Both the position numbers and the translations under genes were made by a program. Shown one piece after another: positions 1-63,817 of a DNA stretch of 63,817 bases. The first letter of the stretch is position 1. The number at the start of each line of letters is the position of its first letter. The DNA comes from Patescibacteria group bacterium (GTDB lineage Bacteria > Patescibacteriota > Minisyncoccia > Minisyncoccales > GWA2-38-27): positions 1 through 63,817 of the forward strand of contig JAHJSY010000041.1 in assembly GCA_018830125.1 (NCBI GenBank), given 5' to 3'. The notes under the pieces were generated by a model. That model made no database searches. It was not told where the DNA came from and saw only the letters and a list, made by a program, of their open reading frames with translations.

Positions 1-9
1 AAATCTCGT

Positions 10-942
10 TTAACTAAGCTCTGCGATAAATAAATCTAAGGCAGTTGCCGGCTCTACTTGGCCGGTTTTTATTTGCAGGTCTATCTTAAATATCTTTTCA
101 TAGATATTTTTTAATTCTTGAAAACTAAATTGTTGAGCTGAATAATAGGCTTTTTTGACGACAAATGGATGAAGACCACTCTTTTTAGCAATACTATAAT
201 ATGGTTGAGATTTCTCAATTAAATCTTTAATAATTAAAAGATTTCTAAATTGGAAATTAATCATCGAAAGAAGATAGACTGGCGAATCTCCTTTTTCAAC
301 ATGCTTATAAAGCAGGGCTAGAGCCTGCTTTTTGTTTTTCTGAGCAATGGCTTCTATTGTTTTAAAAATATCTGTTTCAATGCTTGACCTTACTAAAAGT
401 TTGACATTAGCAATTTCAATGCTCTTATTATAACTAGCCAGTTTTTTAATTTCGTTAGACATTCTCCATAAGTCATTGCCAATATATTCAATAAGTTTAT
501 CTAGAGCCATGCTATCTATTCTTGCACCGTATCTCTCAAGTTCTTTTTTAACCCAAGTTTTTAGCTCGGCATAAGAAAGAGATCCAAACTCTTGCGATTT
601 GGCATTTTTGTTTAGATACTTGAGCAAAGCATTATTCTTGGCAATCTTTCCCTCTTGATAAATAACAACTATATCATCTGATTCTAAAAACTCTTTTCCA
701 TAATCTAGAAAGCTTTCTTTAAATTCGGCATCATCAAAAGGATTCAAAACAACAGACAATTTTTTCTCTTTAAACATTGATATTTGTTTAAAATCACTTT
801 TAAAACTCTCAAAGAAATTCCCACTTCCTTCAAAGTATTTCAAATTAAGTCCGCTGGTGCGAACCTTCTTGTACTTCTCAACAATCTCTTTCAACTTCTC
901 CTTCATCCTATATGTATCTTCGCCATGCAAAAATATAATCAT
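10..942 (-). CDS. holA: DNA polymerase III subunit delta (clamp-loader)
   Basis: 310-aa ORF from the track. Length and the N-terminal IIFLHGED start resemble the HolA family. Family-level recognition only. Confidence 0.6.
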   Translation of the reverse strand: MIIFLHGEDTYRMKEKLKEIVEKYKKVRTSGLNLKYFEGSGNFFESFKSDFKQISMFKEKKLSVVLNPFDDAEFKESFLDYGKEFLESDDIVVIYQEGKIAKNNALLKYLNKNAKSQEFGSLSYAELKTWVKKELERYGARIDSMALDKLIEYIGNDLWRMSNEIKKLASYNKSIEIANVKLLVRSSIETDIFKTIEAIAQKNKKQALALLYKHVEKGDSPVYLLSMINFQFRNLLIIKDLIEKSQPYYSIAKKSGLHPFVVKKAYYSAQQFSFQELKNIYEKIFKIDLQIKTGQVEPATALDLFIAELS

Positions 943-1029
943 AATAATTTAATCTTATCAGATAACCCAATATTTTCAAATAAAAAAGAGAGCATATACT
1001 TCATGCACATGCTCCCATTATCTACTTGA

Positions 1030-1060
1030 GAAAAGTTCGAGGCCCGTCCTCGAACTTTTC
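1030..1060. repeat. REP-like hairpin GAAAAGTTCGAGG-CCCGT-CCTCGAACTTTTC
   Basis: Perfect 13-bp stem with a 5-nt loop, abutting the stop codon of the RAYT-like gene. The core recurs at 1561, 18725 and 53479. Confidence 0.85.
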
Positions 1061-1773
1061 TACTCTAAGAACAAATTTTTGTATTCTTCTGATTCTCCTT
1101 TGTATTCTATCCAATATTTTGTAAAATCTTTGCAACCCCGTTCTCCACCCATCAATTCTAGCATAAAATTTCTACTTGTCACGGATGGAAAATTCTTTAT
1201 GCCGATATAATCTTGATAACTTGACCATTTATAATCATTTAAAAAATTTAAGTATTCTTCAGAATTCTCTACTTTTATTTTTTTCCAGTTAGGATCAAAA
1301 AGAGAAAGAGGATTTGCATGAATATATGTGAATACAATTCTTAACTGATCATCATTTTCAATATGAACCGAATAAAACCTATCCTGAAAAAAATGTCCTT
1401 TTCTATTATATCTTCTATTAGAATACCCTGCATATCCCGTTCCAAACTTAGACATAAATTTGGTTATTCCGCCGTCCTTTACCTGCCTTACTAATAAATG
1501 AACGTGATTTGGCATAAAACAAAAAGCTAAAATCTCCACTAACTGCTCCCTCTCGTCTATAAAGTTCGAGGCCCGTCCTCGACCTTCTTTAAATCGGTTT
1601 CTATCTCGTCTTTTTCTTTGCATAGAAACTGAGTTAGAGTTGTTGAATTCGTATATAGAAAAAATCCCACGATAATAATCTCTTATATCTTTAAAGATCA
1701 AATTATTATCGATTGCTCTTAAGGTAATATGATAAATTTCATCGTCGACAAATTTTTCTTTTCTATATGGCAT
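1060..1773 (-). CDS. IS200/RAYT-type Y1 (HUH) tyrosine transposase
   Basis: HUH motif PNHVHLLV. Tyr region GHFFQDRFYS followed by YIHANP. 237 aa. A cognate hairpin lies directly 3' of the gene. Confidence 0.75.
   Translation of the reverse strand: MPYRKEKFVDDEIYHITLRAIDNNLIFKDIRDYYRGIFSIYEFNNSNSVSMQRKRRDRNRFKEGRGRASNFIDEREQLVEILAFCFMPNHVHLLVRQVKDGGITKFMSKFGTGYAGYSNRRYNRKGHFFQDRFYSVHIENDDQLRIVFTYIHANPLSLFDPNWKKIKVENSEEYLNFLNDYKWSSYQDYIGIKNFPSVTSRNFMLELMGGERGCKDFTKYWIEYKGESEEYKNLFLE
1561..1585. repeat. REP-like core copy inside the RAYT ORF
   Basis: AAAGTTCGAGGCCCGTCCTCGACC. Translated on the minus strand as EGRGRASNF. Confidence 0.8.
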
Positions 1774-1918
1774 AATTTTTTAATCCACTAAGAATACCGT
1801 CATATATTCTATTCTACCTAAATATCATCTAAATACAAAAAATGTTTTACTTTTTGGGGGAGTTGGGCTATGATAGTCTATTATAGTTAAGATTAAATAT
1901 AAATATAAGATTAAATAT

Positions 1919-2227
1919 ATGGATGAGTTGACTCAAATATTGAGCCATGAAGAAAAAAATAGAGATATTATAGAGAAAGAAAGGGGGAAAGTAGCCCAAG
2001 AACTTCAAGATAAAGAAAACAAAATAGTTAAAATGCTAGAGACAGAGCATGGATTAACTGCTGAAGAAAAGATGGGAATTTTAACTGAAGAAGGAAGAGA
2101 ATTCAAGAAAATAGAAGAAGACAAAAAGAAAGAACTTGATTCGAAAATGTTAAAATTAAACAAAAATAGAGAAGGAAAGATTGAGTCAGCCGTGAACTTT
2201 ATTATTGAAAATTCGTTTAAAGAGTAA
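1919..2227 (+). CDS. ntpF: V/A-type ATPase peripheral-stalk subunit (NtpF/G-like), putative
   Basis: 102-aa Glu/Lys-rich coiled-coil ORF immediately 5' of subunit I. Same position as ntpF in the E. hirae ntpFIKECGABD operon. Confidence 0.4.
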   Translation: MDELTQILSHEEKNRDIIEKERGKVAQELQDKENKIVKMLETEHGLTAEEKMGILTEEGREFKKIEEDKKKELDSKMLKLNKNREGKIESAVNFIIENSFKE

Positions 2228-4141
2228 ATGCTGAAAGTTACCGAAAAATATATAATTGCCTTTGACAAAGATTTAAAGGACAAAATATTACATTCAATGA
2301 AAAAAGATTGGCATCTAGAAGTTTTAGATTGCGATCAAGTCAAACAATTAGAAATTAATAATACAGAACTTCAAGAAACGAATTATTTATTATCTTCAGT
2401 TGACTTTACAATTTCTTTCTTATCTCCTTTTGAAAAGAAGAAATCTTTAATTGAAAAATTAAAAAATCCTAAGATTATTATTAAAAGAAGGGAAATAGAT
2501 AAATTTAAGAAAGAAGAAAGTCTTAAATCCGTAGTCAACGAAGTCATTCAGCTTGAAAAAGAGATAAAGACCATAGAAAAAGAAATTAAAGAAAAAAAAG
2601 GAAAGATTAAAGAATTAGAACAATTCAATGATTTAAGTTTTATTCCTAAAGAAACTAACCATACTAAATCTTTGATATTTAGAACAGACAAGGTCAAAGA
2701 ATTCTCAGAATTTTTTGGAAAGAATAAAATTGCCAACAGAGAAATAAGTGTTTATCAATCAAAAACATACTTTACGACGATTTTCTTAAAAGAAAGAGAA
2801 GAAGATATTTTAAACTTTTTAAAAAACAATTCCGGAGAAATTGTTAATTATAACTTTAAAAAAATACCTTCTGAAGAAAGAGAGCTTCTTTCGAAAGAAA
2901 TCAAAGAAAAAGAAATTAGAATGAAAGAAATTCAAAAAGAATTAGCTTTGAAATCTTTTCACTCAGACGATTTGAAAATATATCATGATCTTCTTTGCTT
3001 GAGAAAAAGAATTGTAAGAGTTAAAAAGAGAATTTTGATTAGTGATTTTTTAAGCTATCTTGTTTTTTGGGCAACTAAAGAAGAAAAGGAAAGATTTGAA
3101 AAAGAAGTAAAAAATATTTCCGATGACATTAAAATTATTAAAGTCCAAATAGAGAAAGACGAATCACCTCCAGTTTTTTTAGAGAATTCTCGGATTATTT
3201 CTCCTTTTCAAGCAGTTACAGATATTTTCGGACTACCTTCAGCTTCAGAAATTGACCCAACTCCTTATTTATCTTTATTTTTTATCGTTTATTTTGGAAT
3301 TTGTATTACTGATGCTGGCTATGGTTTTCTTTTGGCTCTCTTCACCGGTTTAATGTTAATTTTCTTCAAAAAAAGTTTCGGGAAAAGTAATTTGATTAAA
3401 CTTCTTTTTTATGCTGGAATTTCGACCATTATAATGGGAGTTTTGTTTGGAAGTTATTTTGGGGTTTCGGCTTCTGAAATTGGTCTTCCTTTTATGCAGA
3501 GATTTAAAGTAATTGATCCAATCAAAGATACCCTTTTATTTATGGGAATTGCTTTCTTGTTAGGATATTTCCAGATATGCTTTGCTCAAATAGTAAAAAT
3601 AATTTCTAATAAAAACCAAGTCAATAAAGAGGGAATGGTTTCAGGGATAGTTTGGTTTTGTTTCTATTTGTCAGCAGGGATTTATTTACTTTCAATCCCC
3701 TTTACTTTTTTACAAATATTCGGCAAGATAGGATTGATCTTATTTGGAGTGGGGTTGTTCTTAGTCGAAGGAAGAGGTCAAAAGATATTTTTAATTCCTT
3801 TAATTGGCGGTATTAAAATTTTACAGGGATTAATTAACACAGTTTCGGATATTTTATCTTATTCAAGATTGATGGCATTAGGACTTGGAACGGGAGTGAT
3901 TGCTTTGATTGTTAATCAGATTGCTTTCTTGCTTGGTGGGATGATTCCATATGTGGGCTGGATTCTTACTTTGATAATTTTAGTTTTTGGCCATATTTTT
4001 AATTTGGGAATAAATGCTTTAGGAGGTTTTATTCATTCAGCACGACTCCAGTTTGTCGAATTCTTTCCTAAATTTATGGAAGGGGGGGGTCGAAGGTTGG
4101 ATCCGATTCAAGAAGAATTAAGGTATATAAAAATTAATTAA
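2228..4141 (+). CDS. ntpI: V/A-type ATPase subunit I (a-type stator)
   Basis: 637 aa. Hydrophilic coiled N-terminal half and polytopic C-terminal half. SYSRLMALGLGTG resembles the conserved SYLRLWALSLAH Arg motif of a/I subunits. Confidence 0.85.
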   Translation: MLKVTEKYIIAFDKDLKDKILHSMKKDWHLEVLDCDQVKQLEINNTELQETNYLLSSVDFTISFLSPFEKKKSLIEKLKNPKIIIKRREIDKFKKEESLKSVVNEVIQLEKEIKTIEKEIKEKKGKIKELEQFNDLSFIPKETNHTKSLIFRTDKVKEFSEFFGKNKIANREISVYQSKTYFTTIFLKEREEDILNFLKNNSGEIVNYNFKKIPSEERELLSKEIKEKEIRMKEIQKELALKSFHSDDLKIYHDLLCLRKRIVRVKKRILISDFLSYLVFWATKEEKERFEKEVKNISDDIKIIKVQIEKDESPPVFLENSRIISPFQAVTDIFGLPSASEIDPTPYLSLFFIVYFGICITDAGYGFLLALFTGLMLIFFKKSFGKSNLIKLLFYAGISTIIMGVLFGSYFGVSASEIGLPFMQRFKVIDPIKDTLLFMGIAFLLGYFQICFAQIVKIISNKNQVNKEGMVSGIVWFCFYLSAGIYLLSIPFTFLQIFGKIGLILFGVGLFLVEGRGQKIFLIPLIGGIKILQGLINTVSDILSYSRLMALGLGTGVIALIVNQIAFLLGGMIPYVGWILTLIILVFGHIFNLGINALGGFIHSARLQFVEFFPKFMEGGGRRLDPIQEELRYIKIN

Positions 4142-4185
4142 ATTAATATTATAATCAATAACTTAAATTGGTTGTAAAAAAAGAT

Positions 4186-4659
4186 ATGTTAGGATTAGCG
4201 TTAGCCGTCTTAGGAGCTTCTTTAGCCGTAGCGTTAGCCGGTATCGGCTCTATCGTTGGAGTAGCTCGTTCTGGAAGAGCGGCTTCGGGAATTGTTGCCG
4301 AAGAACCAGAAAAATTTGGAAAGGTGTTACTTTTACAAGCCCTTCCTTCAACTCAAGGAATCTATGGATTTATTGGAGCTTTTTGGGTTATTTTAAAGTT
4401 AGGACTTTTAGGAGGAGAGGTTCCTATGATTTCTTGGGAAACAGGGTTAGCTATTTGTTTGGCTTGTTTACCAGTCGCCTTAGGAGGACTTTTTTCCGGA
4501 ATGTTTCAAGGATCAGTTTCGATCGCAGGAATGAATATCGTTGCTAAAAAACCTCAAGAATCAGGTAAGGGAGTAATTCTTTCGGCGATGGTAGAAACTT
4601 ATGCTGTTTTAGGTCTTTTGGCAACAATTCTTTTAATTCAAGGGATTAATCTTGTTTAA
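4186..4659 (+). CDS. ntpK: V/A-type ATPase proteolipid subunit K
   Basis: Four-helix proteolipid. EPEKFGK..LQALPSTQGIYGF..GLFSGMFQGSVSIAG..AKKP..MVETYAVLG closely parallels E. hirae NtpK. The track ORF starts at TTG 4168; the in-frame ATG at 4186 is preferred. Confidence 0.9.
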   Translation: MLGLALAVLGASLAVALAGIGSIVGVARSGRAASGIVAEEPEKFGKVLLLQALPSTQGIYGFIGAFWVILKLGLLGGEVPMISWETGLAICLACLPVALGGLFSGMFQGSVSIAGMNIVAKKPQESGKGVILSAMVETYAVLGLLATILLIQGINLV

Positions 4660-4660
4660 G

Positions 4661-5203
4661 ATGATTCAAGAGATCTTAAAAAATATTGATCGAAAAAGGG
4701 ATCAAGAAATAGAGAAAATCAATCAAGAAAAAGAACAGTCTCTTTTGAGTTTAAAAGAAAAAGCTAAAAAACAAATTGCTTTAAAGAAACAAGAAGCTTT
4801 ATTCGCTTTAAATAAAGAAAAATCAAGAAAGGTATCGGAGTTTTTACAGGAAAAAAATACGGAAATAGATTTTGTTTTTCAGAATGAAAAAAATAAAATC
4901 ATTCAAGAAGTCTGGGATCGAGTTGAAGAAAAAATTAATAAAATGCCTAATGATTCTTTTGAAAAAATAATTGATTTTTTAATCAAGTTTATTCCTACTA
5001 ATATAGAAGGAGAAATTAAGGCTTCTGGAAGAACAGCTAAAATTCTTAAAGGATCTCTTAAGAATTTTGAAATCAAAGACAACTTGAAAGAAGAAGGATT
5101 TTTAGTTAAAACCAAGAATCTTGATTTAGATTTTCGAATCAAGGAGGTCCTGAAAGAGATGAGGGAAAATCTAAATCCTAAAATAATTAAGATCTTATTT
5201 TAA
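4661..5203 (+). CDS. ntpE: V/A-type ATPase subunit E
   Basis: About 180-aa charged helical protein in the E position of the operon. ATG lies 2 nt after the ntpK stop. Confidence 0.6.
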   Translation: MIQEILKNIDRKRDQEIEKINQEKEQSLLSLKEKAKKQIALKKQEALFALNKEKSRKVSEFLQEKNTEIDFVFQNEKNKIIQEVWDRVEEKINKMPNDSFEKIIDFLIKFIPTNIEGEIKASGRTAKILKGSLKNFEIKDNLKEEGFLVKTKNLDLDFRIKEVLKEMRENLNPKIIKILF

Positions 5204-5204
5204 T

Positions 5205-6143
5205 ATGCTTGAATACGCTATTGGATTAATAAATGTTTTAGAGAAAAATATTTTTGATCATCAAGATCAGGAAAGAATGATTAATGCTCCCGACAAAGAG
5301 TCAGCTTTTAAAGTTCTCTTTGATACCGATTTAGCAGAAATTAGCGTTAAAGAACAAAATATAGAAAAAATCTTAGAAAAAGATTTCCTCTCTTTAAGGG
5401 ATATTATTCGTCAAACAGTGAAAGACGAAAGAGAAGAACTATTTTGGTTTTTATTCTTAAAATTTGATGCCTTGAATCTTAAGATAGCCTTAAAAGAAAA
5501 ATTCTCAAATGATTTTAAATCTACTTACTCCTTTGATTGTTCTATTGTCTCTTTTTTGGATATTCAGAAAAGAGTTGAGGACAGCAAGTATAAAGTTAAA
5601 AACAAATATGTTGAATCAATGATCGAAGAAGTTTTGGGAAAGATTAAAAAAGCCTCCGAAATCGAAGAGACTGTTGACATGGTTTTTTTAAAAACCAAAG
5701 TCAAGATTACTAGAAAAACTGGGGAACTACCCTTCCAAATTGTTAAATTAGAAATTGATATTGCCAACCTTAAAAACATGATCAAGGGAAAGGAAACATT
5801 TATTAATGACGGAAATTTGACAAGATCAGAATTAAAGATTTTACTAGGAAAAGGAGGAGCCTTTTCTCAAAACTTAGATAAGTTTTTAGAAGCATATAAC
5901 CTATCTTTGATTATTTCAAAATTTGATAAAAGCAATAGCGAAGTTGAATTAGAAAAAATGTTGGAAATATTTTTATCAGAAAAGATTTTAGAGAAAGAAA
6001 GAAATAGAGGAACCGGAATTGACAAGGTGGTTTCTTATTTCTATCGAAAGATTAATGCTCATTCTAATATTAGATTGATTTTCTTTGCCAAAGAAAGCAG
6101 TCTTTCGATTAAAGAACTTAAAAGTAATATTTTACCAATATAA
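5205..6143 (+). CDS. ntpC: V/A-type ATPase subunit C (d-type)
   Basis: 312 aa, in the operon position between E and the F-type subunit. Family recognition by length and position. Confidence 0.6.
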   Translation: MLEYAIGLINVLEKNIFDHQDQERMINAPDKESAFKVLFDTDLAEISVKEQNIEKILEKDFLSLRDIIRQTVKDEREELFWFLFLKFDALNLKIALKEKFSNDFKSTYSFDCSIVSFLDIQKRVEDSKYKVKNKYVESMIEEVLGKIKKASEIEETVDMVFLKTKVKITRKTGELPFQIVKLEIDIANLKNMIKGKETFINDGNLTRSELKILLGKGGAFSQNLDKFLEAYNLSLIISKFDKSNSEVELEKMLEIFLSEKILEKERNRGTGIDKVVSYFYRKINAHSNIRLIFFAKESSLSIKELKSNILPI

Positions 6144-6148
6144 TAAAA

Positions 6149-6457
6149 ATGAAAGTTGCCATTTTAGGAGAGAAAAAAATAGTGTTAGCTTTTAAATCTT
6201 TAGGGGTTTCTGTTTTTGGGGTTGATAAAGAGAAAGATTTCAATTTAGCCGTAACAGAGATAGAGAACAGCAATTACAGCATTCTTTTTGTAACCGAAAA
6301 TATCGTTGAGAAATATAAAAACAAAATAGAGCAATTTTACAAAGAATCATTACCGGCTATTTTAATAATACCTGGAACTAATAATAATCAAGGGATTGGA
6401 AAAGAAAGTTTAAAAAAAACAATAGAAAGAGCCCTGGGGGCGGATATTGGATTATAA
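6149..6457 (+). CDS. ntpG: V/A-type ATPase subunit F (NtpG)
   Basis: 102 aa. The MKVAILGEKKIVLAFKSLGV start is typical of V-type F subunits. Directly precedes the A subunit. Confidence 0.7.
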   Translation: MKVAILGEKKIVLAFKSLGVSVFGVDKEKDFNLAVTEIENSNYSILFVTENIVEKYKNKIEQFYKESLPAILIIPGTNNNQGIGKESLKKTIERALGADIGL

Positions 6458-6517
6458 ATAAAAAATAAGAGAATCTTGATTCGTTAATGAATTAATATCG
6501 AATCTTGAATTAAAATT

Positions 6518-8116
6518 ATGAAACAAGGAAGAATCAAAAAAGTTACTGGCCCCTTAGTGGTCGCCGAAAACATTAGCGAAGTAAAAATGTATGAAGTAGT
6601 ACGAGTTGGAAATGAAAAGATAATTGGAGAAGTCATCAGAATTGTGGGTGAAGATGTTTATATCCAAGTTTATGAAGATACCGCTGGAGTTGGTCCAGGA
6701 GAACCAGTTGAGCTAACTGGAGAATCTTTGTCGGTAGAATTGGGTCCTGGATTAATCGCTAATATTTATGATGGAATCCAAAGACCTTTAAAGGATTTGG
6801 TTGAAAAATCTGGAGCTTTTATTGGTCGGGGAATTGATTGTCGAGCTCTAGCTTCAGAAAAGAAATGGCATTTTAAACCAAAGGGAAAGAACGGAGAAGA
6901 AGTAAGCGGTGGAGATATCTTAGGAGAAGTTCAAGAAAAAGAATTCTTTGTTCACAGAATAATGGTTCCTCCTACTATTAACGGAAAAGTTGATTTTATT
7001 GCCGAAGAGGGCGATTATACTATTGATGAGATTATTGCTAAAATAGACGGTCAGGAAATAAAGATGGCTCAAAAATGGCCGATTAGAGAACCTAGACCAA
7101 TTAAGAAAAAAATGATTCCAAATACGGCTTTGATTACTGGCCAAAGAGTAATTGACACTTTTTTCCCTATTGCTAAGGGAGGAACGGGATCCGTTCCAGG
7201 ACCTTTCGGAAGTGGAAAAACAGTGGTTCAGCATCAATTTGCTAAATGGTCTGATGCCGATGTGATTATTTTTATCGGTTGCGGAGAAAGAGGAAATGAA
7301 ATGACTGATCTTTTAAATGAGTTTCCAGAAATTAACGATCCTAAAACAGGAAGACCTTTAATGGAAAGAACTGTTTTGGTCGCCAATACTTCTAATATGC
7401 CCGTAGCGGCTCGGGAAGCTTCTGTTTATACCGGAATTACGATTGCTGAATATTTTCGAGACATGGGTTATTCCGTAGCACTTTTAGCTGACTCTACTTC
7501 TAGATGGGCTGAAGCCCTAAGAGAAATATCAGGCCGATTAGAAGAGATGCCAGGAGATGAAGGATATCCAGCTTATTTAGGATCTCGAACAGCAGCTTTT
7601 TATGAAAGAGCTGGCTACTTTAAATGTTTGGGGAAAGATGATAGAGAAGGATATCTAACAGTCGTCGGGGCGGTTTCTCCTCCAGGAGGTGATTTGTCAG
7701 AACCAGTAACTCAAAACACTTTAAGAGTAACTAAAGTTTTTTGGGCTTTAGATTCTGCTTTGGCCTATAAGAGACATTTTCCAGCTATTAACTGGTTAAA
7801 TTCCTATTCTTTATATGATTCTGACATTAAGGAATTTTTAGAAGAAAAGGGAGGGAAAGGGTTTAACGATTTGAGAGTGAAAGCGATGAAAATATTACAA
7901 AAAGAAGCTGCCTTAGAAGAAATTGTCAGATTAGTGGGAGTGGATTCACTATCTCCGAAAGATCAATTACTCCTTAAAACAGCTAAGTCAATTAGAGAAG
8001 ATTTCTTACATCAAAACGCTTTTGACGAAGAAGATTCGTATACCTCTTTAGAAAAACAATATTTAATGATTAAAGAAATAATAGATAACCACGAAAATTA
8101 TGCAAAAAATATATAA
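6518..8116 (+). CDS. ntpA: V/A-type ATPase catalytic subunit A
   Basis: Walker [24 protein letters not shown] and GYPAYL motifs. Insert after the N-terminal barrel is typical of A subunits. Confidence 0.95.
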
Positions 8117-9476
8117 GACAATTACAGAATCAGCTGGCCCTCTTTTAGTCGTCGATGGAGTAGAGGGTATCAAATATGACGAACTAGTTGAAATAGAAAC
8201 TCAAGATGGAAAGATAAAGAGAGGAAAAGTTCTAGAGGCTTCAAAAAATCAGGCAGTAATTCAGGTTTTTGAAGATGTTCGAGGAATGAACCTAAAAGAC
8301 TCCAAAGTAAAGTTTTTAGGAAAAACAATGAAGTTCGGCGTTTCTTTGGATCTTTTGGGAAGAATTTTTGATGGGGCTGGAAAACCAAAAGACTCTGGTC
8401 CAGAAGTAGTGGCTGAAAAATATTTAGATGTGGCCGGACTACCCTTAAATCCTCAAGCAAGAGAATACCCAGATGACTTTATTCAGACTGGAATTTCTAC
8501 TATTGATGGCTTAAACACTTTAGTCCGAGGCCAAAAGCTTCCTATTTTTTCAGGCGCAGGTCTACCCCACTCAAAATTAGCGGCTCAAATTGCCCGACAA
8601 GCCAAAGTAGCTGGTGGAGAAGAATTTTCGATTGTTTTTGGAGCAATGGGAATTACCTTTGAAGAAGCTGAGTTCTTTATTTCTGAATTTAAAAAAACAA
8701 AGGCCATTTCTAAGTCAGTGATGTTTATGAATTTAGCTAATGACCCAGTAGTAGAAAGAATTACTCTCCCAAGAATTGCCTTAACGGTAGCCGAATATTT
8801 AGCTTTTGAGAAAGGACAACATGTTTTAGTTATTCTAACTGATATGACTAATTACTGCGAAGCATTACGTGAAGTTTCAGCTTCTCGAAAAGAAGTTCCG
8901 GGAAGAAGAGGATATCCAGGCTATCTATATACTGATCTTTCCACTATCTATGAAAGAGCTGGAAAGATAAAGGGCCAAAAGGGTTCTATTACTCAAATCC
9001 CTATTTTAACTATGCCAGATGATGATATTACTCATCCAATCCCCGACTTATCGGGATATATTACCGAAGGTCAGATTTTATTGTCTAGAGAGATTCATAA
9101 TAAGGCCATCTATCCTCCTGTGGATGTTTTACCATCTTTATCTCGCTTGAAAGATAAGGGAATTGGAGAAGGAAAAACCAGAGAAGATCACGCAGGAGTT
9201 TTAAACCAATTATTTGCTTTCTATGCTCGAGGAAAAGAGATCAGGGAGTTAGCTTTAGTTTTAGGTGAATCAGCTTTAACAGAAACTGATAAAAAGTATC
9301 TTCAGTTTGCTGATGATTTTGAAAGAAGGTTTGTCGCTCAAGGCTACGAAGAAAATAGGTCTATTGAGGATACTTTAAATTTAGGATGGGAATTAATTAA
9401 CATTTTGCCGAGAGAGGAAATAAAAAGATTAAAACCCGAACACATAGAGAAATATGGAAAAAATAAAACCAACTAG
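8100..9476 (+). CDS. ntpB: V/A-type ATPase subunit B
   Basis: 458 aa. [14 protein letters not shown] and [12 protein letters not shown] motifs. Overlaps ntpA by 17 nt. Confidence 0.95.
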
Positions 9477-10074
9477 AATAGAATTAATCAAATTGAAGAT
9501 AAGATTAAAGACCTCCCAAAGAGGACATAAACTCTTAAAAGAAAAGAGAGATGGCTTGATGAAAAAGTTTATGGAAATTATTAAGGAAGCTAAGGTCAAA
9601 AGAATTGAAATGGAAGAAAAGCTTTCTAATTCTGGAAAGGACTTTGCTATTATTTCGTCTCCCTTTTCTCCTAAAGAAGTGGAGCAGTTTTTTCTTTTAC
9701 CTTCAATGAAAGCTGAAGTTTCAATGGAAGAAAAAAACATTATGGGAGTAAAGATTCCTGTGTTTTCTTGCCAGACCTACAAGATAGAGCCTGATGAAAA
9801 AAGTTATTCTTATTTCTCTTTCCCAATTGGAATGGAAAAAAGTATTAAAGAGTTTGAAAATACTTTTTCTCTGATGTTAGAATTAGCCAATATTGAACAT
9901 TCGGCTCGTCTTTTATCTTTTGAAATAGAGAAGACCAGACGAAGAGTCAATGCTTTAGAATATATTATTATTCCTCAAATAATTCAAAACATTAAATTAA
10001 TTCGTTCAAAACTAGACGAAAATGAAAGGGCCGAAAAAATAATCCGTTTAATCATAAAATCCCAAATCGCTTAA
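9454..10074 (+). CDS. ntpD: V/A-type ATPase central-stalk subunit D
   Basis: N-terminus [31 protein letters not shown] is the D-subunit signature. Overlaps ntpB. Confidence 0.9.
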
Positions 10075-10085
10075 ATAAAGCAATC

Positions 10086-10111
10086 AAAAAACACCTCAAA
10101 GGTGTTTTTTT
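10086..10111 (+). terminator. Rho-independent terminator of the ATPase operon
   Basis: AAAAAACACCTCAAAGGTGTTTTTTT: short GC stem flanked by A and T runs. Confidence 0.7.
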
Positions 10112-10120
10112 GAGAAAGTT

Positions 10121-10151
10121 GAGAAAGGGAGAAAGGGGACGCATCACTTTT
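10121..10151. repeat. GGGGACGCATCACTTTT repeat (AAAAGTGA family)
   Basis: GAGAAAGGGAGAAAGGGGACGCATCACTTTT. Its reverse complement closely matches 49618..49658. A related copy lies at 11392..11416. Confidence 0.7.
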
Positions 10152-10176
10152 AGTCAGAGCTTTAAGCGTTTTTTAT

Positions 10177-11307
10177 TTAATCTCCTAGAATAAATGGATC
10201 TAATTCTTTTTTGGTGATCACTTGGAAAGAACTCAACCAATCAAAATTTTGTTTTTTTATAGCTTTTCGCGGATTCCATTTAAACTCATAACCGTTTAAT
10301 TGGTTTGATTCTTCCTCAATAAGATCTATTTCGTTGCCGTCATAAGTGCGCCAAAAATACTGCTCTGCATCAATTTTATTATAAAAACGGAACTTCATTC
10401 TTTCGGTAATCATAAAGTTCTCCCATAAGGATCCGACATCTTTTCTGCTGTCTAAAAAATTAAAATTATTAATTACTGCATTTCTAATACCAACATCGTA
10501 AAAATATATTTTTCTTAATTTAGAAATTTCTCTTCTTTTATTCTTAGTAAATGGTTTTAATCTAAAAATAACGAAATTCTTTTCCAACAACTGAATATAT
10601 CGCTCAACAGTTTTTTTATCAATATCAACAGTGTTTGATAATTCGTTATAAGATACTTCTGATCCTATTTGAAGAGCCAACGCTTTGAGCAATTTTACTA
10701 AAATGTCTGGACTCTTAACATCTTGAAATCCTAAAATATCTTTATAAATATAACTTGAAGCTAATTCTTGAAGTAATTCTTTTTTTTCTTCAAACGATGA
10801 CTGAGAAACAACTTCTGGATAAGAACCGAAAATCATTAGACTCTCTAGCTCTTTGATAATTTTTAAATAATTTTTGTCGGGATAAATTTCTTGCAAGCTT
10901 AAAGGAGAAAGTTGATAGACATATTTTCTCCCCGTTAAGGGTTCTTGAGTATTATCCAATAAATTTAAACTGGATGAACCTGTAACTATAATTTGTTTTT
11001 TCTTTTTATAAAAATCAACCAATAACTTTAATGTTTCTCCAATATTTTCTACTTTTTGAGCCTCATCAATAAAAACCAGCTTGGCTTTGCCAATCAATTG
11101 TTTTAAAAATTCTAAATCTTTATCAGCTAACTGTTCTCTATCGCTTGGATTATCGCAGTTAAATAAACGGATATCCTTTTTAGGGAATTCTTTTGTTAAT
11201 TCTAAACTAAGAGTAGTTTTGCCCGTTTGTCTTGCACCAACAATAATTATTATTTTTCCTTTAAAGAATTTCTTTGATATTGTTTCTTCTAATATTCTTT
11301 TATACAT
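10177..11307 (-). CDS. AAA-family ATPase with DUF4143-like C-terminal domain
   Basis: Walker A GARQTGKTT, Walker B LVFIDEAQ. 376 aa, architecture of COG1373-type ATPases. Confidence 0.75.
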   Translation of the reverse strand: MYKRILEETISKKFFKGKIIIIVGARQTGKTTLSLELTKEFPKKDIRLFNCDNPSDREQLADKDLEFLKQLIGKAKLVFIDEAQKVENIGETLKLLVDFYKKKKQIIVTGSSSLNLLDNTQEPLTGRKYVYQLSPLSLQEIYPDKNYLKIIKELESLMIFGSYPEVVSQSSFEEKKELLQELASSYIYKDILGFQDVKSPDILVKLLKALALQIGSEVSYNELSNTVDIDKKTVERYIQLLEKNFVIFRLKPFTKNKRREISKLRKIYFYDVGIRNAVINNFNFLDSRKDVGSLWENFMITERMKFRFYNKIDAEQYFWRTYDGNEIDLIEEESNQLNGYEFKWNPRKAIKKQNFDWLSSFQVITKKELDPFILGD

Positions 11308-11391
11308 GCTCTTTGTGATTTAGTGATTACACTCTCTATTTTACGCCTGTATTTTAGCCTGTCAATACTAGTTATCCACAGCCAAAATTAT

Positions 11392-11416
11392 AAAAGTCAC
11401 AGGGGGCGTCACTTTT
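11392..11416. repeat. AAAAGTCAC-AGGGGGC-GTCACTTTT repeat
   Basis: Shares GGGG.CG..TCACTTTTA with 10135..10152 in the same orientation. The two copies flank the AAA ATPase gene. Confidence 0.6.
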
Positions 11417-11430
11417 AAACAGGGTTTTGG

Positions 11431-12237
11431 TCATGCTTGGCATTTAGGGCAGAAGCAAGTGCTTCGGGCGTTGATTTTTTTTCTTTGAATTTTGGTTTTG
11501 CAACGATAGCATTGTTCTCCTTCTCTGCGGTAAGCTTTTATTACTTTCCCAAAGGTTCCCTTTTCTCCTTTTATATTTCTGTAATCAGAAGTACTTGTTC
11601 CTCCCATCTTAAGTGCTTTTCTTAAAGTCTTCTTGATTGATTGATAAATATCTTTTAGCTGTTTCTCGGTTAGCTTTGAAACATCTTTAAAGGGATGGAT
11701 TTTAGTTTCCCATAATATTTCGTCTGCATAGATATTGCCTATTCCAACAATAACTTCTTGCTTCATTAAAACCTGCTTAATTTTTCCTCTCTTATTTTTT
11801 AGAGCCTCTTTGAATTTATTAAAGGTAAAACCTTTTTCTAATGGTTCTGGTCCCAAAGAATCTAGTTCTTTGATTAGGTCTTTAGTTTTTAGGAGTTTAA
11901 CTTTAGCAAATTTCCGAAGATCGGAAAAAGCCAACACTCTTCCGTTATCTAAAAAGAATTTTAGATGTATGTAGCTATTATATTTATCTTCTTTGTTCCA
12001 ATTATCATATAAAAAATGGCCAGTCATTTTTTGATGAACTAAAAGAGAGTAATCTTCGGAAATGTCAAAGATAATATTTTTACCTCTCCGCCAGATCTTT
12101 TTAATCTTTTTATTCTTTAGTTCTTTTTTAAGTTTAGTAAATTTCTGAATATCAGTCCAAACGTCAACAAAGGTCCTATCAATAAGGACCTTTTGCAAAC
12201 CTCTAACTGTTGTCTCTACTTCTGGTAGTTCTGGCAT
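11431..12237 (-). CDS. mutM: formamidopyrimidine-DNA glycosylase
   Basis: N-terminal MPELPEVET and C-terminal zinc finger CYRC..CFCPKCQ. Confidence 0.9.
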   Translation of the reverse strand: MPELPEVETTVRGLQKVLIDRTFVDVWTDIQKFTKLKKELKNKKIKKIWRRGKNIIFDISEDYSLLVHQKMTGHFLYDNWNKEDKYNSYIHLKFFLDNGRVLAFSDLRKFAKVKLLKTKDLIKELDSLGPEPLEKGFTFNKFKEALKNKRGKIKQVLMKQEVIVGIGNIYADEILWETKIHPFKDVSKLTEKQLKDIYQSIKKTLRKALKMGGTSTSDYRNIKGEKGTFGKVIKAYRREGEQCYRCKTKIQRKKINARSTCFCPKCQA

Positions 12238-12602
12238 TATTTTAGGACTGCTTCAATTTTTTCGATAATTTCTCCTGGAGTAAAATGAGCTTTAATTAAA
12301 TAATCATTGGCTCCCATTTCTAATCCTTTTTCTATATCATCTTTCTGACCCAGATTGGACAATATGATTACTGGGACCTCGGCTAATTTTGGATCGGCTT
12401 TCATTTTAGCTAAAACCTCGAAACCATCTATGCCGGGAAGAATTAAGTCGAGTAAAACCAGATCGGGGTTTTCTGATCTAACGCTTTCTATTCCTTTTTC
12501 TCCATCAACCGCTTCCGCAACATCATACCCTTCTTTTGCAAGTTTTTGAGAAATTAATTCTCTAAGAAACTTGTCATCTTCAACTACTAAAATCTTTTTC
12601 AT
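12237..12602 (-). CDS. single-domain response regulator (receiver only)
   Basis: 121 aa. ILVVEDD and LVLLDLILPGIDG receiver motifs. No output domain. Confidence 0.85.
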   Translation of the reverse strand: MKKILVVEDDKFLRELISQKLAKEGYDVAEAVDGEKGIESVRSENPDLVLLDLILPGIDGFEVLAKMKADPKLAEVPVIILSNLGQKDDIEKGLEMGANDYLIKAHFTPGEIIEKIEAVLK

Positions 12603-12652
12603 ATTTTTATTTATTTAATGTTTATTAGTTTATTTTAATATATTACAAGGAT

Positions 12653-13753
12653 TTAGTAAAATTTTCCTGTCAAGAACTCTCCAAACCTTTCCTTGATAGG
12701 AATTGTAACATGAACTGTTGTTCCCTGTTTTTCCTTTGATTCAAACCAAACTCTACCTCCATGAGCTTCAATAATGTTTCTGGATATATACAGTCCCAGT
12801 CCTGTTCCCTCCGTATCAATTCTCATAACATTAGAACCTCTAAAGAATTTAGTAAAAACTCTGTCTTGCTCATATTCGGGAATCCCAATTCCATTATCCT
12901 TTATGTGAATTTCTACTTCTCTTTCTTTCTCTTTTCTATTTAGAGTGATGATGATTTTCCCACCAATGCTAGTGTATCTTATGGCATTGTCTAATATATT
13001 CTTAAAAACAATTTCCATTTTTTCAATATCTAGCATTATTTTTTGAACATCTTCTCTTTGAAATTCAACATTAAGTTTTTTGTTCATTATTTCTTGCTTT
13101 CTTGATTCTAAAACAGTCTTAATAACATCTTCTATGCTAGTCAAAACAAGATTACGAAGATATTTTCCTTCTTCAATTTGAGCAACATCTAGAAGATCTC
13201 TTACTAATTCAATTACCTTGTCATTTGTTTTGTAAGCCTTGGTTAATATTTCTTTTTGAGATTCATTCAATTCTCCGTAGCTTCCGTCTAATACTCCGCC
13301 AAGAGACCACTTTATTCCAGAAGTAGGAGTTCTTAGCTGATGAGCAGCTAAGGTAACGAACTCTGTCTTCATTTTATCGGATAATTTTTCTCTAGTAATA
13401 TCATGTGTAACGATTAACGTATTTATTCTTTCTCCGTCACGAGCTATTGGAGTACTGGTTATCTCTAAGATAAGATTTTCCTTGATCTGAAGCTCTGTTT
13501 TTTCCATCGGTTTTATTTCTCCTCCCAAAAGAGAGACTAAGGGACTTAATCTTTCAAAACGGGCTAATTCTAGAATTGATTTACCCAACACTCTTCCCTC
13601 TAAAACTTCAAATAACATTTCTGCCCTAGGATTAAGCAGAGTAAGCTTATTCTCTGAGTTAAAAACCAAAAGCCCATCTGTAAGATAGTTTGTGATAGCT
13701 ATATTGCTATTACTGTTAGCTAGTTTTGTTTTCTTCTTTCGGAAAAACATCAT
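12653..13753 (-). CDS. cytoplasmic PAS sensor histidine kinase
   Basis: H-box AAHQLRTPTSGI, N-box DNAIRYT, G-boxes DNGIGIP and GTGLGL. No obvious TM helix. Confidence 0.85.
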   Translation of the reverse strand: MMFFRKKKTKLANSNSNIAITNYLTDGLLVFNSENKLTLLNPRAEMLFEVLEGRVLGKSILELARFERLSPLVSLLGGEIKPMEKTELQIKENLILEITSTPIARDGERINTLIVTHDITREKLSDKMKTEFVTLAAHQLRTPTSGIKWSLGGVLDGSYGELNESQKEILTKAYKTNDKVIELVRDLLDVAQIEEGKYLRNLVLTSIEDVIKTVLESRKQEIMNKKLNVEFQREDVQKIMLDIEKMEIVFKNILDNAIRYTSIGGKIIITLNRKEKEREVEIHIKDNGIGIPEYEQDRVFTKFFRGSNVMRIDTEGTGLGLYISRNIIEAHGGRVWFESKEKQGTTVHVTIPIKERFGEFLTGKFY

Positions 13754-14682
13754 AATAGATTTTGAGTTTTTCTCTCAACCTTAGCGGGCTCAAATAAACG
13801 TTTAACCAAACTCTTAAACCCATAATCTTCTAATATCTTATTCACCTTATCTTTATTATATCCTTTCCAAGTACATTTTTCCAAATTAAAATCAAGAGGG
13901 ACCTCATCGTTTATCTTTCCCAACATTCGAGAAACAAGAGCCTGGTCCTTTTGATTAACTAATTTCTCTTTAATTTTTTCTTTTATTCCTCTTGTATTTT
14001 TACTAATCCCTTCGTAGATGTTATCCATGGAGCCAAATTCCTTAATTAAAGCTATGGCTGTTTTCTCTCCAATACCGATAACTCCAGGAATATTATCTGA
14101 AGGATCCCCTCTCAACCCTTTGTAGTCAATCAACTGTTCCGGAGTTAATCCATCATATTTTTCTTTAACTGCTTCCTCGTCATAAATAACAGTGTCTTTA
14201 ATTCCTTTTCTCAAAGCACTAACTTTAATATTCTTATCCACTAATTGCAGAACATCCATATCTCCAGTTAAGATGATTACTTCCATTGGTGGATAAATTT
14301 GTTTTTTAGGAACCGTCTTGGCAATTGTTCCAATTAAATCATCTGCCTCAAATCCTTTCTTTTCAAAAATCTTTATTCCAAAACCATTTAAAACTTCTTT
14401 GATTTTGGGAATTTGAGCATATAATTCGTCTGGGGCTTTCACCCTATTGGCTTTATATAGTTTATACTTTTGATGACGAAATGTTTTTCCTGGAAGATCA
14501 AAAGTAGCAACGATATAATCTGGCTCAAAATCTTTAATTGCTTTAAAAAGAGCTAACAAAAAACCGTAAACAGCATTTACGAGTTCTCCTTTTTTAGTTC
14601 TCAGAGGAGGCAAAGCATGATAAGCCCGATGAACAATCGCATTCCCGTCAATAATAACCAGTGTCTTTTTATCTTTATCCAT
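13750..14682 (-). CDS. 5'-3' exonuclease (stand-alone Pol I N-terminal/FEN domain)
   Basis: LVIIDGNAIVHRAYHALP, ADDLIG and HhH GIGEKTA motifs. 310 aa with no polymerase domain. Confidence 0.85.
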   Translation of the reverse strand: MDKDKKTLVIIDGNAIVHRAYHALPPLRTKKGELVNAVYGFLLALFKAIKDFEPDYIVATFDLPGKTFRHQKYKLYKANRVKAPDELYAQIPKIKEVLNGFGIKIFEKKGFEADDLIGTIAKTVPKKQIYPPMEVIILTGDMDVLQLVDKNIKVSALRKGIKDTVIYDEEAVKEKYDGLTPEQLIDYKGLRGDPSDNIPGVIGIGEKTAIALIKEFGSMDNIYEGISKNTRGIKEKIKEKLVNQKDQALVSRMLGKINDEVPLDFNLEKCTWKGYNKDKVNKILEDYGFKSLVKRLFEPAKVERKTQNLL

Positions 14683-14686
14683 ACGT

Positions 14687-15175
14687 CTATCTTATCATAA
14701 TTTTACGAGTGTTGGTATCTATGAATTTGAAGTTTATCCAGATGGTGTTTGGAGGGAGAATTTTTTTGATGTTGTCAGCCCATTCTATAACTATGATATT
14801 TTGGGGATTGGAAATTATTTCTTCAAATCCTAATTCCAAAATCTCTTTAGAATCTTTGATTCTATAACAATCAAAATGATAAAGATTTTGCTTGCATAAG
14901 TGCTTGCATAAGTCCGACTTATGCGAAACTGCATAAGTCGGACTTATGGCAAACTTTTTGAAGATGACGAATGTGGGGCTTAAGACTTTTTCTTTGACGC
15001 CTAGGGTCTTAGCAAAGGCTTGAGTGAAAGTTGTTTTGCCTCCCCCAAGTTCTCCTTTTAGCCCAATAACAATTCCCTGCTTGCTTGAAGGCAGGTTTTT
15101 TGAAATTTCTTTAGCAAATTCTTCGGCTATTTTCTGGGTTTCTTTTATGCTACTTGTAATATATTCTTTTTTCAT
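14687..15175 (-). CDS. tsaE: tRNA t6A37 biosynthesis ATPase TsaE
   Basis: P-loop GELGGGKTTF, then SPTF and LYHFDCYR motifs. Carries a palindrome-derived insert between them. Confidence 0.8.
   Translation of the reverse strand: MKKEYITSSIKETQKIAEEFAKEISKNLPSSKQGIVIGLKGELGGGKTTFTQAFAKTLGVKEKVLSPTFVIFKKFAISPTYAVSHKSDLCKHLCKQNLYHFDCYRIKDSKEILELGFEEIISNPQNIIVIEWADNIKKILPPNTIWINFKFIDTNTRKIMIR
14905..14949. repeat. two copies of palindrome GCATAAGTC(C/G)GACTTATG(C/G) inside tsaE
   Basis: 14905..14923 and 14931..14949, plus tandem CTTGCATAAGTG just upstream. A third copy lies at 61183..61201. Confidence 0.85.
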
Positions 15176-15191
15176 GTTAATATATCATAAC

Positions 15192-16469
15192 ATGAAACAA
15201 GCAATGAAAAACATAGGAGAAGTTGAAATACCGAAAGACATTATTGAAGATGTCCAAAAGAAGGTTAAAAATATACCATCGCTTAAAGAAAAGATTGAAC
15301 TATCTCTAAACAGAAACACAACAGAAGTTTTAGGAATTATTTTAATTGGGGCGATAAGCTTAGGTGCTTCAGATATTCATATTGAACCAGAAGAAAGCAA
15401 TGTTAAATTCAGAGCTAGAATTGATGGAATGTTGCAAGATATCTTAGAAATGGACATTGAAAAATACAGAGGACTTCTATCTCGTATAAAATTATTATCA
15501 AAGTTGAAATTAAATGTGAGCGACCGGCCCCAAGATGGTCGTTTTTCTATTATAATAGGTAGGGAGAATATTGAGATAAGAACTTCTATTCTTCCAGCTG
15601 AAAATGGCGAGTCAATTGTTTTAAGAATTTTAAATCCTAAAAGCTTAATCAGTTTGGAGGCATTAGGGTTAAGAAAGGACTTGCTAGAAATCTTTAATAA
15701 AGAGATTGAAAAACCCAACGGAATGATCATTGTTACTGGCCCAACAGGATCAGGCAAGACGACAACTCTTTATGCCTTTTTAAAAAAGATTAACAAGCCA
15801 GATGTGAAAATAATTACTCTTGAAGATCCAATTGAATATCATTTAGACGGAATTTCCCAAACTCAAGTTGACGCTAAAAAGGGATATGGTTTCGCCAGTG
15901 GGTTAAGATCAATAATGAGACAAGATCCCGACGCTATTCTTGTTGGAGAAATCAGAGATTTAGAAACTGCTAAAACAGCTTTACAAGCAGCCCTAACAGG
16001 ACATTTAGTTTTTACAACCCTACATACCAATGATGCCGCTGGAACAATTGCTCGACTTCAAGCGTTGGGAGAAAAAGCAATTAATATTTCTCCGGCAATA
16101 AATATGGCCATTGCCCAAAGGTTGGTAAGAAAAGTATGTAAGGAATGTTCTAAGCTCGAAAAGGCTACACCAGAAGAAATAAAAATAATAAAAAAAGAGG
16201 TAACCGATGTACCTCAAAACTTGAAAATTGCTAAAACTAAGGGCTGTGACCAATGTAATGAAACTGGCTATAAGGGAAGAATAAGTATTTTTGAGGCTTT
16301 ACTTGTTGACGAGGAAATTGAGAATTTCATACTAACCGCTCCCTCTATTGTTGCCTTGAGAAACCTCGCTATCAAAAAAGGAATGACAACAGTTCGACAA
16401 GACGGCTTTATGAAAGTTATTGAAGGAATTACCACTATCGAAGAAGTAGAGAGAGTTACTGCGGAATAA
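15192..16469 (+). CDS. type II/IV secretion / type IV pilus assembly ATPase (GspE/PilB family)
   Basis: Walker A GPTGSGKTTT, His box TTLHTND, tetracysteine CKEC..CDQC. Start moved to ATG 15192 because the track extension is antisense to tsaE. Confidence 0.85.
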   Translation: MKQAMKNIGEVEIPKDIIEDVQKKVKNIPSLKEKIELSLNRNTTEVLGIILIGAISLGASDIHIEPEESNVKFRARIDGMLQDILEMDIEKYRGLLSRIKLLSKLKLNVSDRPQDGRFSIIIGRENIEIRTSILPAENGESIVLRILNPKSLISLEALGLRKDLLEIFNKEIEKPNGMIIVTGPTGSGKTTTLYAFLKKINKPDVKIITLEDPIEYHLDGISQTQVDAKKGYGFASGLRSIMRQDPDAILVGEIRDLETAKTALQAALTGHLVFTTLHTNDAAGTIARLQALGEKAINISPAINMAIAQRLVRKVCKECSKLEKATPEEIKIIKKEVTDVPQNLKIAKTKGCDQCNETGYKGRISIFEALLVDEEIENFILTAPSIVALRNLAIKKGMTTVRQDGFMKVIEGITTIEEVERVTAE

Positions 16470-16474
16470 AAAAA

Positions 16475-16601
16475 ATAGACCTAGGGCTGGGGGAGGACTT
16501 TAGCTTAGGAACAAAAGTTTAGAATTTTCCCGAGGTGTAGTTTCGCCGAAGCCAAACTATCCATCTGCAGAGAATTCCAAGACCCCCAGCCCTGGATCTA
16601 T
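16475..16601. ncRNA. candidate structured RNA / complex hairpin element
   Basis: About 19-bp closing stem, ATAGACCTAGGGCTGGGGG...CCCCCAGCCCTGGATCTAT, with one mismatch and one G-T. It encloses about 90 nt with an internal hairpin TAGTTTCGCCGAAGCCAAACTA. A and T runs lie on both sides. Confidence 0.3.
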
Positions 16602-16634
16602 TTTTCCTTTTTAATAGCTCCATTCTAATATATT

Positions 16635-17648
16635 ATGGAAGATTTGTCAAGTCCTACAACTCAAATTCAAGATGAAAGTCTTGATTTAACCCTTCGTCCA
16701 AAAACGTGGGACGGTTATGTTGGTCAAGAAAAAGTGAAGAAAAACATCAAAATTATTATTGAAGCAGCTAAACAAAGGCGAGAACCAATAGAACATTTAC
16801 TTTTTTACGGAGGAAGCGGATTGGGAAAAACCACCATTTCCCATATTATTGCTAACGAGATTGGGGCTAACATCCGAGTAATCGCTGGACCAACTATAGA
16901 AAAAGTTGGCGACTTGGCAGCTATTCTTACCAATCTCAATCAAGGAGATGTTTTATTTATTGATGAGGCCCACAGAATAAACAAGCTAATAGAGGAATTC
17001 CTCTATCCAGCTATGGAAGATTTTAAACTACATCTTATTCTAGGCAGAGGACCTATGGCAAGAACAATGGAATTAGAACTGCCAAGATTTACTTTAATCG
17101 GTGCCACTACTCGCTTAGCCCTATTGTCTTCGCCTCTAAGAAACAGATTTGGAGCGACCTTTCAACTTGATTATTATAAGGAAGAAGACATGGAAAGAAT
17201 TATAAAAAGATCTACTAATCTTTTAAATATTAAAACCGAACCAGAAGCTTTAAATATTATTGCCAAGTGCTCAAGATCTACGCCAAGAGTTGCCAATCGC
17301 CTCATCAAAAGAATCAGGGACTATGCTCAAGTAAAGGGCAAAGGAATAATCACTAAAGACATTGCCGAAGAAGCATTGAGATTTTTAGACATTGATGAGC
17401 TTGGATTGGAACCAGGCGATAGAAAAATACTAAAAACAATTATTGATAAATTTCAAGGTGGTCCTGTTGGCCTCCAAACTTTAGCTGCCGCCAGCCTTGA
17501 AGAACAAGATGCTATTCTAGATGTCTATGAACCGTACCTAATGCAACTCGGTTTTATAGAAAGAACTCCTAAGGGTCGTATCGCCACCAAAGCCGCTTTC
17601 CAACATCTTGGTATTCCTTACGCTAAATCCCCAAATCTATTTAATTAA
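16635..17648 (+). CDS. ruvB: Holliday junction branch-migration ATPase RuvB
   Basis: LRPKTWDGYVGQEKV, Walker A GGSGLGKTT, LFIDEAHR. Confidence 0.95.
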   Translation: MEDLSSPTTQIQDESLDLTLRPKTWDGYVGQEKVKKNIKIIIEAAKQRREPIEHLLFYGGSGLGKTTISHIIANEIGANIRVIAGPTIEKVGDLAAILTNLNQGDVLFIDEAHRINKLIEEFLYPAMEDFKLHLILGRGPMARTMELELPRFTLIGATTRLALLSSPLRNRFGATFQLDYYKEEDMERIIKRSTNLLNIKTEPEALNIIAKCSRSTPRVANRLIKRIRDYAQVKGKGIITKDIAEEALRFLDIDELGLEPGDRKILKTIIDKFQGGPVGLQTLAAASLEEQDAILDVYEPYLMQLGFIERTPKGRIATKAAFQHLGIPYAKSPNLFN

Positions 17649-17674
17649 TTTTTGTTTTTTGGTATCATAGATTA

Positions 17675-18391
17675 ATGAATAAAAGTTTAATTATTATCGT
17701 TGCTGTTCTGATTGCCTTAGCTCTCTTGGGCGGAGTTTTTTTGGCTTATCTATTTTTCCAAGATAGCCCAGAGAATAACAAAGAAACCAAGAAAACAAAA
17801 GCAAGCTTAGAGATAAGCGAGGAAAAGATAGAAGAAGAAACCGATGATTTAATTGTCAGCGTTCGTTATCCTAAAACTAACAATAAAAAAGTTAACCAAG
17901 AAATAGATAATCTCATCGAATCAGAAATTGATAATTTCAAAGAGAGCATCATGAATCCTATTGAAGAACTTGCTAGCGGAATCTATATCTCATATATAGT
18001 TTCTCTCAATAGCCCAACTATTTTAAGTATTATTTTTGATATATCTATTTATCCTTCAGGGGCCGCCCACCCAGTGAGCAACACCAACATTCTTAACTAT
18101 GATCTCGACAAAGAGAGAAGAATAGACAATAAAGAAATCTTCACAGGTAATTACTTAGACGTTTTATCAGAAATCTGCACCGAAAGACTAATTGAAAAAA
18201 TAGAGCCAGATGAATTTATGATTAATTCTATTTATAGTGGTGCCGGTCCTACCGAAGAGAACTATGAACATATTGCCTTAACCGAAAATGGCATTATTGT
18301 TATTTTTGAACAATATCAAGTAGCTGCCTACGCTCTAGGGAAACAATCAATTGAAATTCTTGCTTCCGAAATATCTGACGTACTAAAATGA
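17675..18391 (+). CDS. membrane-anchored DUF3298/DUF4163-like protein
   Basis: N-terminal TM helix. GAAHP motif and length fit the RsiV/PdaC-type DUF3298 family. Weak recognition. Confidence 0.45.
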   Translation: MNKSLIIIVAVLIALALLGGVFLAYLFFQDSPENNKETKKTKASLEISEEKIEEETDDLIVSVRYPKTNNKKVNQEIDNLIESEIDNFKESIMNPIEELASGIYISYIVSLNSPTILSIIFDISIYPSGAAHPVSNTNILNYDLDKERRIDNKEIFTGNYLDVLSEICTERLIEKIEPDEFMINSIYSGAGPTEENYEHIALTENGIIVIFEQYQVAAYALGKQSIEILASEISDVLK

Positions 18392-19344
18392 AAAAGGTAA
18401 TTCTAATTTTGTTGTTTTTTCCTGTTTTTGTTTTGAGTCAAGAAAAAATCAATATTAATACAGCCACATTAGAACAGTTAGATATATTAATAGGAATTGG
18501 ACCAACCTATGCACAAAGAATAATAGATAATAGACCTTTTTCTTCAGTTGATGATTTACTGAGAGTAAACGGTATCGGAGAAAAAACTTTAGAGAAAATA
18601 AAAGAACAGAAACTTGCTTATGTAGAAGAAAAACCCGTAGAAACCACCCCAATGCCAACAATAGAACCAATGAAGGAGGTTAAACCTCCTCCATACGTTG
18701 ACGTTGAAAAAATAGAGATTAGGGTCGAGGACGGGCCTCGAACTTTTCCAAGTGGGATTATTATCAATGAAATACTACCTTCGCCTGAAGGATCCGATTC
18801 TGAAAATGAATGGATTGAGCTATATAATCAAAATGATTTTGACATTGATTTAAATAATTGGACAATTAAAGACACTACCGGAAGTATTAAAGAATATATT
18901 TTAGAAACTAAAATTCCTCGTTTAGGATACTTACTTTTAAAAAGACCTGAAACAAAAATAACCCTGAACAATGACAGCGATGGTTTAATTTTAATGAATC
19001 CGAATAAAGAAATTGTAGACTCAGTAAATTTTGGAAAGGCATTGCAAGGACAGTCATATAACAGATATTCTTCTGAATGGTCTTGGACAATAACGCCAAC
19101 TCCAGAAGAACAAAATGTTATAGTAAAAAAATCGACTCCACAACCAAAACAAGCCAATCTCACTGGAAGTAAAAATCAAGAATCTGCGGAGGTCGGACCT
19201 CCGCAGATTCTTAGAAATAAACTGGTGAACAGTTTTGAGGATTTTCCTGGGATTTCCGTATTTTTAATTGGTTTTATTGTCGCCATATTTTGTTCAATTG
19301 CTTTCCTAATAATAAAAAGCAATATCAGGGGCTTTTGGTATTAA
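18388..19344 (+). CDS. ComEA-like helix-hairpin-helix protein fused to a lamin-tail domain, C-terminal TM anchor
   Basis: Signal sequence, then INTATLEQLDILIGIGPTYAQRII and VNGIGEKTLEKI (HhH). IINEILPSPEGSDSENEWIELYN (LTD). Hydrophobic C-terminus. Confidence 0.7.
   Translation: MKKVILILLFFPVFVLSQEKININTATLEQLDILIGIGPTYAQRIIDNRPFSSVDDLLRVNGIGEKTLEKIKEQKLAYVEEKPVETTPMPTIEPMKEVKPPPYVDVEKIEIRVEDGPRTFPSGIIINEILPSPEGSDSENEWIELYNQNDFDIDLNNWTIKDTTGSIKEYILETKIPRLGYLLLKRPETKITLNNDSDGLILMNPNKEIVDSVNFGKALQGQSYNRYSSEWSWTITPTPEEQNVIVKKSTPQPKQANLTGSKNQESAEVGPPQILRNKLVNSFEDFPGISVFLIGFIVAIFCSIAFLIIKSNIRGFWY
18725..18747. repeat. REP-like core (reverse orientation) inside the ComEA/LTD ORF
   Basis: TCGAGGACGGGCCTCGAACTTTT, read in frame as VEDGPRTF. 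Confidence 0.8.
19180..19210. repeat. 31-nt palindrome GAATCTGCGGAGGTC-G-GACCTCCGCAGATTC inside the ComEA/LTD ORF
   Basis: 15-nt arms are perfectly complementary. Read as QESAEVGPPQIL. The GAGGTCGGACCTC core is related to 47975, 48004 and 49541. Confidence 0.85.
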
Positions 19345-19348
19345 TTAG

Positions 19349-19422
19349 TCCCGTAGAAGAAATTTGAAAGATTTTTCAAAGAAAAATCAATTTACGAAAG
19401 TATTCAAATTTTCTCTACGGGA
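19349..19422. repeat. 74-nt MITE-like hairpin with CCCGTAGA(A/G)(G/A)AAATTT termini
   Basis: Termini TCCCGTAGAAGAAATTTGAA and TTCAAATTTTCTCTACGGGA. A second copy with the same termini and a different interior lies at 54578..54651, inverted. Confidence 0.8.
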
Positions 19423-19477
19423 TTAGACAAAGCGCAGTTTTTAAGATAAGATCAAAGTATAAGTAACATAGATTATT

Positions 19478-20197
19478 ATGTCGGGACACTCTCACGCTAA
19501 AACAGTAGCTAGAACCAAAGGGACGGCGGATGCTAAAAGAAGCAAGGCCTTTTCAAAAATGGCTCGGGTTATTATTATCACTGCTAAAGAAGGTGGCGGT
19601 GATCCAAATACTAATTCTAAATTAAGGATAGCTATTGAACAAGCAAAACAGGTGAACATGCCTAAAGACAAAATAGAGAGATCTATCAAAAAGGGAACTG
19701 GCGAGCTAGAAGGAGGAAAGTTAGAATCAGTTATTTTTGAGGCTTATGGCCCAAACAATATCGCTATTATTTTGGAAGGAATTACTGATAATAAAAATAG
19801 GACTTTAGCAGAAGTAAAAAAAATACTCAACCAATACCATGGAAAGCTTGCTAACGAAGGATCTGTTAAGTGGTTGTTTGAAAGAAAAGGAAGTATATTA
19901 GTAAATAATGAACAAAAAGCAGTGAACACAGAAGAATTAGAAATGGATGCAATAGAGGCTGGAGCTGAAGATATTTTAGAACAAGATGATTTTGTAATTA
20001 TATATACAAAGCCAGATGAGTTAGAAAAAGTTAAAAAAAATCTTGAGGAGAAAAGTATTAAGATTGAATCATCCTCTCTTGATTGGATTGCCAAAGAATC
20101 AATAGAAGCTGATAACAAAGAATCTCTTGAAAAACTATTTGGAACTCTAGATGACAACGACGACATTCAAAATATATACTCAAATTTAAAACCATGA
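19478..20197 (+). CDS. yebC: YebC/PmpR-family transcriptional regulator
   Basis: 239 aa. MSGHSHAKT start, KRSKAFSK and GGDPNTNSKLR motifs. Conserved yebC-ruvC adjacency. Confidence 0.85.
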   Translation: MSGHSHAKTVARTKGTADAKRSKAFSKMARVIIITAKEGGGDPNTNSKLRIAIEQAKQVNMPKDKIERSIKKGTGELEGGKLESVIFEAYGPNNIAIILEGITDNKNRTLAEVKKILNQYHGKLANEGSVKWLFERKGSILVNNEQKAVNTEELEMDAIEAGAEDILEQDDFVIIYTKPDELEKVKKNLEEKSIKIESSSLDWIAKESIEADNKESLEKLFGTLDDNDDIQNIYSNLKP

Positions 20198-20694
20198 TTA
20201 TACTTGGAATAGATCCAGGAACAGCAACGACGGGTTTTGGCGTCTTAAAAAAACAGAAAGACGGATTAGAAGTTATTGATTATGGTTGCATTAACACCAC
20301 TCCAGATATGTGCGACGCTGATCGTCTAAAAATAATCTATGACCAACTTAATAAAATAATAAAGCTTCACCAACCAGAAGTTTTAGCCGTAGAAAGATTA
20401 TTCTTTTTTAAAAATCTAAAAACAGTTATGCCTGTTAGCCAGGCCAAGGGAATTGTTTTATTAACCGCTGCTAAAAAGAAAATCCCTGTTTATGAATATA
20501 CTCCCCTTCAAATGAAAATGGCTATTGCCGGATATGGTCGAGCCGAAAAGAAACAGGTTCAGAAGATGATTCAAGTCCAACTAAATTTAGAAGAAAAACC
20601 TAAGAATAAAGACAAAAGAAAAGACGACGCCACAGATGCTCTGGGAATCGCCATGTGCTACGCCTTAGACACTCGCAACATCAAAACTATTTAA
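20194..20694 (+). CDS. ruvC: crossover junction endodeoxyribonuclease RuvC
   Basis: IILGIDPGTATTGFG start, ERLFFFKN, DATDALGIA. Confidence 0.9.
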   Translation: MIILGIDPGTATTGFGVLKKQKDGLEVIDYGCINTTPDMCDADRLKIIYDQLNKIIKLHQPEVLAVERLFFFKNLKTVMPVSQAKGIVLLTAAKKKIPVYEYTPLQMKMAIAGYGRAEKKQVQKMIQVQLNLEEKPKNKDKRKDDATDALGIAMCYALDTRNIKTI

Positions 20695-21877
20695 TTTTGG
20701 CGAATCTTCTTTTGCCGATTTGGAGAACTCGCCCAGGGCGAGTTTCTATTTTTGTTTGCCAATCTTTAATAATTTTGCTGTCTATTTTAACAGCGCCTTG
20801 TTCTACTAGTCGCCTGGCTTCTGCTTTCGAAGCAACTAGTTTTGTTTTTAATAATAAATCTAAAATATTTAATTCTTGATTTTCAATTTTTATTTCTGGA
20901 ATATCTGATGGCAATTCTTTGTTTCTAAAAACTTTATTGAATTCTTTTTCAGCTTTTTCGGCTTCTTTTTCCCCGTGATATATTTTAATAATTTCTTTTG
21001 CTAATCTTGATTTTAGATTCTTGGGATTGGTTTTTAATTTTCTTAATTTTCCAATTTCTATCAAGGGCACCCTTGTTATCAATTCAAAATATTCAAAAAT
21101 AAGATTATCGGGAATAGACATTATTTTCCCAAATTGTTCATTTGGAGAATCTTCAAAGCCAATATAATTTCCTAGGCTTTGGCTCATTTTTTGTTTGCCG
21201 TCAGTCCCAATCAAAAGTTTAGTAGCTATTATTTCTTGACCCGGTTGATCAAATTTTTGTTGAAGCTCTCTTGCCTTAAGCTCATTAAACAATTGATCTG
21301 TTCCGCAAACAGTCAAATCTGATTTCAACATCACTGAATCATATGCTTGCAAAACGGGGTAGACAGGTTCGTGCAAACCAGTTTCTATTCCTTTTTTAAT
21401 TCTTTCCTGAAACATGTCTCTTTCTAACATTCTAGCAGTCGTGAAGTTACTCATTAACAATAAAAGCTCGTCAGCTTTCATTTTTCCATACCACTCTGAA
21501 TTGTAACGGATCTCGGTCTTCTTTAGATCTAAAATTTTTCCTACTTGTTTTAAATAATTCTTAGCTAAATTTCTTACTTCTTTCGCATCTCTTAATTTTC
21601 TTGCTTCTATTTTTTCAGTTGGATCACCGAAACGACCAGTGAAGTCACCGATCAAAAATATAATTTGGTGTCCCATCTCTTGAAGTTCTTTCAATTTCAG
21701 GTAAACTGTAGAATACCCCAAGTGTAAATCCTTGGTTGTTGGATCTATTCCATGTTTCACTCTTAGTTTTTTTCCAGAGTTTAATTTTTCAACCAAGCTA
21801 TCTTTTTTGATAACTTTTTCTACGCCCCTAGTTAAAACATCTTCAATTTTTTGATCTTTAGTTTTTAATTTGTTCAT
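20687..21877 (-). CDS. tyrS: tyrosine--tRNA ligase
   Basis: HIGH-type DLHLGY, KMSQS loop, C-terminal S4 domain SKAEARRLVEQGAVKID. Confidence 0.9.
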   Translation of the reverse strand: MNKLKTKDQKIEDVLTRGVEKVIKKDSLVEKLNSGKKLRVKHGIDPTTKDLHLGYSTVYLKLKELQEMGHQIIFLIGDFTGRFGDPTEKIEARKLRDAKEVRNLAKNYLKQVGKILDLKKTEIRYNSEWYGKMKADELLLLMSNFTTARMLERDMFQERIKKGIETGLHEPVYPVLQAYDSVMLKSDLTVCGTDQLFNELKARELQQKFDQPGQEIIATKLLIGTDGKQKMSQSLGNYIGFEDSPNEQFGKIMSIPDNLIFEYFELITRVPLIEIGKLRKLKTNPKNLKSRLAKEIIKIYHGEKEAEKAEKEFNKVFRNKELPSDIPEIKIENQELNILDLLLKTKLVASKAEARRLVEQGAVKIDSKIIKDWQTKIETRPGRVLQIGKRRFAKIK

Positions 21878-21920
21878 ATTATTATATAATAGAATATATC
21901 CCCAATAAATTCAACAAAAT

Positions 21921-23915
21921 ATGGCCGAAAGAAAATTCTATAGAAAAACATTTGATAAGAAGTCGTTAAAGAAAGAAGGACGAAAAAGAAGAATCACCGT
22001 CTATATTCTTTTTTCTTTGCTTATTCTTTTTATCTTAACTATTCTTAGTGGAATAGGTGTTTTTATTTATTATGCCAAAGATTTGCCTCGTCCAGAAAAG
22101 TTCACCGAAAGATCTTTTATTGAATCAACTAAAATATATGACCGAACAGGAGAGGTTCTTCTATATGAATTATACGGCGAAACAAAAAGAGAAATAATCC
22201 CTTTATCAGAAATGTCTAATAACATCAAAAATGCTGTCATTGCCACCGAAGATGCTCGATTTTATTCTCATCATGGAATTGATTTCTTTGGAATATTAAG
22301 AGCGTTTAAACTTAATTTAAATTCTGGAAGGCCAACCTATGGGGGATCAACCATTTCTCAACAACTTATTCGCTCCACCTTCTTAACGCTAGAAAAAAGT
22401 ATTGCCAGAAAAGTTAAGGAATTAATTCTTACCCTAGAAATGGAAAGGCGTTATTCAAAAGACCAAATTCTAGAATGGTATTTAAATCAAGTTCCAATGG
22501 GAATTAATCTTTATGGAGTTCAATCGTCTTCTAAAACATATTTTAATAAACCAGCTAGCGAGCTAACAATAGCCGAAGCGGCTATTCTAGTTGCCTCAAT
22601 TAAAGCACCCAGCTATTATTCTCCTTTTGGCAATCATCTAGATGAACTCTACGGAAGAAAAGATTATGTTATAGACAGAATGGCTCAAGAGAATTTTATA
22701 ACCGAAGAACAAGCCGAAGAAGCTAAAAGACAAGAGCTTATCTTTGCCAAAGTATCTCAAACAATTAAAGCGCCCCATTTTGTTTTACATATTCAAGAAT
22801 ATCTCTTTGAAACATACGGTAAAAACTTTTTAGAAGAACGAGGATATCGAGTTTATACGACTTTGGATTGGGAACTCCAAAAAGCAGCCGAAAAAGCTAT
22901 TGAAGAAGGTGCTGAAAGAAACAAAAAATACAAAGCGTATAATGCTGCTCTCGTCGCCATTGACCCCCAAACGGGAGAAGTTCTATCAATGGTTGGATCA
23001 GCTAACTGGTTTGGAGAGTCCTACCCAGAAGGATGTACCTCGGGCAAAAATTGTATGCTTGATCCAAAATTGAATGTTTCCACCTACAGAATTGGTCGTC
23101 AACCTGGTTCCGCTTTTAAACCGTTTGTCTATGTTACCGCTTTTCAAAATGGCTATAATTCTAAAAATACTGTAATTGATGAAGAAACAAATTTTGGCGT
23201 TTGGGGAGGTAAAGAATATATTCCTCAAAACTACGATGGCTTATTCAGAGGAGAAGTAACCTTAAGATCAGCTCTGGCTCAATCGCTAAATGTTCCCGCT
23301 GTTAGGGTTTTACTTGAGTTGTCAGGGTTACAAGAAAGCATCAACACTGCAAGAAGGTGTGGCGTTACAACCCTAAAAGAATCTTCTAACTTTTACGGAC
23401 CCTCTATTGTTCTAGGCGGTGGAGAAGTAAGGTTGATTGATATGGTTTCTGCTTATGGTGTTTTTGCAACCGAAGGAACAAGACTTCCCCCTACTTCTAT
23501 TTTGAGAATTGAGGATTCTGAAGGAAACATTATTGAACAAAAAAGAAAAACCCCTAAAAAGATATTAGATGAAGAGCCAACTAGAATATTGAATAGTATT
23601 TTATCGGACAATAATGCTCGAGCTCCGATGTTTGGATATAATTCTGCCTTATACTTCCCAAACTATCAGGTAGCTGTTAAAACAGGAACGACCAATAGCT
23701 ATAGAGACGCTTGGACGATTGGCTATACTCCCAATATTTCTGTTGGCGTTTGGGTTGGCAATAACGATAACACTGAAATGTCTCACAAGCCGTCGGTAAC
23801 AATAGCTGGACCTATCTGGAGAAGCTTTATGGAAGCCGCACTCAATAAACTCCCCAAACAAGATTTCACTCCGCCCCTACCAGAACCTAATCCTGAAGAA
23901 AAAACCGAAGAATAA
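21921..23915 (+). CDS. bifunctional class A penicillin-binding protein (glycosyltransferase/transpeptidase)
   Basis: GT51 motif TEDARFYSHHGID. Transpeptidase motifs SAFK, SLN, KTGTT. N-terminal TM helix. Confidence 0.9.
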   Translation: MAERKFYRKTFDKKSLKKEGRKRRITVYILFSLLILFILTILSGIGVFIYYAKDLPRPEKFTERSFIESTKIYDRTGEVLLYELYGETKREIIPLSEMSNNIKNAVIATEDARFYSHHGIDFFGILRAFKLNLNSGRPTYGGSTISQQLIRSTFLTLEKSIARKVKELILTLEMERRYSKDQILEWYLNQVPMGINLYGVQSSSKTYFNKPASELTIAEAAILVASIKAPSYYSPFGNHLDELYGRKDYVIDRMAQENFITEEQAEEAKRQELIFAKVSQTIKAPHFVLHIQEYLFETYGKNFLEERGYRVYTTLDWELQKAAEKAIEEGAERNKKYKAYNAALVAIDPQTGEVLSMVGSANWFGESYPEGCTSGKNCMLDPKLNVSTYRIGRQPGSAFKPFVYVTAFQNGYNSKNTVIDEETNFGVWGGKEYIPQNYDGLFRGEVTLRSALAQSLNVPAVRVLLELSGLQESINTARRCGVTTLKESSNFYGPSIVLGGGEVRLIDMVSAYGVFATEGTRLPPTSILRIEDSEGNIIEQKRKTPKKILDEEPTRILNSILSDNNARAPMFGYNSALYFPNYQVAVKTGTTNSYRDAWTIGYTPNISVGVWVGNNDNTEMSHKPSVTIAGPIWRSFMEAALNKLPKQDFTPPLPEPNPEEKTEE

Positions 23916-23920
23916 AAAAG

Positions 23921-23943
23921 GGGAGCCTATAATGTAGGCTCCC
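23921..23943. terminator. bidirectional hairpin GGGAGCCT-ATAATGT-AGGCTCCC
   Basis: 8-bp GC-rich stem between convergent genes. Overlaps the last codons of the 74-aa ORF. Confidence 0.6.
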
Positions 23944-24151
23944 TTAAAATTTCGTTTGCTTGATCGATGAGCGGCTGAGTCAGTTTGAGGCTCAACACGG
24001 CTGCATCAATCCAATCAAAGCTTGTTTTCTGACTTTCGGCGGTTTCAATTAGAGCATCTAAAAGCTTGTCCTCCTGACCCTCCTTATAGAGAAAGATAAA
24101 CTTTTCGCCTCCTTTGTTTAAAACCAACTGTCTTCTCGCTCTTATTGTCAT
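23927..24151 (-). CDS. hypothetical protein (74 aa)
   Basis: ORF only; no recognisable motif. Confidence 0.4.
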   Translation of the reverse strand: MTIRARRQLVLNKGGEKFIFLYKEGQEDKLLDALIETAESQKTSFDWIDAAVLSLKLTQPLIDQANEILREPTL

Positions 24152-24276
24152 CCCAAGATCCCTTTCAAAAAAATGTTAAAATGCTAATTATTCTTGTTCT
24201 TAATAATAGCATAATTATTTCATCTTGTCTATTTAAAATTTTCCACTAGTAATTAGATTAATAATTGTGATATAAT

Positions 24277-24681
24277 GTGTTAATGCTTGAATATTCAAAA
24301 GAAGAGCTTTGGAGCTTATATAAACAAATTCCCAAAGACCTACAGCGAGCCACTTTCTCTGAACAAGTAGGCACGGATATACGGAAAATATGCGATAAAA
24401 ATGGAATTACTGATGAAGATTTAATTCTCAAAATAACTAAAAATGTTGGCTATGTTTTTTTGGGATTATTATCTCCTGATAAATTTTCCGAAGAACTTCA
24501 GCGAGATTTAAAGATGAAGAAAGAGACAGCCGATCAAATAAGTGGCGGTTTAACAAATATTGTTTTTTTACCATTAAAGAAAAGCCTTGATATATTATAT
24601 GGAATAGAAATCAAAGCCATAAAAATTACAGAACCCGCCAAAAAAGAACCAGCCATAGATATTTATAAAGAAAAAATATAA
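24277..24681 (+). CDS. hypothetical protein, first gene of the PrgI/VirB4 cluster
   Basis: 134-aa ORF, 3 nt upstream of the PrgI-like gene. No motif recognised. Confidence 0.5.
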   Translation: MLMLEYSKEELWSLYKQIPKDLQRATFSEQVGTDIRKICDKNGITDEDLILKITKNVGYVFLGLLSPDKFSEELQRDLKMKKETADQISGGLTNIVFLPLKKSLDILYGIEIKAIKITEPAKKEPAIDIYKEKI

Positions 24682-24684
24682 CTT

Positions 24685-25104
24685 ATGGAATTTACCGTCC
24701 CACAATTTATAGAGAAAGAAGCAAAAATAGTTGGACCTTTTACTTTTAAGCAGTTTATTTTTATAGGAATCGCCAGTGGTCTTTCTATTTTTATGTATTT
24801 CGTTTTTCCTTTCTTCTTATTTATAATACTTGCTATCCCCCTAATCGGAGCAGCTTTTGCTCTAGCTTTTATGAAAGTAAGCCGAACATCTCTGCCAACA
24901 TTTGTAGCTAACTTTTTTACTTTTTTCTTTAAACCAAAAATATATTTATGGGACAAAAAAACTGGCTCGCCTAAATTTTTAAAGAAAGAAAAGATTATGG
25001 CTCAAGACCTAACAAAAGAGAAAAATAAAGAAGAGGGGATAAAATTAAAGGTATCGCGCGGAAGTCGTTTAGATGAATTATTCACAAAACTAGAAACCAA
25101 ATAA
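24685..25104 (+). CDS. PrgI-like (VirB3-type) small membrane protein
   Basis: The VPQFIEKEAKIVGPFTFKQFIF start followed by two TM helices is the PrgI-family pattern. Precedes VirB4. Confidence 0.5.
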   Translation: MEFTVPQFIEKEAKIVGPFTFKQFIFIGIASGLSIFMYFVFPFFLFIILAIPLIGAAFALAFMKVSRTSLPTFVANFFTFFFKPKIYLWDKKTGSPKFLKKEKIMAQDLTKEKNKEEGIKLKVSRGSRLDELFTKLETK

Positions 25105-25109
25105 AATAT

Positions 25110-25736
25110 ATGCCTAGCACACAAGACTTTTTAAAATTTGATCAAATAAAAGAAGGCGTTGTTATCTTAAAAAATAAAGGTCTTAGGTTGATACTAATGG
25201 TTTCCTCTTTAAATTTCGCCTTAAAATCAGTTGATGAACAAAACGCTATTCTTTATCAATTCCAGAACTTTTTAAATTCTTTAGATTTCCCAGCTCAAAT
25301 TATTGTTCAATCTAGACGCTTAAATATGACTGGCTACCTAGACAAATTAACAGCTATCGAGGAAAAAGAAACTAACGAATTAATGAAAATCCAGGTTGGA
25401 GAATACAGAAAATTCATTGAACAAATAGTTGGAGGTGGTTCCATTATGCAAAAAACATTTTATGTTATCGTTCCTTTTTCTGTATCTGAAATGATGTTCG
25501 CCGAAGAAGGTAAAAGAATACCTAAGATACCTCAGTTGACCGAAGATGCATTTCAAAGGGCCAAGAACCAGCTCCTTCAACGTGCAGAATTTGTGATGCT
25601 GGGTTTAGGATCTTCTGGTTTAGAGGCTGTTCCATTAACTAATTTAGAAATTGCTGAACTTTTCTGGAGCTTACACCATCCCATAGAAGCAGAAAGAGGA
25701 TATTATCCAGAAATACCTAGTGAATTAATAGAGTAA
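25110..25736 (+). CDS. VirB4/TraC N-terminal domain-like protein (separate ORF)
   Basis: 208 aa. FDQIKEGVVILKNKGLRLILMVSSLNFALKS..AILYQFQNFLNSL resembles the N-terminal domain of Gram-positive VirB4/PrgJ. Ends 4 nt before the ATPase ORF, in a different frame. Confidence 0.5.
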   Translation: MPSTQDFLKFDQIKEGVVILKNKGLRLILMVSSLNFALKSVDEQNAILYQFQNFLNSLDFPAQIIVQSRRLNMTGYLDKLTAIEEKETNELMKIQVGEYRKFIEQIVGGGSIMQKTFYVIVPFSVSEMMFAEEGKRIPKIPQLTEDAFQRAKNQLLQRAEFVMLGLGSSGLEAVPLTNLEIAELFWSLHHPIEAERGYYPEIPSELIE

Positions 25737-25740
25737 TATT

Positions 25741-27543
25741 ATGAAAATACCTTTTTTAGACAAACTACAGGGGGAAAAAGAAATAAAAGGCGAAATGTTT
25801 GATATTAAACCAATTGGCATTGCTGACATTATTGCCCCTTCCTCTATTGAAGTCAAAAATAACTTTATTAAGATAGGCGAAAGAATGGCTAAAAGTTATT
25901 TTATTTTTTCTTATCCAAGATATTTAAGCACTGGCTGGCTTTCACCAATTATCAACTTAAATGTTCCAATGGACATTTCCTTTTATCTACATCCCGTTCC
26001 AAGCGAAATTATATTAAAAAAACTAAGAAAAAAAGTTACCGAAGTCCAAGCTCAACTAGCTGAAAATGAAGAAAAGGGACTGATCAGAGACCCAACCCTA
26101 GAAACCGCCCACCAAGACCTAGAAGAATTAAGGGATAAACTTCAAACAGCTCAGGAAAAGATGTTTCGTTTTAGTTTATATCTTACAGTTTATGGCGATA
26201 ATGAAAAAGAATTAAGAACCGTTGAGACAAATTTAAGATCTGTTTTAGAATCCAGATTAATTTATATTAAGCCAGCTCTATATCAACAAAAAGAGGGTTT
26301 TATTTGCACTTCTCCTTACAATATGGACTTGTTGATGGTAACTACCCTGATGAACACTTCTCCACTTTCCAGTACTTTCCCGTTTATTTCTAACGACTTA
26401 AGCTCTAACGAAGGAATACTTTATGGTATTAATAGACACAATAATTCTTTAGTATTGTTTGATAGATTCTCCTTGGCTAATGCCAATGAGGTTATTTTCG
26501 CCACATCGGGAGCTGGAAAATCGTTTTCTGTTAAACTTGAAGCTTTGAGATACTTAATGCTTGGTGTAGATTGTATTATTATAGATCCTGATAATGAGTA
26601 TCGCTTTTTAGCTGAGTCTGTTGGCGGTTCTTTTTTCAATATTTCTTTATCATCGGATGATCATATTAATCCTTTTGATCTAGCCAAACCAAGAGAAGAT
26701 GAAAGATCGGAAGATGTTTTGCGTTCTAATATTATTAATTTAGTTGGCTTGATGCGCGTAATGCTCGGCGGACTAACTCCTGAAGAGGATGGTATTATGG
26801 ACAGAGCTATAACCGAGGTTTATGCAGCTAAAGACATTACTATTGATAGTGACCCTAAAAAATGGGGCGTAGAACTCTCCTTTCCAACCATGAGTGATCT
26901 AGAAGATATTCTTATAACAATGGAGGGAGCTGATAGTTTAATTAAAAGAATCCAAAGATTTACCAAGGGAGTTTACGCCAACTTCTTCAACCAACAATCA
27001 AACATAAACATAAAGAATCGGCTAGTTGTTTTTGGCATAAGAGATATGGAAGATGAACTTCGTCCAATGGCTCTCTTTGTTGTTCTTAGATATATTTGGA
27101 AAACTATTACCGCCTCCCTTAAAAAGAGAATGCTTGTTATTGATGAAGCATGGCTACTCATGAAAAACGAAGAGGGTGCTTCTTTCTTATTTGGAACAGT
27201 TAAAAGAGCTAGAAAGTATTGGCTTGGGGTAACAACCATAACTCAAGATGTCAATGACTTTATGAAATCGGATTACGGTAAGCCGATTATAACTAACTCT
27301 TCGCTGGCTCTCTTAATGAAGCAGAGTCCGGCAACTATTGATACTGTTCAAAAAACATTTCATCTTACCGATGAAGAAAAGATGCTTTTATTAGAATCTC
27401 CTGTTGGAGAAGGTATCTTTTTCGCTGGAGCCAAACATGTCTTAATAAAGGTCTTAGCATCATACACAGAAGAGCAAATCATTACCACCGCTCCCGAACA
27501 ATTGAACAAAATAAAAGAAGCTAAAAGAATAGCTTCTGAATAA
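25741..27543 (+). CDS. VirB4-family type IV secretion ATPase (C-terminal ATPase part)
   Basis: Walker A ATSGAGKSFSVK, Walker B RMLVIDEAWLL. Conserved ITQDVNDF region. Confidence 0.8.
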   Translation: MKIPFLDKLQGEKEIKGEMFDIKPIGIADIIAPSSIEVKNNFIKIGERMAKSYFIFSYPRYLSTGWLSPIINLNVPMDISFYLHPVPSEIILKKLRKKVTEVQAQLAENEEKGLIRDPTLETAHQDLEELRDKLQTAQEKMFRFSLYLTVYGDNEKELRTVETNLRSVLESRLIYIKPALYQQKEGFICTSPYNMDLLMVTTLMNTSPLSSTFPFISNDLSSNEGILYGINRHNNSLVLFDRFSLANANEVIFATSGAGKSFSVKLEALRYLMLGVDCIIIDPDNEYRFLAESVGGSFFNISLSSDDHINPFDLAKPREDERSEDVLRSNIINLVGLMRVMLGGLTPEEDGIMDRAITEVYAAKDITIDSDPKKWGVELSFPTMSDLEDILITMEGADSLIKRIQRFTKGVYANFFNQQSNINIKNRLVVFGIRDMEDELRPMALFVVLRYIWKTITASLKKRMLVIDEAWLLMKNEEGASFLFGTVKRARKYWLGVTTITQDVNDFMKSDYGKPIITNSSLALLMKQSPATIDTVQKTFHLTDEEKMLLLESPVGEGIFFAGAKHVLIKVLASYTEEQIITTAPEQLNKIKEAKRIASE

Positions 27544-27545
27544 AT

Positions 27546-27863
27546 ATGGCAGACGACACAGCAGCAATTGCTATTCCTAAAAAGAAAAAGGGCTGGTTTC
27601 AAAAGATACCAGCTCATGTTTTGCTTTCCCCCACAGGAATAGTTTTAGTTATGTTCGCTCTAGTAATAGAGATCATTGATTTAATCCCATTACCAGTTGT
27701 TGACCAATTGTGGGAATTACCCCTAGAAATAGCTTTTATTGTATTTTTCTTGTTGTTAGTAAAAGATGCTTCTTTTAAATCATTGGTTATCCCTTTTATC
27801 TTAGAACGCATACCAATATTAAGCGACATTCTACCAACTTGGTTTTTAAAGATTATTATGTAG
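27546..27863 (+). CDS. small membrane protein (105 aa)
   Basis: Starts 3 nt after VirB4. Two to three hydrophobic helices. Confidence 0.5.
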   Translation: MADDTAAIAIPKKKKGWFQKIPAHVLLSPTGIVLVMFALVIEIIDLIPLPVVDQLWELPLEIAFIVFFLLLVKDASFKSLVIPFILERIPILSDILPTWFLKIIM

Positions 27864-28314
27864 GCCTGATGATGATAAAACGATCTATGCCTTGACCGGC
27901 ACTTTCAGTTCTGACATCGCTTCTATTAGCTAGCTCCATATGGATAACTCTCCTTTCATAAGAAGGCATTGGACTCAACATTTTATCTTCTCTATTTAAA
28001 GAAACTTCATTGGCCCATTCTCGGGCATTTTCTTTTATATAAGCAATTTTCTTTTTCTTGTAATTATTAATATCAAGATCAATATAAAATTGTTCTGATA
28101 TCCTGCGACTTAGCATTGCCTTCAAGAGGTGCTGAACATCGGCCAATGTTTGACCGTTTTGACCAATTAAAACTTTTGGATCATCTGTGCTTATGTTAAC
28201 TGGAATGGTTCTATCGTCTGGAGTTAAAATTTCTATTTCAATATCAAAACCGGTCTTCTCAAAAAACTCTCTAATGGTTTGTCTGGTCTGTTGTAATTGT
28301 TCTTCCGTGATCAT
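27856..28314 (-). CDS. jag: Jag/KhpB RNA-binding protein (KH + R3H)
   Basis: R3H region SYERRVIHMELANRSDVRTESAGQG. Conserved yidC-jag adjacency. ATG 28314 is preferred over the track GTG at 28326. Confidence 0.8.
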   Translation of the reverse strand: MITEEQLQQTRQTIREFFEKTGFDIEIEILTPDDRTIPVNISTDDPKVLIGQNGQTLADVQHLLKAMLSRRISEQFYIDLDINNYKKKKIAYIKENAREWANEVSLNREDKMLSPMPSYERRVIHMELANRSDVRTESAGQGIDRFIIIRPT

Positions 28315-28317
28315 AAT

Positions 28318-28400
28318 ACTCGACACTAATACACTAATGATTCACCAATGTCACGAATTCGTATTATTGGTGTTAATTCGTGTATTGGTGTCGTGTTTCA
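28318..28400. repeat. about 82-nt MITE-like imperfect palindrome (ACACCAAT/ATTGGTG repeats)
   Basis: The reverse complement aligns over about 82 nt to 51303..51389, at roughly 85-90% identity by eye. Supplies the last ~15 codons and the stop of yidC. Confidence 0.8.
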
Positions 28401-29088
28401 GAATAACATATTGTTGGACGATTGTAAAGATGGTGGTCGTTACCCAATAAAGCCCAATAGCTGAAGGCAATCTAAATAAAATAACAATCATAAAAATAGG
28501 CATAAAATATTGCATTTGTTTTTGCATATGTTCAGAAACTCCCGAGTCCTTTTTAATCTTTGTTGTCGGCATACTCTTTCTTATTTGAATAAACTGCAAT
28601 ACGCCAGCCAGAATAGCTAATATTATGTTCGGCTCTGCTAAATTTATTATTCCTAAAAAACTTGGATTAATCGTTCCCGGTAGAGGAACAAAACTATACA
28701 ATAAAGTCATCTGTTCTGGCTTTAAGCCGAACCAAAACACCCTATAAAGGGCGATTAAAACTGGTAGTTGAATAAGAATAGGCAAACAACCAGAAAAAGG
28801 ATTTATCTTTTCTGTCTTATAAAGAGCCATTATCTCTTTTGTTTGTTGCTCTTTGTCGTCTTTATACTTTTCCTGAATTTCTTTTATCTTTGGCTGAAGA
28901 GTAGAAAGAGCTCTTTGAGATTTAATCGCTTTCACTCCTAATGGATAGAAGATAAGCTTAGTCAGAACAGTTAAAACAATAATAGCCACTCCAAAATCAT
29001 GACCTGGCAAATAAAGATACAACAACACCAGAATATTTAAAAGTGGTTGATATAATACGACATTGAATGCGGTTGATAAAAAATTCAT
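28351..29088 (-). CDS. yidC: membrane protein insertase YidC (short Gram-positive type)
   Basis: 245 aa polytopic. GCLPILIQLPVLIALY motif. Sits in the rnpA-yidD-yidC-jag cluster. Confidence 0.9.
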   Translation of the reverse strand: MNFLSTAFNVVLYQPLLNILVLLYLYLPGHDFGVAIIVLTVLTKLIFYPLGVKAIKSQRALSTLQPKIKEIQEKYKDDKEQQTKEIMALYKTEKINPFSGCLPILIQLPVLIALYRVFWFGLKPEQMTLLYSFVPLPGTINPSFLGIINLAEPNIILAILAGVLQFIQIRKSMPTTKIKKDSGVSEHMQKQMQYFMPIFMIVILFRLPSAIGLYWVTTTIFTIVQQYVILKHDTNTRINTNNTNS

Positions 29089-29300
29089 GGCTCATCTATG
29101 CCCCCTGGATTCCAGGGGTTACATTTTAATATTCTTTTAAAGCCCAGCCAGATTCCCCTCCAAGCTCCGTGTTTTTTAATCGCTAACACACAATAATTCG
29201 AACAGCTTGGATAAAAACGACAATAGATACCTAGTAGATTTAATAAGGGCGAAAGAGTTTTTTGATATATTTTTATTAATCCTAAAAAGATTGTCTTCAT
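29085..29300 (-). CDS. yidD: membrane protein insertion efficiency factor YidD
   Basis: YQKTLSPLL..CRFYPSCSNY signature. 71 aa. Confidence 0.9.
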   Translation of the reverse strand: MKTIFLGLIKIYQKTLSPLLNLLGIYCRFYPSCSNYCVLAIKKHGAWRGIWLGFKRILKCNPWNPGGIDEP

Positions 29301-29632
29301 ATCAGTCCTGATTTTTTAAAAAGAATATCTATTGTTTTTTTAAGCTCTTGAAAGTCAGCTTTTGTTTCTGGATTAACAATTATTGCAACATCTAATCCTT
29401 TTATAACTTCTTCAATTCTTTCTTTGACAACCTCTCTCAATATTCTTTTAATTCTATTTCTTTCTACGGCTTTTTTAGAAAATTTCTTACTAACAATAAA
29501 ACCAAAACGACTTGACTGTAAGTCGTTCTTGTTGATCCTCAAATATAAAGAACCTTGCTTAAAACTTTTGCCATTCTTAAAGATCTTCTCAAAATCCTTT
29601 TGCTTCTTGAGGCGATTTCTAAAAGATAGCAT
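29297..29632 (-). CDS. rnpA: ribonuclease P protein component
   Basis: 111 aa, basic. KAVERNRIKRILRE motif. Lies between rpmH and yidD. Confidence 0.85.
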   Translation of the reverse strand: MLSFRNRLKKQKDFEKIFKNGKSFKQGSLYLRINKNDLQSSRFGFIVSKKFSKKAVERNRIKRILREVVKERIEEVIKGLDVAIIVNPETKADFQELKKTIDILFKKSGLI

Positions 29633-29635
29633 ACA

Positions 29636-29770
29636 TTAAACAGTAAGCTTTTTTCTTCCTTTCAAGCGACGATTTTTTAAAACTCTTTGACCACCCTTAG
29701 TTGACTGACGAGCTTTAAATCCGTGCGTTCTTTTCCTTTTTTGTTTTTTGGGATTATATGTGATACTCAT
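29636..29770 (-). CDS. rpmH: 50S ribosomal protein L34
   Basis: Not in the ORF track because it is only 44 aa. My translation: [44 protein letters not shown]. Classic position 5' of rnpA. Confidence 0.9.
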
Positions 29771-29796
29771 ATCTAATATCTTAGCATATTAACAGA

Positions 29797-29817
29797 TTGT
29801 TAACAACTTGTTAACAA
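29797..29817. promoter_or_regulatory. two TTGTTAACAA palindromes upstream of the dnaA promoter
   Basis: Copies at 29797..29806 and 29808..29817, 11 bp apart. They lie just 5' of TTGTGC-17-TATGAT (29821..29849, TGG extended -10). Confidence 0.4.
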
Positions 29818-29862
29818 AAGTTGTGCTTTGCTTTTAGTTTTGGTATGATAGAATAAAATATC

Positions 29863-31212
29863 ATGATAAATGAAGAATTATGGCAAGCAGTTCTTGCTCA
29901 GATACAATTAAATATTTCTCAAGCTAATTTCTCTACTTGGTTTAAGAATACTGAGATAACATCTCAAAAAGGAGGCAAGGTTACCGTTTTGGTTCCCAAC
30001 TCTTTTGCCAAAGAATGGCTTGAAAATAAATACAATAAAAATATTTTGAAAGTTCTTCATGATATGGATGGCAATATTAAAGATGTTGATTATAGTGTTG
30101 GTAAAACAAAGTTAGCCATATTTAAAAAAGAGCCAGAAATTCTTGAAGAGACCAACCAACTTGATTTCCAAGAACTTAAAGTCAACAAAGACACGAACCT
30201 TAACCCTAAATATACTTTTGATTCTTTTGTTGTTGGTCCATTTAATGAATTACCTCATGCCGCCAGTATCGCTGTTTCCCAAAAACCCGGTCTTGTCTAT
30301 AATCCTCTTTTTATTTATGGAGGCGTTGGTCTGGGTAAAACTCATTTACTTCAGGCCATTGGAAATGAAATCAGCAAAACCCTTAAAAAGAAAAAGATTG
30401 TATATATATCCTCTGAAAAATTCGCCTCGGAAGTTGTTTCGGCAATTAGAAATCACACGATGGAAGCATTCAAGGAAAAGTATCGAGCCATGGATGTTTT
30501 GATTTTAGATGATATTCAATTTCTAGCTGGAAAAGAAAAAACTCAAGAAGAATTCTTCCATGTTTTTAATGTCCTCTATGAAAATAATAAACAAATTATA
30601 CTTTCTTCAGACAGACCGCCCAAAGCCATTAATTCTTTAGCTGAAAGATTGAGATCTCGTTTTGAAGGTGGAATGATCGCCGATGTTAGTTCCCCAGACA
30701 TAGAAACAAGAATGGCTATTTTGAAAACAAAGGCTCAAGAGAAAAATGCTGACTTTCCCGATGAGGTCTATCAATATATCGCTTTCTCTATTCAAAAAAA
30801 CATCAGAGAGCTAGAGGGGGCTTTAAATCGCCTAATTGTTCACCAGAAAATAAGTAACCAGAAAGTTGATCTTGAATTAACAAAAACCTTATTTAAAAGC
30901 CTGCTTTCTTCTCCTAACAGAGTTATAACGCCCAAGAAGATAGTTCAATGCGTTGTTGAGTTTTATGACCTTAAAGAGAGAGATTTATTAACATCTTCTA
31001 GAAAGAAAGAGATTGTTAAGCCAAGACAAATAGCAATGTATTTATTAAGAGAAGAATTGAAAAGCTCTTTTCCCTTTATTGGTAGAAAGTTTAATGGAAA
31101 AGATCACACAACAGCCATCCACTCTTACAAGAAAATATGCCGATGTGTCCAAACAGATAAAAGATTAGAAGAAGAAATAGAGTTAATAAAAGAGAGGATA
31201 CACACTAGTTAA
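29863..31212 (+). CDS. dnaA: chromosomal replication initiator DnaA
   Basis: Walker A GGVGLGKTHLL, LILDDIQFL. C-terminal DNA-binding KPRQIAMYLLRE..DHTTAIHS. Confidence 0.97.
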   Translation: MINEELWQAVLAQIQLNISQANFSTWFKNTEITSQKGGKVTVLVPNSFAKEWLENKYNKNILKVLHDMDGNIKDVDYSVGKTKLAIFKKEPEILEETNQLDFQELKVNKDTNLNPKYTFDSFVVGPFNELPHAASIAVSQKPGLVYNPLFIYGGVGLGKTHLLQAIGNEISKTLKKKKIVYISSEKFASEVVSAIRNHTMEAFKEKYRAMDVLILDDIQFLAGKEKTQEEFFHVFNVLYENNKQIILSSDRPPKAINSLAERLRSRFEGGMIADVSSPDIETRMAILKTKAQEKNADFPDEVYQYIAFSIQKNIRELEGALNRLIVHQKISNQKVDLELTKTLFKSLLSSPNRVITPKKIVQCVVEFYDLKERDLLTSSRKKEIVKPRQIAMYLLREELKSSFPFIGRKFNGKDHTTAIHSYKKICRCVQTDKRLEEEIELIKERIHTS

Positions 31213-31226
31213 AACGCTTAATAAAC

Positions 31227-31337
31227 TGTGGATAAAATTGGCTTAAAGTTTATCCACTAAAATAGACCCACCTTTTCCTACGAATTTTAGACGCTTTATC
31301 CCCAATATAAGTAAGAGTAAAATAAAGATTTTCCACA
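31227..31337. promoter_or_regulatory. DnaA-box cluster (probable oriC) between dnaA and dnaN
   Basis: TGTGGATAA (31227..31235, perfect, reverse). TTATCCACT (31250..31258), TTATCCCCA (31296..31304) and TTTTCCACA (31329..31337) each differ from consensus at one position. The surrounding tract is AT-rich. Confidence 0.7.
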
Positions 31338-31385
31338 ACACTAATAACAATAATAAGTTAAATATATTTATTAATTACTATTATT

Positions 31386-32516
31386 ATGAAACTACTAATT
31401 CTGCAAGAAAAATTAAAACAAGGGTTAAATATCGTTGAAAGGATTTCATCTAAATCATTAACCCTTCCAATATTAAATAACATCCTTATTAGCACAGAGA
31501 AAAACTTTCTTAATTTATCGGCTACTGATTTAGAGATTGGTGTTAGGTGGTGGGTTTTAAGCAAGGTAGAAAAACAAGGAAGCGTTACTATTCCTTCTCG
31601 CTTATTGTCTAGTTTTGTGAACTTACTTCCCAATGGTAATGTTGCTCTTGAGAGTAAAAATAATAACTTGTCTGTAAAAAGTGATAATTATAAAACAGAA
31701 ATAAAAGGATTAAGTGCCGAAGAGTTTCCAATTATCCCAACCATTGCTGATGGCGAGTCAATTTCTCTTGATAGTTTGACTTTCTGTCGGGACTTAAATC
31801 AGGTGGCTGATATTCCCGTTCCCTCTACAACTAGGCCAGAGATTTCAGGAATCTATTTTTCGTTTCAGAAAAACACAATTACCATAGCAGCTACAGATAG
31901 CTTTCGCCTTGGAGAGAAGAGAATTTTTCTTAAAAGTAGTTCGTCTTTAACTAAAGAGTATTCCTTAATTCTTCCTCAGAAAACAATAAAAGAAATAGTT
32001 AATATTTTTAACGAAAAGCCAGGAGAGCTTAAGATGTATTTTTCACCGAATCAGATTATGTTTGAATGTCCGATGGAAGAAACCAGCCATCCTCAAATTC
32101 AAATAATATCTAGATTGATAGAGGGAGATTATCCTAATTATAAAGAAATTATTCCTAAAAAATATACTACTAGATTAATTTTGGATAGAAATGAATTTCT
32201 TAATCAAGTCAAAACAGCTAGTTTATTTAGCGGAAAGGTTAATGAGATAAAAATCAAAGTAGAGCCAAAATCTAAAAAGGTGAATATTTCAAGTCGGAGT
32301 TCTGAGCTCGGAGATCATCAATCATTTATAACGGGGAAAATAGAGGGAGAGCCAGTGGAAATTTCATTTAATCACAGATTTTTATTAGATGGATTGCAAA
32401 GCATTAAAACCCCTGAAGTTATTTTTGAATTAAATAATGATTCTGGTCCAGGAGTATTAAAGTCCCCCAACGACGAAACTTATCTCTATGTCGTCATGCC
32501 CATCAAAGCCACTTGA
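31386..32516 (+). CDS. dnaN: DNA polymerase III beta sliding clamp
   Basis: 376 aa with three-domain length. Motifs at the start of the protein, and the dnaA-dnaN synteny. Confidence 0.93.
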   Translation: MKLLILQEKLKQGLNIVERISSKSLTLPILNNILISTEKNFLNLSATDLEIGVRWWVLSKVEKQGSVTIPSRLLSSFVNLLPNGNVALESKNNNLSVKSDNYKTEIKGLSAEEFPIIPTIADGESISLDSLTFCRDLNQVADIPVPSTTRPEISGIYFSFQKNTITIAATDSFRLGEKRIFLKSSSSLTKEYSLILPQKTIKEIVNIFNEKPGELKMYFSPNQIMFECPMEETSHPQIQIISRLIEGDYPNYKEIIPKKYTTRLILDRNEFLNQVKTASLFSGKVNEIKIKVEPKSKKVNISSRSSELGDHQSFITGKIEGEPVEISFNHRFLLDGLQSIKTPEVIFELNNDSGPGVLKSPNDETYLYVVMPIKAT

Positions 32517-32541
32517 CAAATATATTATTGCATGATATAAT
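32513..32541 (+). promoter_or_regulatory. consensus sigma-70 promoter TTGACA-17-TATAAT with TGn
   Basis: TTGACAAATATATTATTGCATGATATAAT. Shares TTGACAAATATAT with the promoter at 33793. Confidence 0.65.
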
Positions 32542-32597
32542 GAAACCATTAAAAATAAAATAAACAAACAAAAGTTTCTTAGAAAGGAAGGAAGGAA

Positions 32598-32825
32598 ATG
32601 ACCGAAAAAAGAATGAAACAGTGGCTTTTGTGTGCTATAGTAATTTATTTTCTAGGTGTTGCAACGGGAGCAACATTCAAGGTAGTTTACACGCAAGCAC
32701 AAGTAGTTCCTGACACATATGTCATGGAACTTCTCGAGAAACCCTTTAGCGAGGAACAAGGGGCCGAGATAGCGATGACTGTGGCTCGCATAGATAATGC
32801 AAACGAGCCGAATACGGGGCAATGA
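32598..32825 (+). CDS. small membrane protein (75 aa), G+C-richer than surroundings
   Basis: SD-like GGAAGGAAGGAA 5' of the ATG. One TM helix. No family recognised. Confidence 0.45.
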   Translation: MTEKRMKQWLLCAIVIYFLGVATGATFKVVYTQAQVVPDTYVMELLEKPFSEEQGAEIAMTVARIDNANEPNTGQ

Positions 32826-32966
32826 AAGGGTGGTAACCCCACTCATTTTGCAACAAGGCGGAGAGTTAACAAAACTCCCTGCCTTTTATATTTCCCTTCA
32901 ATTTTTACTTAAAATATGGTATAATCAAGCCATGAAGCAAATAAAATCATTAAAGATAATCCATAT

Positions 32967-33188
32967 TTGATTTGGTATACTAAAAATTACGATAATCTTT
33001 CAGACGAATCGGTTGTTGAGGTTGTGCTCAATTATGGCAATTGGCATCATTTTGAAAAATTGATTAAAGTTTTAGGGATTAAAAAAACAGCAAAAATATT
33101 TAAGAAAGAATCTAATAAAAAAAGATCTAATTTCTACCCAGAGGTTAAAAATTATTTCACTCTTTATTTTAATAAATATGCTAAATAA
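32967..33188 (+). CDS. hypothetical protein (73 aa), possibly 5'-damaged
   Basis: TTG start in the track. An out-of-frame ATG ORF (32932) ends where this one begins, which suggests a frameshift. Confidence 0.3.
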   Translation: MIWYTKNYDNLSDESVVEVVLNYGNWHHFEKLIKVLGIKKTAKIFKKESNKKRSNFYPEVKNYFTLYFNKYAK

Positions 33189-33564
33189 ATTTCATCCAGA
33201 GGTTTTTACTAAAGAATGGAATGAGTTTTTGCCCTTGATTAAATTGTTTCCCAAAGAACTTAAGAACAAGAAGCCCAATCTTTTAACCCTAGCATCCATG
33301 AAAGCGTTTGCTCTGGGTGGTAGAAATAAATGGAAAGATTATGTGGATATGTATTTTATCTTGAAGGATTATTATAAAATTAGCGATATTGTTAAAGAGG
33401 CTCAAAAAAACTTTGGTTCAGAATTCAACGAAAAATTATTTAGAACCCAACTATCTTATTTTAAAGATATCAATTATTCCGAAAAAGTTATCTATGCGGA
33501 TGGGTTTGAAGTAGATGATAAAGAAATAAGAAAATCCCTAATAGAATTTAGCCTAGAAAAATAA
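33178..33564 (+). pseudogene. AbiEii/nucleotidyltransferase-toxin-like C-terminal fragment
   Basis: LASMKAFALGGRNKWKDYVDMYFIL resembles the C-terminal part of AbiEii-type NTases. The N-terminal catalytic core is absent. Confidence 0.35.
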
Positions 33565-33663
33565 AAATAATCAGCTTTTTATTCAAATAAATCCGTCTAG
33601 GTCCGACCTAAACGGATTTTATCGTACAGTTAAGGTGTAAATAAAAATTAGGAATATAGTAAA

Positions 33664-33682
33664 AAAGTGACTCGGTCACTTT
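33664..33682. repeat. palindrome AAAGTGACTCGGTCACTTT
   Basis: Same element as 45027..45047 and 45054..45072. Confidence 0.85.
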
Positions 33683-33792
33683 GTGATTGATAGATACTCT
33701 TTTATTCCTTGGTGCTTCTTAAAAAAGCTATAGCAACCTTAAGAAGCAAGTTAAGTTAAAACGACATTTTAGCTAGAAGACAACAATAAAAT

Positions 33793-33821
33793 TTGACAAA
33801 TATATAGATATGTGATACAAT
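33793..33821 (+). promoter_or_regulatory. promoter TTGACA-17-TACAAT with TGn
   Basis: TTGACAAATATATAGATATGTGATACAAT, about 100 nt 5' of the SPFH gene. Confidence 0.55.
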
Positions 33822-33922
33822 TAGGGCATTAGAAAGTGAAAATCAAGAAGTATTTCTTGGTTTGAATGATTAGATCATTGGCAAGTTAATAATAGTAAGC
33901 AAAATATAGAAAGGGCATACTA

Positions 33923-35044
33923 ATGGACGAACAAAAAAACAATCAGCAAGAACAGCAAGAAGAGGCTCGGCCGGGGAGGCGAGCCACAGCACAAATAGAA
34001 GCAATAAAGAGTGATATGGAAAAGGTCACAAGAACGGTAAATTTATTAATCAAAATTACTGTATTTGTGGTTTGCGTTTGTTTGATACTTGGAGGTATTT
34101 ATTTTCTTTTCAAGCAATGGATTATCGTTTGTGTCTTTTGCACTCCCGCGGTCATAGTGTCGTTGCTTTTTCTTGGCGGATTAATGGTTGTTAGGCCCGA
34201 AGAGAGATTTTTGATCGAGTTTTTGGGACAAGCATATTGTGTCAAAAAGCCTGGTCTAAGGTGGGTTTCTCCTATATTAATGCGCAAAAGAATGGTCGCT
34301 TATACTTGGAAACAGCCAGTTGATTTGTTTCCCGAGAGGCGATATCCTAACGGAGTGCATATCGACCTTAAAAAAGGTGGAAAAACTCAATTAGTCGAAC
34401 CTATTTTGTGGGTTCGGATGGATCATGTTGGTCAAGATCTTGAAGGCGAAAGTGTGTTGCGGATGGCCTACAGTGTTGATAATTGGAAGGAAGCAGTGAC
34501 AGAGGGCGGAGAAGACGCCTTACGTACCTGTCTTAATAATCTCATGGTTGAAGAGGTGCTTTCTGCTACACATGACTCTAGTAGAGCATCGTGGTGGGAG
34601 GCAGTGAGAGAAAACTTTCCAGCACTAGAAGAGGTCATCAAGAGTTATGGTCTTGTGCCGGTCAGTCTCACTATCAGTGATTTCAATTGGGATCCAGCCG
34701 TTGTGGCATCAAGACAGAAAGTTTTTGAAGAGGAAAGGTCGATTGCAGTTGCCGAGCTTAGCAAAAAAGCTGCCAAAGACGAGGTTGCTCAACAGGCCAT
34801 GGAGTTGGGTGGCAAGTATGCAGAAATGGTAAGGATTCTAGCTCAAAAGAGGTACGGAGGAGATATGGGAAAGGCAGAGAAAGCTGCGATGGAATTAATG
34901 CGACTTGACAAGGCAGCACAATCAGGGGGCTTAATACAAGCGCTATCTGATGGTGACGGCTTATCTTCATCTGTGATATCTTTTATCACCTCAATCGCTA
35001 AAAGCATTCAGGGGAAAGAAAAAACAACAAATTCTGAAGAGTAG
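33923..35044 (+). CDS. SPFH/band-7 (stomatin/flotillin-like) membrane protein
   Basis: Two N-terminal TM helices. VRPEERFLIEFLGQAYCVKKPGLRWVSP is the SPFH-domain entry motif. Ala/Glu-rich coiled C-terminus. About 43-52% G+C in two 60-nt lines counted. Confidence 0.7.
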   Translation: MDEQKNNQQEQQEEARPGRRATAQIEAIKSDMEKVTRTVNLLIKITVFVVCVCLILGGIYFLFKQWIIVCVFCTPAVIVSLLFLGGLMVVRPEERFLIEFLGQAYCVKKPGLRWVSPILMRKRMVAYTWKQPVDLFPERRYPNGVHIDLKKGGKTQLVEPILWVRMDHVGQDLEGESVLRMAYSVDNWKEAVTEGGEDALRTCLNNLMVEEVLSATHDSSRASWWEAVRENFPALEEVIKSYGLVPVSLTISDFNWDPAVVASRQKVFEEERSIAVAELSKKAAKDEVAQQAMELGGKYAEMVRILAQKRYGGDMGKAEKAAMELMRLDKAAQSGGLIQALSDGDGLSSSVISFITSIAKSIQGKEKTTNSEE

Positions 35045-35070
35045 AAATAAAAAGAAGATGTAAAAATCTT

Positions 35071-35096
35071 AAAGAGATCACTCAGGTGATCTCTTT
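35071..35096. terminator. bidirectional terminator AAAGAGATCAC-TCAG-GTGATCTCTTT
   Basis: 11-bp perfect stem between convergent genes. Confidence 0.75.
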
Positions 35097-35118
35097 TTAT
35101 ATCTTTTCTTGAATTCTT

Positions 35119-37362
35119 TTATTTTTTTGTTCCTGTTCCCGTCGTAGGTGTTTCCCTTTTTTTGCTACCTCCTGCTCCCGTTGTAGGTATTTTTGTTGCC
35201 CCTTTTTCCCGACTCCCCGTTGTAGGTGTCGGTTTTACAGTTACTTTAGGTGGTTGTGTGCCTATGCCGAGTGGTCCCATTCCAAGCCCAATTGCTGGCG
35301 AGCTTGGCGTAGTTGTTGTAGGTTTTTCTTCTACATATCTTGCCCTTCTGTATCCTCTATCTTGAACTCTCTTAGAATTTAGTGCTTTAAAGCCAGCATT
35401 GCCCCCGTATTTTTGTTCAGTTTCTTTTTCGTAATCTTTCCAGATTTCTTTAAAGGTTTCTGACTCTACAGCGTTTCCATCTTTATCTGTGCGGTCAGAC
35501 AATAGTTCTGTGATTTCTGACTCACTAAATCCAGAGTTTTTGATCGTAGAATGATTTCTAGCAAATCCTGAGAAATCACCATCCATGCTTTCGTGGAATG
35601 TTTTCTGGCCATTTTTAACTTGACGATTAAGTTGTAACATTCTATCCTCTTCAAAGTTTGCCAAAACAGAACGTAACTGATCTTTATCCTTAAGCTCTTC
35701 TGGCTCCCAGTCTTTGATATGTTCTCTGGCTTCATTGGTAGCTTTTGAAACAGCCATTTCGGGAGACATTCCTTTGTAGCTACCAATGCCATACTTGGCA
35801 GCTATTTTAGCTAAACGAGGGTCTCTTCTTAAAGTAGATCCTAGCATGCCGGTATCTCCAGCATTTTTTAACAAAGGTGCCATAACTTTTCCAAATTGTT
35901 TATCGTTTACTATTTCTTCATCAGACAGACCTTTCCACCTACTAAAGCTTCTGGCTCTATTAAACAGATCTTGGGCATCATTTCCCTTAAGAAGCTTAGA
36001 ATAATATCCCATGGCTTGAGCTCCTTTAACTTTTTGAGTTAATATCTTGTCGGCTGTTTCTAGTCCCGATTCGCCCTCTGCTTCTTTAGCCGCTGCATCT
36101 ATAGCAGGCCTTAAGTTTCCAAAGTCAGAGACTGCTTTCGGAGTAGCCCACTTGAAGGCAGCAAGGGGTTTTATTCCTGTGCCTGTCGGATCCCAATTTC
36201 CAATTCTTCTTGTAAATCGACCTGTTTTTGCCGCAGCACTTCTTAACTTTCTTTCAAGCACTGGTCTTGCTCCACGTCCAACTTTTCTAGCACCTTCTTT
36301 TGCTCCCCATCCTATAGCCCCGGTTGCTCTTTTTCTGCTCCACTGGGCGGCTCTTATAGCCGATGAAGAGCCGAAAGCAGTGGCCTTAAGGCCGATAAAG
36401 AAGCCGAGATAAATAAAAGCAGCTATTACGAAATAGGGGAAAGATTGGTCAACAAGACCAACAATTGATGCTTCTGCTCCGGGGATTTTAACTTGTGATT
36501 CAAACCGCCCCTTTATTACTGGTATGGCAGTTGCTGCTAAATAAAGGAAAAAGGCCATTGGAATACCAATAATTGACCATTGAATAAGTTGTTTCCACCA
36601 CATATCCCAAACTTTTTTAGTGGCAGGAAGAATCCAAGCAACAAAGGCCAAGGGAGACAAAATAACTAAAAGCCAAATCATAATATATCTAAGGACAAAA
36701 ACAAAAACCATAAGTAAAAAAGCAAGACCAATAGAGAAATACAAACCCATCATAATAGCTCCCTTCACAAGCAACGAAAAAGGTTTTAGCGTACCCGGTC
36801 TTGTAAGTGCTCCTGCTAGTGACTCATTACTAACATCTGTTAGAGCTCCAGATATGTCATTTCTAATTCCTTGTAGGAAAAAGTTCATTGTAATGTTTGA
36901 GGCGTCAACAATTACCCCGCAAATAACCGGAGCAAAATTTACCAACAGAGCAACGACGAATAGTCTTAAAAAAGTCTTTTGAGATGCATACTCTTTTAGT
37001 TGTAAGCTAATAGAAATAGCAATAAAAATTAAAACAACAACTAATCCTAAATTAACAAAGTTTTTAGTAATGTCTAGCCCAGCAGCAACGATTGGATTAG
37101 CATTATCTCCCGATGGATTAGTATAGCTAAAACTTATAAATTCAGGACTGACTACCCAATCTAAAAGAGATCCTGCTATTTGGGCGAAACCAGCACTAAG
37201 ATAAACAAATGCTCCCATAACATGACTTACTATTGTAACCCCAAGATTATCTACAGCATCTTTAAGTGCTTGCCATTGAGCATTAGCCGAAAAAGGAATA
37301 ACAAGCACAGCGATAATTATTAAACAAGCGATAGTTATAGTTAATTGTTTTTTTATTCTCAT
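35119..37362 (-). CDS. polytopic membrane protein, VirB6/TrbL-like (putative), with hydrophilic C-terminal domain and Pro/Thr/Gly tail
   Basis: 747 aa. Signal/TM start, at least 6 hydrophobic helices in the first ~330 aa, then a soluble region ending in TTTPSS..TPTTG repeats. Last gene of the four-gene operon. Confidence 0.45.
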   Translation of the reverse strand: MRIKKQLTITIACLIIIAVLVIPFSANAQWQALKDAVDNLGVTIVSHVMGAFVYLSAGFAQIAGSLLDWVVSPEFISFSYTNPSGDNANPIVAAGLDITKNFVNLGLVVVLIFIAISISLQLKEYASQKTFLRLFVVALLVNFAPVICGVIVDASNITMNFFLQGIRNDISGALTDVSNESLAGALTRPGTLKPFSLLVKGAIMMGLYFSIGLAFLLMVFVFVLRYIMIWLLVILSPLAFVAWILPATKKVWDMWWKQLIQWSIIGIPMAFFLYLAATAIPVIKGRFESQVKIPGAEASIVGLVDQSFPYFVIAAFIYLGFFIGLKATAFGSSSAIRAAQWSRKRATGAIGWGAKEGARKVGRGARPVLERKLRSAAAKTGRFTRRIGNWDPTGTGIKPLAAFKWATPKAVSDFGNLRPAIDAAAKEAEGESGLETADKILTQKVKGAQAMGYYSKLLKGNDAQDLFNRARSFSRWKGLSDEEIVNDKQFGKVMAPLLKNAGDTGMLGSTLRRDPRLAKIAAKYGIGSYKGMSPEMAVSKATNEAREHIKDWEPEELKDKDQLRSVLANFEEDRMLQLNRQVKNGQKTFHESMDGDFSGFARNHSTIKNSGFSESEITELLSDRTDKDGNAVESETFKEIWKDYEKETEQKYGGNAGFKALNSKRVQDRGYRRARYVEEKPTTTTPSSPAIGLGMGPLGIGTQPPKVTVKPTPTTGSREKGATKIPTTGAGGSKKRETPTTGTGTKK

Positions 37363-37378
37363 ATTATGTTATGGCGTT

Positions 37379-38800
37379 TTAATATATAACATTACCCTTA
37401 ACTACGGTCATTGATTTCAGGCAGGGGATACAATCTCGTAAAAATTCTTTACTGTCAGAGAGTGCTTTTTTGCAATCTTTTCCGCATTGTCCAATCGGCT
37501 GATCAAGTAAATTGTTATCATTTTTACTAATAACTTCACATGTTTTACTATTTTCTTGATAGTTTTCTCCCGAGAACATTATTGCGAAATAGGCGTCTTC
37601 AGGATCTATTTTAACAGATCTCGTTCCTTTGAGTCTTTCTTCTTCTGAAAGATCTGGAAAAATAGTTACACTTCCACCACCCCCCATACCTCCGGATCCT
37701 GATACTGTTCTACCCTCAGCTCCTGTAGGTCCTGCTAAATTTCCCAAATCTCCTCTTGACACTTCTCTTTTATAAGAATTGGCGTTTTGTATGGAGAAGC
37801 TTAGCTCTCCACCAACTCCAGTTAAGCCAGAAGGGCAATTTTTAGTTGTACTGTGATCAAGACATTGAAATAGAATAATTCCTCTATTACTTGAACTAAT
37901 TACTCTTTCTGGTTTTTCAAAAAGAGTTACAGATTTAGCTTTGTCAAGACCTGAAAAGGGAGTGGATGTGACCGAATCGCCTCGAGATTCATAATTTGTG
38001 TCTAAAAAATTTGGAAAACATTTACCCTTCCAGTCATCTTCTTCGTGAAAAATTATTCCATAATTATATTCCCAATCATCCTTACTGTTGGGATCTTCGG
38101 GATTTTTATATATCCTTTTTGGTATTGAAAACATAAGTTTTTCATTATTATCTTTAGTGAAATTTAAATCATCTTTGTTTATATTCGCAGAAAATTTCAC
38201 CCTATAACAGGAACCATCATCATTACTCATTATATCTCTTAATTTTCTTGCCGCATTAACTCTGCCAGCTAAACTATCTGAATCAGTATCTAGATCTAAA
38301 TACGAACGGATTAAGCCTTGAACATTACCCGGATTATAATTACAAAGATATATTCCAGGAGTAATAACGGGTTCTACGGCTTTCAGGTCTTTTATAGGAC
38401 TTAATTTAGTTAAATCAGGATTTATTGAATTGAAAAGGATAAAGGCACTAACAAGAATAAGAGTTCCAAAAAGAGATGCAAAAATTCCATTTCTTGCGTT
38501 AAGAAGCTTTTCGGCACTGCCTGCGGAAAGAACATATGATATACCATTCCAAACCATAACAGAAAGAATTAAAAAACCACTAACGGCTATAGCGAACCTA
38601 AAAACATATCTAACATAATCAGGAAGACCAGTGTCAGGTTCTAGCGTTAACTCCTCACCGTCTTCTCCACGGAGAACGGGATAGACAATTTCAAGAGCTC
38701 TGCCTTCATCTGTTGAGGTTTCTGTTCCTTGGGCAAGAATAGGTGAAGCAGGGGCAAGAAGTATAAAGATAATGAATATAAGGAATAAGTTTTTTTTCAT
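37379..38800 (-). CDS. T4SS pilin-like (VirB2/TrbC-type hairpin) protein with ~330-aa Cys-containing ectodomain
   Basis: Signal peptide ..SPILAQ. LPDYVRYVFRFAIAVSGFLILSVMVWNGISYVLSAGSAEKLLNARNGIFASLFGTLILVSAFILFNSINPDL is paralogous to the 777-aa and 164-aa proteins. About 10 Cys. Start set to MKKNLF (38800). Confidence 0.6.
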   Translation of the reverse strand: MKKNLFLIFIIFILLAPASPILAQGTETSTDEGRALEIVYPVLRGEDGEELTLEPDTGLPDYVRYVFRFAIAVSGFLILSVMVWNGISYVLSAGSAEKLLNARNGIFASLFGTLILVSAFILFNSINPDLTKLSPIKDLKAVEPVITPGIYLCNYNPGNVQGLIRSYLDLDTDSDSLAGRVNAARKLRDIMSNDDGSCYRVKFSANINKDDLNFTKDNNEKLMFSIPKRIYKNPEDPNSKDDWEYNYGIIFHEEDDWKGKCFPNFLDTNYESRGDSVTSTPFSGLDKAKSVTLFEKPERVISSSNRGIILFQCLDHSTTKNCPSGLTGVGGELSFSIQNANSYKREVSRGDLGNLAGPTGAEGRTVSGSGGMGGGGSVTIFPDLSEEERLKGTRSVKIDPEDAYFAIMFSGENYQENSKTCEVISKNDNNLLDQPIGQCGKDCKKALSDSKEFLRDCIPCLKSMTVVKGNVIY

Positions 38801-38804
38801 TGTT

Positions 38805-41534
38805 TTAATACAAAACATCAAGTATTTCATTTGAGCTATTAATAATGCTTTGATTGGTGTTTCCTATTTCTCCTATATTAACACGAATATCGTCCATTGG
38901 GTAAGGGTTTCCTCCTGAAGGCGGGACACTTTCATATCCGGGATAAAGACCTGACAGATCAAGATCAGCATCAAGAGATGGCATTTGGAATCCAGGGAGA
39001 TCAAATCTTTTTTGTTTAGTGTAACTCATGTCGCCTAATGGAATAGAAGGAAGCTGATAATCTATGGGATTAGTCAGTGGAATTTTCTTTAAGTCTTCTG
39101 TCCAAGGAATATCTATTCTTCTAGCTATTTTAGATAGTTCAGCATTTACGGTATCCATGGGGATATTGATTTTGTCTAAAATAGCATAGGCATCCGGAAT
39201 TTTGAACATTCCATTCTCTACAACTGTACGGGATACACTTTCAGCTACTGCTTCTTCTACTTTTCTTCGGATATCATTCAACCGTTCATGGATAGATTCT
39301 GTAATTAGATCTTTAAGCACGCTAGCGGCACTATCAAGCTGATTTTGAATTTGTGATTGAATAGTGTTGTCAAGCACGTTCTGAATGCGACTCATTTTAC
39401 TAGCTACATTTTGATTTAAAGAATCATCAATGTTTTTACAAAACTTATCAACATCCATAAATCTATTATCACATAAATCAGGTATTTCTGGAAATCTTGG
39501 CCAAGAAAAATAATAATCAGGGAAACCAATATCTAGTGGAATACCAGAAATTCCCGCACTAACACATCCGTTAGGAATAGAAATAATACTAGAGACTAAC
39601 CCTAAAAGCATATTCCCCATATCAATATCTATACCCATAAAATTTAAAATAACTTCAGGCTGTGGAAGGGAAATTTCTGGTAAATCCATATCTAAACTAA
39701 GCAGATCGGTTAAATCAATTTCAGGCATTGGAATAGGAATGGACGGGAACTTAATATCATTCATTTTTATTGATAGTGGATCAAGCTGGGGGCCATTAGG
39801 AATAGCAGGCATATCAGCACGGATAGGTGGAATATCAATATCAGGGATTCTTAAAGAAGGATATTGAAAGTCTACCTTCAAAGAAGAAAGATCTCTTTTG
39901 CACATATTTAAATTACAGGGCTTTAAGTCAGGAAGAATTAAATCTTCAAAAATAAGGCTCGGAAGGCGCACCCTTAAAAAAGGCATAAAGTTGAAAGAAG
40001 GCAGTCTGACATCAGGAATTATTGTGTCAGGAAGTTCTATTCTTGGGAATAGCGTTGAATTAATAGAGGGCAAGGAAGGACAATCTAGCCTAATGCTATT
40101 TTGGGAATGATTAGAAATGGTTTGTGGAGCACAGGATGTTGATGGCGTCTGATATGTTTGAGCTCCAGGATTTTCAAGCGTTCTATTAAACAAAGGAATA
40201 AATTTACACGGTTCAGGAATGTTCATTTCTCCGGCTTGTTTTAATTCAGAGCATTTGTTTCTAAGAGTGTTGAGGTTGCAAATTGGTGGTGCTGTTTCTC
40301 CTTCTGATCTAAATAAGTCCTGACATTTTGCGTTAACATTAGTTATTTCATAGCATATTTCAGGAGGACGAGCACAACCAGTTCCCATACAGGTAGAATG
40401 TCTTTGTCGTAAAATTTGGCATTGATCAATAATCGTAAGATGAACAGAATCTTCGTTAAAGCATTGTTCGTATCTTTCTTGGACAGGATTATTATTGGCG
40501 TCTGTTAAGCCAGGCAGTTCTTGGCATCTATCAGATAACCAAGATAATGTTTGTAAAAACCATTCTAAATCAACATATTGATTGTTCTCAGGAGTATCTT
40601 CCTTTGTACATTGATATGGGCTAGCATCTAATTGGGTACATGAAAAGCTAGCTGGAGGAATTCCGGGAATATCTGGATAGGGAGGATGAAAAACGATTGG
40701 ATCCAGAGAAAGATCTGACACTTGATCAATTGGAATATCAGGAAAGGCAATATTAATATCTTGCAAATCAATATTAAAATCACCTATATTAGCAGCATCT
40801 GACATTTGGATGCTATCTGGCAAATTAAGCCCAACTTCGTCAATTGCTATTCTTCCTAAGTTTAAATCGCCTAAACGAACCCCTATTTCAAAGTTCATGT
40901 TTATTGGATTTTGTTCTCCACCACTTCCAAAAACACAAGCGTTGACTACTGGAATAGTATTTGTATTACACTGAGCTTGACACTGGTTTTTAGCTGAATA
41001 AGCATCATTATCTAATATCTCAACATTTTCTAAAGCTGAATCGGTAACGCCTTCGCTTGAAGAAATTATATTATTTAAATTAGACTCTAATACTATTGCT
41101 TGATCTTCATCCATTCTCTCCAGCTCTTCGGCTAAGCCAGTATCCATTTCTGTTTGAAGTAGTTCTTTTAAGAAATTCATTTGTTGCGCTTTATCTTTAA
41201 CTGCTAGTTTGGTTTTCTCTAACTCCTCTCCATTATTACAAGTTTCACCAAAAACGCCGACACTCCCTTCTCTTATACACTGCGATGAAGCGTTAGTACA
41301 ACTACATTGAGAAGCTTGGTTGCTTAATTTTTCATTGAAAAATTCCAAATCCTGAGTAGTTTGACTCAACTCACTAATAATATATTTTAATCTATTAGGA
41401 TAATGAGGATAATATTCTAGCCATTGGGCAAAAATATCAGAGCTGGTACCTGATTTTTCTAACAATGGAATAAAAACATTAATCAAAACCGCCAAAACTA
41501 AAATGCCTGGTATGATAAACTTTTTCATTTTCAT
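38805..41534 (-). CDS. N-terminally anchored, cysteine-rich giant surface protein (909 aa)
   Basis: One TM helix (FIIPGILVLAVLINVFIPLL). About 27 Cys by my count. Degenerate P-(D/S)-I / IP repeats in the middle (IPDIDIPPIRADMPAIP, PSIPIPMPEIDL). Start ATG 41534 lies 1 nt after the upstream stop. Confidence 0.55.
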   Translation of the reverse strand: MKMKKFIIPGILVLAVLINVFIPLLEKSGTSSDIFAQWLEYYPHYPNRLKYIISELSQTTQDLEFFNEKLSNQASQCSCTNASSQCIREGSVGVFGETCNNGEELEKTKLAVKDKAQQMNFLKELLQTEMDTGLAEELERMDEDQAIVLESNLNNIISSSEGVTDSALENVEILDNDAYSAKNQCQAQCNTNTIPVVNACVFGSGGEQNPINMNFEIGVRLGDLNLGRIAIDEVGLNLPDSIQMSDAANIGDFNIDLQDINIAFPDIPIDQVSDLSLDPIVFHPPYPDIPGIPPASFSCTQLDASPYQCTKEDTPENNQYVDLEWFLQTLSWLSDRCQELPGLTDANNNPVQERYEQCFNEDSVHLTIIDQCQILRQRHSTCMGTGCARPPEICYEITNVNAKCQDLFRSEGETAPPICNLNTLRNKCSELKQAGEMNIPEPCKFIPLFNRTLENPGAQTYQTPSTSCAPQTISNHSQNSIRLDCPSLPSINSTLFPRIELPDTIIPDVRLPSFNFMPFLRVRLPSLIFEDLILPDLKPCNLNMCKRDLSSLKVDFQYPSLRIPDIDIPPIRADMPAIPNGPQLDPLSIKMNDIKFPSIPIPMPEIDLTDLLSLDMDLPEISLPQPEVILNFMGIDIDMGNMLLGLVSSIISIPNGCVSAGISGIPLDIGFPDYYFSWPRFPEIPDLCDNRFMDVDKFCKNIDDSLNQNVASKMSRIQNVLDNTIQSQIQNQLDSAASVLKDLITESIHERLNDIRRKVEEAVAESVSRTVVENGMFKIPDAYAILDKINIPMDTVNAELSKIARRIDIPWTEDLKKIPLTNPIDYQLPSIPLGDMSYTKQKRFDLPGFQMPSLDADLDLSGLYPGYESVPPSGGNPYPMDDIRVNIGEIGNTNQSIINSSNEILDVLY

Positions 41535-41535
41535 T

Positions 41536-43869
41536 TTAAAAATCACTTGTTTCACAATCATATAATTCTCCAATATCTATATGGATATGAGTTATTTTAT
41601 CTAAAACATATGCTTCGGAAGAACATTTTTTAGCTGTATCTATTATTTCGTCTATGTATTTTCTTTGAAGTTCGGAAGACATATCAAAATCCACAGCATA
41701 GGATTCTTCTGTATCCCGACAAAAAGTGCCTCCGTAATGAGCCGAAACTTTCATTTTGTTTTGTTCTATTCCATAAATATGAGAACAATCTCTTGGGTCT
41801 TTGGGACTGAAACCCCATTCACATTTTCCAGTATATAGCTTTTCATCAGAAATAGAAGAGATTAATCCTATTATTTCTTCCGTTTCTTCTTCTGCTTCTT
41901 GATACTTATCTAATCCCTGACGCATACAAGAAAGAAGCTGTTTAAGTGGTTTAGAAGCATCGTTTTCGTATTGATCATGATTTCTTACACTGCTTGTGCA
42001 GTCAAATCCCTTAGGACAGCCGTCTTCTGATGATAGTACAGAATGTTCTTTGAGGGGAACAATATATAGAGGGTCTGAATCAGACGAAATTGGTAAGGGA
42101 GGAGTAGCTGATGGTGAACAACAATAAACATCTCTTGGATTACAGCTAGTCATAATTGTACCGCTGGGTCCATAATTGCCCTTGGCACCTTCACAGCTTA
42201 ATAAAATAAATTCTGGATTGTTAATATTAGGATCAAAACAGACGCGAGTAGCAGCATCAAGATTATGAAGATTATAGGGGTTTTTAGGTCCTTCTGCGTG
42301 GTATAATACGGCCGGGAATATTTTCTTTATTTCTGCAATAACTCCAGTATCAATTTCAAGAATTTTGTCTTCGGTTTCTTTTATTTCTTCCGATTTTTTG
42401 GTGATTTCTTCTACTGGACAGGCATCACCACTGCATCCCTGAATAGACTGAAGACATTTGGATCGGCAAAAGACAGCCATTGGCCCACATGGTATCGGGC
42501 TACAGCATCTGTACCACGGGTTAGGTATGCAACTACAAGATGGCTCACAATAAGTTCTATTGCATTGTGATACAAGTTCGGTCATCTCTTGCACTTGTTG
42601 AGCCATTTTTTCAGTTAAGCGAGATAATTCTTCTAATTTGAAGATAGCAATAATTGCTAACTCTCTGAGTTGATCAATCGTTTCTCCTGTTGGTATTCTG
42701 GTATGGCAACTAATTAATTGAATCTCATACGGAGAAGCTACTTTTTCAGAAGATGGAGTTTCTTCGGAAAGCTCTTTTATTTTCTGGGGAGTATATGGAG
42801 CATCATAAATGGTTCCTCCCACAGAACAATAAAAGGTTAAAGCCTCATCTCCGGCTTCTTTGTAACCAGATATTTCAATAACTTGATTTCCTAATTCTTC
42901 AAATTGTTGCTTAGCTAACAAGAGATCGTTGCGTGTCATAAACTCCTGGTTTTGGGTTCGGCAAGAAATAATTTCTCCTTCTATTTCTTGGAATTTTCTT
43001 AACTCTTCTCTTAATAATTCTTTATGCTCGGAAACCTTTTTTTCATATTTGGAAAGAGTCTTTATTTTCTCCCGGTCTATATTCAGAACCTTTTTTATTC
43101 TTTCTCTGGCTGTCGGATTATCGTCATCATTTTCACAAGGATCTCCTGAACAACCAATGGGCATAGAACCCGATTGGGGTTTTGTGCAAAGAGCTTTGGT
43201 GTTTTCACATCGACACTCATCGGTTACCGTTTTTAGATATTTATTTAAGTCCGAAATTCTATTAAGTTTATCATTCTCCAGGTTGGGATCGTCCACATCT
43301 ATTTCCTCTTTAAGAAAACCTTCAAAGTCTGTAATAAGAGTTTCTAATTCTTCGGTTCTTTCTTCTTCCCAAACAGTGGCTGTTGTCATAGCACTTTTTA
43401 ATGGTAGTTCAGCTACAATCCAAGTAAGTACTTCTCTCTCTGGTGCGGTATAAGTATTGATACTGCCTGGATCAACTGGAGTTAATGGACCAAATTCAAG
43501 AATCAATAATTGAGGATTAATACTGACCAAAATTAAATAAGAAGAAAATAGAATAACTATTCCCAAGAGAGCACCAGTTAACTGATCCTTAGCAGCCTTT
43601 AACTTGGATGGATCGGTACCCGAAGTTATATATAATATGCCTCCATAAATTAAAGAGGCTAGAGCTAGGAAAGCTGAGATGGCAATAGCAAAGTTGAATA
43701 TATATTTTACATAAGCAGGTAATCCGTCTTGAACTGTCTCAGGAGCTTTACCTATAATATCTGGATAATCAATTTCCAGGTCTTGGGCTAAGACGAGAGA
43801 ATATATAGAAATAGCAAACAAAAAAGCAATAAAAGAAAATAAGAAAAGTTTTTTAGTTTTCCCCAACAT
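41536..43869 (-). CDS. T4SS pilin-like (VirB2/TrbC-type hairpin) protein with ~640-aa cysteine-rich ectodomain
   Basis: Signal peptide ..SLVLAQ. LPAYVKYIFNFAIAISAFLALASLIYGGILYITSGTDPSKLKAAKDQLTGALLGIVILFSSYLILVSINPQL. About 32 Cys by my count. C-terminal SAH..AVDFD..HIHID motif string. Confidence 0.6.
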   Translation of the reverse strand: MLGKTKKLFLFSFIAFLFAISIYSLVLAQDLEIDYPDIIGKAPETVQDGLPAYVKYIFNFAIAISAFLALASLIYGGILYITSGTDPSKLKAAKDQLTGALLGIVILFSSYLILVSINPQLLILEFGPLTPVDPGSINTYTAPEREVLTWIVAELPLKSAMTTATVWEEERTEELETLITDFEGFLKEEIDVDDPNLENDKLNRISDLNKYLKTVTDECRCENTKALCTKPQSGSMPIGCSGDPCENDDDNPTARERIKKVLNIDREKIKTLSKYEKKVSEHKELLREELRKFQEIEGEIISCRTQNQEFMTRNDLLLAKQQFEELGNQVIEISGYKEAGDEALTFYCSVGGTIYDAPYTPQKIKELSEETPSSEKVASPYEIQLISCHTRIPTGETIDQLRELAIIAIFKLEELSRLTEKMAQQVQEMTELVSQCNRTYCEPSCSCIPNPWYRCCSPIPCGPMAVFCRSKCLQSIQGCSGDACPVEEITKKSEEIKETEDKILEIDTGVIAEIKKIFPAVLYHAEGPKNPYNLHNLDAATRVCFDPNINNPEFILLSCEGAKGNYGPSGTIMTSCNPRDVYCCSPSATPPLPISSDSDPLYIVPLKEHSVLSSEDGCPKGFDCTSSVRNHDQYENDASKPLKQLLSCMRQGLDKYQEAEEETEEIIGLISSISDEKLYTGKCEWGFSPKDPRDCSHIYGIEQNKMKVSAHYGGTFCRDTEESYAVDFDMSSELQRKYIDEIIDTAKKCSSEAYVLDKITHIHIDIGELYDCETSDF

Positions 43870-43963
43870 TAAATAATTATACCACCCCCACTCAACTAGT
43901 GCAATAATAATTAAAATTGCTTTATTGTGTATTTCATATATGTTAAAATATAATTGTGAGAAT

Positions 43964-44034
43964 GGGCGGGTAGTGAAACGGCATCACAAGTAACTTATAC
44001 CTATTTATTGTGGGTTCGAATCCCATCCCGTCCA
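43964..44034 (+). tRNA. tRNA, probable anticodon TAT (Ile)
   Basis: Hand-folded. Acceptor GGGCGGG/CCCGTCC, D arm GTGA-AACGGCA-TCAC. Anticodon arm AGTAA-CTTATAC-CTATT has one A-C mismatch. T arm GTGGG-TTCGAAT-CCCAT. No encoded CCA. Confidence 0.6.
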
Positions 44035-44058
44035 CACTCACCTTTGACTTTTGCACTA

Positions 44059-44085
44059 TTGACAAAGTTTCTTGTATGGTATAAT
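44059..44085 (+). promoter_or_regulatory. promoter TTGACA-15-TATAAT with TGG extended -10
   Basis: TTGACAAAGTTTCTTGTATGGTATAAT. No protein gene follows on this strand. Confidence 0.5.
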
Positions 44086-44091
44086 AAAGGT

Positions 44092-44201
44092 AGTAGGTAT
44101 AAGTTCGATGCTTTCGAACTCACAAAATATATAACATTTAAAGTTCTTCTTTGTGTTATATGTTGGTTGGCCATTAGCCCCTTCGGGGGCTTTTGGTTTT
44201 T
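44092..44201 (+). ncRNA. candidate ~110-nt small RNA
   Basis: Bounded by the promoter above and the terminator AGCCCC-TTCG-GGGGCT plus a T run (44176..44201). Contains internal hairpins. The only ORF here (track 44008..44253) overlaps the tRNA and is rejected. Confidence 0.35.
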
Positions 44202-44229
44202 ACTAGAAACTACCGAAAGGGCAGGACTC

Positions 44230-45009
44230 TTAGAGTCCGCCTTTTTTTGTTAATTTTAGCCAGTCTTCCACAGATAGAGTTTCGGCGCGTTGAGTCGGCT
44301 TAATCCCCTTGCTTAAAAGCAAGGAGCTAAGTTCTTCTTTATTTATCTCTAATTCTTTTGATAAATTATTAATAAGTTGTTTTCTTGGTTGAGAGAATCC
44401 AGCTTTGACAATTTTAAAAAACTTATCGGGATTGATGTCGTGTTTCTTCTTGGGGGTTATTTGAATAATAGCGCTATCAACTTTTGGAACGGGCTTGAAA
44501 GATCTTTTAGATATATATGAAAGAACTTTGGCGGTTGCGTAAAACTGGACAGAAACAGCTAGGATGCTCATTCTGGGCGGTTTGGCACATATTCTTTGAG
44601 CAACCTCTTTTTGAACTATTAGAGTCATTTCTTTTGGAGATCCGCCAGCTGGCGGATTCTCCAAGAACTTTCTAATAACGGGTGCTACTATATAGAAAGG
44701 CAAGTTGGCAACGACTTTGGAAATTGGAAATTGGAAATTAGATATTTTTAAAATATCTTCGTAGATTATTTTTATGTTGTCAAAATCTTTTAATTCTTCT
44801 TTGAGAAAATCAACGAGGCGTTGGTCTTTTTCCACAGCAATAACCTTTTTAACTCTTTTAACTAATTCTTTCGTCAAGGCCCCTTTGCCTGGTCCAATCT
44901 CTAAGACACTATCTGTCTTAAGGAGCTTAGCTCCATTAATAACATTAGAGATAACCCTTTTGTTAATTAAGAAATTTTGGCCGAAATGTTTTATTGGTTT
45001 TATTTGCAT
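44230..45009 (-). CDS. rsmA: 16S rRNA (adenine1518/1519-N6)-dimethyltransferase
   Basis: HFGQNFL, VLEIGPGKGALT, NLPFYI motifs. Contains the in-frame PPAGG palindrome. Confidence 0.9.
   Translation of the reverse strand: MQIKPIKHFGQNFLINKRVISNVINGAKLLKTDSVLEIGPGKGALTKELVKRVKKVIAVEKDQRLVDFLKEELKDFDNIKIIYEDILKISNFQFPISKVVANLPFYIVAPVIRKFLENPPAGGSPKEMTLIVQKEVAQRICAKPPRMSILAVSVQFYATAKVLSYISKRSFKPVPKVDSAIIQITPKKKHDINPDKFFKIVKAGFSQPRKQLINNLSKELEINKEELSSLLLSKGIKPTQRAETLSVEDWLKLTKKGGL
44641..44658. repeat. palindrome TCCGCCAGCTGGCGGA(TT) inside rsmA
   Basis: Read on the minus strand as AATCCGCCAGCTGGCGGA = NPPAGG. The identical 18-mer lies in cca at 57568..57585. Confidence 0.9.
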
Positions 45010-45026
45010 TATTTAATAATAACAGA

Positions 45027-45072
45027 TAAAAGTGACCGAGTCACTTTTCGCTAAAAGTGACTCGGTCACTTT
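45027..45072. repeat. two tandem palindromes AAAAGTGAC(C/T)(G/C)(A/G)GTCACTTT
   Basis: 45027..45047 and 45054..45072, between divergent rsmA and the M23 peptidase gene. Same element as 33664. Confidence 0.85.
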
Positions 45073-45131
45073 ATTCTGAGGTGTGGAAAAGGGGGTTGAC
45101 TGGATATTTCCGAAAAGGTAGTATAAATAAA

Positions 45132-46154
45132 ATGAGTAATAAGATAAGTTCTTATTTAGGTAAATTATTGATCGTTTTAGCCGTTTTAATCTTCGGCTTC
45201 TTTATTTTCAGCTCAAATTCGGTGTTAAGATCTCTTGAAGATTTTTCTCTTTTAGCTTCAGCTGTGGACTCGGGTCAGGAATTATTTGTCGCAGGATCTA
45301 GTAATATTGCTAGAGAGTCCCCTAATATGAATTTTGTTCAAAATAATAGCTTAGTTGCCGTCGCTCCTCCAATGACGATTGATGTTAATACTTTGGGAAG
45401 CATGATCGGTGGTATTGAAGAAGACGATGGTACTCGGAAAGAAATTCTTGAATATATTGTTGAGCCAGATGACACTCTTTCAACAATTGCCGACAAGTTT
45501 GATATTTCTTTAAGTACAATTTTAATAGCTAATGATCTCGGGTCTAAGTCAACCATTAAGCCTGGTCAAAAACTTATTATTCTTCCAGTATCGGGTGTTA
45601 TTTATCATGTTAAAAATGGAGATACATTGGGTGATATTGCTAAAACTTATAAAGGAAAAACAACGGAAATAATTGCTGTTAATAATCTTTCTGGCGAGGG
45701 TAACATATTCATCGGAGATATTTTAGTTATTCCTAATGGAAAAATACCGGTCTCTGGGTCAAGTACCTACGCTGCTAATATCCCAGTTGGCTCAAGTTAT
45801 TTTATTGCTCCTTTAGCCAGATATACAATTACCCAAGGACTTCATTGGTATAATGCTATTGATTTTGCTGCTCCTTGTGGAACTTCAATATATGCCACTG
45901 CCGCTGGAGTAATTCAGAGAGTAGAATATGGATGGAACGGAGGAGCGGGAAATTATCTTAGAATTTTACATCCTAACGGAGTTGTTACAATGTATGGACA
46001 TATCCAAAAGAGCTTAGTCGTTCAAGGTCAAAATGTTTCCCAAGGAGAAAGAATTGCTTTAGTCGGCGGAAAACCAGGAACAACTGGTGCTGGAAAATCA
46101 ACTGGATGTCATGTCCATTTTGACGTCCGTGGAGCTCGCAACCCCTTTCAATAA
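45132..46154 (+). CDS. LysM-LysM-M23 peptidoglycan endopeptidase
   Basis: TM anchor and two LysM repeats (YIVEPDDTLSTIADKF.., YHVKNGDTLGDIAKTY..). M23 motifs HWYNAIDF and GCHVHFDV. Start moved to ATG 45132 because the track start lies inside the palindromes. Confidence 0.85.
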   Translation: MSNKISSYLGKLLIVLAVLIFGFFIFSSNSVLRSLEDFSLLASAVDSGQELFVAGSSNIARESPNMNFVQNNSLVAVAPPMTIDVNTLGSMIGGIEEDDGTRKEILEYIVEPDDTLSTIADKFDISLSTILIANDLGSKSTIKPGQKLIILPVSGVIYHVKNGDTLGDIAKTYKGKTTEIIAVNNLSGEGNIFIGDILVIPNGKIPVSGSSTYAANIPVGSSYFIAPLARYTITQGLHWYNAIDFAAPCGTSIYATAAGVIQRVEYGWNGGAGNYLRILHPNGVVTMYGHIQKSLVVQGQNVSQGERIALVGGKPGTTGAGKSTGCHVHFDVRGARNPFQ

Positions 46155-46157
46155 TAT

Positions 46158-46652
46158 ATGAAAAAAGCATTTTTAATATTCTTAATTGGTGGGCTTTTTC
46201 TTCCAAGCATTGCTTTAGCTCAACCTTTGGTTCATTGTAGTCTGACTGGCGACGGTAAACCAGCTTGTACATTCTGCGACCTTTTTGTTTTATTTGATAA
46301 TATAACAACCTTTTTATTTAAAGATATCATACCTATTTTAGCAGGTTTGATGATAGCCGTTGGCGGAGTATATTATCTTATTAGTCGAGGTGAGCCTGAA
46401 AAACTAGCTAGTGCCAAGAAGATATTTTCATCAGTTGCCATAGGGCTTTTAATAGCTTACAGTGCTTGGTTAATTGTTAATACGTTTTTTATGGTGGTTG
46501 GGATATCAAGATGGGATGGCTTTGACGGCGGTTGGTGGCAAATCAATTGCCCCACCACATCATCATCTTCGGAATCATCAGCACCTACTACCGATGAAAT
46601 AGACAAGGCAATAGAGCAATATGAAGATGTATTTAAGGTAAAACATTATTAA
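46158..46652 (+). CDS. short T4SS pilin-like (VirB2/TrbC-type) protein
   Basis: Signal peptide ..SIALAQ. IIPILAGLMIAVGGVYYLISRGEPEKLASAKKIFSSVAIGLLIAYSAWLIVNTFF is paralogous to the hairpin of the 777-aa and 473-aa proteins. Starts 4 nt after the M23 gene. Confidence 0.65.
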   Translation: MKKAFLIFLIGGLFLPSIALAQPLVHCSLTGDGKPACTFCDLFVLFDNITTFLFKDIIPILAGLMIAVGGVYYLISRGEPEKLASAKKIFSSVAIGLLIAYSAWLIVNTFFMVVGISRWDGFDGGWWQINCPTTSSSSESSAPTTDEIDKAIEQYEDVFKVKHY

Positions 46653-46708
46653 CAAATGGGGTAAATCTCGGTTGTTTTTTTGCGTAAAATAATGTAGGAT
46701 ATTAAAAT

Positions 46709-46781
46709 GCCCCTATAACTCAATTGGTAGAGTAACGGCCTCTTAAGCCGGTTGTTCCAGGTTCAAGTCCTGGTGGGGGCA
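46709..46781 (+). tRNA. tRNA-Lys (anticodon CTT)
   Basis: Hand-folded cloverleaf. Acceptor GCCCCTA/TGGGGGC, anticodon loop CTCTTAA, T arm CCAGG-TTCAAGT-CCTGG. No encoded CCA. Confidence 0.9.
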
Positions 46782-46816
46782 CAAATAAAAAAAATATTGA
46801 GGTTGAACCTCAATAG

Positions 46817-46844
46817 TTGACATTGGATGTTGGTGGATTATAAT
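46817..46844 (+). promoter_or_regulatory. promoter TTGACA-16-TATAAT
   Basis: The -10 lies downstream of the track start codon (46827). The in-frame ATG 46851 would sit at about the transcription start, suggesting a possibly leaderless mRNA. Confidence 0.5.
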
Positions 46845-46850
46845 GGAAAT

Positions 46851-47111
46851 ATGGATTTAATGAATAATCAAAACAATCAAAATAGCAGTGTTACGATTGG
46901 AGATTTGGCTAGAATGGTTCAAAAAGGGTTTGAAGAAACGGCCAAAAAAGAAGAGGTTAATATGCGATTTAACCAAGCAGATCATCGCTTTAATCGGATA
47001 GATGATCGTTTAGAAACGATTGAGAAGCTTTTAATTAAAGGTCATAGAATAAGAATAGAGAAGATAGAAGAAGACATAAAAGAACTAAAGAGTCTTTTAG
47101 TTATTGGTTAG
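46851..47111 (+). CDS. small coiled-coil hypothetical protein
   Basis: ORF from the track, trimmed to ATG 46851 because of the promoter position. No family recognised. Confidence 0.45.
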   Translation: MDLMNNQNNQNSSVTIGDLARMVQKGFEETAKKEEVNMRFNQADHRFNRIDDRLETIEKLLIKGHRIRIEKIEEDIKELKSLLVIG

Positions 47112-47333
47112 TTTTTAGTAGTTTTGATAAGTTTAAGGAGCCTAGCTTCCCGCCTATTGGCAAGCAGGCTTGTTTTTTTTGATTAGTAATAAAAAGATAT
47201 AATATTATCAAAATTTCTGTAATAGTTTTTAATGAACTTAAATTTAACTACTCGTCGTGGACGGTTACCTGTCTGCCGACGGGCAGGGAACTCTTCTCGC
47301 TTTTTTAGCGATTTTTTGTTAAGATAGAATAAT

Positions 47334-47840
47334 ATGAAACTTCTATTAGAAATATCAGATAAAGATGTAAATAATGGTTCAGTTGAAAGATTTAATAAGC
47401 CCTACACTCTACGAAAGGCAGCTAGGGCGATTGTTGTTAATGATAAAAACGAAATAGCCTTTCAATTTAATTCTAAATATAATTATCATAAGCTACCTGG
47501 AGGTGGAATAAATGAGGGAGAAACCATATTGCAAGGATTAAAAAGAGAAATTAAAGAAGAAACTGGTTGTGAGAATATAGAAATAATAGATGAGATAGGA
47601 ATGATTATCGAATATAGAAATGAATTAGATATTTTGCAAATATCATACTGTTATCTTGCAAAACCAATAGGAGGAATGTTTGAACCTCAATACGATAAAG
47701 GAGAACTAGAAGATGGCTTTAAGCCCTTATGGGTATCAAAAGATGAAGCAATAGAATTGCTCAAAGAAGATAAACCAAATGATTATGAAGGAAAATTTAT
47801 TGTTAAAAGAGATCTAGCCTTTTTGGAGAAAGTAAAATAG
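47334..47840 (+). CDS. NUDIX hydrolase
   Basis: Nudix box GGGINEGETILQGLKREIKEETGC. Confidence 0.85.
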   Translation: MKLLLEISDKDVNNGSVERFNKPYTLRKAARAIVVNDKNEIAFQFNSKYNYHKLPGGGINEGETILQGLKREIKEETGCENIEIIDEIGMIIEYRNELDILQISYCYLAKPIGGMFEPQYDKGELEDGFKPLWVSKDEAIELLKEDKPNDYEGKFIVKRDLAFLEKVK

Positions 47841-47955
47841 TGAAAGCGAGGCAGAGTAAGCCCTAAAATATTAAATCTGGGATATAGATATACTCATTCT
47901 GTTGTTGAATAATGGTTCTAACGTTGTTCACGATGCGGAGCATAAGAGAAAATCA

Positions 47956-48056
47956 CGGAAAGTCGTTCGTCGTCGAGAGGTCCGTACCTCTAGCGATTAG
48001 CGGAGAGGTCGGACCTCTACGCAACTCAGAAGGTCGTTTCTTGGGAAGCGATTTTT
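47956..48056. repeat. hairpin-rich ~100-nt repeat, long version
   Basis: CGGAAAGTCGTTCGTCGTCGAGAGGTCCGTACCTCTA..CGCAACTC..GGGAAGCGATTTT. Matches 49522..49593 except for an extra internal GAGAGGTCGGACCTCTA hairpin. Confidence 0.75.
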
Positions 48057-48091
48057 TATTTTGAATTTAATTTATGATATAATAGAAGAAG

Positions 48092-48328
48092 ATGAAAAAG
48101 AATATTTTATCTCTTGTGATAACGCTGGGGGAAGGTGTCTATCTTTCGTGGATGAGTTCAGCTATAATGGTTCCCGGTGGCCTTTTAATGTTTATAAACT
48201 TCCCTGCTCTGCTTAAGAAAAAAATTCCCAAAGATAAGGATTTAGGATTCAAGGGTTTTCTTTTAGCTGGCTTAATCTTTATATTAATAATGACCTCCAT
48301 TTATCTATTCGCCTATTTAACAAGATAG
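48092..48328 (+). CDS. small membrane protein (78 aa)
   Basis: Two or three hydrophobic helices. No family recognised. Confidence 0.4.
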   Translation: MKKNILSLVITLGEGVYLSWMSSAIMVPGGLLMFINFPALLKKKIPKDKDLGFKGFLLAGLIFILIMTSIYLFAYLTR

Positions 48329-48396
48329 GTGGCGAAACGCGTTCGAGCTATTTTTATAATACAGCACACTTCCGTAACTTTATATAGTTATTGGAT

Positions 48397-48425
48397 TTGA
48401 CAAACTTTATAAAGTTTGCTATGAT
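48397..48425 (+). promoter_or_regulatory. promoter TTGACA-17-TATGAT containing an 18-bp perfect palindrome
   Basis: CAAACTTTATAAAGTTTG (48401..48418) fills the spacer. TGC provides an extended -10. Lies 10 nt 5' of the HTH-Fic gene. Confidence 0.6.
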
Positions 48426-48434
48426 GGTTGTAAT

Positions 48435-49361
48435 ATGACTGTCGCAGAAAAACTAAAAATTATCCAAAATATTTCTGGCTTAACTCAAGAAAAAATAGCT
48501 AAAAAGCTTGGAGTTTCTTTTGTTTCTTTTAATAGTTGGATTAACGGCAAATCGGAACCAAGAAGGAAAGCAAAAAAAAATATTGATAGCTTATATTCTG
48601 TGCAAGCTGGTCAGAAAATTATCATTGAGGATCCATTAAAAGCAAAAAAAGAAATAATAAAACATAAAGCTAGGAAATACAAAAATGTTTTGAAAGAGAT
48701 TCTGAAAAATCCTGATATTTGTGATCAATTCTTACTTGCGTTAACTTATAATACGAACCGGTTAGAAGGAAGCACTTTAACCGAAGATGATACTAAGGCA
48801 ATCTTGTTTGATAATGTTGCCTTATCAAATAAAACTATTACAGAACAGTTAGAAGCAAAAAATCATCAAACAGCTTTAAATTACTTGTTCAATTATATTT
48901 CTTTATCTTCATCTAGGATTAACGAAACATTGATTTTGAAACTTCATAGTATTCTAATGAATGGGATAAGAGACGATGCTGGCTCGTGGAGAAGGCATGG
49001 GGTGCGTATTGTTGGAACAAATGTCCCAACAGCTAATTATTTAAAAATTCCTCAGCTGATAGATAAATTAATTAAAGACATTAATTATAGAAATAAAGAT
49101 GCTATTTTTCATGTTAGTAACATACATAGTTGTTTTGAGAAAATTCATCCTTTTTCTGATGGAAACGGTAGGATAGGAAGATTGATTCTAATTGCTATGT
49201 TGTTGAAATGTAACTTACCACCAGCCATTATCAAACAACGGAAAAAACGTTCTTATAACTCCGCCCTTCGAAAATCTCAATTGCAAGAAAATTTTATCCC
49301 CCTAGAGAACTTTATCTGCGATTCTGTAATCGCAGGATTCTTAGTTTTAGAAAGAAAATGA
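48435..49361 (+). CDS. XRE-type HTH + Fic (AMPylase-family) protein
   Basis: N-terminal HTH TQEKIAKKLGVSFVSFNSWINGKSEP. Fic motif HPFSDGNGRIGR. Confidence 0.85.
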   Translation: MTVAEKLKIIQNISGLTQEKIAKKLGVSFVSFNSWINGKSEPRRKAKKNIDSLYSVQAGQKIIIEDPLKAKKEIIKHKARKYKNVLKEILKNPDICDQFLLALTYNTNRLEGSTLTEDDTKAILFDNVALSNKTITEQLEAKNHQTALNYLFNYISLSSSRINETLILKLHSILMNGIRDDAGSWRRHGVRIVGTNVPTANYLKIPQLIDKLIKDINYRNKDAIFHVSNIHSCFEKIHPFSDGNGRIGRLILIAMLLKCNLPPAIIKQRKKRSYNSALRKSQLQENFIPLENFICDSVIAGFLVLERK

Positions 49362-49417
49362 TGAAAGAGGGAAGCAAAGCTTGGGCGAGTAAAGCTTAGC
49401 TTTAAACATCTCGCTAG

Positions 49418-49482
49418 CTCAATTGGTAGAGTAACGGCCTCTTAAGCCGGTTGTTCCAGGTTCAAGTCCTGGTGGGGGCACA
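49418..49482 (+). repeat. duplicated 3' part of tRNA-Lys (no 5' acceptor strand)
   Basis: Identical to 46719..46783. The upstream ATCTCGC cannot pair with TGGGGGC, so this is not a functional tRNA. Confidence 0.85.
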
Positions 49483-49521
49483 TTCTTCTAGAAGATATTG
49501 AGGTTGAACCTCAATAGTGCT

Positions 49522-49593
49522 CGGAAAGTCTTTCGTCGTCGAGAGGTCCGTACCTCTACGCAACTCTTCCGTCGTTCCTCGGGAAACGATTTT
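49522..49593. repeat. hairpin-rich repeat, short version
   Basis: CGGAAAGTCTTTCGTCGTCGAGAGGTCCGTACCTCTACGCAACTC..GGGAAACGATTTT. See 47956..48056. Confidence 0.75.
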
Positions 49594-49617
49594 CGTAAAA
49601 TGACTAAAACCTTGTTT

Positions 49618-49658
49618 AAAAGTGATGCGTCCCCTTTCCCCTGCGTCCCCTTTCCCTC
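49618..49658. repeat. AAAAGTGATGCGTCCCCTTTCCC repeat (inverted copy of 10121..10151, internally duplicated)
   Basis: AAAAGTGATGCGTCCCCTTTCCCCTGCGTCCCCTTTCCCTC. Confidence 0.7.
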
Positions 49659-49700
49659 TGACTCCTTGTTTTTATATTTAAGCTAAGATATAATAATATA

Positions 49701-50042
49701 ATGAGCAAGTTTTCTTATCTAACTAAAAAAGAAAAAGGAGTTCTGGACGATTTTAAACAAGAAATTAGTCAGTAGCTGGCTGGTGAGCTTTTAGAATTGA
49801 AACTGTTCGGTTCAAAGGCTAGAGGTGACTCAAGAAAAGATTCAGATATTGATATTTTAGTTGTTCTTAAATCTAAATCAAGAGAAAAAGAAAACTTTAT
49901 AATAGACCTAACGGTTAAAATTTTGTTGGAATACGGGATAGATATTTCTCCTCATATTTACTCTCAAAAGGAATATTCTTATTTAAACAAAATTCCAAGT
50001 GTTTTTATGCAAGTTATACAAAAAGAAGCTTTTGCGTTATGA
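49701..50042 (+). pseudogene. MNT-type nucleotidyltransferase (antitoxin-like) with in-frame TAG
   Basis: ATG 49701 is in frame with track ORF 49797..50042. Codon 25 is TAG (49773..49775). GSKARGDSRKDSDIDILV is the minimal NTase motif. Confidence 0.7.
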
Positions 50043-50434
50043 AAAATTATCAAGATTTAAATCCAACAAAAAAGGAAATTGTCATTCTTCTCAAATCGGC
50101 TAGAGATAGAATAAAATCAGCGAATATTTTATTAAAAGAAGATTAATATCGTGATGCAATTTCTCGAAGTTATTACGCTTTTTTGGATGCAGCCAAAGCT
50201 CTTCTCTTGACCAAAGGAAAAACTGCTAAAACTCACGGAGGCGTTTTGCTTTTACTCGGCTTAGAGTTTGGGAGAAATAAAGAAATTTCTTCAGAATTTT
50301 TTAGTTTATACAAAAGAGTTAAAAGAACTAGGGAAGAAGCGGATTATGAATTTTTGAGAAAGTTTTCCAAATCAGAAACAGAAGAAGCGATCAAAATGGC
50401 AGAAAAATTTGTGAGCTTTATTGAAAAAAAATAA
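50039..50434 (+). pseudogene. HEPN-domain protein (toxin-like) with in-frame TAA
   Basis: ATG 50039 overlaps the MNT stop (ATGA). Codon 36 is TAA (50144..50146). RDAISRSYYAFLDAAKALL and the R(x)4-6H-like REEADYE region fit HEPN. Confidence 0.65.
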
Positions 50435-50519
50435 AAAATCTTTAATTTGAATAATAATACAACAGATCTAGATCTTGACTCCTTGTTTTTTTTGAGGAGA
50501 TATGATATGCTTAAAAAAC

Positions 50520-50786
50520 ATGTTAAAGACAGAAGAGAAATTAAAGATAATTAAAGAGCACAAGATAAATGATGCTGATACGGGATCTGACGATGTTCAG
50601 ATTGTTTTGCTTTCAGGGGAAATTAAAGAATTGCTTTCTCATTTGAAGAAACATCCTAAAGATTTTCACTCTAAAAAAGGTCTTTTAAAAATGGTTTCCC
50701 AAAGAAGAAAACTTTTAAAACATTTAAAAAAAGAAGACGAAAAAAGATATAATAAGATCGTTAAAGCCGTAGGGCTTAAACGATAA
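50520..50786 (+). CDS. rpsO: 30S ribosomal protein S15
   Basis: 88 aa from ATG 50520. DTGSDDVQIVLLSGEI..L..HLKKHPKDFHSKKGLLKMVSQRRKLLKHL is the S15 signature. Confidence 0.9.
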   Translation: MLKTEEKLKIIKEHKINDADTGSDDVQIVLLSGEIKELLSHLKKHPKDFHSKKGLLKMVSQRRKLLKHLKKEDEKRYNKIVKAVGLKR

Positions 50787-50798
50787 TTTTTAGACACC

Positions 50799-51302
50799 AT
50801 GGTTATAAAACATATTGGACAACGCGTAGGAGTATTAATGGATGTTCAAAACCTATATCATTCAGCCAAGAATTTATATAACGCCAGAGTTAATTTTAAA
50901 GAGATTTTGAAGACATCAATTGATGAAAGAAGTTTAATCAGGGTTTTTGCTTATGTTATAAGTACCAAAACGGGAGAAGAAAAACCCTTTTTCGAGGCCT
51001 TAACTAGATTAGGTATTGAAACAAGAGTTAAGGAATTACAGGAGTTTTACGGAGGAGCAAAGAAGGCTGATTGGGATGTCGGTTTAGTCATAGATGCTAT
51101 TAGAATTGCTCCTAGCGTTGACACTTTGGTAATAGTTTCTGGAGATGGAGACTTTATTTCTTTAGTGGAATATTTAAAAAATCAAGGAAAAAGAGTAGAA
51201 GTAGTTGCTTTTGGAAAATCAGCTTCTTCCAAGTTAAGAGAAATAGCTGACGAGTTTGTTGACTTAGGAGCAACTCCTAGAAAGTATTTGTTGAAAAAAT
51301 AA
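50799..51302 (+). CDS. NYN/LabA-like domain protein (predicted RNase fold)
   Basis: VGVLMDVQNLY and VSGDGDFISLVEYLKNQGKRVEVVAF motifs. Confidence 0.7.
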   Translation: MVIKHIGQRVGVLMDVQNLYHSAKNLYNARVNFKEILKTSIDERSLIRVFAYVISTKTGEEKPFFEALTRLGIETRVKELQEFYGGAKKADWDVGLVIDAIRIAPSVDTLVIVSGDGDFISLVEYLKNQGKRVEVVAFGKSASSKLREIADEFVDLGATPRKYLLKK

Positions 51303-51389
51303 GTTAACACGACACCAATATACGAATTGACACCAATGACACGAATATTCGTAACATTGGTGAATTATTAGTGTATTGGTATCGAGTAT
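51303..51389. repeat. second copy of the ~82-nt MITE-like palindrome
   Basis: AACACGACACCAATATACGAATTGACACCAATGACACGAATATTCGTAACATTGGTGAATTATTAGTGTATTGGTATCGAGT. Inverted relative to 28318..28400. Confidence 0.8.
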
Positions 51390-53471
51390 ATGAAATTTAA
51401 TTTAAAACTAGACGGAAAGGATATTGAAATTGAAACTAATAGCTTAGCCGAACAAGCCAACGGAAGTGCTTTGGTTCGTTGCGGGGACACAATGGTTTTA
51501 GCGACAGCTGTAATGGATAAACAAGATCGAGAAGATCGTGGGTTTTTTCCTTTGACTGTGGAATATCAAGAAAGATATTATGCTGCTGGAAAAATTGGTG
51601 GTGGTCGCTTTATGAAAAGAGAGGCCAGGCCTTCTGATGAAGCAACTTTAAACGCTAGAATAATAGATAGATCTATTCGCCCAAGATTTCCTAAAGAGTT
51701 GACTAAAGAGGTTCAAATAATCACGACCGTTTTATCTTGGGACGGGGAAAACGATCCAGACGTTTTGAGCTTAATAGCTACCTCTACTGCCCTATCAGTT
51801 TCTAATATACCTTGGAATGGTCCTTTGGGAGCCATTAGGGTTTGTCGTAGAGACAATCAGTTTATTCTAAACCCCAATTATGAAGAACGTAAAGAAAATG
51901 ATATGGATATAATGTTTGTTGGGCTTTATGAGAAAAAAGAATTTGTCATTAATATGATTGAAGGTGGTTGTAAAGAAGTAGACGAAAAGTCAATAATGGA
52001 TGCTTACGATTTTGGCGAAAAATATATCAAAAAACTGCTTGATTTCCAAAAAGAAATCCAAGATAAAATCGGAGAAGAAAAATATGTTTTGGAGCCGGCT
52101 AAAAAAGATATTGAATTGGAAAAAGAAATAAATGACTTTTTGGGAGACAAATACGAAAAAGCATTCTTCCAAAAGGATAAAGCAAAAAAATCAAAAGATA
52201 TAGAGAATTTAACGAAGGAACTTGGGTTTTTTCTTGACGAGAAATATCCCGAAGACGATAAAAAGAAGTATGCCTTTAGCTTTTTAGACAAAGAAGGAGA
52301 TAGATTAGTTCATGAAGGGGTGTTAAAAGAAAACAAAAGAGTTGATGGAAGAAAGCTAGACGAAGTTAGAAGGATTATTGCTGATGTGTCTGTTCTCCCG
52401 AGAACTCACGGAACGGGATTATTTTCAAGAGGTTTAACTAAATCATTATCAATATTAACCCTAGGATCTCCTGGAGATCAACAGTTAATTGACGGAATGG
52501 AAGTAAATGAAGATAAAAGGTTTATGCATCATTATAACTTTCCTCCTTATTCTGTTGGAGAAACTGGTTTCATGAGGGGTCCCGGAAGAAGGGAAATCGG
52601 CCACGGATTGTTAGCTGAAAAAGCATTGACGCCGCTCATTCCTAGTTCGGAAGAATATCCTTATACTATTAGAATTGTATCTGAAATTCTTTCTTCAAAT
52701 GGTTCTAGTTCTATGGCATCTACTTCCAGTTCTGCTTTAGCTTTAATGGATGCTGGAGTTCCAATTAAAAGGTTGGTAACGGGAGTGGCTATGGGGTTAA
52801 TTAAAGATGATAAAGAGTACAAGATACTAGCTGATATTCAGGGACCAGAAGATCATCATGGTGATATGGATTTTAAAGTAGCTGGAACGCGTGAAGGAAT
52901 TACAGCCATTCAAATGGATGTAAAAATAGAAGGAATAACCAGAGCCATTATGGAAGAAACATTAAAGATGGCTAAAAAGGCACGTTATTCAATATTAGAT
53001 GTTATGGAAAAAACCATTTCTAAGCCAGCTGAACCTTCTAAGTATGCACCTCGCATTATAACTATTACAATAAATCCAAGCAAAATTGGTGAAATAATAG
53101 GTCCGGGTGGAAAAGTTATTAACAAGATTATTGATGAGACAGGAGCTCAAATAGATATTGAAGATTCAGGTCAAGTTTTTGTCACTTCTGACAATAGCGA
53201 ATCAGCCGAAAAAGCCGTTAATTGGATTAAGGGTATTGTTGAAGAAGCTGAAATAGGAAAGATATATGAAGGAGAGGTAAAAAAGATTATGGAATTTGGT
53301 GCTTTTGTTGAAGTTCTTCCCGGTAAAGATGGTCTAATTCATATTTCTAAATTATCTGATAAAAGAGTAGAAAAAGTTGGAGACATCGTTAAAGAAGGAG
53401 AGATTGTTTCAGTAAAAGTTCTCTCCATAGATGCCCAAGGAAAAATAAGCCTTCAACTAATCAAGAAATAA
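51390..53471 (+). CDS. pnp: polyribonucleotide nucleotidyltransferase (PNPase)
   Basis: 693 aa. Two RNase PH domains, then KH (IGPGGKVINKI) and S1 (GEVKKIMEFGAFVE) domains. Confidence 0.95.
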   Translation: MKFNLKLDGKDIEIETNSLAEQANGSALVRCGDTMVLATAVMDKQDREDRGFFPLTVEYQERYYAAGKIGGGRFMKREARPSDEATLNARIIDRSIRPRFPKELTKEVQIITTVLSWDGENDPDVLSLIATSTALSVSNIPWNGPLGAIRVCRRDNQFILNPNYEERKENDMDIMFVGLYEKKEFVINMIEGGCKEVDEKSIMDAYDFGEKYIKKLLDFQKEIQDKIGEEKYVLEPAKKDIELEKEINDFLGDKYEKAFFQKDKAKKSKDIENLTKELGFFLDEKYPEDDKKKYAFSFLDKEGDRLVHEGVLKENKRVDGRKLDEVRRIIADVSVLPRTHGTGLFSRGLTKSLSILTLGSPGDQQLIDGMEVNEDKRFMHHYNFPPYSVGETGFMRGPGRREIGHGLLAEKALTPLIPSSEEYPYTIRIVSEILSSNGSSSMASTSSSALALMDAGVPIKRLVTGVAMGLIKDDKEYKILADIQGPEDHHGDMDFKVAGTREGITAIQMDVKIEGITRAIMEETLKMAKKARYSILDVMEKTISKPAEPSKYAPRIITITINPSKIGEIIGPGGKVINKIIDETGAQIDIEDSGQVFVTSDNSESAEKAVNWIKGIVEEAEIGKIYEGEVKKIMEFGAFVEVLPGKDGLIHISKLSDKRVEKVGDIVKEGEIVSVKVLSIDAQGKISLQLIKK

Positions 53472-53478
53472 AATCGCA

Positions 53479-53512
53479 AAAACTGCCCGAGGCCCGTCCT
53501 CGGGCAGTTTTT
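53479..53512 (+). terminator. pnp terminator built on the REP-like core
   Basis: AAAACTGCCCGAGG-CCCGT-CCTCGGGCAGTTTT, followed by T. Confidence 0.8.
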
Positions 53513-53596
53513 GATTCATTGATTTATTTTTTGGATGATGATATAGTAAAAACATAAATAAAGTAAATATGATTTGAAAAATAATCAATAGAATAA

Positions 53597-53833
53597 ATGA
53601 CTAACGAAACAGCAAAAATTAAAAATGGAACATTTACTCTTCCAAAAGAATTGCGTAAAAGCTGGAAAGAAGCAGATATTTTTATTTCAGGAGAGAAAGA
53701 CACAATATTTATTAAGAGATTAAGCAAACCGAAGTTAAGCTTTAAGGAAATGTTGAATGAGTTTAATGAGATAGGTAAAAATATTTCTCGCAAAACATTA
53801 GACAAAGCTATTGGTTCAGTTAGAAATAAATAA
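53597..53833 (+). CDS. AbrB/SpoVT-fold antitoxin (VapB-like)
   Basis: 78 aa. KNGTFTLPKELRKSWKEADIFISGEKDTIFIKRL is a swapped-hairpin AbrB-type motif. Lies 5 nt 5' of the PIN gene. Confidence 0.65.
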   Translation: MTNETAKIKNGTFTLPKELRKSWKEADIFISGEKDTIFIKRLSKPKLSFKEMLNEFNEIGKNISRKTLDKAIGSVRNK

Positions 53834-53838
53834 ATTAC

Positions 53839-54258
53839 ATGCTTTTTGTTTTAGACACGAATGTTATTGTTTCGGCTTTGTTCTGGGGTGGCAATCCAAG
53901 AGAAGTTTTAGAGAAGATATATCTAAAGCATACAATTTGCTTTAGCGAAGAAACATTGAATGAGTTAAAAGAAGTTCTGAAATATCCACAATTTAGCTCT
54001 CATATAGAAAATTTAAGTTTTTCCATAGAGGAATTTATTAATACTCTAACCAAAAAAGCATACATAATTTCTAATCCGCCAGAATTATCAATTATCAAAG
54101 AAGATAAATCTGACAACAAATTTTTAGCTTGTGCATTGGCCTGCCAAGCATTTTTTATTATATCTGGTGACAAGCACTTAATTAAGGTAAAGAAGTTTAA
54201 AAATATTTCCATAATAACGCCTCAAGAATTTTTGAAAAAGAAAGATAACATATTATAA
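53839..54258 (+). CDS. PIN-domain toxin (VapC-like)
   Basis: FVLDTNVIVSAL start with acidic residues at E.., D.., and ISGDKHL, typical of PIN_3-type proteins. Confidence 0.75.
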   Translation: MLFVLDTNVIVSALFWGGNPREVLEKIYLKHTICFSEETLNELKEVLKYPQFSSHIENLSFSIEEFINTLTKKAYIISNPPELSIIKEDKSDNKFLACALACQAFFIISGDKHLIKVKKFKNISIITPQEFLKKKDNIL

Positions 54259-54273
54259 ATATAAAATAAATCT

Positions 54274-54480
54274 ATGTTAAGAAAGTTAGCAATCTTGTTA
54301 AATGTCATTGTGCTTGGTCTATTTATTGTGCAATTTTTTACTACCTCAGGTATCGTTTTCTTTTTAACTGCGAACGAAACGAGCCTAATAGGAAAAGTAT
54401 CGGATTTATTTTATATGGCGGTGCTTTTCTTCACCCCATTGCTAACTATTATCCTGTTTTTAAAGTATAAGGCTGAATAG
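54274..54480 (+). CDS. small membrane protein (68 aa)
   Basis: Two hydrophobic helices. ORF only. Confidence 0.4.
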   Translation: MLRKLAILLNVIVLGLFIVQFFTTSGIVFFLTANETSLIGKVSDLFYMAVLFFTPLLTIILFLKYKAE

Positions 54481-54577
54481 TTTTTCTAAACCAGGCTTAT
54501 TGAGATTTAAGGAGTTCGACTCCTTGTTTTTTATTTGCTATTTATTTTATTTTTTTTATTATGTTATAATGTTATAA

Positions 54578-54651
54578 CCCCGTAGAGAAAATTTAACTGC
54601 CTTCGGGGTAGGTTTTTCGCAAAAAACCTTTGTTAAATTTCTTCTACGGGG
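54578..54651. repeat. second 74-nt MITE-like hairpin with CCCGTAGA..AAATTT termini
   Basis: CCCCGTAGAGAAAATTT...AAATTTCTTCTACGGGG. Inverted orientation relative to 19349..19422. Confidence 0.8.
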
Positions 54652-54687
54652 TATAATGAATTAAACCAACTTTTAATTTTTAAATTT

Positions 54688-56850
54688 ATGGATCAAGAAA
54701 CAAGCAATAGTATTCGTACTATGAAAAAAGACATTCAGCGTCTTCAAGGGAAAGACGGTGTTACGACACCTTCTCCAGAGCAAGAAGAAAGAGAAAAAAA
54801 GGATAGGCAAAGATTAGAAATAGAAGAAAAAATTAAAGAGAGAGAAGAAAGAAAAATCAAACAAGAAGAAGAGCAATTGCTGAGAGATAGAAAAGCAGAA
54901 AGATTGAAGGAGGTTATGATGGAAAAAGAAAGAGAGCTAGAAAAAAAACGAAACGTAGAAGAAAAAATAAAAAAAGAAATGCAGGAAGGATTAAAAGTAT
55001 CTGGGGTGAAGAAAAAACCAGAAGATAGTCTTGACTCTAAGGTTGGCGGAGTATTGTCTAGATTTAGACCTAGAGCAGAGCAAAAGCTTGTGCCAAGACC
55101 TATCCCAATACCAAAACCTGAGTCAGTTCCTATTAAAGAACTAACAGAAGAAGAGGTTCTCTTAAGAGAAAAAGAAGAAATTGAAAAAGAAAAAATAGTG
55201 GCAGGAAAAGAGCTTAGAGAATTTCTAGGTACAGAATATCCACTAGAAGCTAAAAGGAATCAAATCCTTGCTGAATTAGAGCGAGTCAAAAAGGGTTTTC
55301 TTTCTATTGCCGACAAGGAGAAAAAGATTGAAAATATACAACAAGATCTTGAACGGAAAGAAATGAGTGCTAGTGTAGCCAAAGAAAGAAAGAAAATAGA
55401 AAAAGAAAGATGGAACATAGAAGAAAAAAGAAGAGAGTTTGAAAAGCAGAGATGGCCATGGGATGAAAAAATTAAAACATTAGATGTTGAATTACAGGAA
55501 ATTGAAAATCAATTGATTGGTTTAAATTCTAAGAGATTAATGTTAGAAAATAAACAGAGAGAAGTTGCTAAAAGGGAGAATGAGATTGAATTGAAGCTAG
55601 AAAAAATAGAACTAGAAGCGAGGTTGGATGATATAACGGATCTTAAATATTCTCTTGAAAATGGAGCTGTTGAGATAGAAAAAGAAAAAGAGGAAATTAG
55701 CAATCAGTTAAAAATCGTCATGGGTAAGGAGAATGAGATAGAAAAAGAAAAAGAGCGGATTGAACAAGAAGAAGCATCGGTTCAAGACCTAAACAAGAAA
55801 AGGGAGCTAGAAAAAGAAAGATGGAGCATAGAAGAAAAAAGAAGAGATATTGAAAAAAAGAGATGGGTTTTGGATGAAAGAATCGACGAAGCAAAGAATA
55901 AATTAGAAAAAATAGAAAGTAGATTCGAAGATCTTCTTAAGAAAGAAGAAGGTACGGTTATCAAATTAGATGAGATAAATAGAAAGCTGATAGGAGAACC
56001 GATTAAACCGATTATTGTGGAAAAACCTATAGAGAGGCCTGTGGAGAAAATAGAGCCGGTTGGGAAAGCACCTGTTAAATCGGTAGAACTCGTTGAAGAA
56101 CCCGAAGAATTAATTTCATCTTCATTCCCTGCAGACAGAGAATTGAGTTTAAAAAGAGCTAGAGAGCGTATAGAAGCACTCAAAAGAGCTGAAGTCGCAG
56201 CGGGTGAGGATGGGAAAGAAGTGGAAAAGAAGAAAGAAGAAGAAGAAAAGAGAACCCCAACAGATGAAAAAAGGGATATAGAAATAAAAGTGAAAGAAAA
56301 AGAAATCGAACAAAAAGAAATCAGAATTGATTTGGAGGAAAAAGAAAAAAGAAGAAAAGAACTATTAGGAAGATTACAGTCGCCCTTAGCTGTTCAGCAA
56401 AGAAGGTCTATTTCTATAAAACCAGCTGAGTTTGTTAAGTCGCTTCCTAAAAAACCAACTGGGAAACAAAAAATATGGCTTAGGATAATAATTGTTGTTT
56501 TTGTAATAATTTTACTTACAGCCATTCTTACATTTTGGTATTGGTATCTTAAAGTGAGAAATCAAACTATTATAGAGCTAGAGCAACCAGCAGTAGAAGA
56601 AGAAAAAATTATTGAGGAAGAAGTCGTAGAAGAAGCTTCCAAAGAAATAATTATGGTCATTGTCTCGACAGGTTGGTTGGAAGCAAGAGAAGAACCAGAT
56701 ATTGAATCTCCAGCGTTAAGAAGGATATTTAAAGATGAGAGCTATCAATTTTTAGAAGAGTTAAGCGGATGGTATAAGATACAATTGGAGGAAAATTTAG
56801 AGGGTTGGGTACCAGCCGATTATGTTAATAAAGTAATTAACGAAATATGA
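54688..56850 (+). CDS. bitopic Glu/Lys-rich coiled-coil protein with C-terminal SH3b-like domain
   Basis: About 590 aa of EK-rich coiled coil with two ~45-aa repeats (KERWNIEEKRREFEKQRWPWDEKI and KERWSIEEKRRDIEKKRWVLDERI). One TM helix (IWLRIIIVVFVIILLTAILTFWYWYL). C-terminal GWLEAREEP..SGWYKIQL..GWVPADYV. Confidence 0.6.
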   Translation: MDQETSNSIRTMKKDIQRLQGKDGVTTPSPEQEEREKKDRQRLEIEEKIKEREERKIKQEEEQLLRDRKAERLKEVMMEKERELEKKRNVEEKIKKEMQEGLKVSGVKKKPEDSLDSKVGGVLSRFRPRAEQKLVPRPIPIPKPESVPIKELTEEEVLLREKEEIEKEKIVAGKELREFLGTEYPLEAKRNQILAELERVKKGFLSIADKEKKIENIQQDLERKEMSASVAKERKKIEKERWNIEEKRREFEKQRWPWDEKIKTLDVELQEIENQLIGLNSKRLMLENKQREVAKRENEIELKLEKIELEARLDDITDLKYSLENGAVEIEKEKEEISNQLKIVMGKENEIEKEKERIEQEEASVQDLNKKRELEKERWSIEEKRRDIEKKRWVLDERIDEAKNKLEKIESRFEDLLKKEEGTVIKLDEINRKLIGEPIKPIIVEKPIERPVEKIEPVGKAPVKSVELVEEPEELISSSFPADRELSLKRARERIEALKRAEVAAGEDGKEVEKKKEEEEKRTPTDEKRDIEIKVKEKEIEQKEIRIDLEEKEKRRKELLGRLQSPLAVQQRRSISIKPAEFVKSLPKKPTGKQKIWLRIIIVVFVIILLTAILTFWYWYLKVRNQTIIELEQPAVEEEKIIEEEVVEEASKEIIMVIVSTGWLEAREEPDIESPALRRIFKDESYQFLEELSGWYKIQLEENLEGWVPADYVNKVINEI

Positions 56851-57209
56851 ACAAAAAACTACAGCAAGAATTAAAGGAAAAATTAGAAAAACAGAAGGTC
56901 TCTCTAGAAGCGGAACTTGGAAAGTTTGCCAGAAAAGATAAAAAGCTTGATGGAGATTGGGATACTAAATTTCCCGAAGCAAATGGATCTTCGGGAAGCT
57001 CGGCTTTAGAAGATGCTGCCGATCAAGTAACAGAGTATGCCAATTTATTACCGGTAGAACATAATATGGAACTTCGGCTTCAAGACATAAATAAAGCATT
57101 GACTAAGATTAAAAAAGATAAATATGGTAAGTGTGAAAAATGCAATAAAGCTATTCCCGAAGAACGTCTGAGAATATATCCCGAAGCCACAATTTGTGGT
57201 AAATGTTAA
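56847..57209 (+). CDS. DksA/TraR-family C4 zinc-finger protein
   Basis: CEKCNKAIPEERL..ATICGKC. Coiled N-terminus. ATGA overlap with the upstream gene. Confidence 0.8.
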   Translation: MNKKLQQELKEKLEKQKVSLEAELGKFARKDKKLDGDWDTKFPEANGSSGSSALEDAADQVTEYANLLPVEHNMELRLQDINKALTKIKKDKYGKCEKCNKAIPEERLRIYPEATICGKC

Positions 57210-57210
57210 A

Positions 57211-57239
57211 AAAGGCAATGATTGTATCATTGCCTTTTT
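57211..57239 (+). terminator. terminator AAAGGCAATGAT-TGT-ATCATTGCCTTT
   Basis: 12-bp stem followed by a T run. Confidence 0.75.
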
Positions 57240-57242
57240 GAT

Positions 57243-57322
57243 TGGAGACGGAGGGAATCGAACCCTCAACCTGTCCGACAATAATCCGTCGGACCGCTCT
57301 GTTCCAAATGAGCTGCGCCCCC
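57243..57322 (-). tRNA. tRNA-like gene with aberrant anticodon arm (7-bp stem, 8-nt loop GGATTATT)
   Basis: Hand-folded. Acceptor GGGGGCG/CGTCTCC (two G-T pairs), D arm GCTC-ATTTGGAACA-GAGC, T arm GAGGG-TTCGATT-CCCTC. C at position 8. The anticodon arm GTCCGAC-GGATTATT-GTCGGAC is 5 nt too long. Confidence 0.45.
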
Positions 57323-57329
57323 TCTTTTG

Positions 57330-57403
57330 AGCACCTGGCAGGAGTTGAACCCGCAACCTTTAGGGCCGAAACCTAACGCTCTATCCAATTGAGCTACAGG
57401 CGC
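57330..57403 (-). tRNA. tRNA-Arg (anticodon TCG)
   Basis: Hand-folded. Acceptor GCGCCTG/CAGGTGC, D loop with A20, anticodon arm TTAGG-TTTCGGC-CCTAA, T arm GCGGG-TTCAACT-CCTGC. No encoded CCA. Confidence 0.85.
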
Positions 57404-57456
57404 ATTCCATTATGATTCTACCAGGAAAATTGAAATAAATCAATTTTTAAGATAAG

Positions 57457-58911
57457 ATGAAGATAATGGATATACCCAAAAAAATAGAAGGTATTTTAAA
57501 GAAGCTGGAGAAAAATGGATATAAGGCCTATCTTGTAGGAGGCTGTGTTCGTGATCTATTAATGGGTAATCCGCCAGCTGGCGGACCGAAGGATTGGGAT
57601 ATAACAACAGATGCTTCTCCAGAAGAGACTCAAAAGATTTTCCCCGATAATTTTATGAACAATAAATTTGGCACAGTAACTGTTTTGGGTAGTGTTGAAA
57701 TTACTCCTTTTAGAACAGAGACCAAATATACAGACAAGAGACATCCAGATAAAGTTGAATGGGCCAAGACCATTGAAGAAGATCTTTCCAGGCGCGATTT
57801 CACCATAAACTCAATCGCAATTAAAATTCAGAATTCAGAATTCAAAATTATTGACTTATTTGACGGTAAAGAAGATATCAAAAAAGGAATTGTGAAAGCT
57901 GTGGGAGATGCAAACGAAAGATTTAATGAGGATGCTTTGAGAATGATGAGGGCAGTTAGATTCGCCAGTGTTTTAGATTTTACAATAGATAAAAAAACAG
58001 CTGATGCTATAAAGAAGAATGCACCATGGATGAAAGCTATTTCTAAAGAAAGGATAAGAGATGAATTGTTAAAAATCATTATGTCAGATAATGCTTCTGA
58101 TGGTATAGAAATGTTAAGAGAGCTTGGTTTGCTGAAATATATTATCCCCGAGCTAGAAGATGGCTATAAGGTGGCCCAGTCAAAACATCACACATATGAT
58201 GTTTATAAGCACTCAATACTTTCTCTAAAATATGCCGCTCAAAAGAATTTTAGCAGGGATGTCAGAATCGCTTCCCTCCTTCACGATGTTGGCAAACCAA
58301 AATCTAAAAGAGGGTCTGGTGAAAGTGCTACCTTTTATGGACACGAAGTTGTTGGCGCTAGAATGTCAAAGCAAATATTGGGTCGTTTAAGATTTTCCAA
58401 AAAAGAAATAGAAAAAATTACTAAATTGATTAGATATCATTTGTTTTATTATAATGTTGATGAAGTTACTGAGGCATCGGTTAGAAAGTTAGTTCGTAAA
58501 GTAGGCCCAGAAAGCATAGAAGAATTATTACAAGTAAGAATGGCTGATAGAATTGGTTCGGGTGTTCCTAAGGCGGAACCATACAAACTTCGTCATATGA
58601 AATATATTATTGAGAAAGCTTCCAGAGACCCGGTCTCTGTAAAGATGCTTAAAATAAACGGACAGGATATTATGAGAATATTAGATGTTAAGCCGGATCC
58701 CAAGATAGGGCAAGTTTTAGATATATTGTTGGGTTATGTCTTAATAGATCCTAAAAATAATAAAAAGGCGTATTTAGAAAAAGAAATTAAAAAACTGGGC
58801 AAGCTTTCGGATAGAGAGCTTAGCTCCTTGACTGAAAATTCGCGCAAAGAACGGGAAGAGGTTATAATGAAAGAAGATAAAATGACTAAACAAAAGTACT
58901 GGGTTACATGA
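57457..58911 (+). CDS. cca: CCA-adding tRNA nucleotidyltransferase with HD domain
   Basis: GGCVRDLLMG..DWDITT head-domain motif, interrupted by the NPPAGG palindrome. RDFTINS. HD region HHTYDVYKHS..LLHDVGK. ATG 57466 is an alternative start. Confidence 0.85.
   Translation: MKIMDIPKKIEGILKKLEKNGYKAYLVGGCVRDLLMGNPPAGGPKDWDITTDASPEETQKIFPDNFMNNKFGTVTVLGSVEITPFRTETKYTDKRHPDKVEWAKTIEEDLSRRDFTINSIAIKIQNSEFKIIDLFDGKEDIKKGIVKAVGDANERFNEDALRMMRAVRFASVLDFTIDKKTADAIKKNAPWMKAISKERIRDELLKIIMSDNASDGIEMLRELGLLKYIIPELEDGYKVAQSKHHTYDVYKHSILSLKYAAQKNFSRDVRIASLLHDVGKPKSKRGSGESATFYGHEVVGARMSKQILGRLRFSKKEIEKITKLIRYHLFYYNVDEVTEASVRKLVRKVGPESIEELLQVRMADRIGSGVPKAEPYKLRHMKYIIEKASRDPVSVKMLKINGQDIMRILDVKPDPKIGQVLDILLGYVLIDPKNNKKAYLEKEIKKLGKLSDRELSSLTENSRKEREEVIMKEDKMTKQKYWVT
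57568..57585. repeat. palindrome AATCCGCCAGCTGGCGGA inside cca
   Basis: Read as NPPAGG between the conserved GGxVRDxLLG and DxD parts of the motif. Confidence 0.9.
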
Positions 58912-59531
58912 TATCAAAAGCTTTTTTTAACTTATTTTGGATTATCGCAAAGCTTTTACTGTTGATTTTTTTGCGTGTTGAAATAGAAACAGAAGTTGAT
59001 TTAAAAAAACTTAGAGGTCCATTGATAATTGCTAGTAATCATGTTTCAGCAGCGGACCCTTTTTTAATAGGAGCATCTTTCTCTTTTGGTGCTAAGATTT
59101 TTCCTATCCGTTATGCCATTCTAGATAAAATTTATTATTTTCTCCCTGTTCTCCTTCTTCTATGGTGCCTGGGAAGTTTTCCGGTCAAAAGAAAGATAGG
59201 ACTAGATAAGGCATTAAAAACCCCAATAAAGATTTTAAACAAAGGGGGGGTTGTTGGTATTTTTCCTCATGGGGGAAGAGAGTGGAAAATAGGTGCTTTA
59301 AAACCCAAAAGAGGAGTTGCTTATTTAGCTCTTAAAACAGGAGTCAAGATTTTACCGATCAGGATTACAATTCCTGTTAAGAAGATGGGCTTAATGAAAG
59401 GACTTCTAAAAAGATATAAAATAAAAATAAAAATAGGCAAGCCATTCTATTTGCCTTCTAAAATAATTAAAGAAGTTGAGGACTACAATCAACCAGCTAA
59501 CTACGTCATAAACCGCATTCGCCAGCTCTAG
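58908..59531 (+). CDS. 1-acyl-sn-glycerol-3-phosphate acyltransferase-like (PlsC family)
   Basis: NHVSAADP (HX4D) and FPHGGRE blocks. 207 aa. Confidence 0.7.
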   Translation: MISKAFFNLFWIIAKLLLLIFLRVEIETEVDLKKLRGPLIIASNHVSAADPFLIGASFSFGAKIFPIRYAILDKIYYFLPVLLLLWCLGSFPVKRKIGLDKALKTPIKILNKGGVVGIFPHGGREWKIGALKPKRGVAYLALKTGVKILPIRITIPVKKMGLMKGLLKRYKIKIKIGKPFYLPSKIIKEVEDYNQPANYVINRIRQL

Positions 59532-59534
59532 CTA

Positions 59535-59563
59535 TTGACTTTATTTTAGTTATAGTATATAAT
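59535..59563 (+). promoter_or_regulatory. promoter TTGACT-17-TATAAT
   Basis: TTGACTTTATTTTAGTTATAGTATATAAT. No annotated gene follows on this strand. Confidence 0.5.
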
Positions 59564-59569
59564 TGCAGA

Positions 59570-59651
59570 TAGTACATGGAAGATTTACTAGGCGCTCGTT
59601 GCGCCATTCATTTCCCGGGACCCCTGCTACTCGGAATAGGGGTCCTTTTTT
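59570..59651 (+). ncRNA. candidate ~80-nt small RNA
   Basis: Hairpin GGCGC-TCGTT-GCGCC, then terminator GGGACCCCT..AGGGGTCC plus T6. Confidence 0.3.
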
Positions 59652-59675
59652 ATTTGAAAAAAGCTAAGCGGGTGC

Positions 59676-60659
59676 TTAGCTTTTTGATTTGATTAACGTT
59701 AAGGCGATAAGAGCAAAAGACATTGCCCAACCCAGCGGAGTATTTTCGTTAGGTTTCCCATTTTGATAAAGTTCGGGAATATGGTTATTATCAGTCATTT
59801 GATCAAGACCTCTAATTAGCCAATATTCAGCTTCTTTAATATGGCGTCTTTGAAATTCTGCTATTGCAAGCCAGAAAAAGCCTAGAGACCATTCGGCAGA
59901 AATACCATCGTCTGACCGGTAATAATCATCACCTAAATATCTATTCAGGCCATGTTTTTGAACAAGCTTCTCTTTTATTCTTTCAAGAATAATATTAGCT
60001 ATTTTTTTAGAAACAATATTGTATGGCCAGATTAAAGAAAGTTGGCTCATATTCACTTCTTGGTCAGGCGATTCATTGGGAAGGATTTTCTCAAGAGACC
60101 TCCATCCTTTTTCTATCATGTGTCTTGGTACAGACTCAATATCTTTTTTAGTGGTGTAGATAAGGCCGATCAAAGTTGCTCCGATCGATGAAGCATGAAG
60201 ATTTAATTTATCTTCCCATATTCCATTATCGGGCTTTTCCCAATATTCATGTAAGTTCAGATAAGAGATTAAAGTCTTAATTATTTCTCGGTCTTTTTTC
60301 CTCAAAATTCTTATTCCTAAAGATTCAAAAAAGGCAGAAAAATAGAGCAGTAAGCCAATTGCATCTAACTGATGATGGCCCCAATCTTTAGTTATTTGTT
60401 CAAAAGTAATAGCATCGTATTTAGCATGAATAATTTTACCCCTTTTAATTTCTAGATAGTATTTATCTAGAATATCAAAAACTACTTGAAAGCTCCTTAT
60501 TAGTTTTGGGTAATTTCTTAAATAGTAATAAGAAATTGCACAATAAAGCTGATCTCTTAACCAACAGGCGTTATACTTTTTGCTAGGAGCGGCAATAAAA
60601 GCCCCAGACGGCATAACAAGTTCTTCGAACTCAATCAAAAGTAAATTTCTTAGATCCAT
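59676..60659 (-). CDS. glycoside hydrolase family 15-like (alpha/alpha)6 barrel protein
   Basis: CWLRDQ, HQLDAIG, GIWEDK..HASSIG, NRYLGDDYY and PLGWAMSF blocks follow the GH15/glucoamylase-like pattern. Catalytic-domain-only length (327 aa). Confidence 0.6.
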   Translation of the reverse strand: MDLRNLLLIEFEELVMPSGAFIAAPSKKYNACWLRDQLYCAISYYYLRNYPKLIRSFQVVFDILDKYYLEIKRGKIIHAKYDAITFEQITKDWGHHQLDAIGLLLYFSAFFESLGIRILRKKDREIIKTLISYLNLHEYWEKPDNGIWEDKLNLHASSIGATLIGLIYTTKKDIESVPRHMIEKGWRSLEKILPNESPDQEVNMSQLSLIWPYNIVSKKIANIILERIKEKLVQKHGLNRYLGDDYYRSDDGISAEWSLGFFWLAIAEFQRRHIKEAEYWLIRGLDQMTDNNHIPELYQNGKPNENTPLGWAMSFALIALTLIKSKS

Positions 60660-60769
60660 TTTTTATCTCCTTAATTATCAATGAGCATTTCGTCAATAAT
60701 CTAATATTATCCCTAATAATTGCAAAAGTCAAAATTGCAAAATCTCAACAATAAGTTATAATCAAGAAT

Positions 60770-61174
60770 ATGAAGAAAGATAAGCTTTTGAAGATTATAG
60801 AGCCGAGTCCTAAGCCCATTCGTTGGTTCTTTTTCTGGACAGGCATTATCGCTACCATCGCTTATAGGATAATTATTTTCTTAAACTTCTATAGTCCCCT
60901 ATGGGTAAAGATTTCTTGGTATATTGGAACGGTTGGTTTTATTCTTTATTTCGGTCATCGTTTTAATGTCGCCAGAAAGAGAGCTAAACTAGTTAGGGAT
61001 TATAAGCTGGTTCAAGCGATAGATGAAACTTATGATATTGATCCCCAAAAAAAGATAGCTCTTCACTACTTGGTTCAGACCAGCTTAACTTCAAAATCAA
61101 GATGGAATTCAGCCATTATCTTTATTCTTTCCCTAGCCGCTCTCATCGCAGGAATTTATCTAGACATATTATAA
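60770..61174 (+). CDS. membrane protein (134 aa)
   Basis: Three hydrophobic helices. No family recognised. Confidence 0.45.
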   Translation: MKKDKLLKIIEPSPKPIRWFFFWTGIIATIAYRIIIFLNFYSPLWVKISWYIGTVGFILYFGHRFNVARKRAKLVRDYKLVQAIDETYDIDPQKKIALHYLVQTSLTSKSRWNSAIIFILSLAALIAGIYLDIL

Positions 61175-61182
61175 ATAAATAT

Positions 61183-61201
61183 GCATAAGTCCGACTTATG
61201 C
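61183..61201. repeat. palindrome GCATAAGTCCGACTTATGC
   Basis: Identical to the copy at 14905..14923 in tsaE. Intergenic here. Confidence 0.9.
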
Positions 61202-61224
61202 AAACTTATGAAAAAAATAAAAAT

Positions 61225-61797
61225 ATGAAGAAAATAATTTTTTTATCGGTAGTTGTCGTTTTGGGACTTATTATAGTTTTGTTTGTTATTTCTAATATAG
61301 AAGATTTGAGCAAAATAGATAATAATATAGACGAAGAGCTGGTTGATGATGTTATTGTTAATAGTTTTGATGAGTGTCTTTTGGCTGGTTTTGCGGTGAT
61401 GGAAAGTTATCCAAGACAATGCAGAACAGATGATGGTGAGTTGTTTGTGGAAGATATTGGCAATGAATTAGAAAAGGCAGATCTAATAAGAATTGACAAT
61501 CCTCGTCCTAATCAGGAAATACAGAGCCCACTTGCTATTAACGGAGAAGCAAGAGGGTATTGGTTTTTTGAGGGGGACTTCCCTATTGAATTAATTAATT
61601 CAGATGGAGAAATTATTGTTCAAGGAGTGGCTACTGCTAAAACAGAATGGATGACTGAGGACTTTGTTCAATTTGAAACCTTGCTTGAATTTGAAAAACC
61701 AGAAAATAATAGAGGAACTTTAATTTTACGTAAAGATAACCCCTCTGGGTTACCTGAAAATGAAGATGCTTTAGAAATTCCAGTTGTTTTTAAATAA
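61225..61797 (+). CDS. secreted Gmad2-type immunoglobulin-like domain protein
   Basis: Signal/TM start MKKIIFLSVVVV. NPRPNQEIQSPLAINGEARGYWFFEGDFPIEL fits the Gmad2 Ig-like domain. Start moved from the track ATG inside the palindrome. Confidence 0.55.
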   Translation: MKKIIFLSVVVVLGLIIVLFVISNIEDLSKIDNNIDEELVDDVIVNSFDECLLAGFAVMESYPRQCRTDDGELFVEDIGNELEKADLIRIDNPRPNQEIQSPLAINGEARGYWFFEGDFPIELINSDGEIIVQGVATAKTEWMTEDFVQFETLLEFEKPENNRGTLILRKDNPSGLPENEDALEIPVVFK

Positions 61798-61798
61798 C

Positions 61799-62092
61799 AT
61801 GAAATTTAATATTAAAAATTCTGGGAAGAATTCCGTTAGTATTGGAAGAGATATTGGCTATATTCTTCAAAAAGAGACTTCAGGTAGTGAGGTCTCTTTT
61901 GTTCGTCCTTTGGAAAGAGGTGGCTATCCAAGGTTTCATTTATATGTTAAGCTAGATGGAGACAATTTAATGTTTGATTTGCATCTTGATCAAAAAAGAC
62001 CTGTTTATAAAACGGCTCATGATCATGCTGCCGAATATGACGGAGCTTTAATAAAAAATGAAATTCAGCGAATAAAACAAACCCTAATTTAA
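61799..62092 (+). CDS. hypothetical protein (97 aa)
   Basis: ORF trimmed to ATG 61799, 1 nt after the upstream stop. No family recognised. Confidence 0.45.
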   Translation: MKFNIKNSGKNSVSIGRDIGYILQKETSGSEVSFVRPLERGGYPRFHLYVKLDGDNLMFDLHLDQKRPVYKTAHDHAAEYDGALIKNEIQRIKQTLI

Positions 62093-62145
62093 AGAGCTTA
62101 GTTTCGAAATTTGACAAATGCCGAAAATTTTAATAAAATAAAAAC

Positions 62146-62364
62146 ATGATCTATAAATTTACAACTATTATTACTAAAGAAGATAAGTGGTATGTAGCAC
62201 GTTGCGTTGAGTTAGGCGTTGTAAGTCAAGGTAAAACAATTGAGAAAGCCCAAGAAAATCTTAGAGAAGCAGTTGAGCTTTATATAGAAGATTATCCTAA
62301 AAGTAAAAGGAGTTTTTCTAAAAAAGCACCTTTAATCACTACACTTGAATTGACACATGCCTAG
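62146..62364 (+). CDS. hicB: HicB-like antitoxin
   Basis: YKFTTIITKEDKWYVARCVELGVVSQGKTIEKAQENLREAVELYIED is the HicB N-terminal fold pattern. Overlaps hicA by 8 nt. Confidence 0.75.
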   Translation: MIYKFTTIITKEDKWYVARCVELGVVSQGKTIEKAQENLREAVELYIEDYPKSKRSFSKKAPLITTLELTHA

Positions 62365-62581
62365 GATTTTTTCAGCAAAATTAGTTATTAAAATTTTATG
62401 CCGAGATTACGGCTTTTATTTTGCTTCACAAAAAGGAAGCCATGTTAAATTAAGAAAAGATAATATGGGACGGAAAATAATTACCATTATACCTCTCCAC
62501 AAAGAATTGTCCCCTGGCACTTTAAAGGGAGTGTTGGAATTAGCAGAAATTAATGAAGAAGATTTTCTAAAAAAGATGTGA
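62357..62581 (+). CDS. hicA: HicA mRNA-interferase toxin
   Basis: 74 aa. GFYFASQKGSHVKLRKD with the conserved His, and the GTLKGVL motif. Confidence 0.75.
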   Translation: MPRIFSAKLVIKILCRDYGFYFASQKGSHVKLRKDNMGRKIITIIPLHKELSPGTLKGVLELAEINEEDFLKKM

Positions 62582-62586
62582 ATAAT

Positions 62587-62916
62587 ATGAATTTTGAAGA
62601 ATACCAAAAATTAGTTAAAAAGACAGCTATTTATCCTGAGATAGGTAGGGGTTATGTTTACCCAACCTTGGGGCTAGTTGGCGAAGCCGGAGAAATAGCC
62701 GAAAAGGTTAAAAAGATCTTTAGAGATAACAATGGCGTTCTTGATGAAGAGAGAAGGCAAATGTTAAAAAAAGAACTAGGCGATGTTCTTTGGTATTTGG
62801 CTCAACTTTCCACAGAATTAGGAATATCTTTTGACGAAGTGGCTTCCTATAACATAGAAAAGTTAGCATCAAGACAGCAAAGAGGCACCCTTCATGGCGA
62901 CGGTGACAACAGATAA
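62587..62916 (+). CDS. MazG-like nucleotide pyrophosphohydrolase
   Basis: LGLVGEAGEIAEKVKK and ELGDVLWYLAQL (EExxE / ExxD) motifs. The track GTG start at 62578 overlaps the hicA stop. Confidence 0.8.
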   Translation: MNFEEYQKLVKKTAIYPEIGRGYVYPTLGLVGEAGEIAEKVKKIFRDNNGVLDEERRQMLKKELGDVLWYLAQLSTELGISFDEVASYNIEKLASRQQRGTLHGDGDNR

Positions 62917-62947
62917 AAAGTGTTAGACACCTGGTGTCTAACACTTT
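62917..62947. terminator. bidirectional terminator AAAGTGTTAGACA-CCTGG-TGTCTAACACTTT
   Basis: 13-bp perfect stem between convergent genes. Confidence 0.75.
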
Positions 62948-63243
62948 GTTTTCTTCTTTCTCATTTTCAATCTTTTGTTTTTGGGCTTAAAAAGAAAAGT
63001 TTTCTTTGTCATTTTTCCTTGATGTCCTTGTTTCCCCCAAATTTCAAATTTTAAGTTAAAATCTGCTCTACTTGCATACAAAGATGTTACGAATTCAATA
63101 GAGCATTCCCATAAACTTCCTTTTTTGCTAAAAGAATCTTCTGATTTTTCTGGCAACTGTGCAGAGACCACTTCATTCGTATGACTATCTAACGGTTGCA
63201 CGTACCAAAAATATTCTCTCTTTTCCTTATCTCTTGTTTCCAT
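62938..63243 (-). CDS. hypothetical protein (101 aa)
   Basis: ORF only, with a Lys-rich C-terminus. Confidence 0.4.
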   Translation of the reverse strand: METRDKEKREYFWYVQPLDSHTNEVVSAQLPEKSEDSFSKKGSLWECSIEFVTSLYASRADFNLKFEIWGKQGHQGKMTKKTFLFKPKNKRLKMRKKKTKC

Positions 63244-63374
63244 CTTTTTCTCCTTATATATAATTTAATGAACTAAACAAATTAATCTTAAACTAAACAC
63301 GTCAAAAGTCAATTCTTGGCTTGCAAAATTATAAGTTTTATGGTATAATTAGCACAATGATATTAGAATATATT

Positions 63375-63817
63375 ATGTATAAAAGAAATAAAGTAAGGCC
63401 TAGCTTTAATGAAACCAGGAGGGTTAAGGTTGGTTATTCTGTTCTTAAGGGAGTGCTTAGTCCCCTAATTCGTAAGATTTGGATAGATAAAATTGAAGGT
63501 TTAGAAAATATTCCTAAAGACGGACCAATCATTATCGCTTCTAATCATCAAAGTTATTTTGATTTCCTTTGTTTTATCGCCGCCTCTCCAAGAAAGGTTC
63601 ATTATCTAGCTGCCGAAAAATTCTATAAAAGTAGAATGTGGCGTCCAGTTATGAATTTGACTGGACAGATAAAAGTTGAACGTGTATCTCATGATAAAAA
63701 GGGAGTGCATGATAAAGTTTATTCTGCTCTAGATCAAGGTAGGGTGATTGGCATCTTTCCTGAAGGAACAAGGTCTGCCAATGGAGAAATTCAAAAACCG
63801 TTTACAGGAGTAGCTAA
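63375..63817 (+). CDS. second PlsC-family acyltransferase (3'-truncated by window end)
   Basis: Not in the track because no stop lies before the window end. My translation from ATG 63375 gives ..IIIASNHQSYFDF..IGIFPEGTRS. Confidence 0.75.
   Translation, partial: MYKRNKVRPSFNETRRVKVGYSVLKGVLSPLIRKIWIDKIEGLENIPKDGPIIIASNHQSYFDFLCFIAASPRKVHYLAAEKFYKSRMWRPVMNLTGQIKVERVSHDKKGVHDKVYSALDQGRVIGIFPEGTRSANGEIQKPFTGVA

What the first reader, a model, noticed from the sequence alone, without database searches (positions are those of the whole stretch)
24277..27863. T4SS-like ATPase module with VirB4 encoded as two ORFs
Five tightly packed genes (gaps of 2-5 nt) sit in this order:
- a hypothetical protein
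- a PrgI-like two-TM protein
- a 208-aa protein resembling the VirB4/PrgJ N-terminal domain
- a 600-aa VirB4 ATPase (SGAGKS, VIDEAW)
- a 105-aa membrane protein

208 + 600 aa matches the length of a single-chain VirB4 (about 800 aa). The junction (stop at 25734..25736, ATG at 25741, different frame) could be a genuine split or a frameshift. There is no VirD4, relaxase, or VirB8/9/10/11 nearby. The partner structural genes appear to lie 7 kb away, across the replication origin.
Basis: partly seen in the sequence, partly recalled or inferred. Interest (0 to 1): 0.65.

Follow-up and report, generated by a model that had tools for sequence, protein, structure and literature searches.

The report
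Two-gene VirB4 in patescibacterial secretion system

Summary
Five co-oriented genes lie 2-5 nt apart: a 132/134-aa helical protein, a PrgI/VirB3-like protein, a 208-aa protein, a 600-aa VirB4 ATPase (SGAGKS, VIDEAW) and a 105-aa membrane protein.

The 208 + 600 aa split is genuine, not a frameshift.
- The junction is identical in six independent assemblies.
- In 75 species-level relatives the two genes are always separate. Gaps run from about -83 to +194 nt (nominal; the large negatives come from upstream alternative starts) and all three frame relations occur.
- The 208-aa protein maps to the first ~160 residues of single-chain clostridial VirB4. The 600-aa protein maps to residues 205-754.
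- Its predicted fold matches R388 TrwK/VirB4 best.

This pair is the TrsD + VirB4 arrangement of pGO1-type Gram-positive systems. Quinonero-Coronel et al. 2025 describe it as near-universal in Patescibacteria, next to dnaA and without a relaxase.

No relaxase, coupling protein or VirB11 lies in the window. The partner genes are at 35-47 kb: a VirB6-like candidate, pilin-like proteins and a LysM-M23 hydrolase. They sit apart from the ATPase module, in an order that one inversion spanning the origin would explain.

Interest is low.

The parts
24277..24681 (+). First gene of the operon: a small cytoplasmic all-helical protein (132 aa from ATG 24283, or 134 aa from GTG 24277). Function unknown; restricted to this lineage.
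   Evidence: ORF. Gene calls of 132 aa in six assemblies. Found directly upstream of PrgI in 48 of 80 relatives. Only 46 homologues and no Pfam family. AF2 pLDDT 86.5 with six helices. No PDB fold match, all E > 2.
24685..25104 (+). PrgI/VirB3-like membrane protein (139 aa), inferred to anchor the ATPase to the membrane.
   Evidence: Pfam PF12666 PrgI, 32.9 bits against a gathering score of 27. Aligns to positions 15-125 of the Mycoplasma VirB3-VirB4 fusion model. Hydrophobic stretch at about 24-66. Present upstream of TrsD in 78 of 80 relatives.
25110..25736 (+). TrsD-like protein (208 aa; Pfam PF26593 'TraC-like'): the detached N-terminal subdomain of VirB4.
   Evidence: More than 7,885 homologues; the best 120 are all 204-214 aa. 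NCBIfam alignments to the VirB4 N-terminus. HMM hits residues 24-162 of a 797-aa VirB4. hhalign gives 99.5% and 98% probability to the genes upstream of virB4 on two Firmicutes plasmids. Foldseek top hits are TrwK/VirB4.
25741..27543 (+). VirB4 ATPase lacking its first ~200 residues (600 aa). Walker A SGAGKS at 256-261; Walker B VIDEAW at 466.
   Evidence: NF045971, 360 bits above the 325 cut-off, model positions 187-732. PDB 4ag5 VirB4 C-terminal domain, E 1.4e-40. BLASTP: residues 20-563 align to residues 205-754 of a 783-aa C. perfringens VirB4.
27546..27863 (+). Small membrane protein (105 aa, 2-3 helices) that ends the operon. Function unknown.
   Evidence: Conserved directly after virB4 in 21 of 80 relatives. 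No family match.
31227..31337 (.). Context: a cluster of four DnaA boxes between dnaA and dnaN, the probable oriC. It lies between the two T4SS modules.
   Evidence: dnaA and dnaN identified. Local minimum of cumulative GC skew at about 30-32 kb.
35119..37362 (-). Polytopic membrane protein (747 aa, at least 6 helices in the first 340 residues): a VirB6/TrbL-like candidate.
   Evidence: Hydropathy. Of 18 orthologues, 3 hit Pfam TrbL/VirB6 (best E 1.8e-4) and 1 hits TrbL_4. Weak, non-significant hits to TrwI/VirB6. Lies immediately upstream of the PrgI-TrsD-VirB4 genes in 20+ relatives.
37379..38830 (-). Secreted or membrane protein (483 aa) with a pilin-like N-terminal segment and a large ectodomain.
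   Evidence: Weak hit to the NCBIfam Mbov_0395 pilin-like family (E 0.04). Its HMM hits Pontibacillus pilin-like genes at E 1.9e-13. Lies downstream of virB4 in close relatives.
38805..41573 (-). Large protein (922 aa) with an N-terminal hydrophobic helix, a likely signal anchor. It lies between the two pilin-like genes. Function unknown.
   Evidence: No family match.
41536..43869 (-). Protein (777 aa) with an N-terminal VirB2-type pilin domain and a cysteine-rich ectodomain.
   Evidence: Pfam T4SS_pilin PF18895, 28.4 bits against a gathering score of 26.6. Mbov_0395 pilin-like family, E 6e-5. Lies directly after the 105-aa gene in close relatives such as L001-L009.
45057..46154 (+). LysM-M23 peptidoglycan endopeptidase, a candidate functional analogue of VirB1.
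   Evidence: Pfam LysM and Peptidase_M23. Clustered with KsgA, the 747-aa gene and virB4 in 20 relatives. The same association is reported in PMC12102498.
46158..46652 (+). VirB2/TrbC-like pilin (164 aa).
   Evidence: Pfam T4SS_pilin, E 5.8e-11; TrbC, E 1.4e-4.

Best explanation
Region 24277-27863 is the energising operon of the chromosomal, origin-proximal type IV secretion system typical of Patescibacteria. The organism appears to be a Nealsonbacteria/Paceibacteria-type bacterium.

The VirB4 motor is made from two polypeptides. The 208-aa TrsD-like protein corresponds to the first ~160-200 residues of a single-chain VirB4. The 600-aa protein carries the rest of the N-terminal domain plus the RecA-like ATPase domain.

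Inferred mechanism: the PrgI/VirB3 hairpin sits in the membrane and holds TrsD. TrsD docks onto the 600-aa ATPase, rebuilding a complete VirB4 N-terminal domain. The resulting hexameric ATPase powers assembly of VirB2-like pilins and export through a VirB6-like channel encoded at 35-47 kb. A LysM-M23 hydrolase opens the cell wall.

No relaxase or coupling protein is present in the window. The machine is therefore more likely to serve the epibiotic lifestyle, through protein export or host contact, than conjugation.

Shown here: gene identities, the conserved split, colinearity with single-chain VirB4, and synteny. Inferred: physical TrsD-VirB4-PrgI docking, the substrate and the biological role.
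For: Genuine split:
- More than 7,885 homologues of the 208-aa protein exist, and the best 120 are all 204-214 aa.
- In 75 of 75 species loci that carry both genes, TrsD (203-265 aa) ends in a stop codon and virB4 starts separately. Gaps run from about -83 to +194 nt (nominal; the large negatives come from upstream alternative starts) and all three frame relations occur.
- The junction is identical in six independent ENA, Logan and JGI assemblies whose module DNA is 97-100% identical to the window.

TrsD corresponds to the VirB4 N-terminus:
- NCBIfam CD1110 positions 2-146 and VirB4_plasma positions 104-233 match TrsD. The 600-aa protein covers 187-732 and 284-893 of the same models.
- An 81-sequence HMM hits residues 24-162 of a 797-aa C. 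botulinum VirB4 (30.8 bits) and residues 44-132 of a 783-aa C. perfringens VirB4.
- BLASTP places the 600-aa protein on residues 205-754 of the C. perfringens protein.
- Ten of the 11 best Foldseek matches are chains of R388 entries whose best match is 747-808 aa long, the size of TrwK/VirB4; probability is up to 1.00.

The same three-gene layout, PrgI then TrsD-like then a ~620-aa VirB4, occurs on Firmicutes plasmids.

Literature:
- TrsD is the most abundant T4SS component in Patescibacteria, usually lies next to virB4, and sits near dnaA, dnaN, rnpA and ksgA. Relaxases are rare (PMC12102498).
- VirB3 wraps around the VirB4 N-terminal domain in R388 (PMC9259494).
- The T4SS, with its pilins, is essential for epibiotic growth of Southlakia epibionticum (PMC10633639).

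Partner genes.
Against: - No direct evidence here that TrsD binds the 600-aa protein or PrgI. A multimer prediction could not be run with the tools offered.
- The AF2 model of TrsD is only moderately reliable: the best model has pLDDT 76.6 but the other four score 41-46. Foldseek TM-score is 0.41.
- The NCBIfam TrsD model itself matches only at E 0.1.
- hhalign against C. perfringens VirB4 gave only 25% probability.
- The VirB6 assignment of the 747-aa protein rests on weak hits.
- A coupling protein or relaxase could lie elsewhere in the genome, outside the window.
Confidence: 0.85

Rival explanations
1. The two ORFs come from a sequencing or assembly frameshift, or from a recent pseudogenising mutation, in a single ~800-aa virB4 gene.
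For: The stop and the next ATG are only 4 nt apart and in different frames. The summed length matches single-chain VirB4.
Against: The junction is identical in six independent assemblies. The split is present in 75 of 75 related species, with variable gaps (about -83 to +194 nt, nominal) and every frame relation. Thousands of stand-alone ~208-aa homologues exist at 69-100% identity. The same split occurs on Firmicutes plasmids.
Confidence: 0.01
2. The module belongs to an integrated conjugative element or plasmid remnant and moves DNA by conjugation.
For: The closest non-patescibacterial VirB4 proteins are conjugation ATPases of Gram-positive plasmids and ICEs. An IS200-like transposase and a small tRNA-Lys islet lie elsewhere in the window.
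Against: No relaxase, coupling protein or integrase was found among the ORFs scanned in the 64-kb window. The flanks are core genes: PBP1A, jag, yidC, rnpA and dnaA. Synteny with these genes is kept in more than 50 species. Base composition shows no island. The published survey finds relaxases in only 103 of 3,035 genomes.
Confidence: 0.04
3. TrsD is an independent accessory paralogue, for example a regulator, chaperone or adaptor. It does not structurally complete VirB4, and the 600-aa ATPase works alone as a naturally short VirB4.
For: [quoted passage not shown] In the class Gracilibacteria TrsD homologues are not encoded next to virB4. No interaction evidence was obtained here.
Against: TrsD and the 600-aa protein cover adjacent, non-overlapping and colinear parts of single-chain VirB4 models. 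Gene order PrgI-TrsD-VirB4 mirrors the domain order of VirB3-VirB4 fusions. Start and stop overlap (ATGA) in 9 of the listed species, which suggests translational coupling. TrsD is very highly conserved: 81 invariant columns across 26 sequences.
Confidence: 0.1
4. The system imports DNA, in the manner of the archaeal Ced system or a competence machine, rather than exporting substrates.
For: Weak NCBIfam hit to CedB (E 1e-12). ComEA-like and PilB-type genes lie 6-9 kb upstream. In the class ABY1 the T4SS sits next to comF, recG and radA.
Against: The CD1110 conjugation-type model scores far higher (E 2e-107 against 1e-12). A review of the S. epibionticum work states that essentiality of the T4SS cannot be due to interaction with ComEC (PMC12857230).
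Confidence: 0.05

Closest known systems
Patescibacteria-clade chromosomal T4SS (Quinonero-Coronel et al. 2025, PMC12102498; functional data for Southlakia epibionticum in Wang et al. 2023, PMC10633639)
   Same: The PrgI/VirB3, TrsD and VirB4 genes lie side by side. VirB2-like pilins, a LysM/M23 hydrolase and ksgA are nearby. The system sits next to dnaA, dnaN and rnpA. No relaxase is present. Homologues at 59-100% identity all come from Patescibacteria MAGs.
   Different: Nothing essential differs. In this genome the cluster is in two modules, 24.3-27.9 kb and 35.1-46.7 kb, on either side of oriC. Many relatives have one contiguous cluster. The paper does not state explicitly that the patescibacterial VirB4 lacks the segment that TrsD supplies.
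pGO1-type TrsC-TrsD-TrsE module of Gram-positive conjugative plasmids (MPF-FATA subclass). From my own knowledge, pIP501 TraC-TraD-TraE is the equivalent; this was not checked here.
   Same: A small VirB3-like protein, a ~200-270-aa TrsD-like protein and a ~620-aa VirB4, in that order. Shown for Pontibacillus and B. cereus plasmids. hhalign of the TrsD profile gives 99.5% (E 5e-23) and 98% (E 2e-13) probability.
   Different: By the literature, those systems are plasmid-borne conjugation machines with a relaxase and coupling protein. Identity to them is only about 28-35%. The NCBIfam TrsD model matches the window protein only at E 0.1.
Single-chain VirB4 ATPases: CD1110 family of clostridial elements, and TrwK of R388. 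PrgJ of pCF10 belongs here from my own knowledge; it was not tested.
   Same: Walker A and B motifs, and a full-length match of the C-terminal 550 residues (E 1e-78). The TrsD fold and profile match the N-terminal part.
   Different: In those proteins the N-terminal ~200 residues are part of the same chain. Here they are a separate gene product.
Mycoplasma ICE VirB3-VirB4 fusion ATPase (NCBIfam NF045975, Mbov_0397 family)
   Same: The three window proteins map in order onto one model: PrgI to 15-125, TrsD to 104-233 and VirB4 to 284-893. A pilin-like partner family (Mbov_0395) is also shared.
   Different: It is the opposite extreme of gene organisation: one 894-aa chain there and three chains here. 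All scores are far below that family's cut-off of 590 bits.

Membership tests
VirB4-type T4SS ATPase (NCBIfam NF045971, CD1110 family; MPF-FATA) | Whole-protein score above the curated family cut-off | tested here: met
   360.3 bits against a cut-off of 325, model positions 187-732 of 752.
VirB4-type T4SS ATPase (NCBIfam NF045971, CD1110 family; MPF-FATA) | Walker A and Walker B nucleotide-binding motifs | tested here: met
   SGAGKS at 256-261 and VIDEAW at 466. PDB 4ag5 VirB4 C-terminal domain, E 1.4e-40.
VirB4-type T4SS ATPase (NCBIfam NF045971, CD1110 family; MPF-FATA) | Complete N-terminal domain in the same polypeptide | tested here: not met
   The 600-aa chain starts at model position 187, which is residue 205 of a 783-aa homologue. 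The missing part is the separate 208-aa gene.
VirB4-type T4SS ATPase (NCBIfam NF045971, CD1110 family; MPF-FATA) | ATP hydrolysis and hexamer formation | not testable with these tools
   Needs biochemistry.
TrsD / Pfam PF26593 'TraC-like' | Match to the family model | tested here: inconclusive
   The precomputed Pfam assignment PF26593 is given for this protein and all 120 listed homologues. The Pfam copy searched here did not return it. NCBIfam TrsD NF041427 gave E 0.1, 12.4 bits against a cut-off of 200.
TrsD / Pfam PF26593 'TraC-like' | Stand-alone ~200-aa gene immediately upstream of virB4 | tested here: met
   75 of 75 loci. Firmicutes plasmids L081 and L082 have the same layout.
TrsD / Pfam PF26593 'TraC-like' | Remote homology to the N-terminal part of VirB4 | tested here: met
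   (30.8 bits to residues 24-162 of a 797-aa VirB4). Foldseek top hits are TrwK/VirB4.
PrgI / VirB3 | Pfam PF12666 above the gathering score, and a small protein with a membrane hairpin encoded next to virB4 | tested here: met
   32.9 bits against 27. Hydropathy. Adjacent in 78 of 80 loci.
Patescibacteria-clade chromosomal T4SS | VirB4 falls inside the monophyletic Patescibacteria clade | not tested
   No tree was built. Indirect support: VirB4 orthologues at 64-86% identity are all in Patescibacteria MAGs, whereas the best plasmid VirB4 is at most 35% identical.
Patescibacteria-clade chromosomal T4SS | TrsD, PrgI and VirB2-like pilins near virB4; close to dnaA; no relaxase | tested here: met
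   No relaxase or coupling-protein domains were found among the scanned ORFs.
Conjugative element (ICE or plasmid) | Relaxase, type IV coupling protein, and integrase or attachment sites linked to the T4SS genes | tested here: not met
   None found in the 64-kb window among the ORFs scanned; a few ORFs of 90 aa or more were not scanned. Flanks are conserved core genes. The rest of the genome was not visible.
VirB6 / TrbL (for the 747-aa protein at 35119-37362) | Polytopic membrane protein matching PF04610 | tested here: inconclusive
   At least 6 helices. The window protein itself has no hit. Of 18 orthologues, 3 hit TrbL (best E 1.8e-4) and 1 hits TrbL_4. Comparisons with CD1112 VirB6 and TrwI were not significant.

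The most novel reading that the evidence does not exclude
TrsD, which has 'no function assigned' in the literature, is literally the detached first subdomain of the VirB4 N-terminal domain. It would bridge PrgI/VirB3 and the 600-aa ATPase. Every patescibacterial T4SS motor, and every pGO1-type Gram-positive motor, would then be an obligate TrsD:VirB4 heteromer. The split could allow an assembly checkpoint or unequal stoichiometry, for example TrsD present only on the VirB3-bound central ring of a double VirB4 ring.
Probability: 0.55. Interest if true: 0.35.

Novelty: already known. Interest (0 to 1): 0.15.

Why it matters
The patescibacterial T4SS is of real interest because it is essential for the epibiotic growth of these ultrasmall bacteria and its substrate is unknown. 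This locus adds only one more instance of a published, near-universal arrangement.

The one modest point of value is a clearer statement of what TrsD is. It corresponds colinearly to the N-terminal ~160-200 residues that the short VirB4 lacks. That gives a testable structural role to a component described as having no assigned function. It also warns annotators not to 'repair' this junction as a frameshift.

Tried and rejected
- Sequence searches of TrsD against PDB chains found nothing useful, either as a single sequence or as a profile. Only the fold comparison worked.
- hhalign of the 26-sequence TrsD profile against C. perfringens VirB4 was weak (25% probability). A broader 81-sequence HMM was needed.
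- The first gene (132 aa): homologue search, AF2 (pLDDT 86.5) and Foldseek gave no family and no fold match. Its function remains open.
- HMMs of the 132/134-aa and 105-aa proteins found no counterpart in four Firmicutes T4SS loci.
- The 747-aa protein against VirB6: hhalign E 0.45 and PDB TrwI E 0.71, both non-significant. Only some orthologues reach Pfam TrbL.
- The promoter scan of 23.8-28.5 kb gave no more sites than shuffled sequence.
- A co-fold of TrsD with VirB4 was not attempted.
- Programmed frameshifting or read-through as a conserved way of fusing the two ORFs was rejected, because gap length and frame relation vary freely among species.
- The T2SSE-family ATPase at 15024-16469 was considered as a VirB11. 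It was rejected: it is PilB/GspE-type (E 1e-135 against 6e-15 for VirB11).

Full report
**Observation**

The five ORFs exist exactly as described. They are 24277-24681 (134 aa from a GTG), 24685-25104 (139 aa), 25110-25736 (208 aa), 25741-27543 (600 aa) and 27546-27863 (105 aa). Public gene calls start the first gene at the ATG at 24283, giving 132 aa. All five are on the + strand and are separated by 3, 5, 4 and 2 nt. The junction reads TAA (25734-25736), then 'tatt', then ATG (25741) in the +1 frame.

**Identities**

- The 139-aa protein passes the Pfam PrgI gathering score, 32.9 against 27 bits.
- The 600-aa protein passes the NCBIfam cut-off for 'VirB4-like conjugal transfer ATPase, CD1110 family', 360 against 325 bits. 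It covers only model positions 187-732 of 752.
- It carries SGAGKS at 256-261 and VIDEAW at 466. It matches the solved VirB4 C-terminal domain 4ag5 at E 1.4e-40.
- The 208-aa protein aligns to positions 2-146 of the same CD1110 model (E 2.4e-4).
- It also aligns to positions 104-233 of the Mycoplasma VirB3-VirB4 fusion model (E 5.7e-7). On that fusion model PrgI maps to 15-125 and the 600-aa protein to 284-893.
- The three ORFs are therefore colinear with one fused chain.

**Is the split real?**

Yes, on three lines of evidence.

- The 208-aa protein has more than 7,885 database homologues. The best 120 share 69-100% identity and are all 204-214 aa long. They come from Patescibacteria, with Nealsonbacteria named where a name exists.
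- A scan of one genome per GTDB species returned 80 loci. In all 75 that carry both genes, the TrsD-like ORF (203-265 aa) ends in a stop codon and virB4 (589-626 aa) starts on its own. Gaps run from about -83 to +194 nt; the large negative values come from upstream alternative start codons. All three frame relations occur, and 9 of the listed species have ATGA overlaps.
- Six independent assemblies from ENA, Logan and JGI carry the identical junction. Their module DNA is 97-100% identical to the window.

A frameshift artefact, a pseudogene or a conserved programmed frameshift is excluded.

**Is the 208-aa protein the missing VirB4 N-terminus?**

- Two clostridial plasmids encode single-chain VirB4 proteins of 797 and 783 aa directly after a PrgI gene.
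- The 600-aa window protein aligns to residues 205-754 of the 783-aa protein (E 1e-78).
- An HMM built from 81 TrsD orthologues hits residues 24-162 of the 797-aa protein (30.8 bits) and residues 44-132 of the 783-aa protein.
- An AF2 model of the 208-aa protein is of moderate quality. The best model has pLDDT 76.6 and the other four 41-46.
- Ten of the 11 best Foldseek matches of that model in the PDB are chains of the R388 T4SS entries. The best are 747-808 aa, the size of TrwK/VirB4, with probability up to 1.00 and TM-score 0.41.

This fits the gene order PrgI, then TrsD, then VirB4, and suggests that TrsD is the VirB3-binding piece. The docking itself is inferred, not shown.

**What it is**

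The literature already describes this system. Quinonero-Coronel et al. 2025 (PMC12102498) surveyed 3,035 Patescibacteria genomes.

- VirB4 is present in 2,417 of them and forms a clade nested in the monoderm MPF-FATA class.
[quoted passage not shown] There are 2,272 homologues, mostly next to virB4.
- PrgI/VirB3, VirB2-like pilins, LysM/M23 hydrolases, ksgA, rnpA, dnaA and dnaN lie in the neighbourhood. Relaxases are rare.

Wang et al. 2023 (PMC10633639) showed that the T4SS and its pilins are essential for epibiotic growth of Southlakia epibionticum. They also found that it lacks a recognisable relaxase and coupling protein. Pfam now has a family for the TrsD-like protein, PF26593 'TraC-like'.

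The split is older than the patescibacterial clade. The nearest plasmid VirB4s are on a Pontibacillus megaplasmid (32.5% identity) and a B. cereus plasmid. They are about 620 aa long and are preceded by a 274-aa or 216-aa protein. These proteins match the TrsD profile at 99.5% (E 5e-23) and 98% (E 2e-13) hhalign probability. Each is itself preceded by a PrgI-like protein.

**Surroundings**

The window is chromosomal backbone.

- Upstream of the module is PBP1A.
- Downstream on the opposite strand are jag, yidC, yidD and rnpA, followed by dnaA and dnaN.
- Four DnaA boxes lie in the dnaA-dnaN spacer at 31227-31337. Cumulative GC skew has a local minimum there.
- Pfam and NCBIfam scans of most ORFs of 90 aa or more found no relaxase, coupling protein, VirB8/9/10 or VirB11.
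- The only T2SSE-family ATPase, at 15024-16469, is PilB/GspE-type.

**Partner genes**

- 41536-43869 (777 aa) has a T4SS_pilin domain above the Pfam threshold.
- 46158-46652 is a VirB2/TrbC-like pilin.
- 45057-46154 is a LysM-M23 endopeptidase.
- 37379-38830 has a weaker pilin-like N-terminus.
- 35119-37362 is a polytopic membrane protein. Some of its orthologues reach Pfam TrbL/VirB6: 3 of 18, best E 1.8e-4. Direct comparisons with VirB6 are not significant.

In close relatives these genes lie right next to the ATPase module. Examples are L001-L009, with VirB4, the 105-aa gene, the 777-aa gene, then the 483-aa gene and jag. Another is L056, with LysM-M23, ksgA, the 483-aa, 777-aa and 747-aa genes, then the 132/134-aa gene, PrgI, TrsD and VirB4.

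Relatives with one contiguous cluster followed by dnaA, dnaN and PBP1A on the minus strand can be compared with the window. The window order is what one inversion of the origin-containing segment would produce. That inversion is an inference from gene order.

**Unknowns**

The first gene encodes a confidently predicted six-helix protein (pLDDT 86.5). It has only 46 detectable homologues, no family and no fold match. The 105-aa membrane protein also has no family. Both keep their positions in many relatives, 48 and 21 of 80 respectively. They probably belong to the system, but their roles are open.

**Verdict**

The open question, split or frameshift, is settled in favour of a conserved split. 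The arrangement is the published TrsD + VirB4 layout of the patescibacterial T4SS, so novelty is nil and interest is low.

The only small addition is the explicit colinear mapping. It shows that TrsD supplies the very segment that the short VirB4 lacks, which gives TrsD a testable structural role.

Noticed in passing
L003:10630-14430; also L005, L052, L054 and L073 (partial in L017 and L041): In 5-7 related species, virB4 is 1117-1268 aa because an insertion of ~520-665 aa sits inside the Walker A motif (GAGK|S...HN|S). It carries Pfam Intein_splicing and LAGLIDADG_3 domains, so it is an intein with a homing endonuclease in the P-loop of VirB4. The window's own virB4 has no intein.
   Followed up: partly
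window 46709-49479: Two tRNA-Lys(CTT) copies are identical over about 65 nt; Rfam matches the second only over model positions 8-63 of 71. They flank 2.6 kb that holds a 94-aa ORF, a Nudix hydrolase and an HTH-Fic protein ('mobile mystery protein B'). This looks like a small island inserted at tRNA-Lys, although no integrase was seen.
   Followed up: partly
window 21921-46652, compared with L025, L028, L040, L044 and L056: The order of PBP1A, the T4SS ATPase module, the origin genes and the T4SS structural module differs from many relatives. The difference is what a single inversion of the oriC-containing segment would produce. That inversion would split a once-contiguous T4SS cluster in two.
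   Followed up: partly
window 1919-10074: A complete A/V-type ATPase operon: subunits I, c/K, an unassigned 183-aa ORF, C/AC39, F, A, B and D. No F-type ATP synthase genes were seen in the window.
   Followed up: no
window 43964-44035: A tRNA-Ile with anticodon TAT (UAU). This is uncommon in bacteria, which usually decode AUA with a lysidine-modified CAU tRNA.
   Followed up: no
window 24262-24285: An extended -10 element (TGaTATAAT, 24268-24276) lies 6 nt before the ATG at 24283 of the first operon gene. The transcript may have little or no leader. The generic promoter scan did not report it.
   Followed up: no
L081 (Pontibacillus sp. ALD_SL1, 898-kb replicon NZ_CP062975.1, 350307-364088): The closest non-patescibacterial cluster has the same parts list: two pilin-like genes (HMM E 1e-14 to 2e-6), a 782-aa membrane protein weakly like the 747-aa protein (E 2.5e-4), PrgI-like, TrsD-like, a 621-aa VirB4 and a 1050-aa M23 endopeptidase. 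VirB2-like pilins with a monoderm T4SS are therefore not confined to Patescibacteria.
   Followed up: partly
window 1060-1773: An IS200/Y1-type transposase gene lies next to holA at the left end of the window.
   Followed up: no

Follow-up and report, generated by a model that had tools for sequence, protein, structure and literature searches.

The closest described relative of this locus is the Patescibacteria T4SS, which comprises a VirB4 of an MPF-FATA-related clade, a TrsD-like N-terminal VirB4 fragment, PrgI/VirB3 and VirB6, together with VirB2-like pilins, pilin arrays and frequent M23/LysM hydrolases (PMC12102498, 2025). It sits beside dnaA/dnaN/ksgA/rnpA without a relaxase; a minority of Patescibacteria genomes carry relaxases, and a search of the T4SS loci detected no PrgB or similar adhesins (PMC12102498). 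The T4SS is essential in Southlakia epibionticum (PMC10633639, 2023; the Patescibacteria systems are reviewed in PMC12857230). In its cluster, the 1113-aa SEML1_0007 next to VirB4 contains a Hedgehog/DD-peptidase domain (residues 951–1105) and SEML1_0006 contains lysozyme-like and cysteine-proteinase domains (PMC10633639 supplementary tables). The four genes described here (g1–g4) were originally predicted to form a novel T4SS-derived apparatus. The novelty of the apparatus is not supported: in gene set, origin-proximal location and lack of a relaxase (PMC12102498), the system is the one already published as the Patescibacteria T4SS (PMC12102498, PMC10633639). Apparently new with respect to the published system are the pilin–ectodomain fusions and their swappable peptidase-like heads: PMC12102498, PMC10633639, PMC12857230 and literature searches yielded no description of a pilin hairpin fused to large disulfide-rich ectodomains, of what the C-terminal head is, or of its exchange for other domains.

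The window, that is, the whole 63,817-nt stretch of DNA analysed, contains g1, g2, g3 and g4 as ORFs on the minus strand at 35119–43869, with confirmed coordinates (Table 1). With the start codons of the original prediction, the gaps g1/g2, g2/g3 and g3/g4 are reproduced as 1, 4 and 16 nt; the longest ORFs instead overlap, with g2 beginning at a TTG at 41573 and g3 at an ATG at 38830. The G+C content first estimated from spot counts (about 40–42%) is not that of the operon, as g1–g3 have 35.6–36.4%, near the window mean of 34.2%, and VirB4 has 35.4%. Since only the tail of g4 (42.4%) and orf373 next to it (43.5%) rise above this background, the operon shows no compositional anomaly. A plus-strand tRNA-Ile gene (43964–44035) separates g1 from ksgA, so that g1 needs its own promoter. 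The candidate extended −10 element TGGTATAAT has its last base only 7 nt before the start codon of g1, so the g1 transcript may be leaderless or nearly so. At the opposite end, the palindromic hairpin between the convergent g4 and orf373 is a candidate bidirectional terminator closing the operon.

Table 1. Coordinates of the operon, its domains and signals, and the associated T4SS genes in the window.
Feature	Positions	Strand	Basis
T4SS module (cytoplasmic and inner-membrane), orf134 to 105-aa membrane protein	24277..27863	+	Pfam, homology
PrgI/VirB3-like	24685-25104	+	Pfam PrgI, E 9.8e-8
TraC/TrsD-like N-terminal VirB4 fragment (orf208)	25110-25736	+	L031 homology
VirB4 ATPase	25741-27543	+	Pfam P-loop_TraG, E 1.3e-25
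Palindromic hairpin, 11-bp stem, T-runs on both strands	35071..35096	.	Consensus scan, pattern match only
g4, 747 aa, VirB6/TrbL-like polytopic	35119..37362	-	Hydropathy, TrbL matches
g4 variable polar tail, about 410 aa	35119-36357	-	Hydropathy
g4 conserved membrane domain, residues 1-335	36358-37362	-	Hydropathy
g3, 473 aa, second modular pilin	37379..38800	-	ORF
g3 hairpin, residues about 58-133	38402-38629	-	Paralogy to g1 hairpin
g2, 909 aa, Cys-rich, one N-terminal hydrophobic anchor or signal	38805..41534	-	ORF
g2 Pro/Ile/Leu/Asp-rich tract, loose (I/L)P(D/S) repeats, residues 480-640	39615..40097	-	Composition, dipeptide counts
g2 CxC...C...C motif then long helix, residues 64-149, like g1 206-301	41088..41345	-	hhalign
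g1, 777 aa, signal peptide, VirB2-like hairpin, Cys-rich helical stalk, C-terminal head	41536..43869	-	ORF
g1 head, residues 613-777, divergent Hedgehog/DD-peptidase-like (LAS) domain	41539..42033	-	AF2, family profile, hhalign
g1 stalk, residues about 145-600, long helices and, between them, small Cys-knotted beta elements	42070..43437	-	AF2, Cys columns
g1 pilin hairpin, residues about 49-121, two long helices, short Lys-rich loop	43507..43725	-	PF18895, AF2, hhalign
Candidate extended -10 element	43876..43884	-	Direct sequence reading; inferred function
LysM-LysM-M23 peptidoglycan hydrolase	45057..46154	+	Pfam LysM E 4.5e-25, Peptidase_M23 E 3.7e-23
Plain T4SS pilin, 164 aa, candidate major subunit	46158..46652	+	PF18895, 42.7 bits

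The VirB4 module lies 7.6 kb from g1–g4, across replication-origin genes. Its orf208 and a gene with a PF26593 TraC-like domain in L031, which has a compact T4SS cluster, share 42% identity (E 5e-45), and the two VirB4 proteins share 56%. The order g1-g2-g3-g4, whose conservation had been proposed as a check, is kept in all relatives found (31–85% identity; 9 GTDB species in total), in which the operon is placed either between ksgA and dnaN or beside genes of the T4SS module. In L014 it directly adjoins PrgI and the TraC/TrsD-like gene, which bears out the predicted tie to the split VirB4/PrgI module, and in L011 and L013 it adjoins homologues of orf134 and orf105, which here flank that module. 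The surrounding genes are housekeeping ones (V/A-ATPase, RuvB, TyrRS, PBP, yidC, rnpA, dnaA, dnaN, ksgA and PNPase). As first noted, no relaxase or coupling protein (T4CP) was found among the scanned ORFs, which make up the greater part of the larger ones in the window; no integrase was found among them either. The original interpretation is supported in part, the novelty of the apparatus itself not being supported (PMC12102498).

Hydropathy indicates that g1 and g3 both begin with a signal-peptide-like segment followed by two hydrophobic helices, which in the AF2 model of g1 (mean pLDDT 80.3, pTM 0.72) span residues 49–82 and 87–117. The two hairpins are 40% identical over 101 aa by BLASTP (E 1e-19), and the family profiles align by hhalign over 122 columns (99.9%, E 4e-34), with nothing similar outside the hairpin. 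A hairpin HMM matched three ORFs in the window and no others, namely g1, g3 and the 164-aa protein, in agreement with the paralogy first noticed in the sequence. The PF18895 model scores 42.7 bits on the 164-aa protein, 28.4 bits on g1 (residues 57–113), barely over the gathering score of 26.6, and 11.9 bits on g3 alone, below it; roughly half of the 18 clusters of g3 homologues carry a precomputed PF18895, and the NCBI name for the g1 protein (46 clusters of homologues) is “pilin”. The 164-aa protein also matches TrbC/VirB2 with an E of 1.4e-4, under the cut-off of that family, and a Foldseek search with the g1 hairpin recovered no VirB2 or TraA structure. Taken with the g1–g3 alignment, the PF18895 scores sustain the predicted likeness to T4SS pilins and support reading both hairpins as VirB2-like domains. 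The plain pilin gene is preceded, 3 nt upstream, by the LysM-M23 hydrolase gene of the original prediction, confirmed by Pfam, and this M23-then-pilin pair is conserved in relatives.

The g1 protein matches its first description in length, signal peptide, hairpin and cysteine content (32, mostly conserved across the family). Long helices of the stalk are found at residues 254–305, 394–433 and 486–504 in the AF2 secondary structure, and its Cys columns are conserved in the family alignment; Foldseek found no matching PDB fold for it (best E 2.3). These cysteines would form extracellular disulfides, for which CPR bacteria encode MdbA-like oxidoreductases and VKOR (10.1101/335083). The head, modelled alone by AF2 with a pLDDT of 90.1 and a pTM of 0.88, contains 8 Cys (6–8 are conserved in its family) and the key residues S674-D675, S709-x-H711-Y-G-G, Y724-A-V-D727, D757 and H761-x-H763. 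A family profile search collected at least 245 protein clusters at E ≤ 1e-3.

Direct searches of the head against Pfam, NCBIfam and PDB sequences gave nothing significant, Foldseek of its model against the PDB returned no LAS enzyme (best E 0.11, designed proteins), and hhalign against the T5-endolysin M15 family gave 0.6%. The link runs through a Microviridae small-ORF family, which the head family matches by hhalign at 95.7% (E 8.7e-9; reversed control 0.25%), with S-x-H-Y-x-G, A-x-D and H-x-H paired; the chain of homology from the head to Hedgehog depends on a core alignment of 49 columns. The same Microviridae family matches Sonic hedgehog N-domain structures (E 1.8e-6), as well as Desert and Indian (about 2e-6), and its members carry HH_signal in six of seven cases and Peptidase_M15_3 in five of seven. 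Compared directly by hhalign, the head aligns to ShhN at 61.7% (E 7.7e-5), its conserved residues falling on the Shh Zn ligands H141, D148 and H183 (PMC6027127). The top three Foldseek matches in BFVD include Microviridae “Peptidase” and “Sonic hedgehog” entries (probability 0.75, E 0.14–0.24). Profile comparison places the head in the Hedgehog/DD-peptidase (LAS zinc peptidase) superfamily. Some g1 orthologues in the corresponding operon have NlpC/P60 or Peptidase_C39_2 where g1 has this head.

The g2 protein has the predicted 909 residues and, by hydropathy, a single hydrophobic N-terminal segment, with 26 rather than about 27 Cys, mostly invariant; its homologues form 13 clusters, and it has no match in Pfam, NCBIfam or PDB. 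Its family aligns with that of g1 over 87 columns (hhalign 72%, E 3.4e-5), the BLASTP match being marginal (E 0.012). The degenerate IP/PD repeats reported earlier correspond to a compositional, loosely repeated tract (16% Pro, 13% Ile, 15% Leu, 11% Asp; 18 [ILFMV]P dipeptides) that is kept in the family alignment, and the C-terminus bears a conserved PSGGNPYP motif. The ectodomain of g3 (about 340 aa, 10 Cys) has no relation to the g1 and g2 ectodomains; g3 shares only the hairpin with g1 and nothing with g2, and has no PDB match. Its length, cysteines and hairpin are as first described, whereas the GGMGGGGS linker, although present, is a private insertion that is not conserved. In g4, which has 2 Cys, about six hydrophobic stretches lie within residues 1–335, and the tail is poorly conserved even between close relatives. 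The precomputed annotation is PF19590 TrbL_3; our Pfam scan gave no match for this g4, and its orthologues match TrbL PF04610 in four of nine cases (best E 3e-4) and TrbL_4 in two of nine. The TrbL_3 gene of the L031 cluster is 22% identical to g4 (E 2e-24). The polytopic topology and long soluble tail of the earlier VirB6/TrbL assignment hold, but the family match is weak, and g4 may tentatively be regarded as a VirB6/TrbL protein of the “extended VirB6” architecture.

We consider it probable that the operon encodes peptidoglycan peptidases which are anchored by pilin hairpins, and possibly displayed on a pilus, as part of a non-conjugative Patescibacteria-type T4SS. The products of g1–g4 would form the membrane-channel and extracellular part of this chromosomal system, with g4 as a VirB6-like channel or assembly platform. 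In g1 and g3, the signal peptide would be cleaved and the hairpin inserted with both ends outside and the Lys-rich loop inside, leaving the long C-terminal ectodomains on the cell surface; the hairpin could dock at the VirB6/VirB4 platform or join the 164-aa plain pilin as a minor partner in a pilus-like fibre, at its base or its tip. The g1 protein would be a disulfide-stapled helical stalk capped by a Hedgehog/DD-peptidase-type zinc-peptidase head, which would cut peptidoglycan stem peptides either in the cell's own wall, passing the apparatus through in a VirB1-like role, or in the wall of the epibiont's host, opened by the stalk-projected head. That g2, which has the CxC-plus-helix module in common with g1, pairs with it in the stalk and spans the wall with its Pro-rich tract, and that the g3 ectodomain acts in adhesion, are guesses, because neither g2 nor g3 has a recognisable fold.

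An ectodomain of 650 aa would be difficult to accommodate in a VirB2-type helical filament, which counts against pilus incorporation. The hairpin could then be just a two-helix membrane anchor, with g1, and perhaps g2 and g3, acting on the cell's own peptidoglycan and never entering a pilus, as housekeeping wall-remodelling or T4SS-assembly factors equivalent to the membrane-anchored VirB1-like hydrolases of Gram-positive T4SSs. We regard this reading as a real but minority possibility. The hydrolases of Gram-positive T4SSs join a glycosidase to a CHAP or NlpC/P60 domain (PMC12102498), and the orthologous first operon gene ends in NlpC/P60 in P0038-39 and L014 and in Peptidase_C39_2 in P0035-37 and L013 (the shorter g1 relatives P0040-44 have no head at the C-terminus). 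The anchor reading would also fit with the large hydrolases beside VirB4 in the Southlakia cluster and with an operon otherwise devoid of an evident VirB1 homologue. However, the anchor is specifically a T4SS_pilin domain in 95 of the 118 head-bearing proteins scanned, rather than a generic TM helix, other partners including SLT, Glucosaminidase and 3D domains. A 350-aa pilin-plus-head gene heads a tandem array of plain pilins in L032, and in L031 a 269-aa gene of this kind follows downstream of the TrbL_3-PrgI-TraC-like-VirB4 cluster, with one small gene in between. The plain pilin already has a hydrolase partner of its own, the LysM-M23 protein, and the long helical stalk of the g1 model suggests projection off the membrane.

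Catalysis by the head, which the pilin-anchored peptidase reading entails, is predicted from its conserved residues. The His-to-Asp spacing is 15 residues instead of the canonical 6, and members of the g1 subfamily vary at the first His of H-x-H and have Asp before it in place of the catalytic Glu, so the head could be a binding module or pseudo-enzyme. Peptidase activity would then have been lost, the head would bind host wall peptides or glycans, and g1 and g3 would serve at the tip as adhesins, with a function like that of VirB5 or PrgB. Hedgehog itself acts mainly as a ligand, and Drosophila Hh has lost the motif (PMC6027127), and the adhesin role is vacant, since PrgB-like adhesins are undetected in Patescibacteria T4SS loci (PMC12102498). 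We regard this as unlikely: H711, D727 and H763 are invariant or nearly so across 118–133 diverse sequences, the wider family conserves both His of H-x-H and the preceding Glu, and the replacement heads are bona fide hydrolase families, not binding domains. That the locus belongs to an integrated conjugative or mobilisable element and mediates DNA transfer is very improbable, although conjugation machines are built around VirB4, PrgI, VirB6-like and pilin genes and a minority of Patescibacteria genomes do carry relaxases (PMC12102498), given the housekeeping flanks without relaxase, T4CP or integrase among the scanned ORFs, the background G+C and the ksgA–dnaN position conserved across species at 31–85% protein identity, which indicates vertical inheritance.

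Like VirB2/TrbC/TraA pilins, g1 and g3 have a two-helix hydrophobic hairpin after the signal peptide, with a basic connecting loop, and T4SS_pilin matches the hairpins and TrbC does so weakly. Those pilins have about 70–120 residues and no extra domain, whereas g1 and g3 add 650 and 340 predicted extracellular residues, and no VirB2 structure was among the Foldseek matches. Type IV pilins with bulky C-terminal modules, such as PilB and PilC of Streptococcus sanguinis, are minor subunits whose polymerisation module carries a functional globular domain, displayed on the filament; type IV pili are built from subunits with a single N-terminal helix and depend on a prepilin peptidase and a PilB ATPase. 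The parallel with g1 and g3 is functional only, between unrelated filaments and without homology. VirB1-like hydrolases of Gram-positive T4SSs include CwlT (ICEBs1), PrgK (pCF10), TraG (pIP501) and TcpG (pCW3). They are also membrane-tethered modular peptidoglycan hydrolases, with NlpC/P60 or CHAP-type modules like g1 orthologues (PMC12102498), but their tether is a single TM helix, while that of g1 is a pilin hairpin followed by a long Cys-rich helical stalk, and g1 has no glycosidase module and a LAS-type, not papain-type, head.

Among LAS peptidases (MEROPS M15, bacterial Hh-like proteins and ShhN), the core S-x-H...A-x-D...[DE]-x(2,3)-H-x-H of the head aligns with the Shh ligands and also with the region of the catalytic E177, and in bacterial Hh-like proteins the domain is C-terminal in larger proteins, as in g1 (PMC6027127). 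The head differs in its His–Asp spacing (15 against 6) and its 6–8 conserved Cys, in being missed by Pfam/NCBIfam models and Foldseek against the PDB, and in being almost always fused to a T4SS pilin. As in extended VirB6 proteins (PMC12857230), g4 has at least five hydrophobic helices and a large C-proximal hydrophilic domain, but its sequence similarity to TrbL/VirB6 is marginal. With the Patescibacteria T4SS, including Southlakia SEML1_0006-0019, the locus shares VirB4, the TraC/TrsD-like fragment, PrgI, a VirB6-like protein, VirB2-like pilins and peptidoglycan hydrolases, the chromosomal location near dnaA, dnaN, ksgA and rnpA without a relaxase and, in the Southlakia cluster, a large protein that ends in a Hedgehog/DD-peptidase domain. 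It differs in being split into two gene blocks around the origin genes, in the narrow clade to which g2 and g3 homologues are confined (13 and 18 clusters; 9 GTDB species) and in its pilins, of which one is plain and two carry Cys-rich ectodomains of 340–650 aa, in place of the array of small ones.

The run of four closely spaced minus-strand genes foreseen by the original prediction (g1 to g4, in that order) is present, with intergenic gaps of 1, 4 and 16 nt when the start codons chosen there are kept. The encoded proteins contain 32, 26, 10 and 2 Cys, respectively. An extended -10 element precedes g1 and leaves no space for a Shine-Dalgarno sequence before the start codon, which suggests a leaderless mRNA, and a palindrome with T-runs is found beyond the end of g4. 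From these patterns it is plausible that g1-g4 form a single transcription unit, possibly leaderless. The window covers the replication origin neighbourhood of a Patescibacteria chromosome, with rnpA, yidC, jag, dnaA and dnaN at 28-32.5 kb, and elsewhere encodes a V/A-ATPase, RuvB, TyrRS, a class A PBP, ksgA, PNPase and the CCA enzyme.

Positions of the operon, its boundary elements and other features of the window
Feature	Position	Strand	Description
g1-g4	35119-43869	minus	ORFs of 777, 909, 473 and 747 aa with the start codons of the original prediction
Extended -10 TGGTATAAT	43876-43884	minus	perfect match; ends 7 nt before the g1 ATG (43867-43869)
tRNA-Ile(UAU), anticodon TAT	43964-44035	plus	between ksgA and g1
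Palindromic hairpin with T-runs	35071-35096		between g4 and convergent orf373
orf373	33923-35044	plus	between dnaN and g4
128-aa ORF	33178-33564	plus	weak AbiEii toxin match (E = 0.0075)
VirB4 ATPase	25741-27543	plus	P-loop_TraG match (E = 1.3e-25), 7.6 kb from g4
PilB/GspE-type ATPase	15024-16469	plus	T2SSE match (E = 7e-120)
tRNA-Lys(CTT), first call	46709-46782	plus
NUDIX gene	47334-47840		between the tRNA-Lys calls
HTH-Fic gene	48435-49361		between the tRNA-Lys calls
tRNA-Lys(CTT), second call	49408-49479	plus
720-aa protein	54688-56850	plus	sole recognised domain a C-terminal SH3_3

Several features around the operon deserve mention in their own right. AUA is usually read in bacteria by a lysidine-modified CAU tRNA, and since the tRNA-Ile upstream of g1 carries UAU instead, the lineage may be without TilS. 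The protein encoded by orf373 has one TM segment, and an orthologue gives a faint Band_7/SPFH match; the gene has the highest G+C of the region (43.5%), is kept beside g4 in several relatives (L006, L007, L008 and L014) and may be part of the T4SS neighbourhood. The site of the 128-aa ORF can be read as a variable toxin-antitoxin slot, because relatives (L002) hold ParE/YafQ-type pairs in the same place, between dnaN and the operon. The two tRNA-Lys calls flank about 2.7 kb; the second has 61 of its last 62 bases in common with the first and a different 5' acceptor arm, Rfam covering model positions 8-63 only. The pair looks like an att-type duplication from an element integrated into tRNA-Lys, and no integrase was seen. 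The 720-aa protein is another conserved large protein of the clade, possibly on the cell surface; at the same post-PNPase place, L002 and L004 have long unannotated ORFs of 826 and 944 aa.

A two-helix hairpin is common to g1, g3 and a plain 164-aa protein at 46158, and a hairpin HMM run over the window ORFs matched exactly these three. Their predicted paralogy is borne out by the identity between g1 and g3 (40% across 101 residues, E = 1e-19) and by the match of the two family profiles (99.9%, E = 4e-34), which is limited to the signal peptide, an LEIxYP motif and the hairpin. The likeness to T4SS pilins also held. Against the Pfam family T4SS_pilin (PF18895), the 164-aa protein scores clearly (42.7 bits; TrbC/VirB2 E = 1.4e-4), g1 lies barely over the gathering score of 26.6 with 28.4 bits, and g3 by itself reaches 11.9 bits; TrbC (PF04956) matches stay under the family cut-off. 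The signal peptide and two-helix hairpin fitting the family profile that mark VirB2/TrbC proteins are found in g1, in the 164-aa protein and, through the g1 profile, in g3. In the AF2 model of g1, the hairpin comprises two long helices (residues 49-82 and 87-117) with a short Lys-rich loop between them; we infer that cleavage of the signal peptide gives it a VirB2-type topology, with both ends outside and the loop inside. The main rival reading takes the hairpin as a mere anchor. A pilus has not yet been demonstrated for any Patescibacteria T4SS (PMC12857230). In Nealsonbacteria RIFOXY relatives, the pilin beside the M23-LysM hydrolase is 404-405 aa long instead of 164 aa (L004 5576-6793, minus strand; also L005 and L010), and by virtue of this extension counts as a third modular pilin.

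Beyond the hairpin, the g1 model (43 sequences; pLDDT 80.3, pTM 0.72) shows helices at 254-305, 394-433 and 486-504 alternating with small Cys-rich β elements, the stalk, followed by a compact C-terminal domain, the head (residues 613-777). Most of the 32 Cys are conserved, and extracellular disulfides are plausible because MdbA-like oxidoreductases and VKOR have been reported in CPR bacteria (10.1101/335083). A structural search of the ectodomain, suggested with the original prediction, yielded no significant analogue: Foldseek of the full-length model against PDB gave only insignificant helical matches and no counterpart of VirB2, VirB5, VirB8, VirB9 or VirB10. The head, which reaches pLDDT 90.1 when modelled alone, has eight Cys and the conserved motifs SISD, S-x-H-Y-G-G, Y-A-V-D and H-x-H.

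Because of these motifs, a LAS/M15 peptidase (LAS, the Hedgehog/DD-peptidase zinc peptidases) was first suspected. Neither phmmer nor a profile of g1-type heads matched PDB sequences, 20 heads gave nothing relevant in Pfam, NCBIfam gave one member with MepK at E = 0.12 only, and Foldseek of the pLDDT-90 head model against PDB returned nothing significant and no LAS match. The same model gave weak matches in BFVD to proteins annotated 'Peptidase' and 'Sonic hedgehog', the latter from Microviridae (E 0.14-0.24, TM 0.22-0.41), and the best tblastn match of the head in phage genomes, an insignificant one (E = 7), was an unannotated 100-aa Microviridae ORF. A seven-member family built from this ORF aligned with the head family at 95.7% in hhalign (E = 8.7e-9; reversed-sequence control, 0.25%), with the common core S-x-H-Y-x-G / A-x-D / H-x-H. 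The Microviridae profile in turn matched the N-domains of Sonic, Desert and Indian hedgehog in PDB (E about 2e-6; Sonic, 1.8e-6), and its members matched HH_signal (6/7, best 5e-6) and Peptidase_M15_3 (5/7, best 1e-3), so that profile similarity of the head to LAS enzymes is reached only transitively, via this family. Direct comparison of the head with ShhN gave 61.7% (E = 7.7e-5), using a ShhN sequence of which the core was confirmed by the Microviridae-PDB alignment. In g1, H711, D727 and H763, together with H761 and D757, align with H141, D148 and H183, which bind zinc in Shh, and with the stretch around E177 (PMC6027127). The LAS H-x-H motif with a preceding acidic residue is found as H761-I-H763 and D757, the consensus in the wider family being E-G-N-H-x-H. 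Because the Microviridae bridge, the direct ShhN match, the aligned ligands and the class reported for the Southlakia protein SEML1_0007 agree, we consider it likely that the g1 head, a putative peptidase, belongs to the Hedgehog/DD-peptidase superfamily. The T5-endolysin (M15C) subfamily was rejected as a link, since hhalign of the head against a family built from verified sequences gave 0.6%. The Microviridae ORFs themselves (100-113 aa, human- and animal-associated; L023 389-691, in PV067925.1 at 4084-4386, and relatives L025-L030) are unannotated or 'hypothetical protein' in their records. Judged by their profile matches, they are a miniature Hedgehog/DD-peptidase domain, probably the phage's wall peptidase.

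The head is both exchangeable and widespread. Distant g1 homologues carry Peptidase_C39_2 (P0035-37) or NlpC/P60 (P0038-39) in place of the last 170-190 residues, or lack this region altogether (P0040-44); the variants hold the same first place of the same four-gene operon (L013, L014). A search of 1.84 billion representative proteins with the head profile gave at least 245 clusters at E<=1e-3, mostly of proteins of 200-450 aa with the head at the C-terminus. T4SS_pilin is also present in 95 of the 118 head proteins scanned, the few other partners being SLT, Glucosaminidase and 3D domains. One such pilin-plus-head protein, of 269 aa, lies one small gene downstream of TrbL_3, PrgI, TraC-like and VirB4 genes in a compact CPR T4SS cluster (L031), and another stands first in a tandem array of plain pilins (L032). 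P0091 (960 aa) and P0097 (1045 aa) seemed to have an SLT-like lysozyme N-terminal to the hairpin, an impression that Pfam at E<=1e-3 did not bear out. In the cluster of P0108, pilin-plus-head proteins (P0225, P0226 and P0228) with 90% identity to those of CPR appear in the databases both as 'pilin [Candidatus Pacearchaeota archaeon]' (DPANN) and as Candidatus Pacebacteria/Paceibacterota; the archaeal label points either to a wrongly named bin or to the head family in an archaeal episymbiont.

The operon had been put forward as a candidate novel T4SS-derived apparatus; its non-conjugative nature stands, as an already published view, whereas its novelty does not, because such Patescibacteria T4SSs have been described (PMC12102498, PMC10633639). 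Quinonero-Coronel et al. (2025) reported a VirB4 clade related to MPF-FATA, abundant TrsD, PrgI/VirB3 and VirB6, an almost complete absence of relaxases, VirB2-like pilins detected with PF18895, pilin arrays and M23/LysM-containing hydrolases, sited beside dnaA, dnaN, ksgA and rnpA (PMC12102498). Wang et al. (2023) found the T4SS cluster and its pilins to be essential in Southlakia epibionticum (PMC10633639), and a 2025 review repeats this and mentions "extended VirB6" proteins (PMC12857230); it alone among secretion machines has been found essential to a host-grown Patescibacterium (PMC10633639, PMC12857230). By gene content, the window fits this type (PMC12102498): a nearby VirB4, 56% identical to that of a compact CPR T4SS cluster, is accompanied by PrgI (E = 9.8e-8) and by a 208-aa TraC/TrsD-like N-terminal VirB4 fragment (orf208; 42% identity, E = 5e-45, to an L031 gene annotated PF26593 TraC-like), there are three PF18895-type hairpin ORFs, and the site is chromosomal, near dnaA, dnaN, ksgA and rnpA.

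Homologue clusters number 46 for g1, 13 for g2 and 18 for g3. When relatives' genomes were scanned with a 13-sequence alignment, the order g1-g2-g3-g4 was kept in every long contig and in 9/9 GTDB species representatives found, at identities from 85% down to 31%, the usual layout being M23-LysM and pilin, ksgA, g1-g4, ... dnaN dnaA. The anticipated association with the VirB4 module was also recovered: in L014, the operon continues directly into PrgI and the TraC/TrsD-like gene, and in L011 and L013 it adjoins homologues of the small genes found at the two ends of this module in the window. There the module spans 24277-27863 and consists of orf134, PrgI, the 208-aa fragment, VirB4 and a 105-aa membrane protein. 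Conserved chromosomal synteny, background G+C and the lack of a relaxase or coupling protein argue against a conjugative element (an ICE or plasmid MPF module); as claimed before, neither gene was found in Pfam scans of 36 ORFs, most of the larger ones in the window, nor was an integrase, and no relaxase-coupling protein-oriT set accompanies the MPF genes among these ORFs. A reading as horizontal transfer or as a compositional island is rejected on the G+C of g1-g3 (35.6-36.4%, at the background level of 34.2%), the raised G+C reported earlier being confined to the g4 tail and orf373 (42-44%). Besides the T4SS, the genome has a distinct type IV pilus machinery, as the PilB/GspE-type ATPase shows.

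The assignment of g4 as VirB6/TrbL-like has modest sequence support: a direct hmmscan against Pfam gave no match, whereas a precomputed TrbL_3 annotation, TrbL in 4/9 orthologues (best E = 3e-4), a fitting topology and a match to the L031 TrbL_3 gene (22% identical, E = 2e-24) favour it. Its polytopic N-terminal half is strongly conserved and its polar tail variable. The g2 protein has a single N-terminal hydrophobic segment and invariant Cys all along; residues 480-640 are rich in Pro, Ile, Leu and Asp, and there is also a helical segment and, at the end, a conserved PSGGNPYP. A common stalk module is hinted at by the likeness of g2 64-149 to g1 206-301 (hhalign 72%, E = 3.4e-5), both with CxC...C...C and a long helix. 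In g3, the ectodomain is conserved within the family and had no match in profile comparisons; the GGMGGGGS linker pointed out earlier is present, but is an insertion private to the g3 of the window. Some g3 ectodomain motifs give an impression of β-γ-crystallin Greek keys. Profiles of g2, g3 and g4 found nothing usable among PDB sequences. The g2 and g3 families are restricted to the Nealsonbacteria-like clade bearing the operon and are absent from the compact L031 cluster.

In the mechanism proposed here, g4 would be the VirB6-like platform, and the plain 164-aa pilin, co-transcribed with the M23-LysM hydrolase, the bulk subunit. Through the common hairpin, g1 and g3 would seat at the platform or enter the fibre as minor subunits, and g1, perhaps in a pair with g2, would display a putative peptidoglycan peptidase on a stalk stapled by disulfides. 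Because the head is interchangeable (LAS, NlpC/P60 or C39-like), the conserved part would be the delivery scaffold and the variable part the wall-active tool, acting either in passage through the cell's own wall (a VirB1-like role) or in opening that of the host. It is a tentative idea, which we regard as possible rather than probable, that the Patescibacteria T4SS forms a fibre or stalk whose VirB2-like subunits carry wall-cutting heads, an enzymatic drill on a pilus opening host peptidoglycan, with the pilin-fused head family of at least 245 clusters, swappable with NlpC/P60 and C39-like heads, as a previously unrecognised pilin-specific Hedgehog/DD-peptidase branch.

VirB2 pilins have so far been regarded as small structural subunits. 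If their hairpin routinely carries enzyme heads, a domain of 165 residues, three of them candidate ligands of zinc, becomes assayable, and a new domain family missed by current Pfam/NCBIfam would improve the annotation of thousands of CPR "hypothetical" and "pilin" proteins. Swappable hydrolase heads in a conserved operon could then follow host wall chemistry and hence host range, and the drill reading would explain why T4SS and pilins are essential for epibiotic growth. Heads acting as own-wall assembly factors would be more ordinary, yet would fill the "missing VirB1" gap of most Patescibacteria T4SS loci. The cargo of these systems and the crossing of two cell walls by an epibiont are standing questions (PMC10633639, PMC12857230).

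A pilin hairpin fused to a large ectodomain is not mentioned in PMC12102498, PMC10633639, PMC12857230 or the other literature searched, and no earlier account seems to exist of modular pilins, of a Hedgehog/DD-peptidase-like head family specific to pilins or of the swapping of such heads. Classical VirB2/TrbC pilins are single-domain proteins of about 70-120 aa when mature, whereas g1 (777 aa) and g3 (473 aa) add large ectodomains. Canonical LAS enzymes have an H-x(6)-D motif; in the g1 head, H711 and D727 are conserved but 15 residues apart, because of a 9-residue Cys-containing insertion, and the head would be a divergent Cys-rich branch of the Hedgehog/DD-peptidases. The closest likeness is to the Southlakia T4SS, in which a structure-based supplementary table classes SEML1_0006 as lysozyme-like plus cysteine proteinase and residues 951-1105 of SEML1_0007, a 1113-aa essential protein beside VirB4, as "Hedgehog/DD-peptidase" (Wang et al., PMC10633639), the latter C-terminal assignment lending independent support to that of the g1 head.

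Follow-up and report, generated by a model that had tools for sequence, protein, structure and literature searches.

A 16-nt palindromic repeat in frame in rsmA and cca of a Patescibacteria genome and dispersed among AT-rich bacteria

We have found that two essential genes of a Patescibacteria genome carry, in frame, the same perfect 16-nt palindrome, TCCGCCAGCTGGCGGA, which is apparently a widespread but undescribed miniature palindromic repeat. The preliminary description of this DNA had argued for a mobile palindrome that coding sequence tolerates. The 16-mer recurs in several phyla, in hundreds of contexts that have nothing else in common, which strongly supports this idea; its movement, and the mechanism, are inferred. 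We consider it probable that a miniature hairpin repeat has been copied to new sites, selection having kept those copies that are tolerated.

Two copies in essential genes of one genome

The window, that is, the whole stretch of 63,817 nt analysed here (contig JAHJSY010000041.1 of assembly GCA_018830125.1), has a GC content of 34%. Judged by the names of its protein homologues, the organism belongs to Candidatus Nealsonbacteria (Patescibacteria). The 18-mer AATCCGCCAGCTGGCGGA, which is the palindrome with two flanking bases, has exactly two matches in the window, both exact, where 0 are expected by chance, and 0 of 100 dinucleotide-preserving shuffles of the window yielded any match. In the sense frame both copies encode NPPAGG, so the identical 18-nt stretch first noticed in rsmA and cca is confirmed; a chance origin is ruled out by the shuffles together with the collection scans described below. 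The features are as follows.

44230..45009, minus strand: rsmA, 16S rRNA dimethyladenosine transferase, host of copy 1 (Pfam RrnaAD, E = 7e-55)
44629..44667, minus strand: extended hairpin around copy 1 (RNA fold -22.2 kcal/mol, z = -4.9)
44641..44656, symmetric: copy 1, perfect palindrome TCCGCCAGCTGGCGGA (16 nt), inside rsmA
44641-44658, minus strand: copy 1 as 18-mer (palindrome plus sense-strand flanking AA), NPPAGG at RsmA residues 118-123
57457..58911, plus strand: cca, CCA-adding tRNA nucleotidyltransferase with HD domain, host of copy 2 (Pfam)
57568-57585, plus strand: copy 2 as 18-mer (palindrome plus flanking AA), NPPAGG at CCA residues 38-43
57570..57585, symmetric: copy 2, perfect palindrome TCCGCCAGCTGGCGGA (16 nt), inside cca

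The product of cca has the Pfam PolyA_pol head, RNA-binding and HD domains. Apart from the two copies, at 44641-44656 and 57570-57585, the window has no GC-rich perfect palindrome of this size; a lone half-site, AATCCGCCAG, lies at 54073-54082. An independent assembly, Logan SRR6514730, encodes both insert-bearing proteins exactly, and another, JGI 3300014656, encodes the insert-bearing RsmA exactly. The extended hairpin of copy 1 comprises about 15 bp and one bulge, since TTGGAG (Leu-Glu) and CTCCAA (Ser/Pro-Pro-Lys), native codons on either side of the palindrome, can pair; the cca copy lacks such an extension (z = -1.5). It had been claimed that the sequence is its own reverse complement and gives the same peptide in either orientation. 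This is true of the 16-mer and of PPAGG but not of the 18-mer and its Asn, which is supplied by an AA next to the palindrome that lies on the sense strand of both genes; hence only PPAGG is orientation-independent.

Alignment of orthologues agrees with the proposal that the stretches are insertions. The usual sequence at the RsmA site is FLE-x-K-NPP-KEM; about 114 of the best 120 homologues are without the insert, and a PPAGG-like stretch is found in only 6. At the CCA site, 118 of the best 120 homologues read LLxx-(V/I)E-PKDWD, and NPPAGG is found among them only in the window and in homologue P0127. In 122 of 128 diverse CCA representatives (taken as 50% identity clusters), 8 residues separate GGxVRD from DxD, against 12 in the window, where the insert sits between GGCVRD (residues 28-33) and DWD (residues 46-48), splitting the head-domain motif as first described. 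Mapping on structures shows a 4-residue gap at the insert in the alignments with the CCA structures 6ibp and 1miv, and likewise at the RsmA insert with B. subtilis KsgA (6ifw). AlphaFold (AF2) models place the RsmA insert in the loop from helix 105-117 to strand 127-133 (mean pLDDT 93.7) and the CCA insert in the loop from helix 29-35 (GGCVRDLL) to strand 47-51, which bears the catalytic DxD; the local pLDDT at the CCA insert drops to about 78. Both inserts are therefore predicted to fall in surface loops of essential enzymes.

The closest relative (L177/L179) is syntenic, with 88-93% nucleotide identity over about 30 kb, and has neither copy. At the cca site it reads GAC ATT GAA CCG, against GGT AAT CCG CCA GCT GGC GGA CCG in the window, a net gain in the window of 12 nt (a surplus of CCGCCAGCTGGC in blastn). 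At the rsmA site the relative reads ATA GAG AAT CCT CCA AAA and the net gain in the window is 9 nt. Apart from these two copies, the window genome and L177/L179 do not differ by any GC-rich palindromic indel, and the comparison indicates that both are derived insertions. A near-identical (>95%) empty allele, which would define the exact sequence before insertion, was not found.

The repeat unit, its distribution and its contexts

The 16-mer TCCGCCAGCTGGCGGA folds into a GC stem of 6 bp capped by a loop of 4 nt and as an RNA hairpin has an energy of -10.2 kcal/mol. In the fetched loci, CCAGCTGG falls within the exact 16-mer in 138 of 145 occurrences, the flanks being unrelated. Seven of the eight single-mismatch variants alter the central four bases, and identical arms were found around the loops GGCT, AACT, AGCC, GACT and AGTT as well as around 3-nt loops. 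Since the arms are constant while the loops vary, the repeat unit is the 6-bp stem TCCGCC/GGCGGA with a small loop, most commonly AGCT.

The usual flanks are a purine 5' and a pyrimidine 3', and the commonest flanking dinucleotide is AA. The base 5' of the stem in non-coding copies is A in 46%, G in 31%, C in 14% and T in 9%. AA occurs in these copies at about 25% on each side, independently; the core is therefore symmetric, and the asymmetric 18-mer is ruled out as the unit. Of 56 coding copies, 31 have AA (Asn) immediately 5' of the element on the sense strand, and there is an orientation bias within genes (33:2 and 35:9) which intergenic copies do not show. The Asn codon and the sense orientation, being confined to coding copies, are best explained by selection at the level of the peptide: selection favouring N-PPAGG-(Q/S/P/K) over PPAGG-(F/L) would produce this bias.

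A scan of one genome per species with the 18-mer gave at least 119 stretches with a match. By an arithmetic estimate, fewer than one occurrence of an 18-mer containing 12 G/C would be expected across the AT-rich genomes of the collection. Among the 80 matches listed, 47 are in Patescibacteria of many classes and 16 in Bacteroidota, the latter including the isolates Aquiflexum lacus and Pedobacter psychrophilus; other carriers among them belong to Bdellovibrionales, AT-rich Gammaproteobacteria, Elusimicrobia and Cloacimonas. A metagenome scan with the 16-mer, on contigs with loosely AT-filtered flanks, gave at least 120 stretches (median GC 39%), and over both scans the median GC of the carrier loci is about 39-40%. 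The density of non-seed copies in the fetched loci is about 1 per 44-87 kb, that of the window is 2 per 64 kb, and the overall figure for many AT-rich genomes is roughly 1 per 30-90 kb. The 55 matches in IMG/VR viral contigs are mostly in GC-rich phages, where the 16-mer is ordinary sequence coding for IRQLAD by chance, with a few in AT-rich phages; a phage origin was rejected on these grounds.

ORFs of at least 150 aa hold about 40% of copies, yet they cover 77-78% of the loci concerned, and coding sequence is roughly five-fold depleted in copies. In the unbiased set of coding copies the frames are PPAGG in 26, RQLA in 14 and SASWR in 11. Besides rsmA and cca, the element is found in frame in about 20 other housekeeping families. 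The tRNA-related hosts include CysRS, GluRS (twice), LeuRS, an Ile/Val-type synthetase, TsaD, MiaA and TGT; the others include PNPase, RecJ, TatD, SMC, FtsK, a VirD4-like ATPase, cysteine desulfurase, FemAB and glycosyltransferases. The homologues available without the element show a gap that is mostly of 4 residues, and also of 3, 5, 7 or more.

RNA genes are hosts as well. One copy (L115) is in the loop of RNase P RNA helix P3, whose arms are UCCGCC/GGCGGG; another (L100) is in a tandem array of four partial copies of a tRNA-Met gene, all from its 3' half; a third (L067) lies within a 23S rRNA match. Some intergenic copies top longer AT-rich inverted repeats. Targeting of hairpin tips was rejected as a rule, complementary flanks being found in a minority and the overall folding energy not differing from that of flank-swapped controls (p = 0.23).

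Repeated gain at the same sites, and decay

The DNA at the rsmA site was compared in six lineages, in which the element ranges from perfect down to 1-5 mismatches.

Window: TCCGCCAGCTGGCGGA, perfect
L183: AACT replaces AGCT, one central change
L184: GACT replaces AGCT, two central changes
L185: TCCGCCAGCTAGCGGG, stem changes
L181: TCCACCAGCTGGCAGG, stem changes
L186: CCCGCCAAGTGGGGGA, heavily decayed

Across these lineages the site has gained a net 9 or 12 nt, and each carrier has as its nearest protein neighbour a sequence without the insert. A neighbour-joining tree with Fitch parsimony requires at least five changes for RsmA and at least two for CCA, with an insert-free root. Another Patescibacteria MAG, L117, is a third cca carrier, with the identical 18-mer at the identical codon, which brings the CCA total to at least three changes. 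All six insert codons are identical between cca genes that are otherwise 72% identical, and the codons flanking the 18-mer in L117 differ at synonymous sites. These comparisons show that different lineages have gained the element independently at the identical codon.

Other genes show similar behaviour. One site in a GT4 glycosyltransferase carries the element in two frames, giving NPPAGG in L049 and SASWR in L037. In MiaA, L066 bears the element and L211 bears TCCGCCGGGGCGGG at that place in a different frame, and the rsmA of L301 has the element elsewhere in the gene. No single species was seen to be polymorphic for the presence of a copy, and the evidence for movement thus comes from comparisons at ≤90% identity.

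The preliminary description had held that PPAGG at the same positions in orthologues from unrelated genomes would mean conserved protein sequence. A few such carriers exist, which on the surface would suggest conservation. Because they are phylogenetically scattered, and either identical at every synonymous position or decaying, with nearest relatives that lack the insert, they point to recurrent insertion and not to a conserved motif.

Origin of the copies and comparison with known elements

Surviving coding copies have a net gain of +12 nt (the modal value), +9 or +15 nt. A plain insertion of 16 nt breaks the frame, so that coding copies would have taken the place of about 4 target bases (or of 1, or 7). 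We propose that the 18-mers are copies of a miniature, non-autonomous, dispersed hairpin repeat, and that existing copies would be the source of new ones, through a process that acts on DNA and is provided in trans, the candidates being a hairpin-recognising enzyme or a template switch in replication or repair. The copying step would swap a few target bases for the 16-mer, giving the net gains of +12, +9 or +15 nt. Purifying selection would then clear all but the tolerated copies, namely those in frame, mostly as (N)PPAGG, and in loops or hairpin tips. In this the element behaves like a very small selfish DNA repeat, one of no demonstrated function for the cell. Its distribution, derived state, recurrence, decay and the filter on tolerated copies are observed, and it is the copying step that we infer.

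No machinery of this kind was apparent near the copies. Clustering of ORFs from 229 loci gave no recurrent protein family beyond housekeeping ones (maximum 11 of 229), and small GIY-YIG genes lie within 200 nt of copies at only 4 loci. A tblastn search of ~2.4 Mb of flanking loci and the window, with two Y1 transposase queries, found no such gene beside copies; its sole match lay in a GC-rich viral contig. We found no target-site duplication with a consistent length or boundary, the excess of direct repeats over swapped flanks being diffuse and affecting ≤17% of sites. Among the solitary TCCGCCAG half-sites listed we saw no sign of an insertion sequence with these termini, and the ORF clustering gave no recurrent transposase ORF. 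The two arms of the element abut, and no intervening segment was seen among those half-sites. A rule that the target resembles an arm was also rejected, as arm-like hexamers are unenriched beside copies (5.4%, against 4.5% at random positions); arm-like empty sites remain anecdotal (rsmA AATCCTCCA, L043 AATCCGGGC, L264 ACCGGC and the RNase P P3 arms).

Some observations fit less easily with copying of a hairpin repeat. The loss of ~4 target bases is not predicted by known transposition chemistry. Repeated gain at the same codon needs either strong target specificity, for which the flank test was negative, or very few permissive sites. The stem is better kept than the loop, which could mean selection on the hairpin, and identity base for base across phyla is unusual for a selfish repeat.

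A more far-reaching possibility, to which we give only tentative weight and which is on the whole unlikely, is that the 16-mer, a minimal hairpin that encodes nothing, is the cis-acting part of an unrecognised kind of mobile DNA, copied between sites and between phyla that share a habitat. A widespread hairpin-specific enzyme encoded elsewhere might do the copying; alternatively, and without the need for an enzyme of its own, a nuclease-resistant GC hairpin oligonucleotide scavenged from environmental DNA might be incorporated at replication forks or breaks.

The main rival to copying with selection is that the hairpin is a functional cis-element, either the binding site of a conserved dimeric protein or an uptake-like drive signal, whose spread reflects selection or drive for the site. 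In the binding-site version the half-sites TCCGCC/GGCGGA would stand around a 4-bp spacer. The conserved stem with its variable central 4 nt and occasional 3-nt loops, the purine/pyrimidine preference of the flanks and the single sequence common to several phyla would all suit such a site. The window holds no canonical parS, which counts for this reading, and canonical parS itself was rejected on that ground. Uptake sequences and parS also occur in coding regions, in tolerated frames and across species, and Patescibacteria rely on scavenged DNA. However, the density of 1 per 30-90 kb is roughly 50-fold under the ~1 per kb of uptake sequences, copies at orthologous sites decay freely, stems included, and the closest relative manages without both copies. 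The approximately five-fold depletion from coding sequence and the lack of any detected positional pattern also count against a functional site, and we regard this reading as rather doubtful. Even if it were correct a copying step would be needed, because an exact 12-nt gain is impossible by point mutation.

It is quite improbable that nothing was transferred and that each palindrome was made locally, by fold-back or strand-switch synthesis perfecting a half such as AATCCNCCAG. In favour of this, the native rsmA sequence AAT CCT CCA matches the left arm at 8 of 9 bases, arm-like sequence is present at some empty sites (L043, L264 and P3, as above), the codons outside copy 1 differ synonymously from those of relatives in a way that lengthens the hairpin, and the window has its lone half-site at 54073-54082. 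Against this, the native cca sequence GAC ATT GAA CCG has no half-site, yet the identical 18-mer is found there in three lineages; hundreds of unrelated flanks abut exactly one 16-base sequence, and arm-like sequences show the lack of enrichment given above. That NPPAGG is a conserved protein motif, inherited vertically in both enzyme families, is hardly credible despite the few orthologues with PPAGG-like residues at those positions, and is ruled out by the alignments (240 homologues, 150 representatives and PDB chains): it is absent from >95% of close homologues, from all solved structures and from 122 of 128 diverse CCA representatives, its carriers do not group together on the tree, genes otherwise 72% identical share all six codons, and identical DNA is found in RNA genes and between genes. 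That the sequence is an artefact of sequencing or assembly, for example an adapter/linker junction or a palindromic chimera, can be given practically no weight: carriers are mostly MAGs and some copies are close to contig ends, but in-frame inserts occur at the identical codon across different studies and assemblers, decayed versions exist, and the element is present in two cultured isolates and in long contigs (L058 of 396 kb, L069, L074).

The 16-mer resembles several known elements, namely the Rickettsia palindromic elements (RPEs), REPs and mitochondrial GC clusters, and belongs to none of them. RPEs are imperfect palindromes about 100-150 bp long, in about ten families, found only in Rickettsia, and are not known to have a transposase of their own. 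They add a peptide at the protein surface and occur also in RNA genes (see also Ogata et al. 2000). Like RPEs, the 16-mer is in frame in unrelated essential genes, and the window inserts fall in AF2 loops; unlike them, it is a single exact sequence of 16 nt with unrelated flanks and not a repeat of 100-150 bp, and it is found in Patescibacteria, Bacteroidota, Bdellovibrionales and Gammaproteobacteria instead of Rickettsia only. In RPEs, too, in-frame palindromic repeats occupy unrelated essential genes of a reduced AT-rich genome (PMC10969869).

REPs are imperfect palindromes of 20-40 nt with a GTAG/CGTC tag, extragenic and lineage-specific, and accompanied by a RAYT gene (PMC3733652). The 16-mer shares with REPs (RAYT, Y1 HUH) the character of a short, GC-rich, non-autonomous stem-loop with a conserved stem, a variable loop and many copies per genome. 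It has no GTAG/CGTC tag at the foot of the hairpin, and, unlike the extragenic REPs, has about 40% of its copies in ORFs of at least 150 aa and others in rRNA and RNase P RNA. The GC clusters of yeast and fungal mitochondria are GC-rich palindromes of about 30-60 bp, in several degenerate classes, in an AT-rich genome. They lie between genes, in genes for rRNA and, on occasion, in frame within a coding gene (var1), and their mobility has been deduced indirectly. The 16-mer is likewise dispersed in AT-rich DNA, in rRNA and coding sequence, by analogy and not homology, but is bacterial, of 16 nt and a single exact sequence.

Uptake sequences (Neisseria DUS, Pasteurellaceae USS) and cyanobacterial HIP1 are family-specific, at about 1 per kb; they arise within existing sequence and not as extra codons, and often form hairpins or terminators when paired. 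The 16-mer is similarly an exact over-represented oligomer tolerated in coding regions in particular frames, but it occurs at 1 per 30-90 kb, crosses phyla and makes clear insertions. MITEs such as Correia elements, QMITE and ERIC are small non-autonomous repeats that can give in-frame fusions and terminator-like hairpins (PMC10969869). Their terminal inverted repeats surround an internal segment (at least about 50 bp), and they have target-site duplications and a parent IS; the 16-mer shows no internal segment and no target duplication of fixed length, and no parent IS was found. A full-text search of the literature gave no report of the 16-mer or 18-mer sequence or of its peptide in this sense, nor any linking palindromic elements or insertions with Patescibacteria genes. 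Patescibacteria phyla had the highest inverted-repeat density in one survey (PMC13155455).

If copying of a hairpin repeat is correct, no smaller repeat is known to have colonised essential genes for proteins and RNAs, and this one would have done so as one exact sequence across phyla. Its copies would provide a natural map of insertion-tolerant loops in proteins such as aminoacyl-tRNA synthetases, TsaD, MiaA, RsmA, CCA, SMC and FtsK, and a marker for DNA exchange between Patescibacteria and their neighbours. They would also offer a tractable route to a new insertion mechanism in almost wholly uncultured organisms, there being two cultured carriers in the Bacteroidota. For annotation, short inserts reading NPPAGG, RQLA or SASWR in MAGs, like unusual hairpins in their rRNA or RNase P RNA, would be real and not errors. 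A second exact palindrome, CCTGCCTGCCGGCAGGCAGG, has a taxonomic spread like that of the 16-mer, and would be a sister family if the 16-mer is part of unrecognised mobile DNA.

Copies in rsmA and cca and their surroundings

The locus L183 carries the element, the GC-rich 16-nt palindrome, in both rsmA and cca (184-900 and 10001-11497), in each gene at the site that it occupies in the window. This genome is only ~72% identical to the window yet has both copies, whereas the closest relative (L177/L179), at ~90% identity, has neither.

The Leu-Glu codons directly outside the rsmA copy (window 44632-44637) read TTG GAG. In L177, L181, L183 and L186 they are TTA GAA, in L184 they are CTA GAA and in L185 TTG GAA. 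The two synonymous changes lengthen the pairing with CTCCAA across the palindrome, and the TTG GAG codons could be a hairpin-templated correction. In comparison with L177, L179 and L181, a large ORF of the window holds a GC-rich insert of 15 nt, CCGTGGAGAAGACGG, at ~38672, and the spacer upstream of rsmA contains a 25-nt duplication (45037-45061).

Half-site and recognition sequence

One half of the element stands alone in the window:

54073-54082, solitary half-site AATCCGCCAG, inside a small ORF (53839-54258)

It encodes NPPE within this ORF, which looks PIN-like as judged by eye from its sequence, and it could be a chance occurrence, a remnant or a potential target. The element arm, GGCGGA, is the recognition sequence of EciI, a type IIS/IIG restriction enzyme; the whole palindrome would offer two putative EciI sites arranged head to head.

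Arrays and a second palindrome at other loci

Elsewhere the element, or hairpins with its arms, are found repeated in non-coding DNA at two loci:

L110, 3690-3785, array of four tandem 22-nt units, GGCGTCCGCCGACTGGCGGATT, with loop variants
L058 (Prolixibacteraceae, 396-kb contig), 4750-5200, at least six hairpins of the form TCCGCC-N4-GGCGGA, differing in their loops and clustered next to one perfect 16-mer copy

A second exact GC-rich palindrome, CCTGCCTGCCGGCAGGCAGG, was met incidentally, no search having been aimed at it:

L009, 132-151; L014, ~405; L030, ~134: whole
L059, ~7517; L061, ~6656; L071, ~4515: partial

These loci belong to Saccharibacteria, Campbellbacteria, Gottesmanbacteria, Parcubacteria and Bacteroidia. 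The palindrome may represent a sister family of the 16-mer; in L009 the two are separated by 8 nt.

Other repeats and tRNA genes

The window contains further hairpins and several tRNA genes:

1033-1057, 1562-1586 and 18721-18745, repeated hairpin AAAAGTTCGAGGCCCGTCCTCGAACTTTT
53487-53508, fourth hairpin, sharing the centre GAGGCCCGTCCTC
43964-44035, tRNA-Ile, anticodon UAU
46709-46782 and 49408-49479, tRNA-Lys(CUU)

Three copies of AAAAGTTCGAGGCCCGTCCTCGAACTTTT compare with 0 expected by chance, and these hairpins, together with the related fourth, look like bidirectional terminators. A tRNA-Ile with a UAU anticodon is uncommon in bacteria. The two tRNA-Lys genes flank a 2.6-kb segment.

At another locus a tRNA gene is itself partly repeated:

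L100, 6723-7615, tRNA-Met gene and, after it, a tandem series of four partial copies of the gene's 3' half

Every partial copy has AATCCGCC(A/G)GCTGGCGGAC in place of TAACCCAAAGGTC, the anticodon-loop and variable region of the tRNA-Met, with a small GIY-YIG ORF situated between copies; the whole arrangement looks like stacked integration sites.
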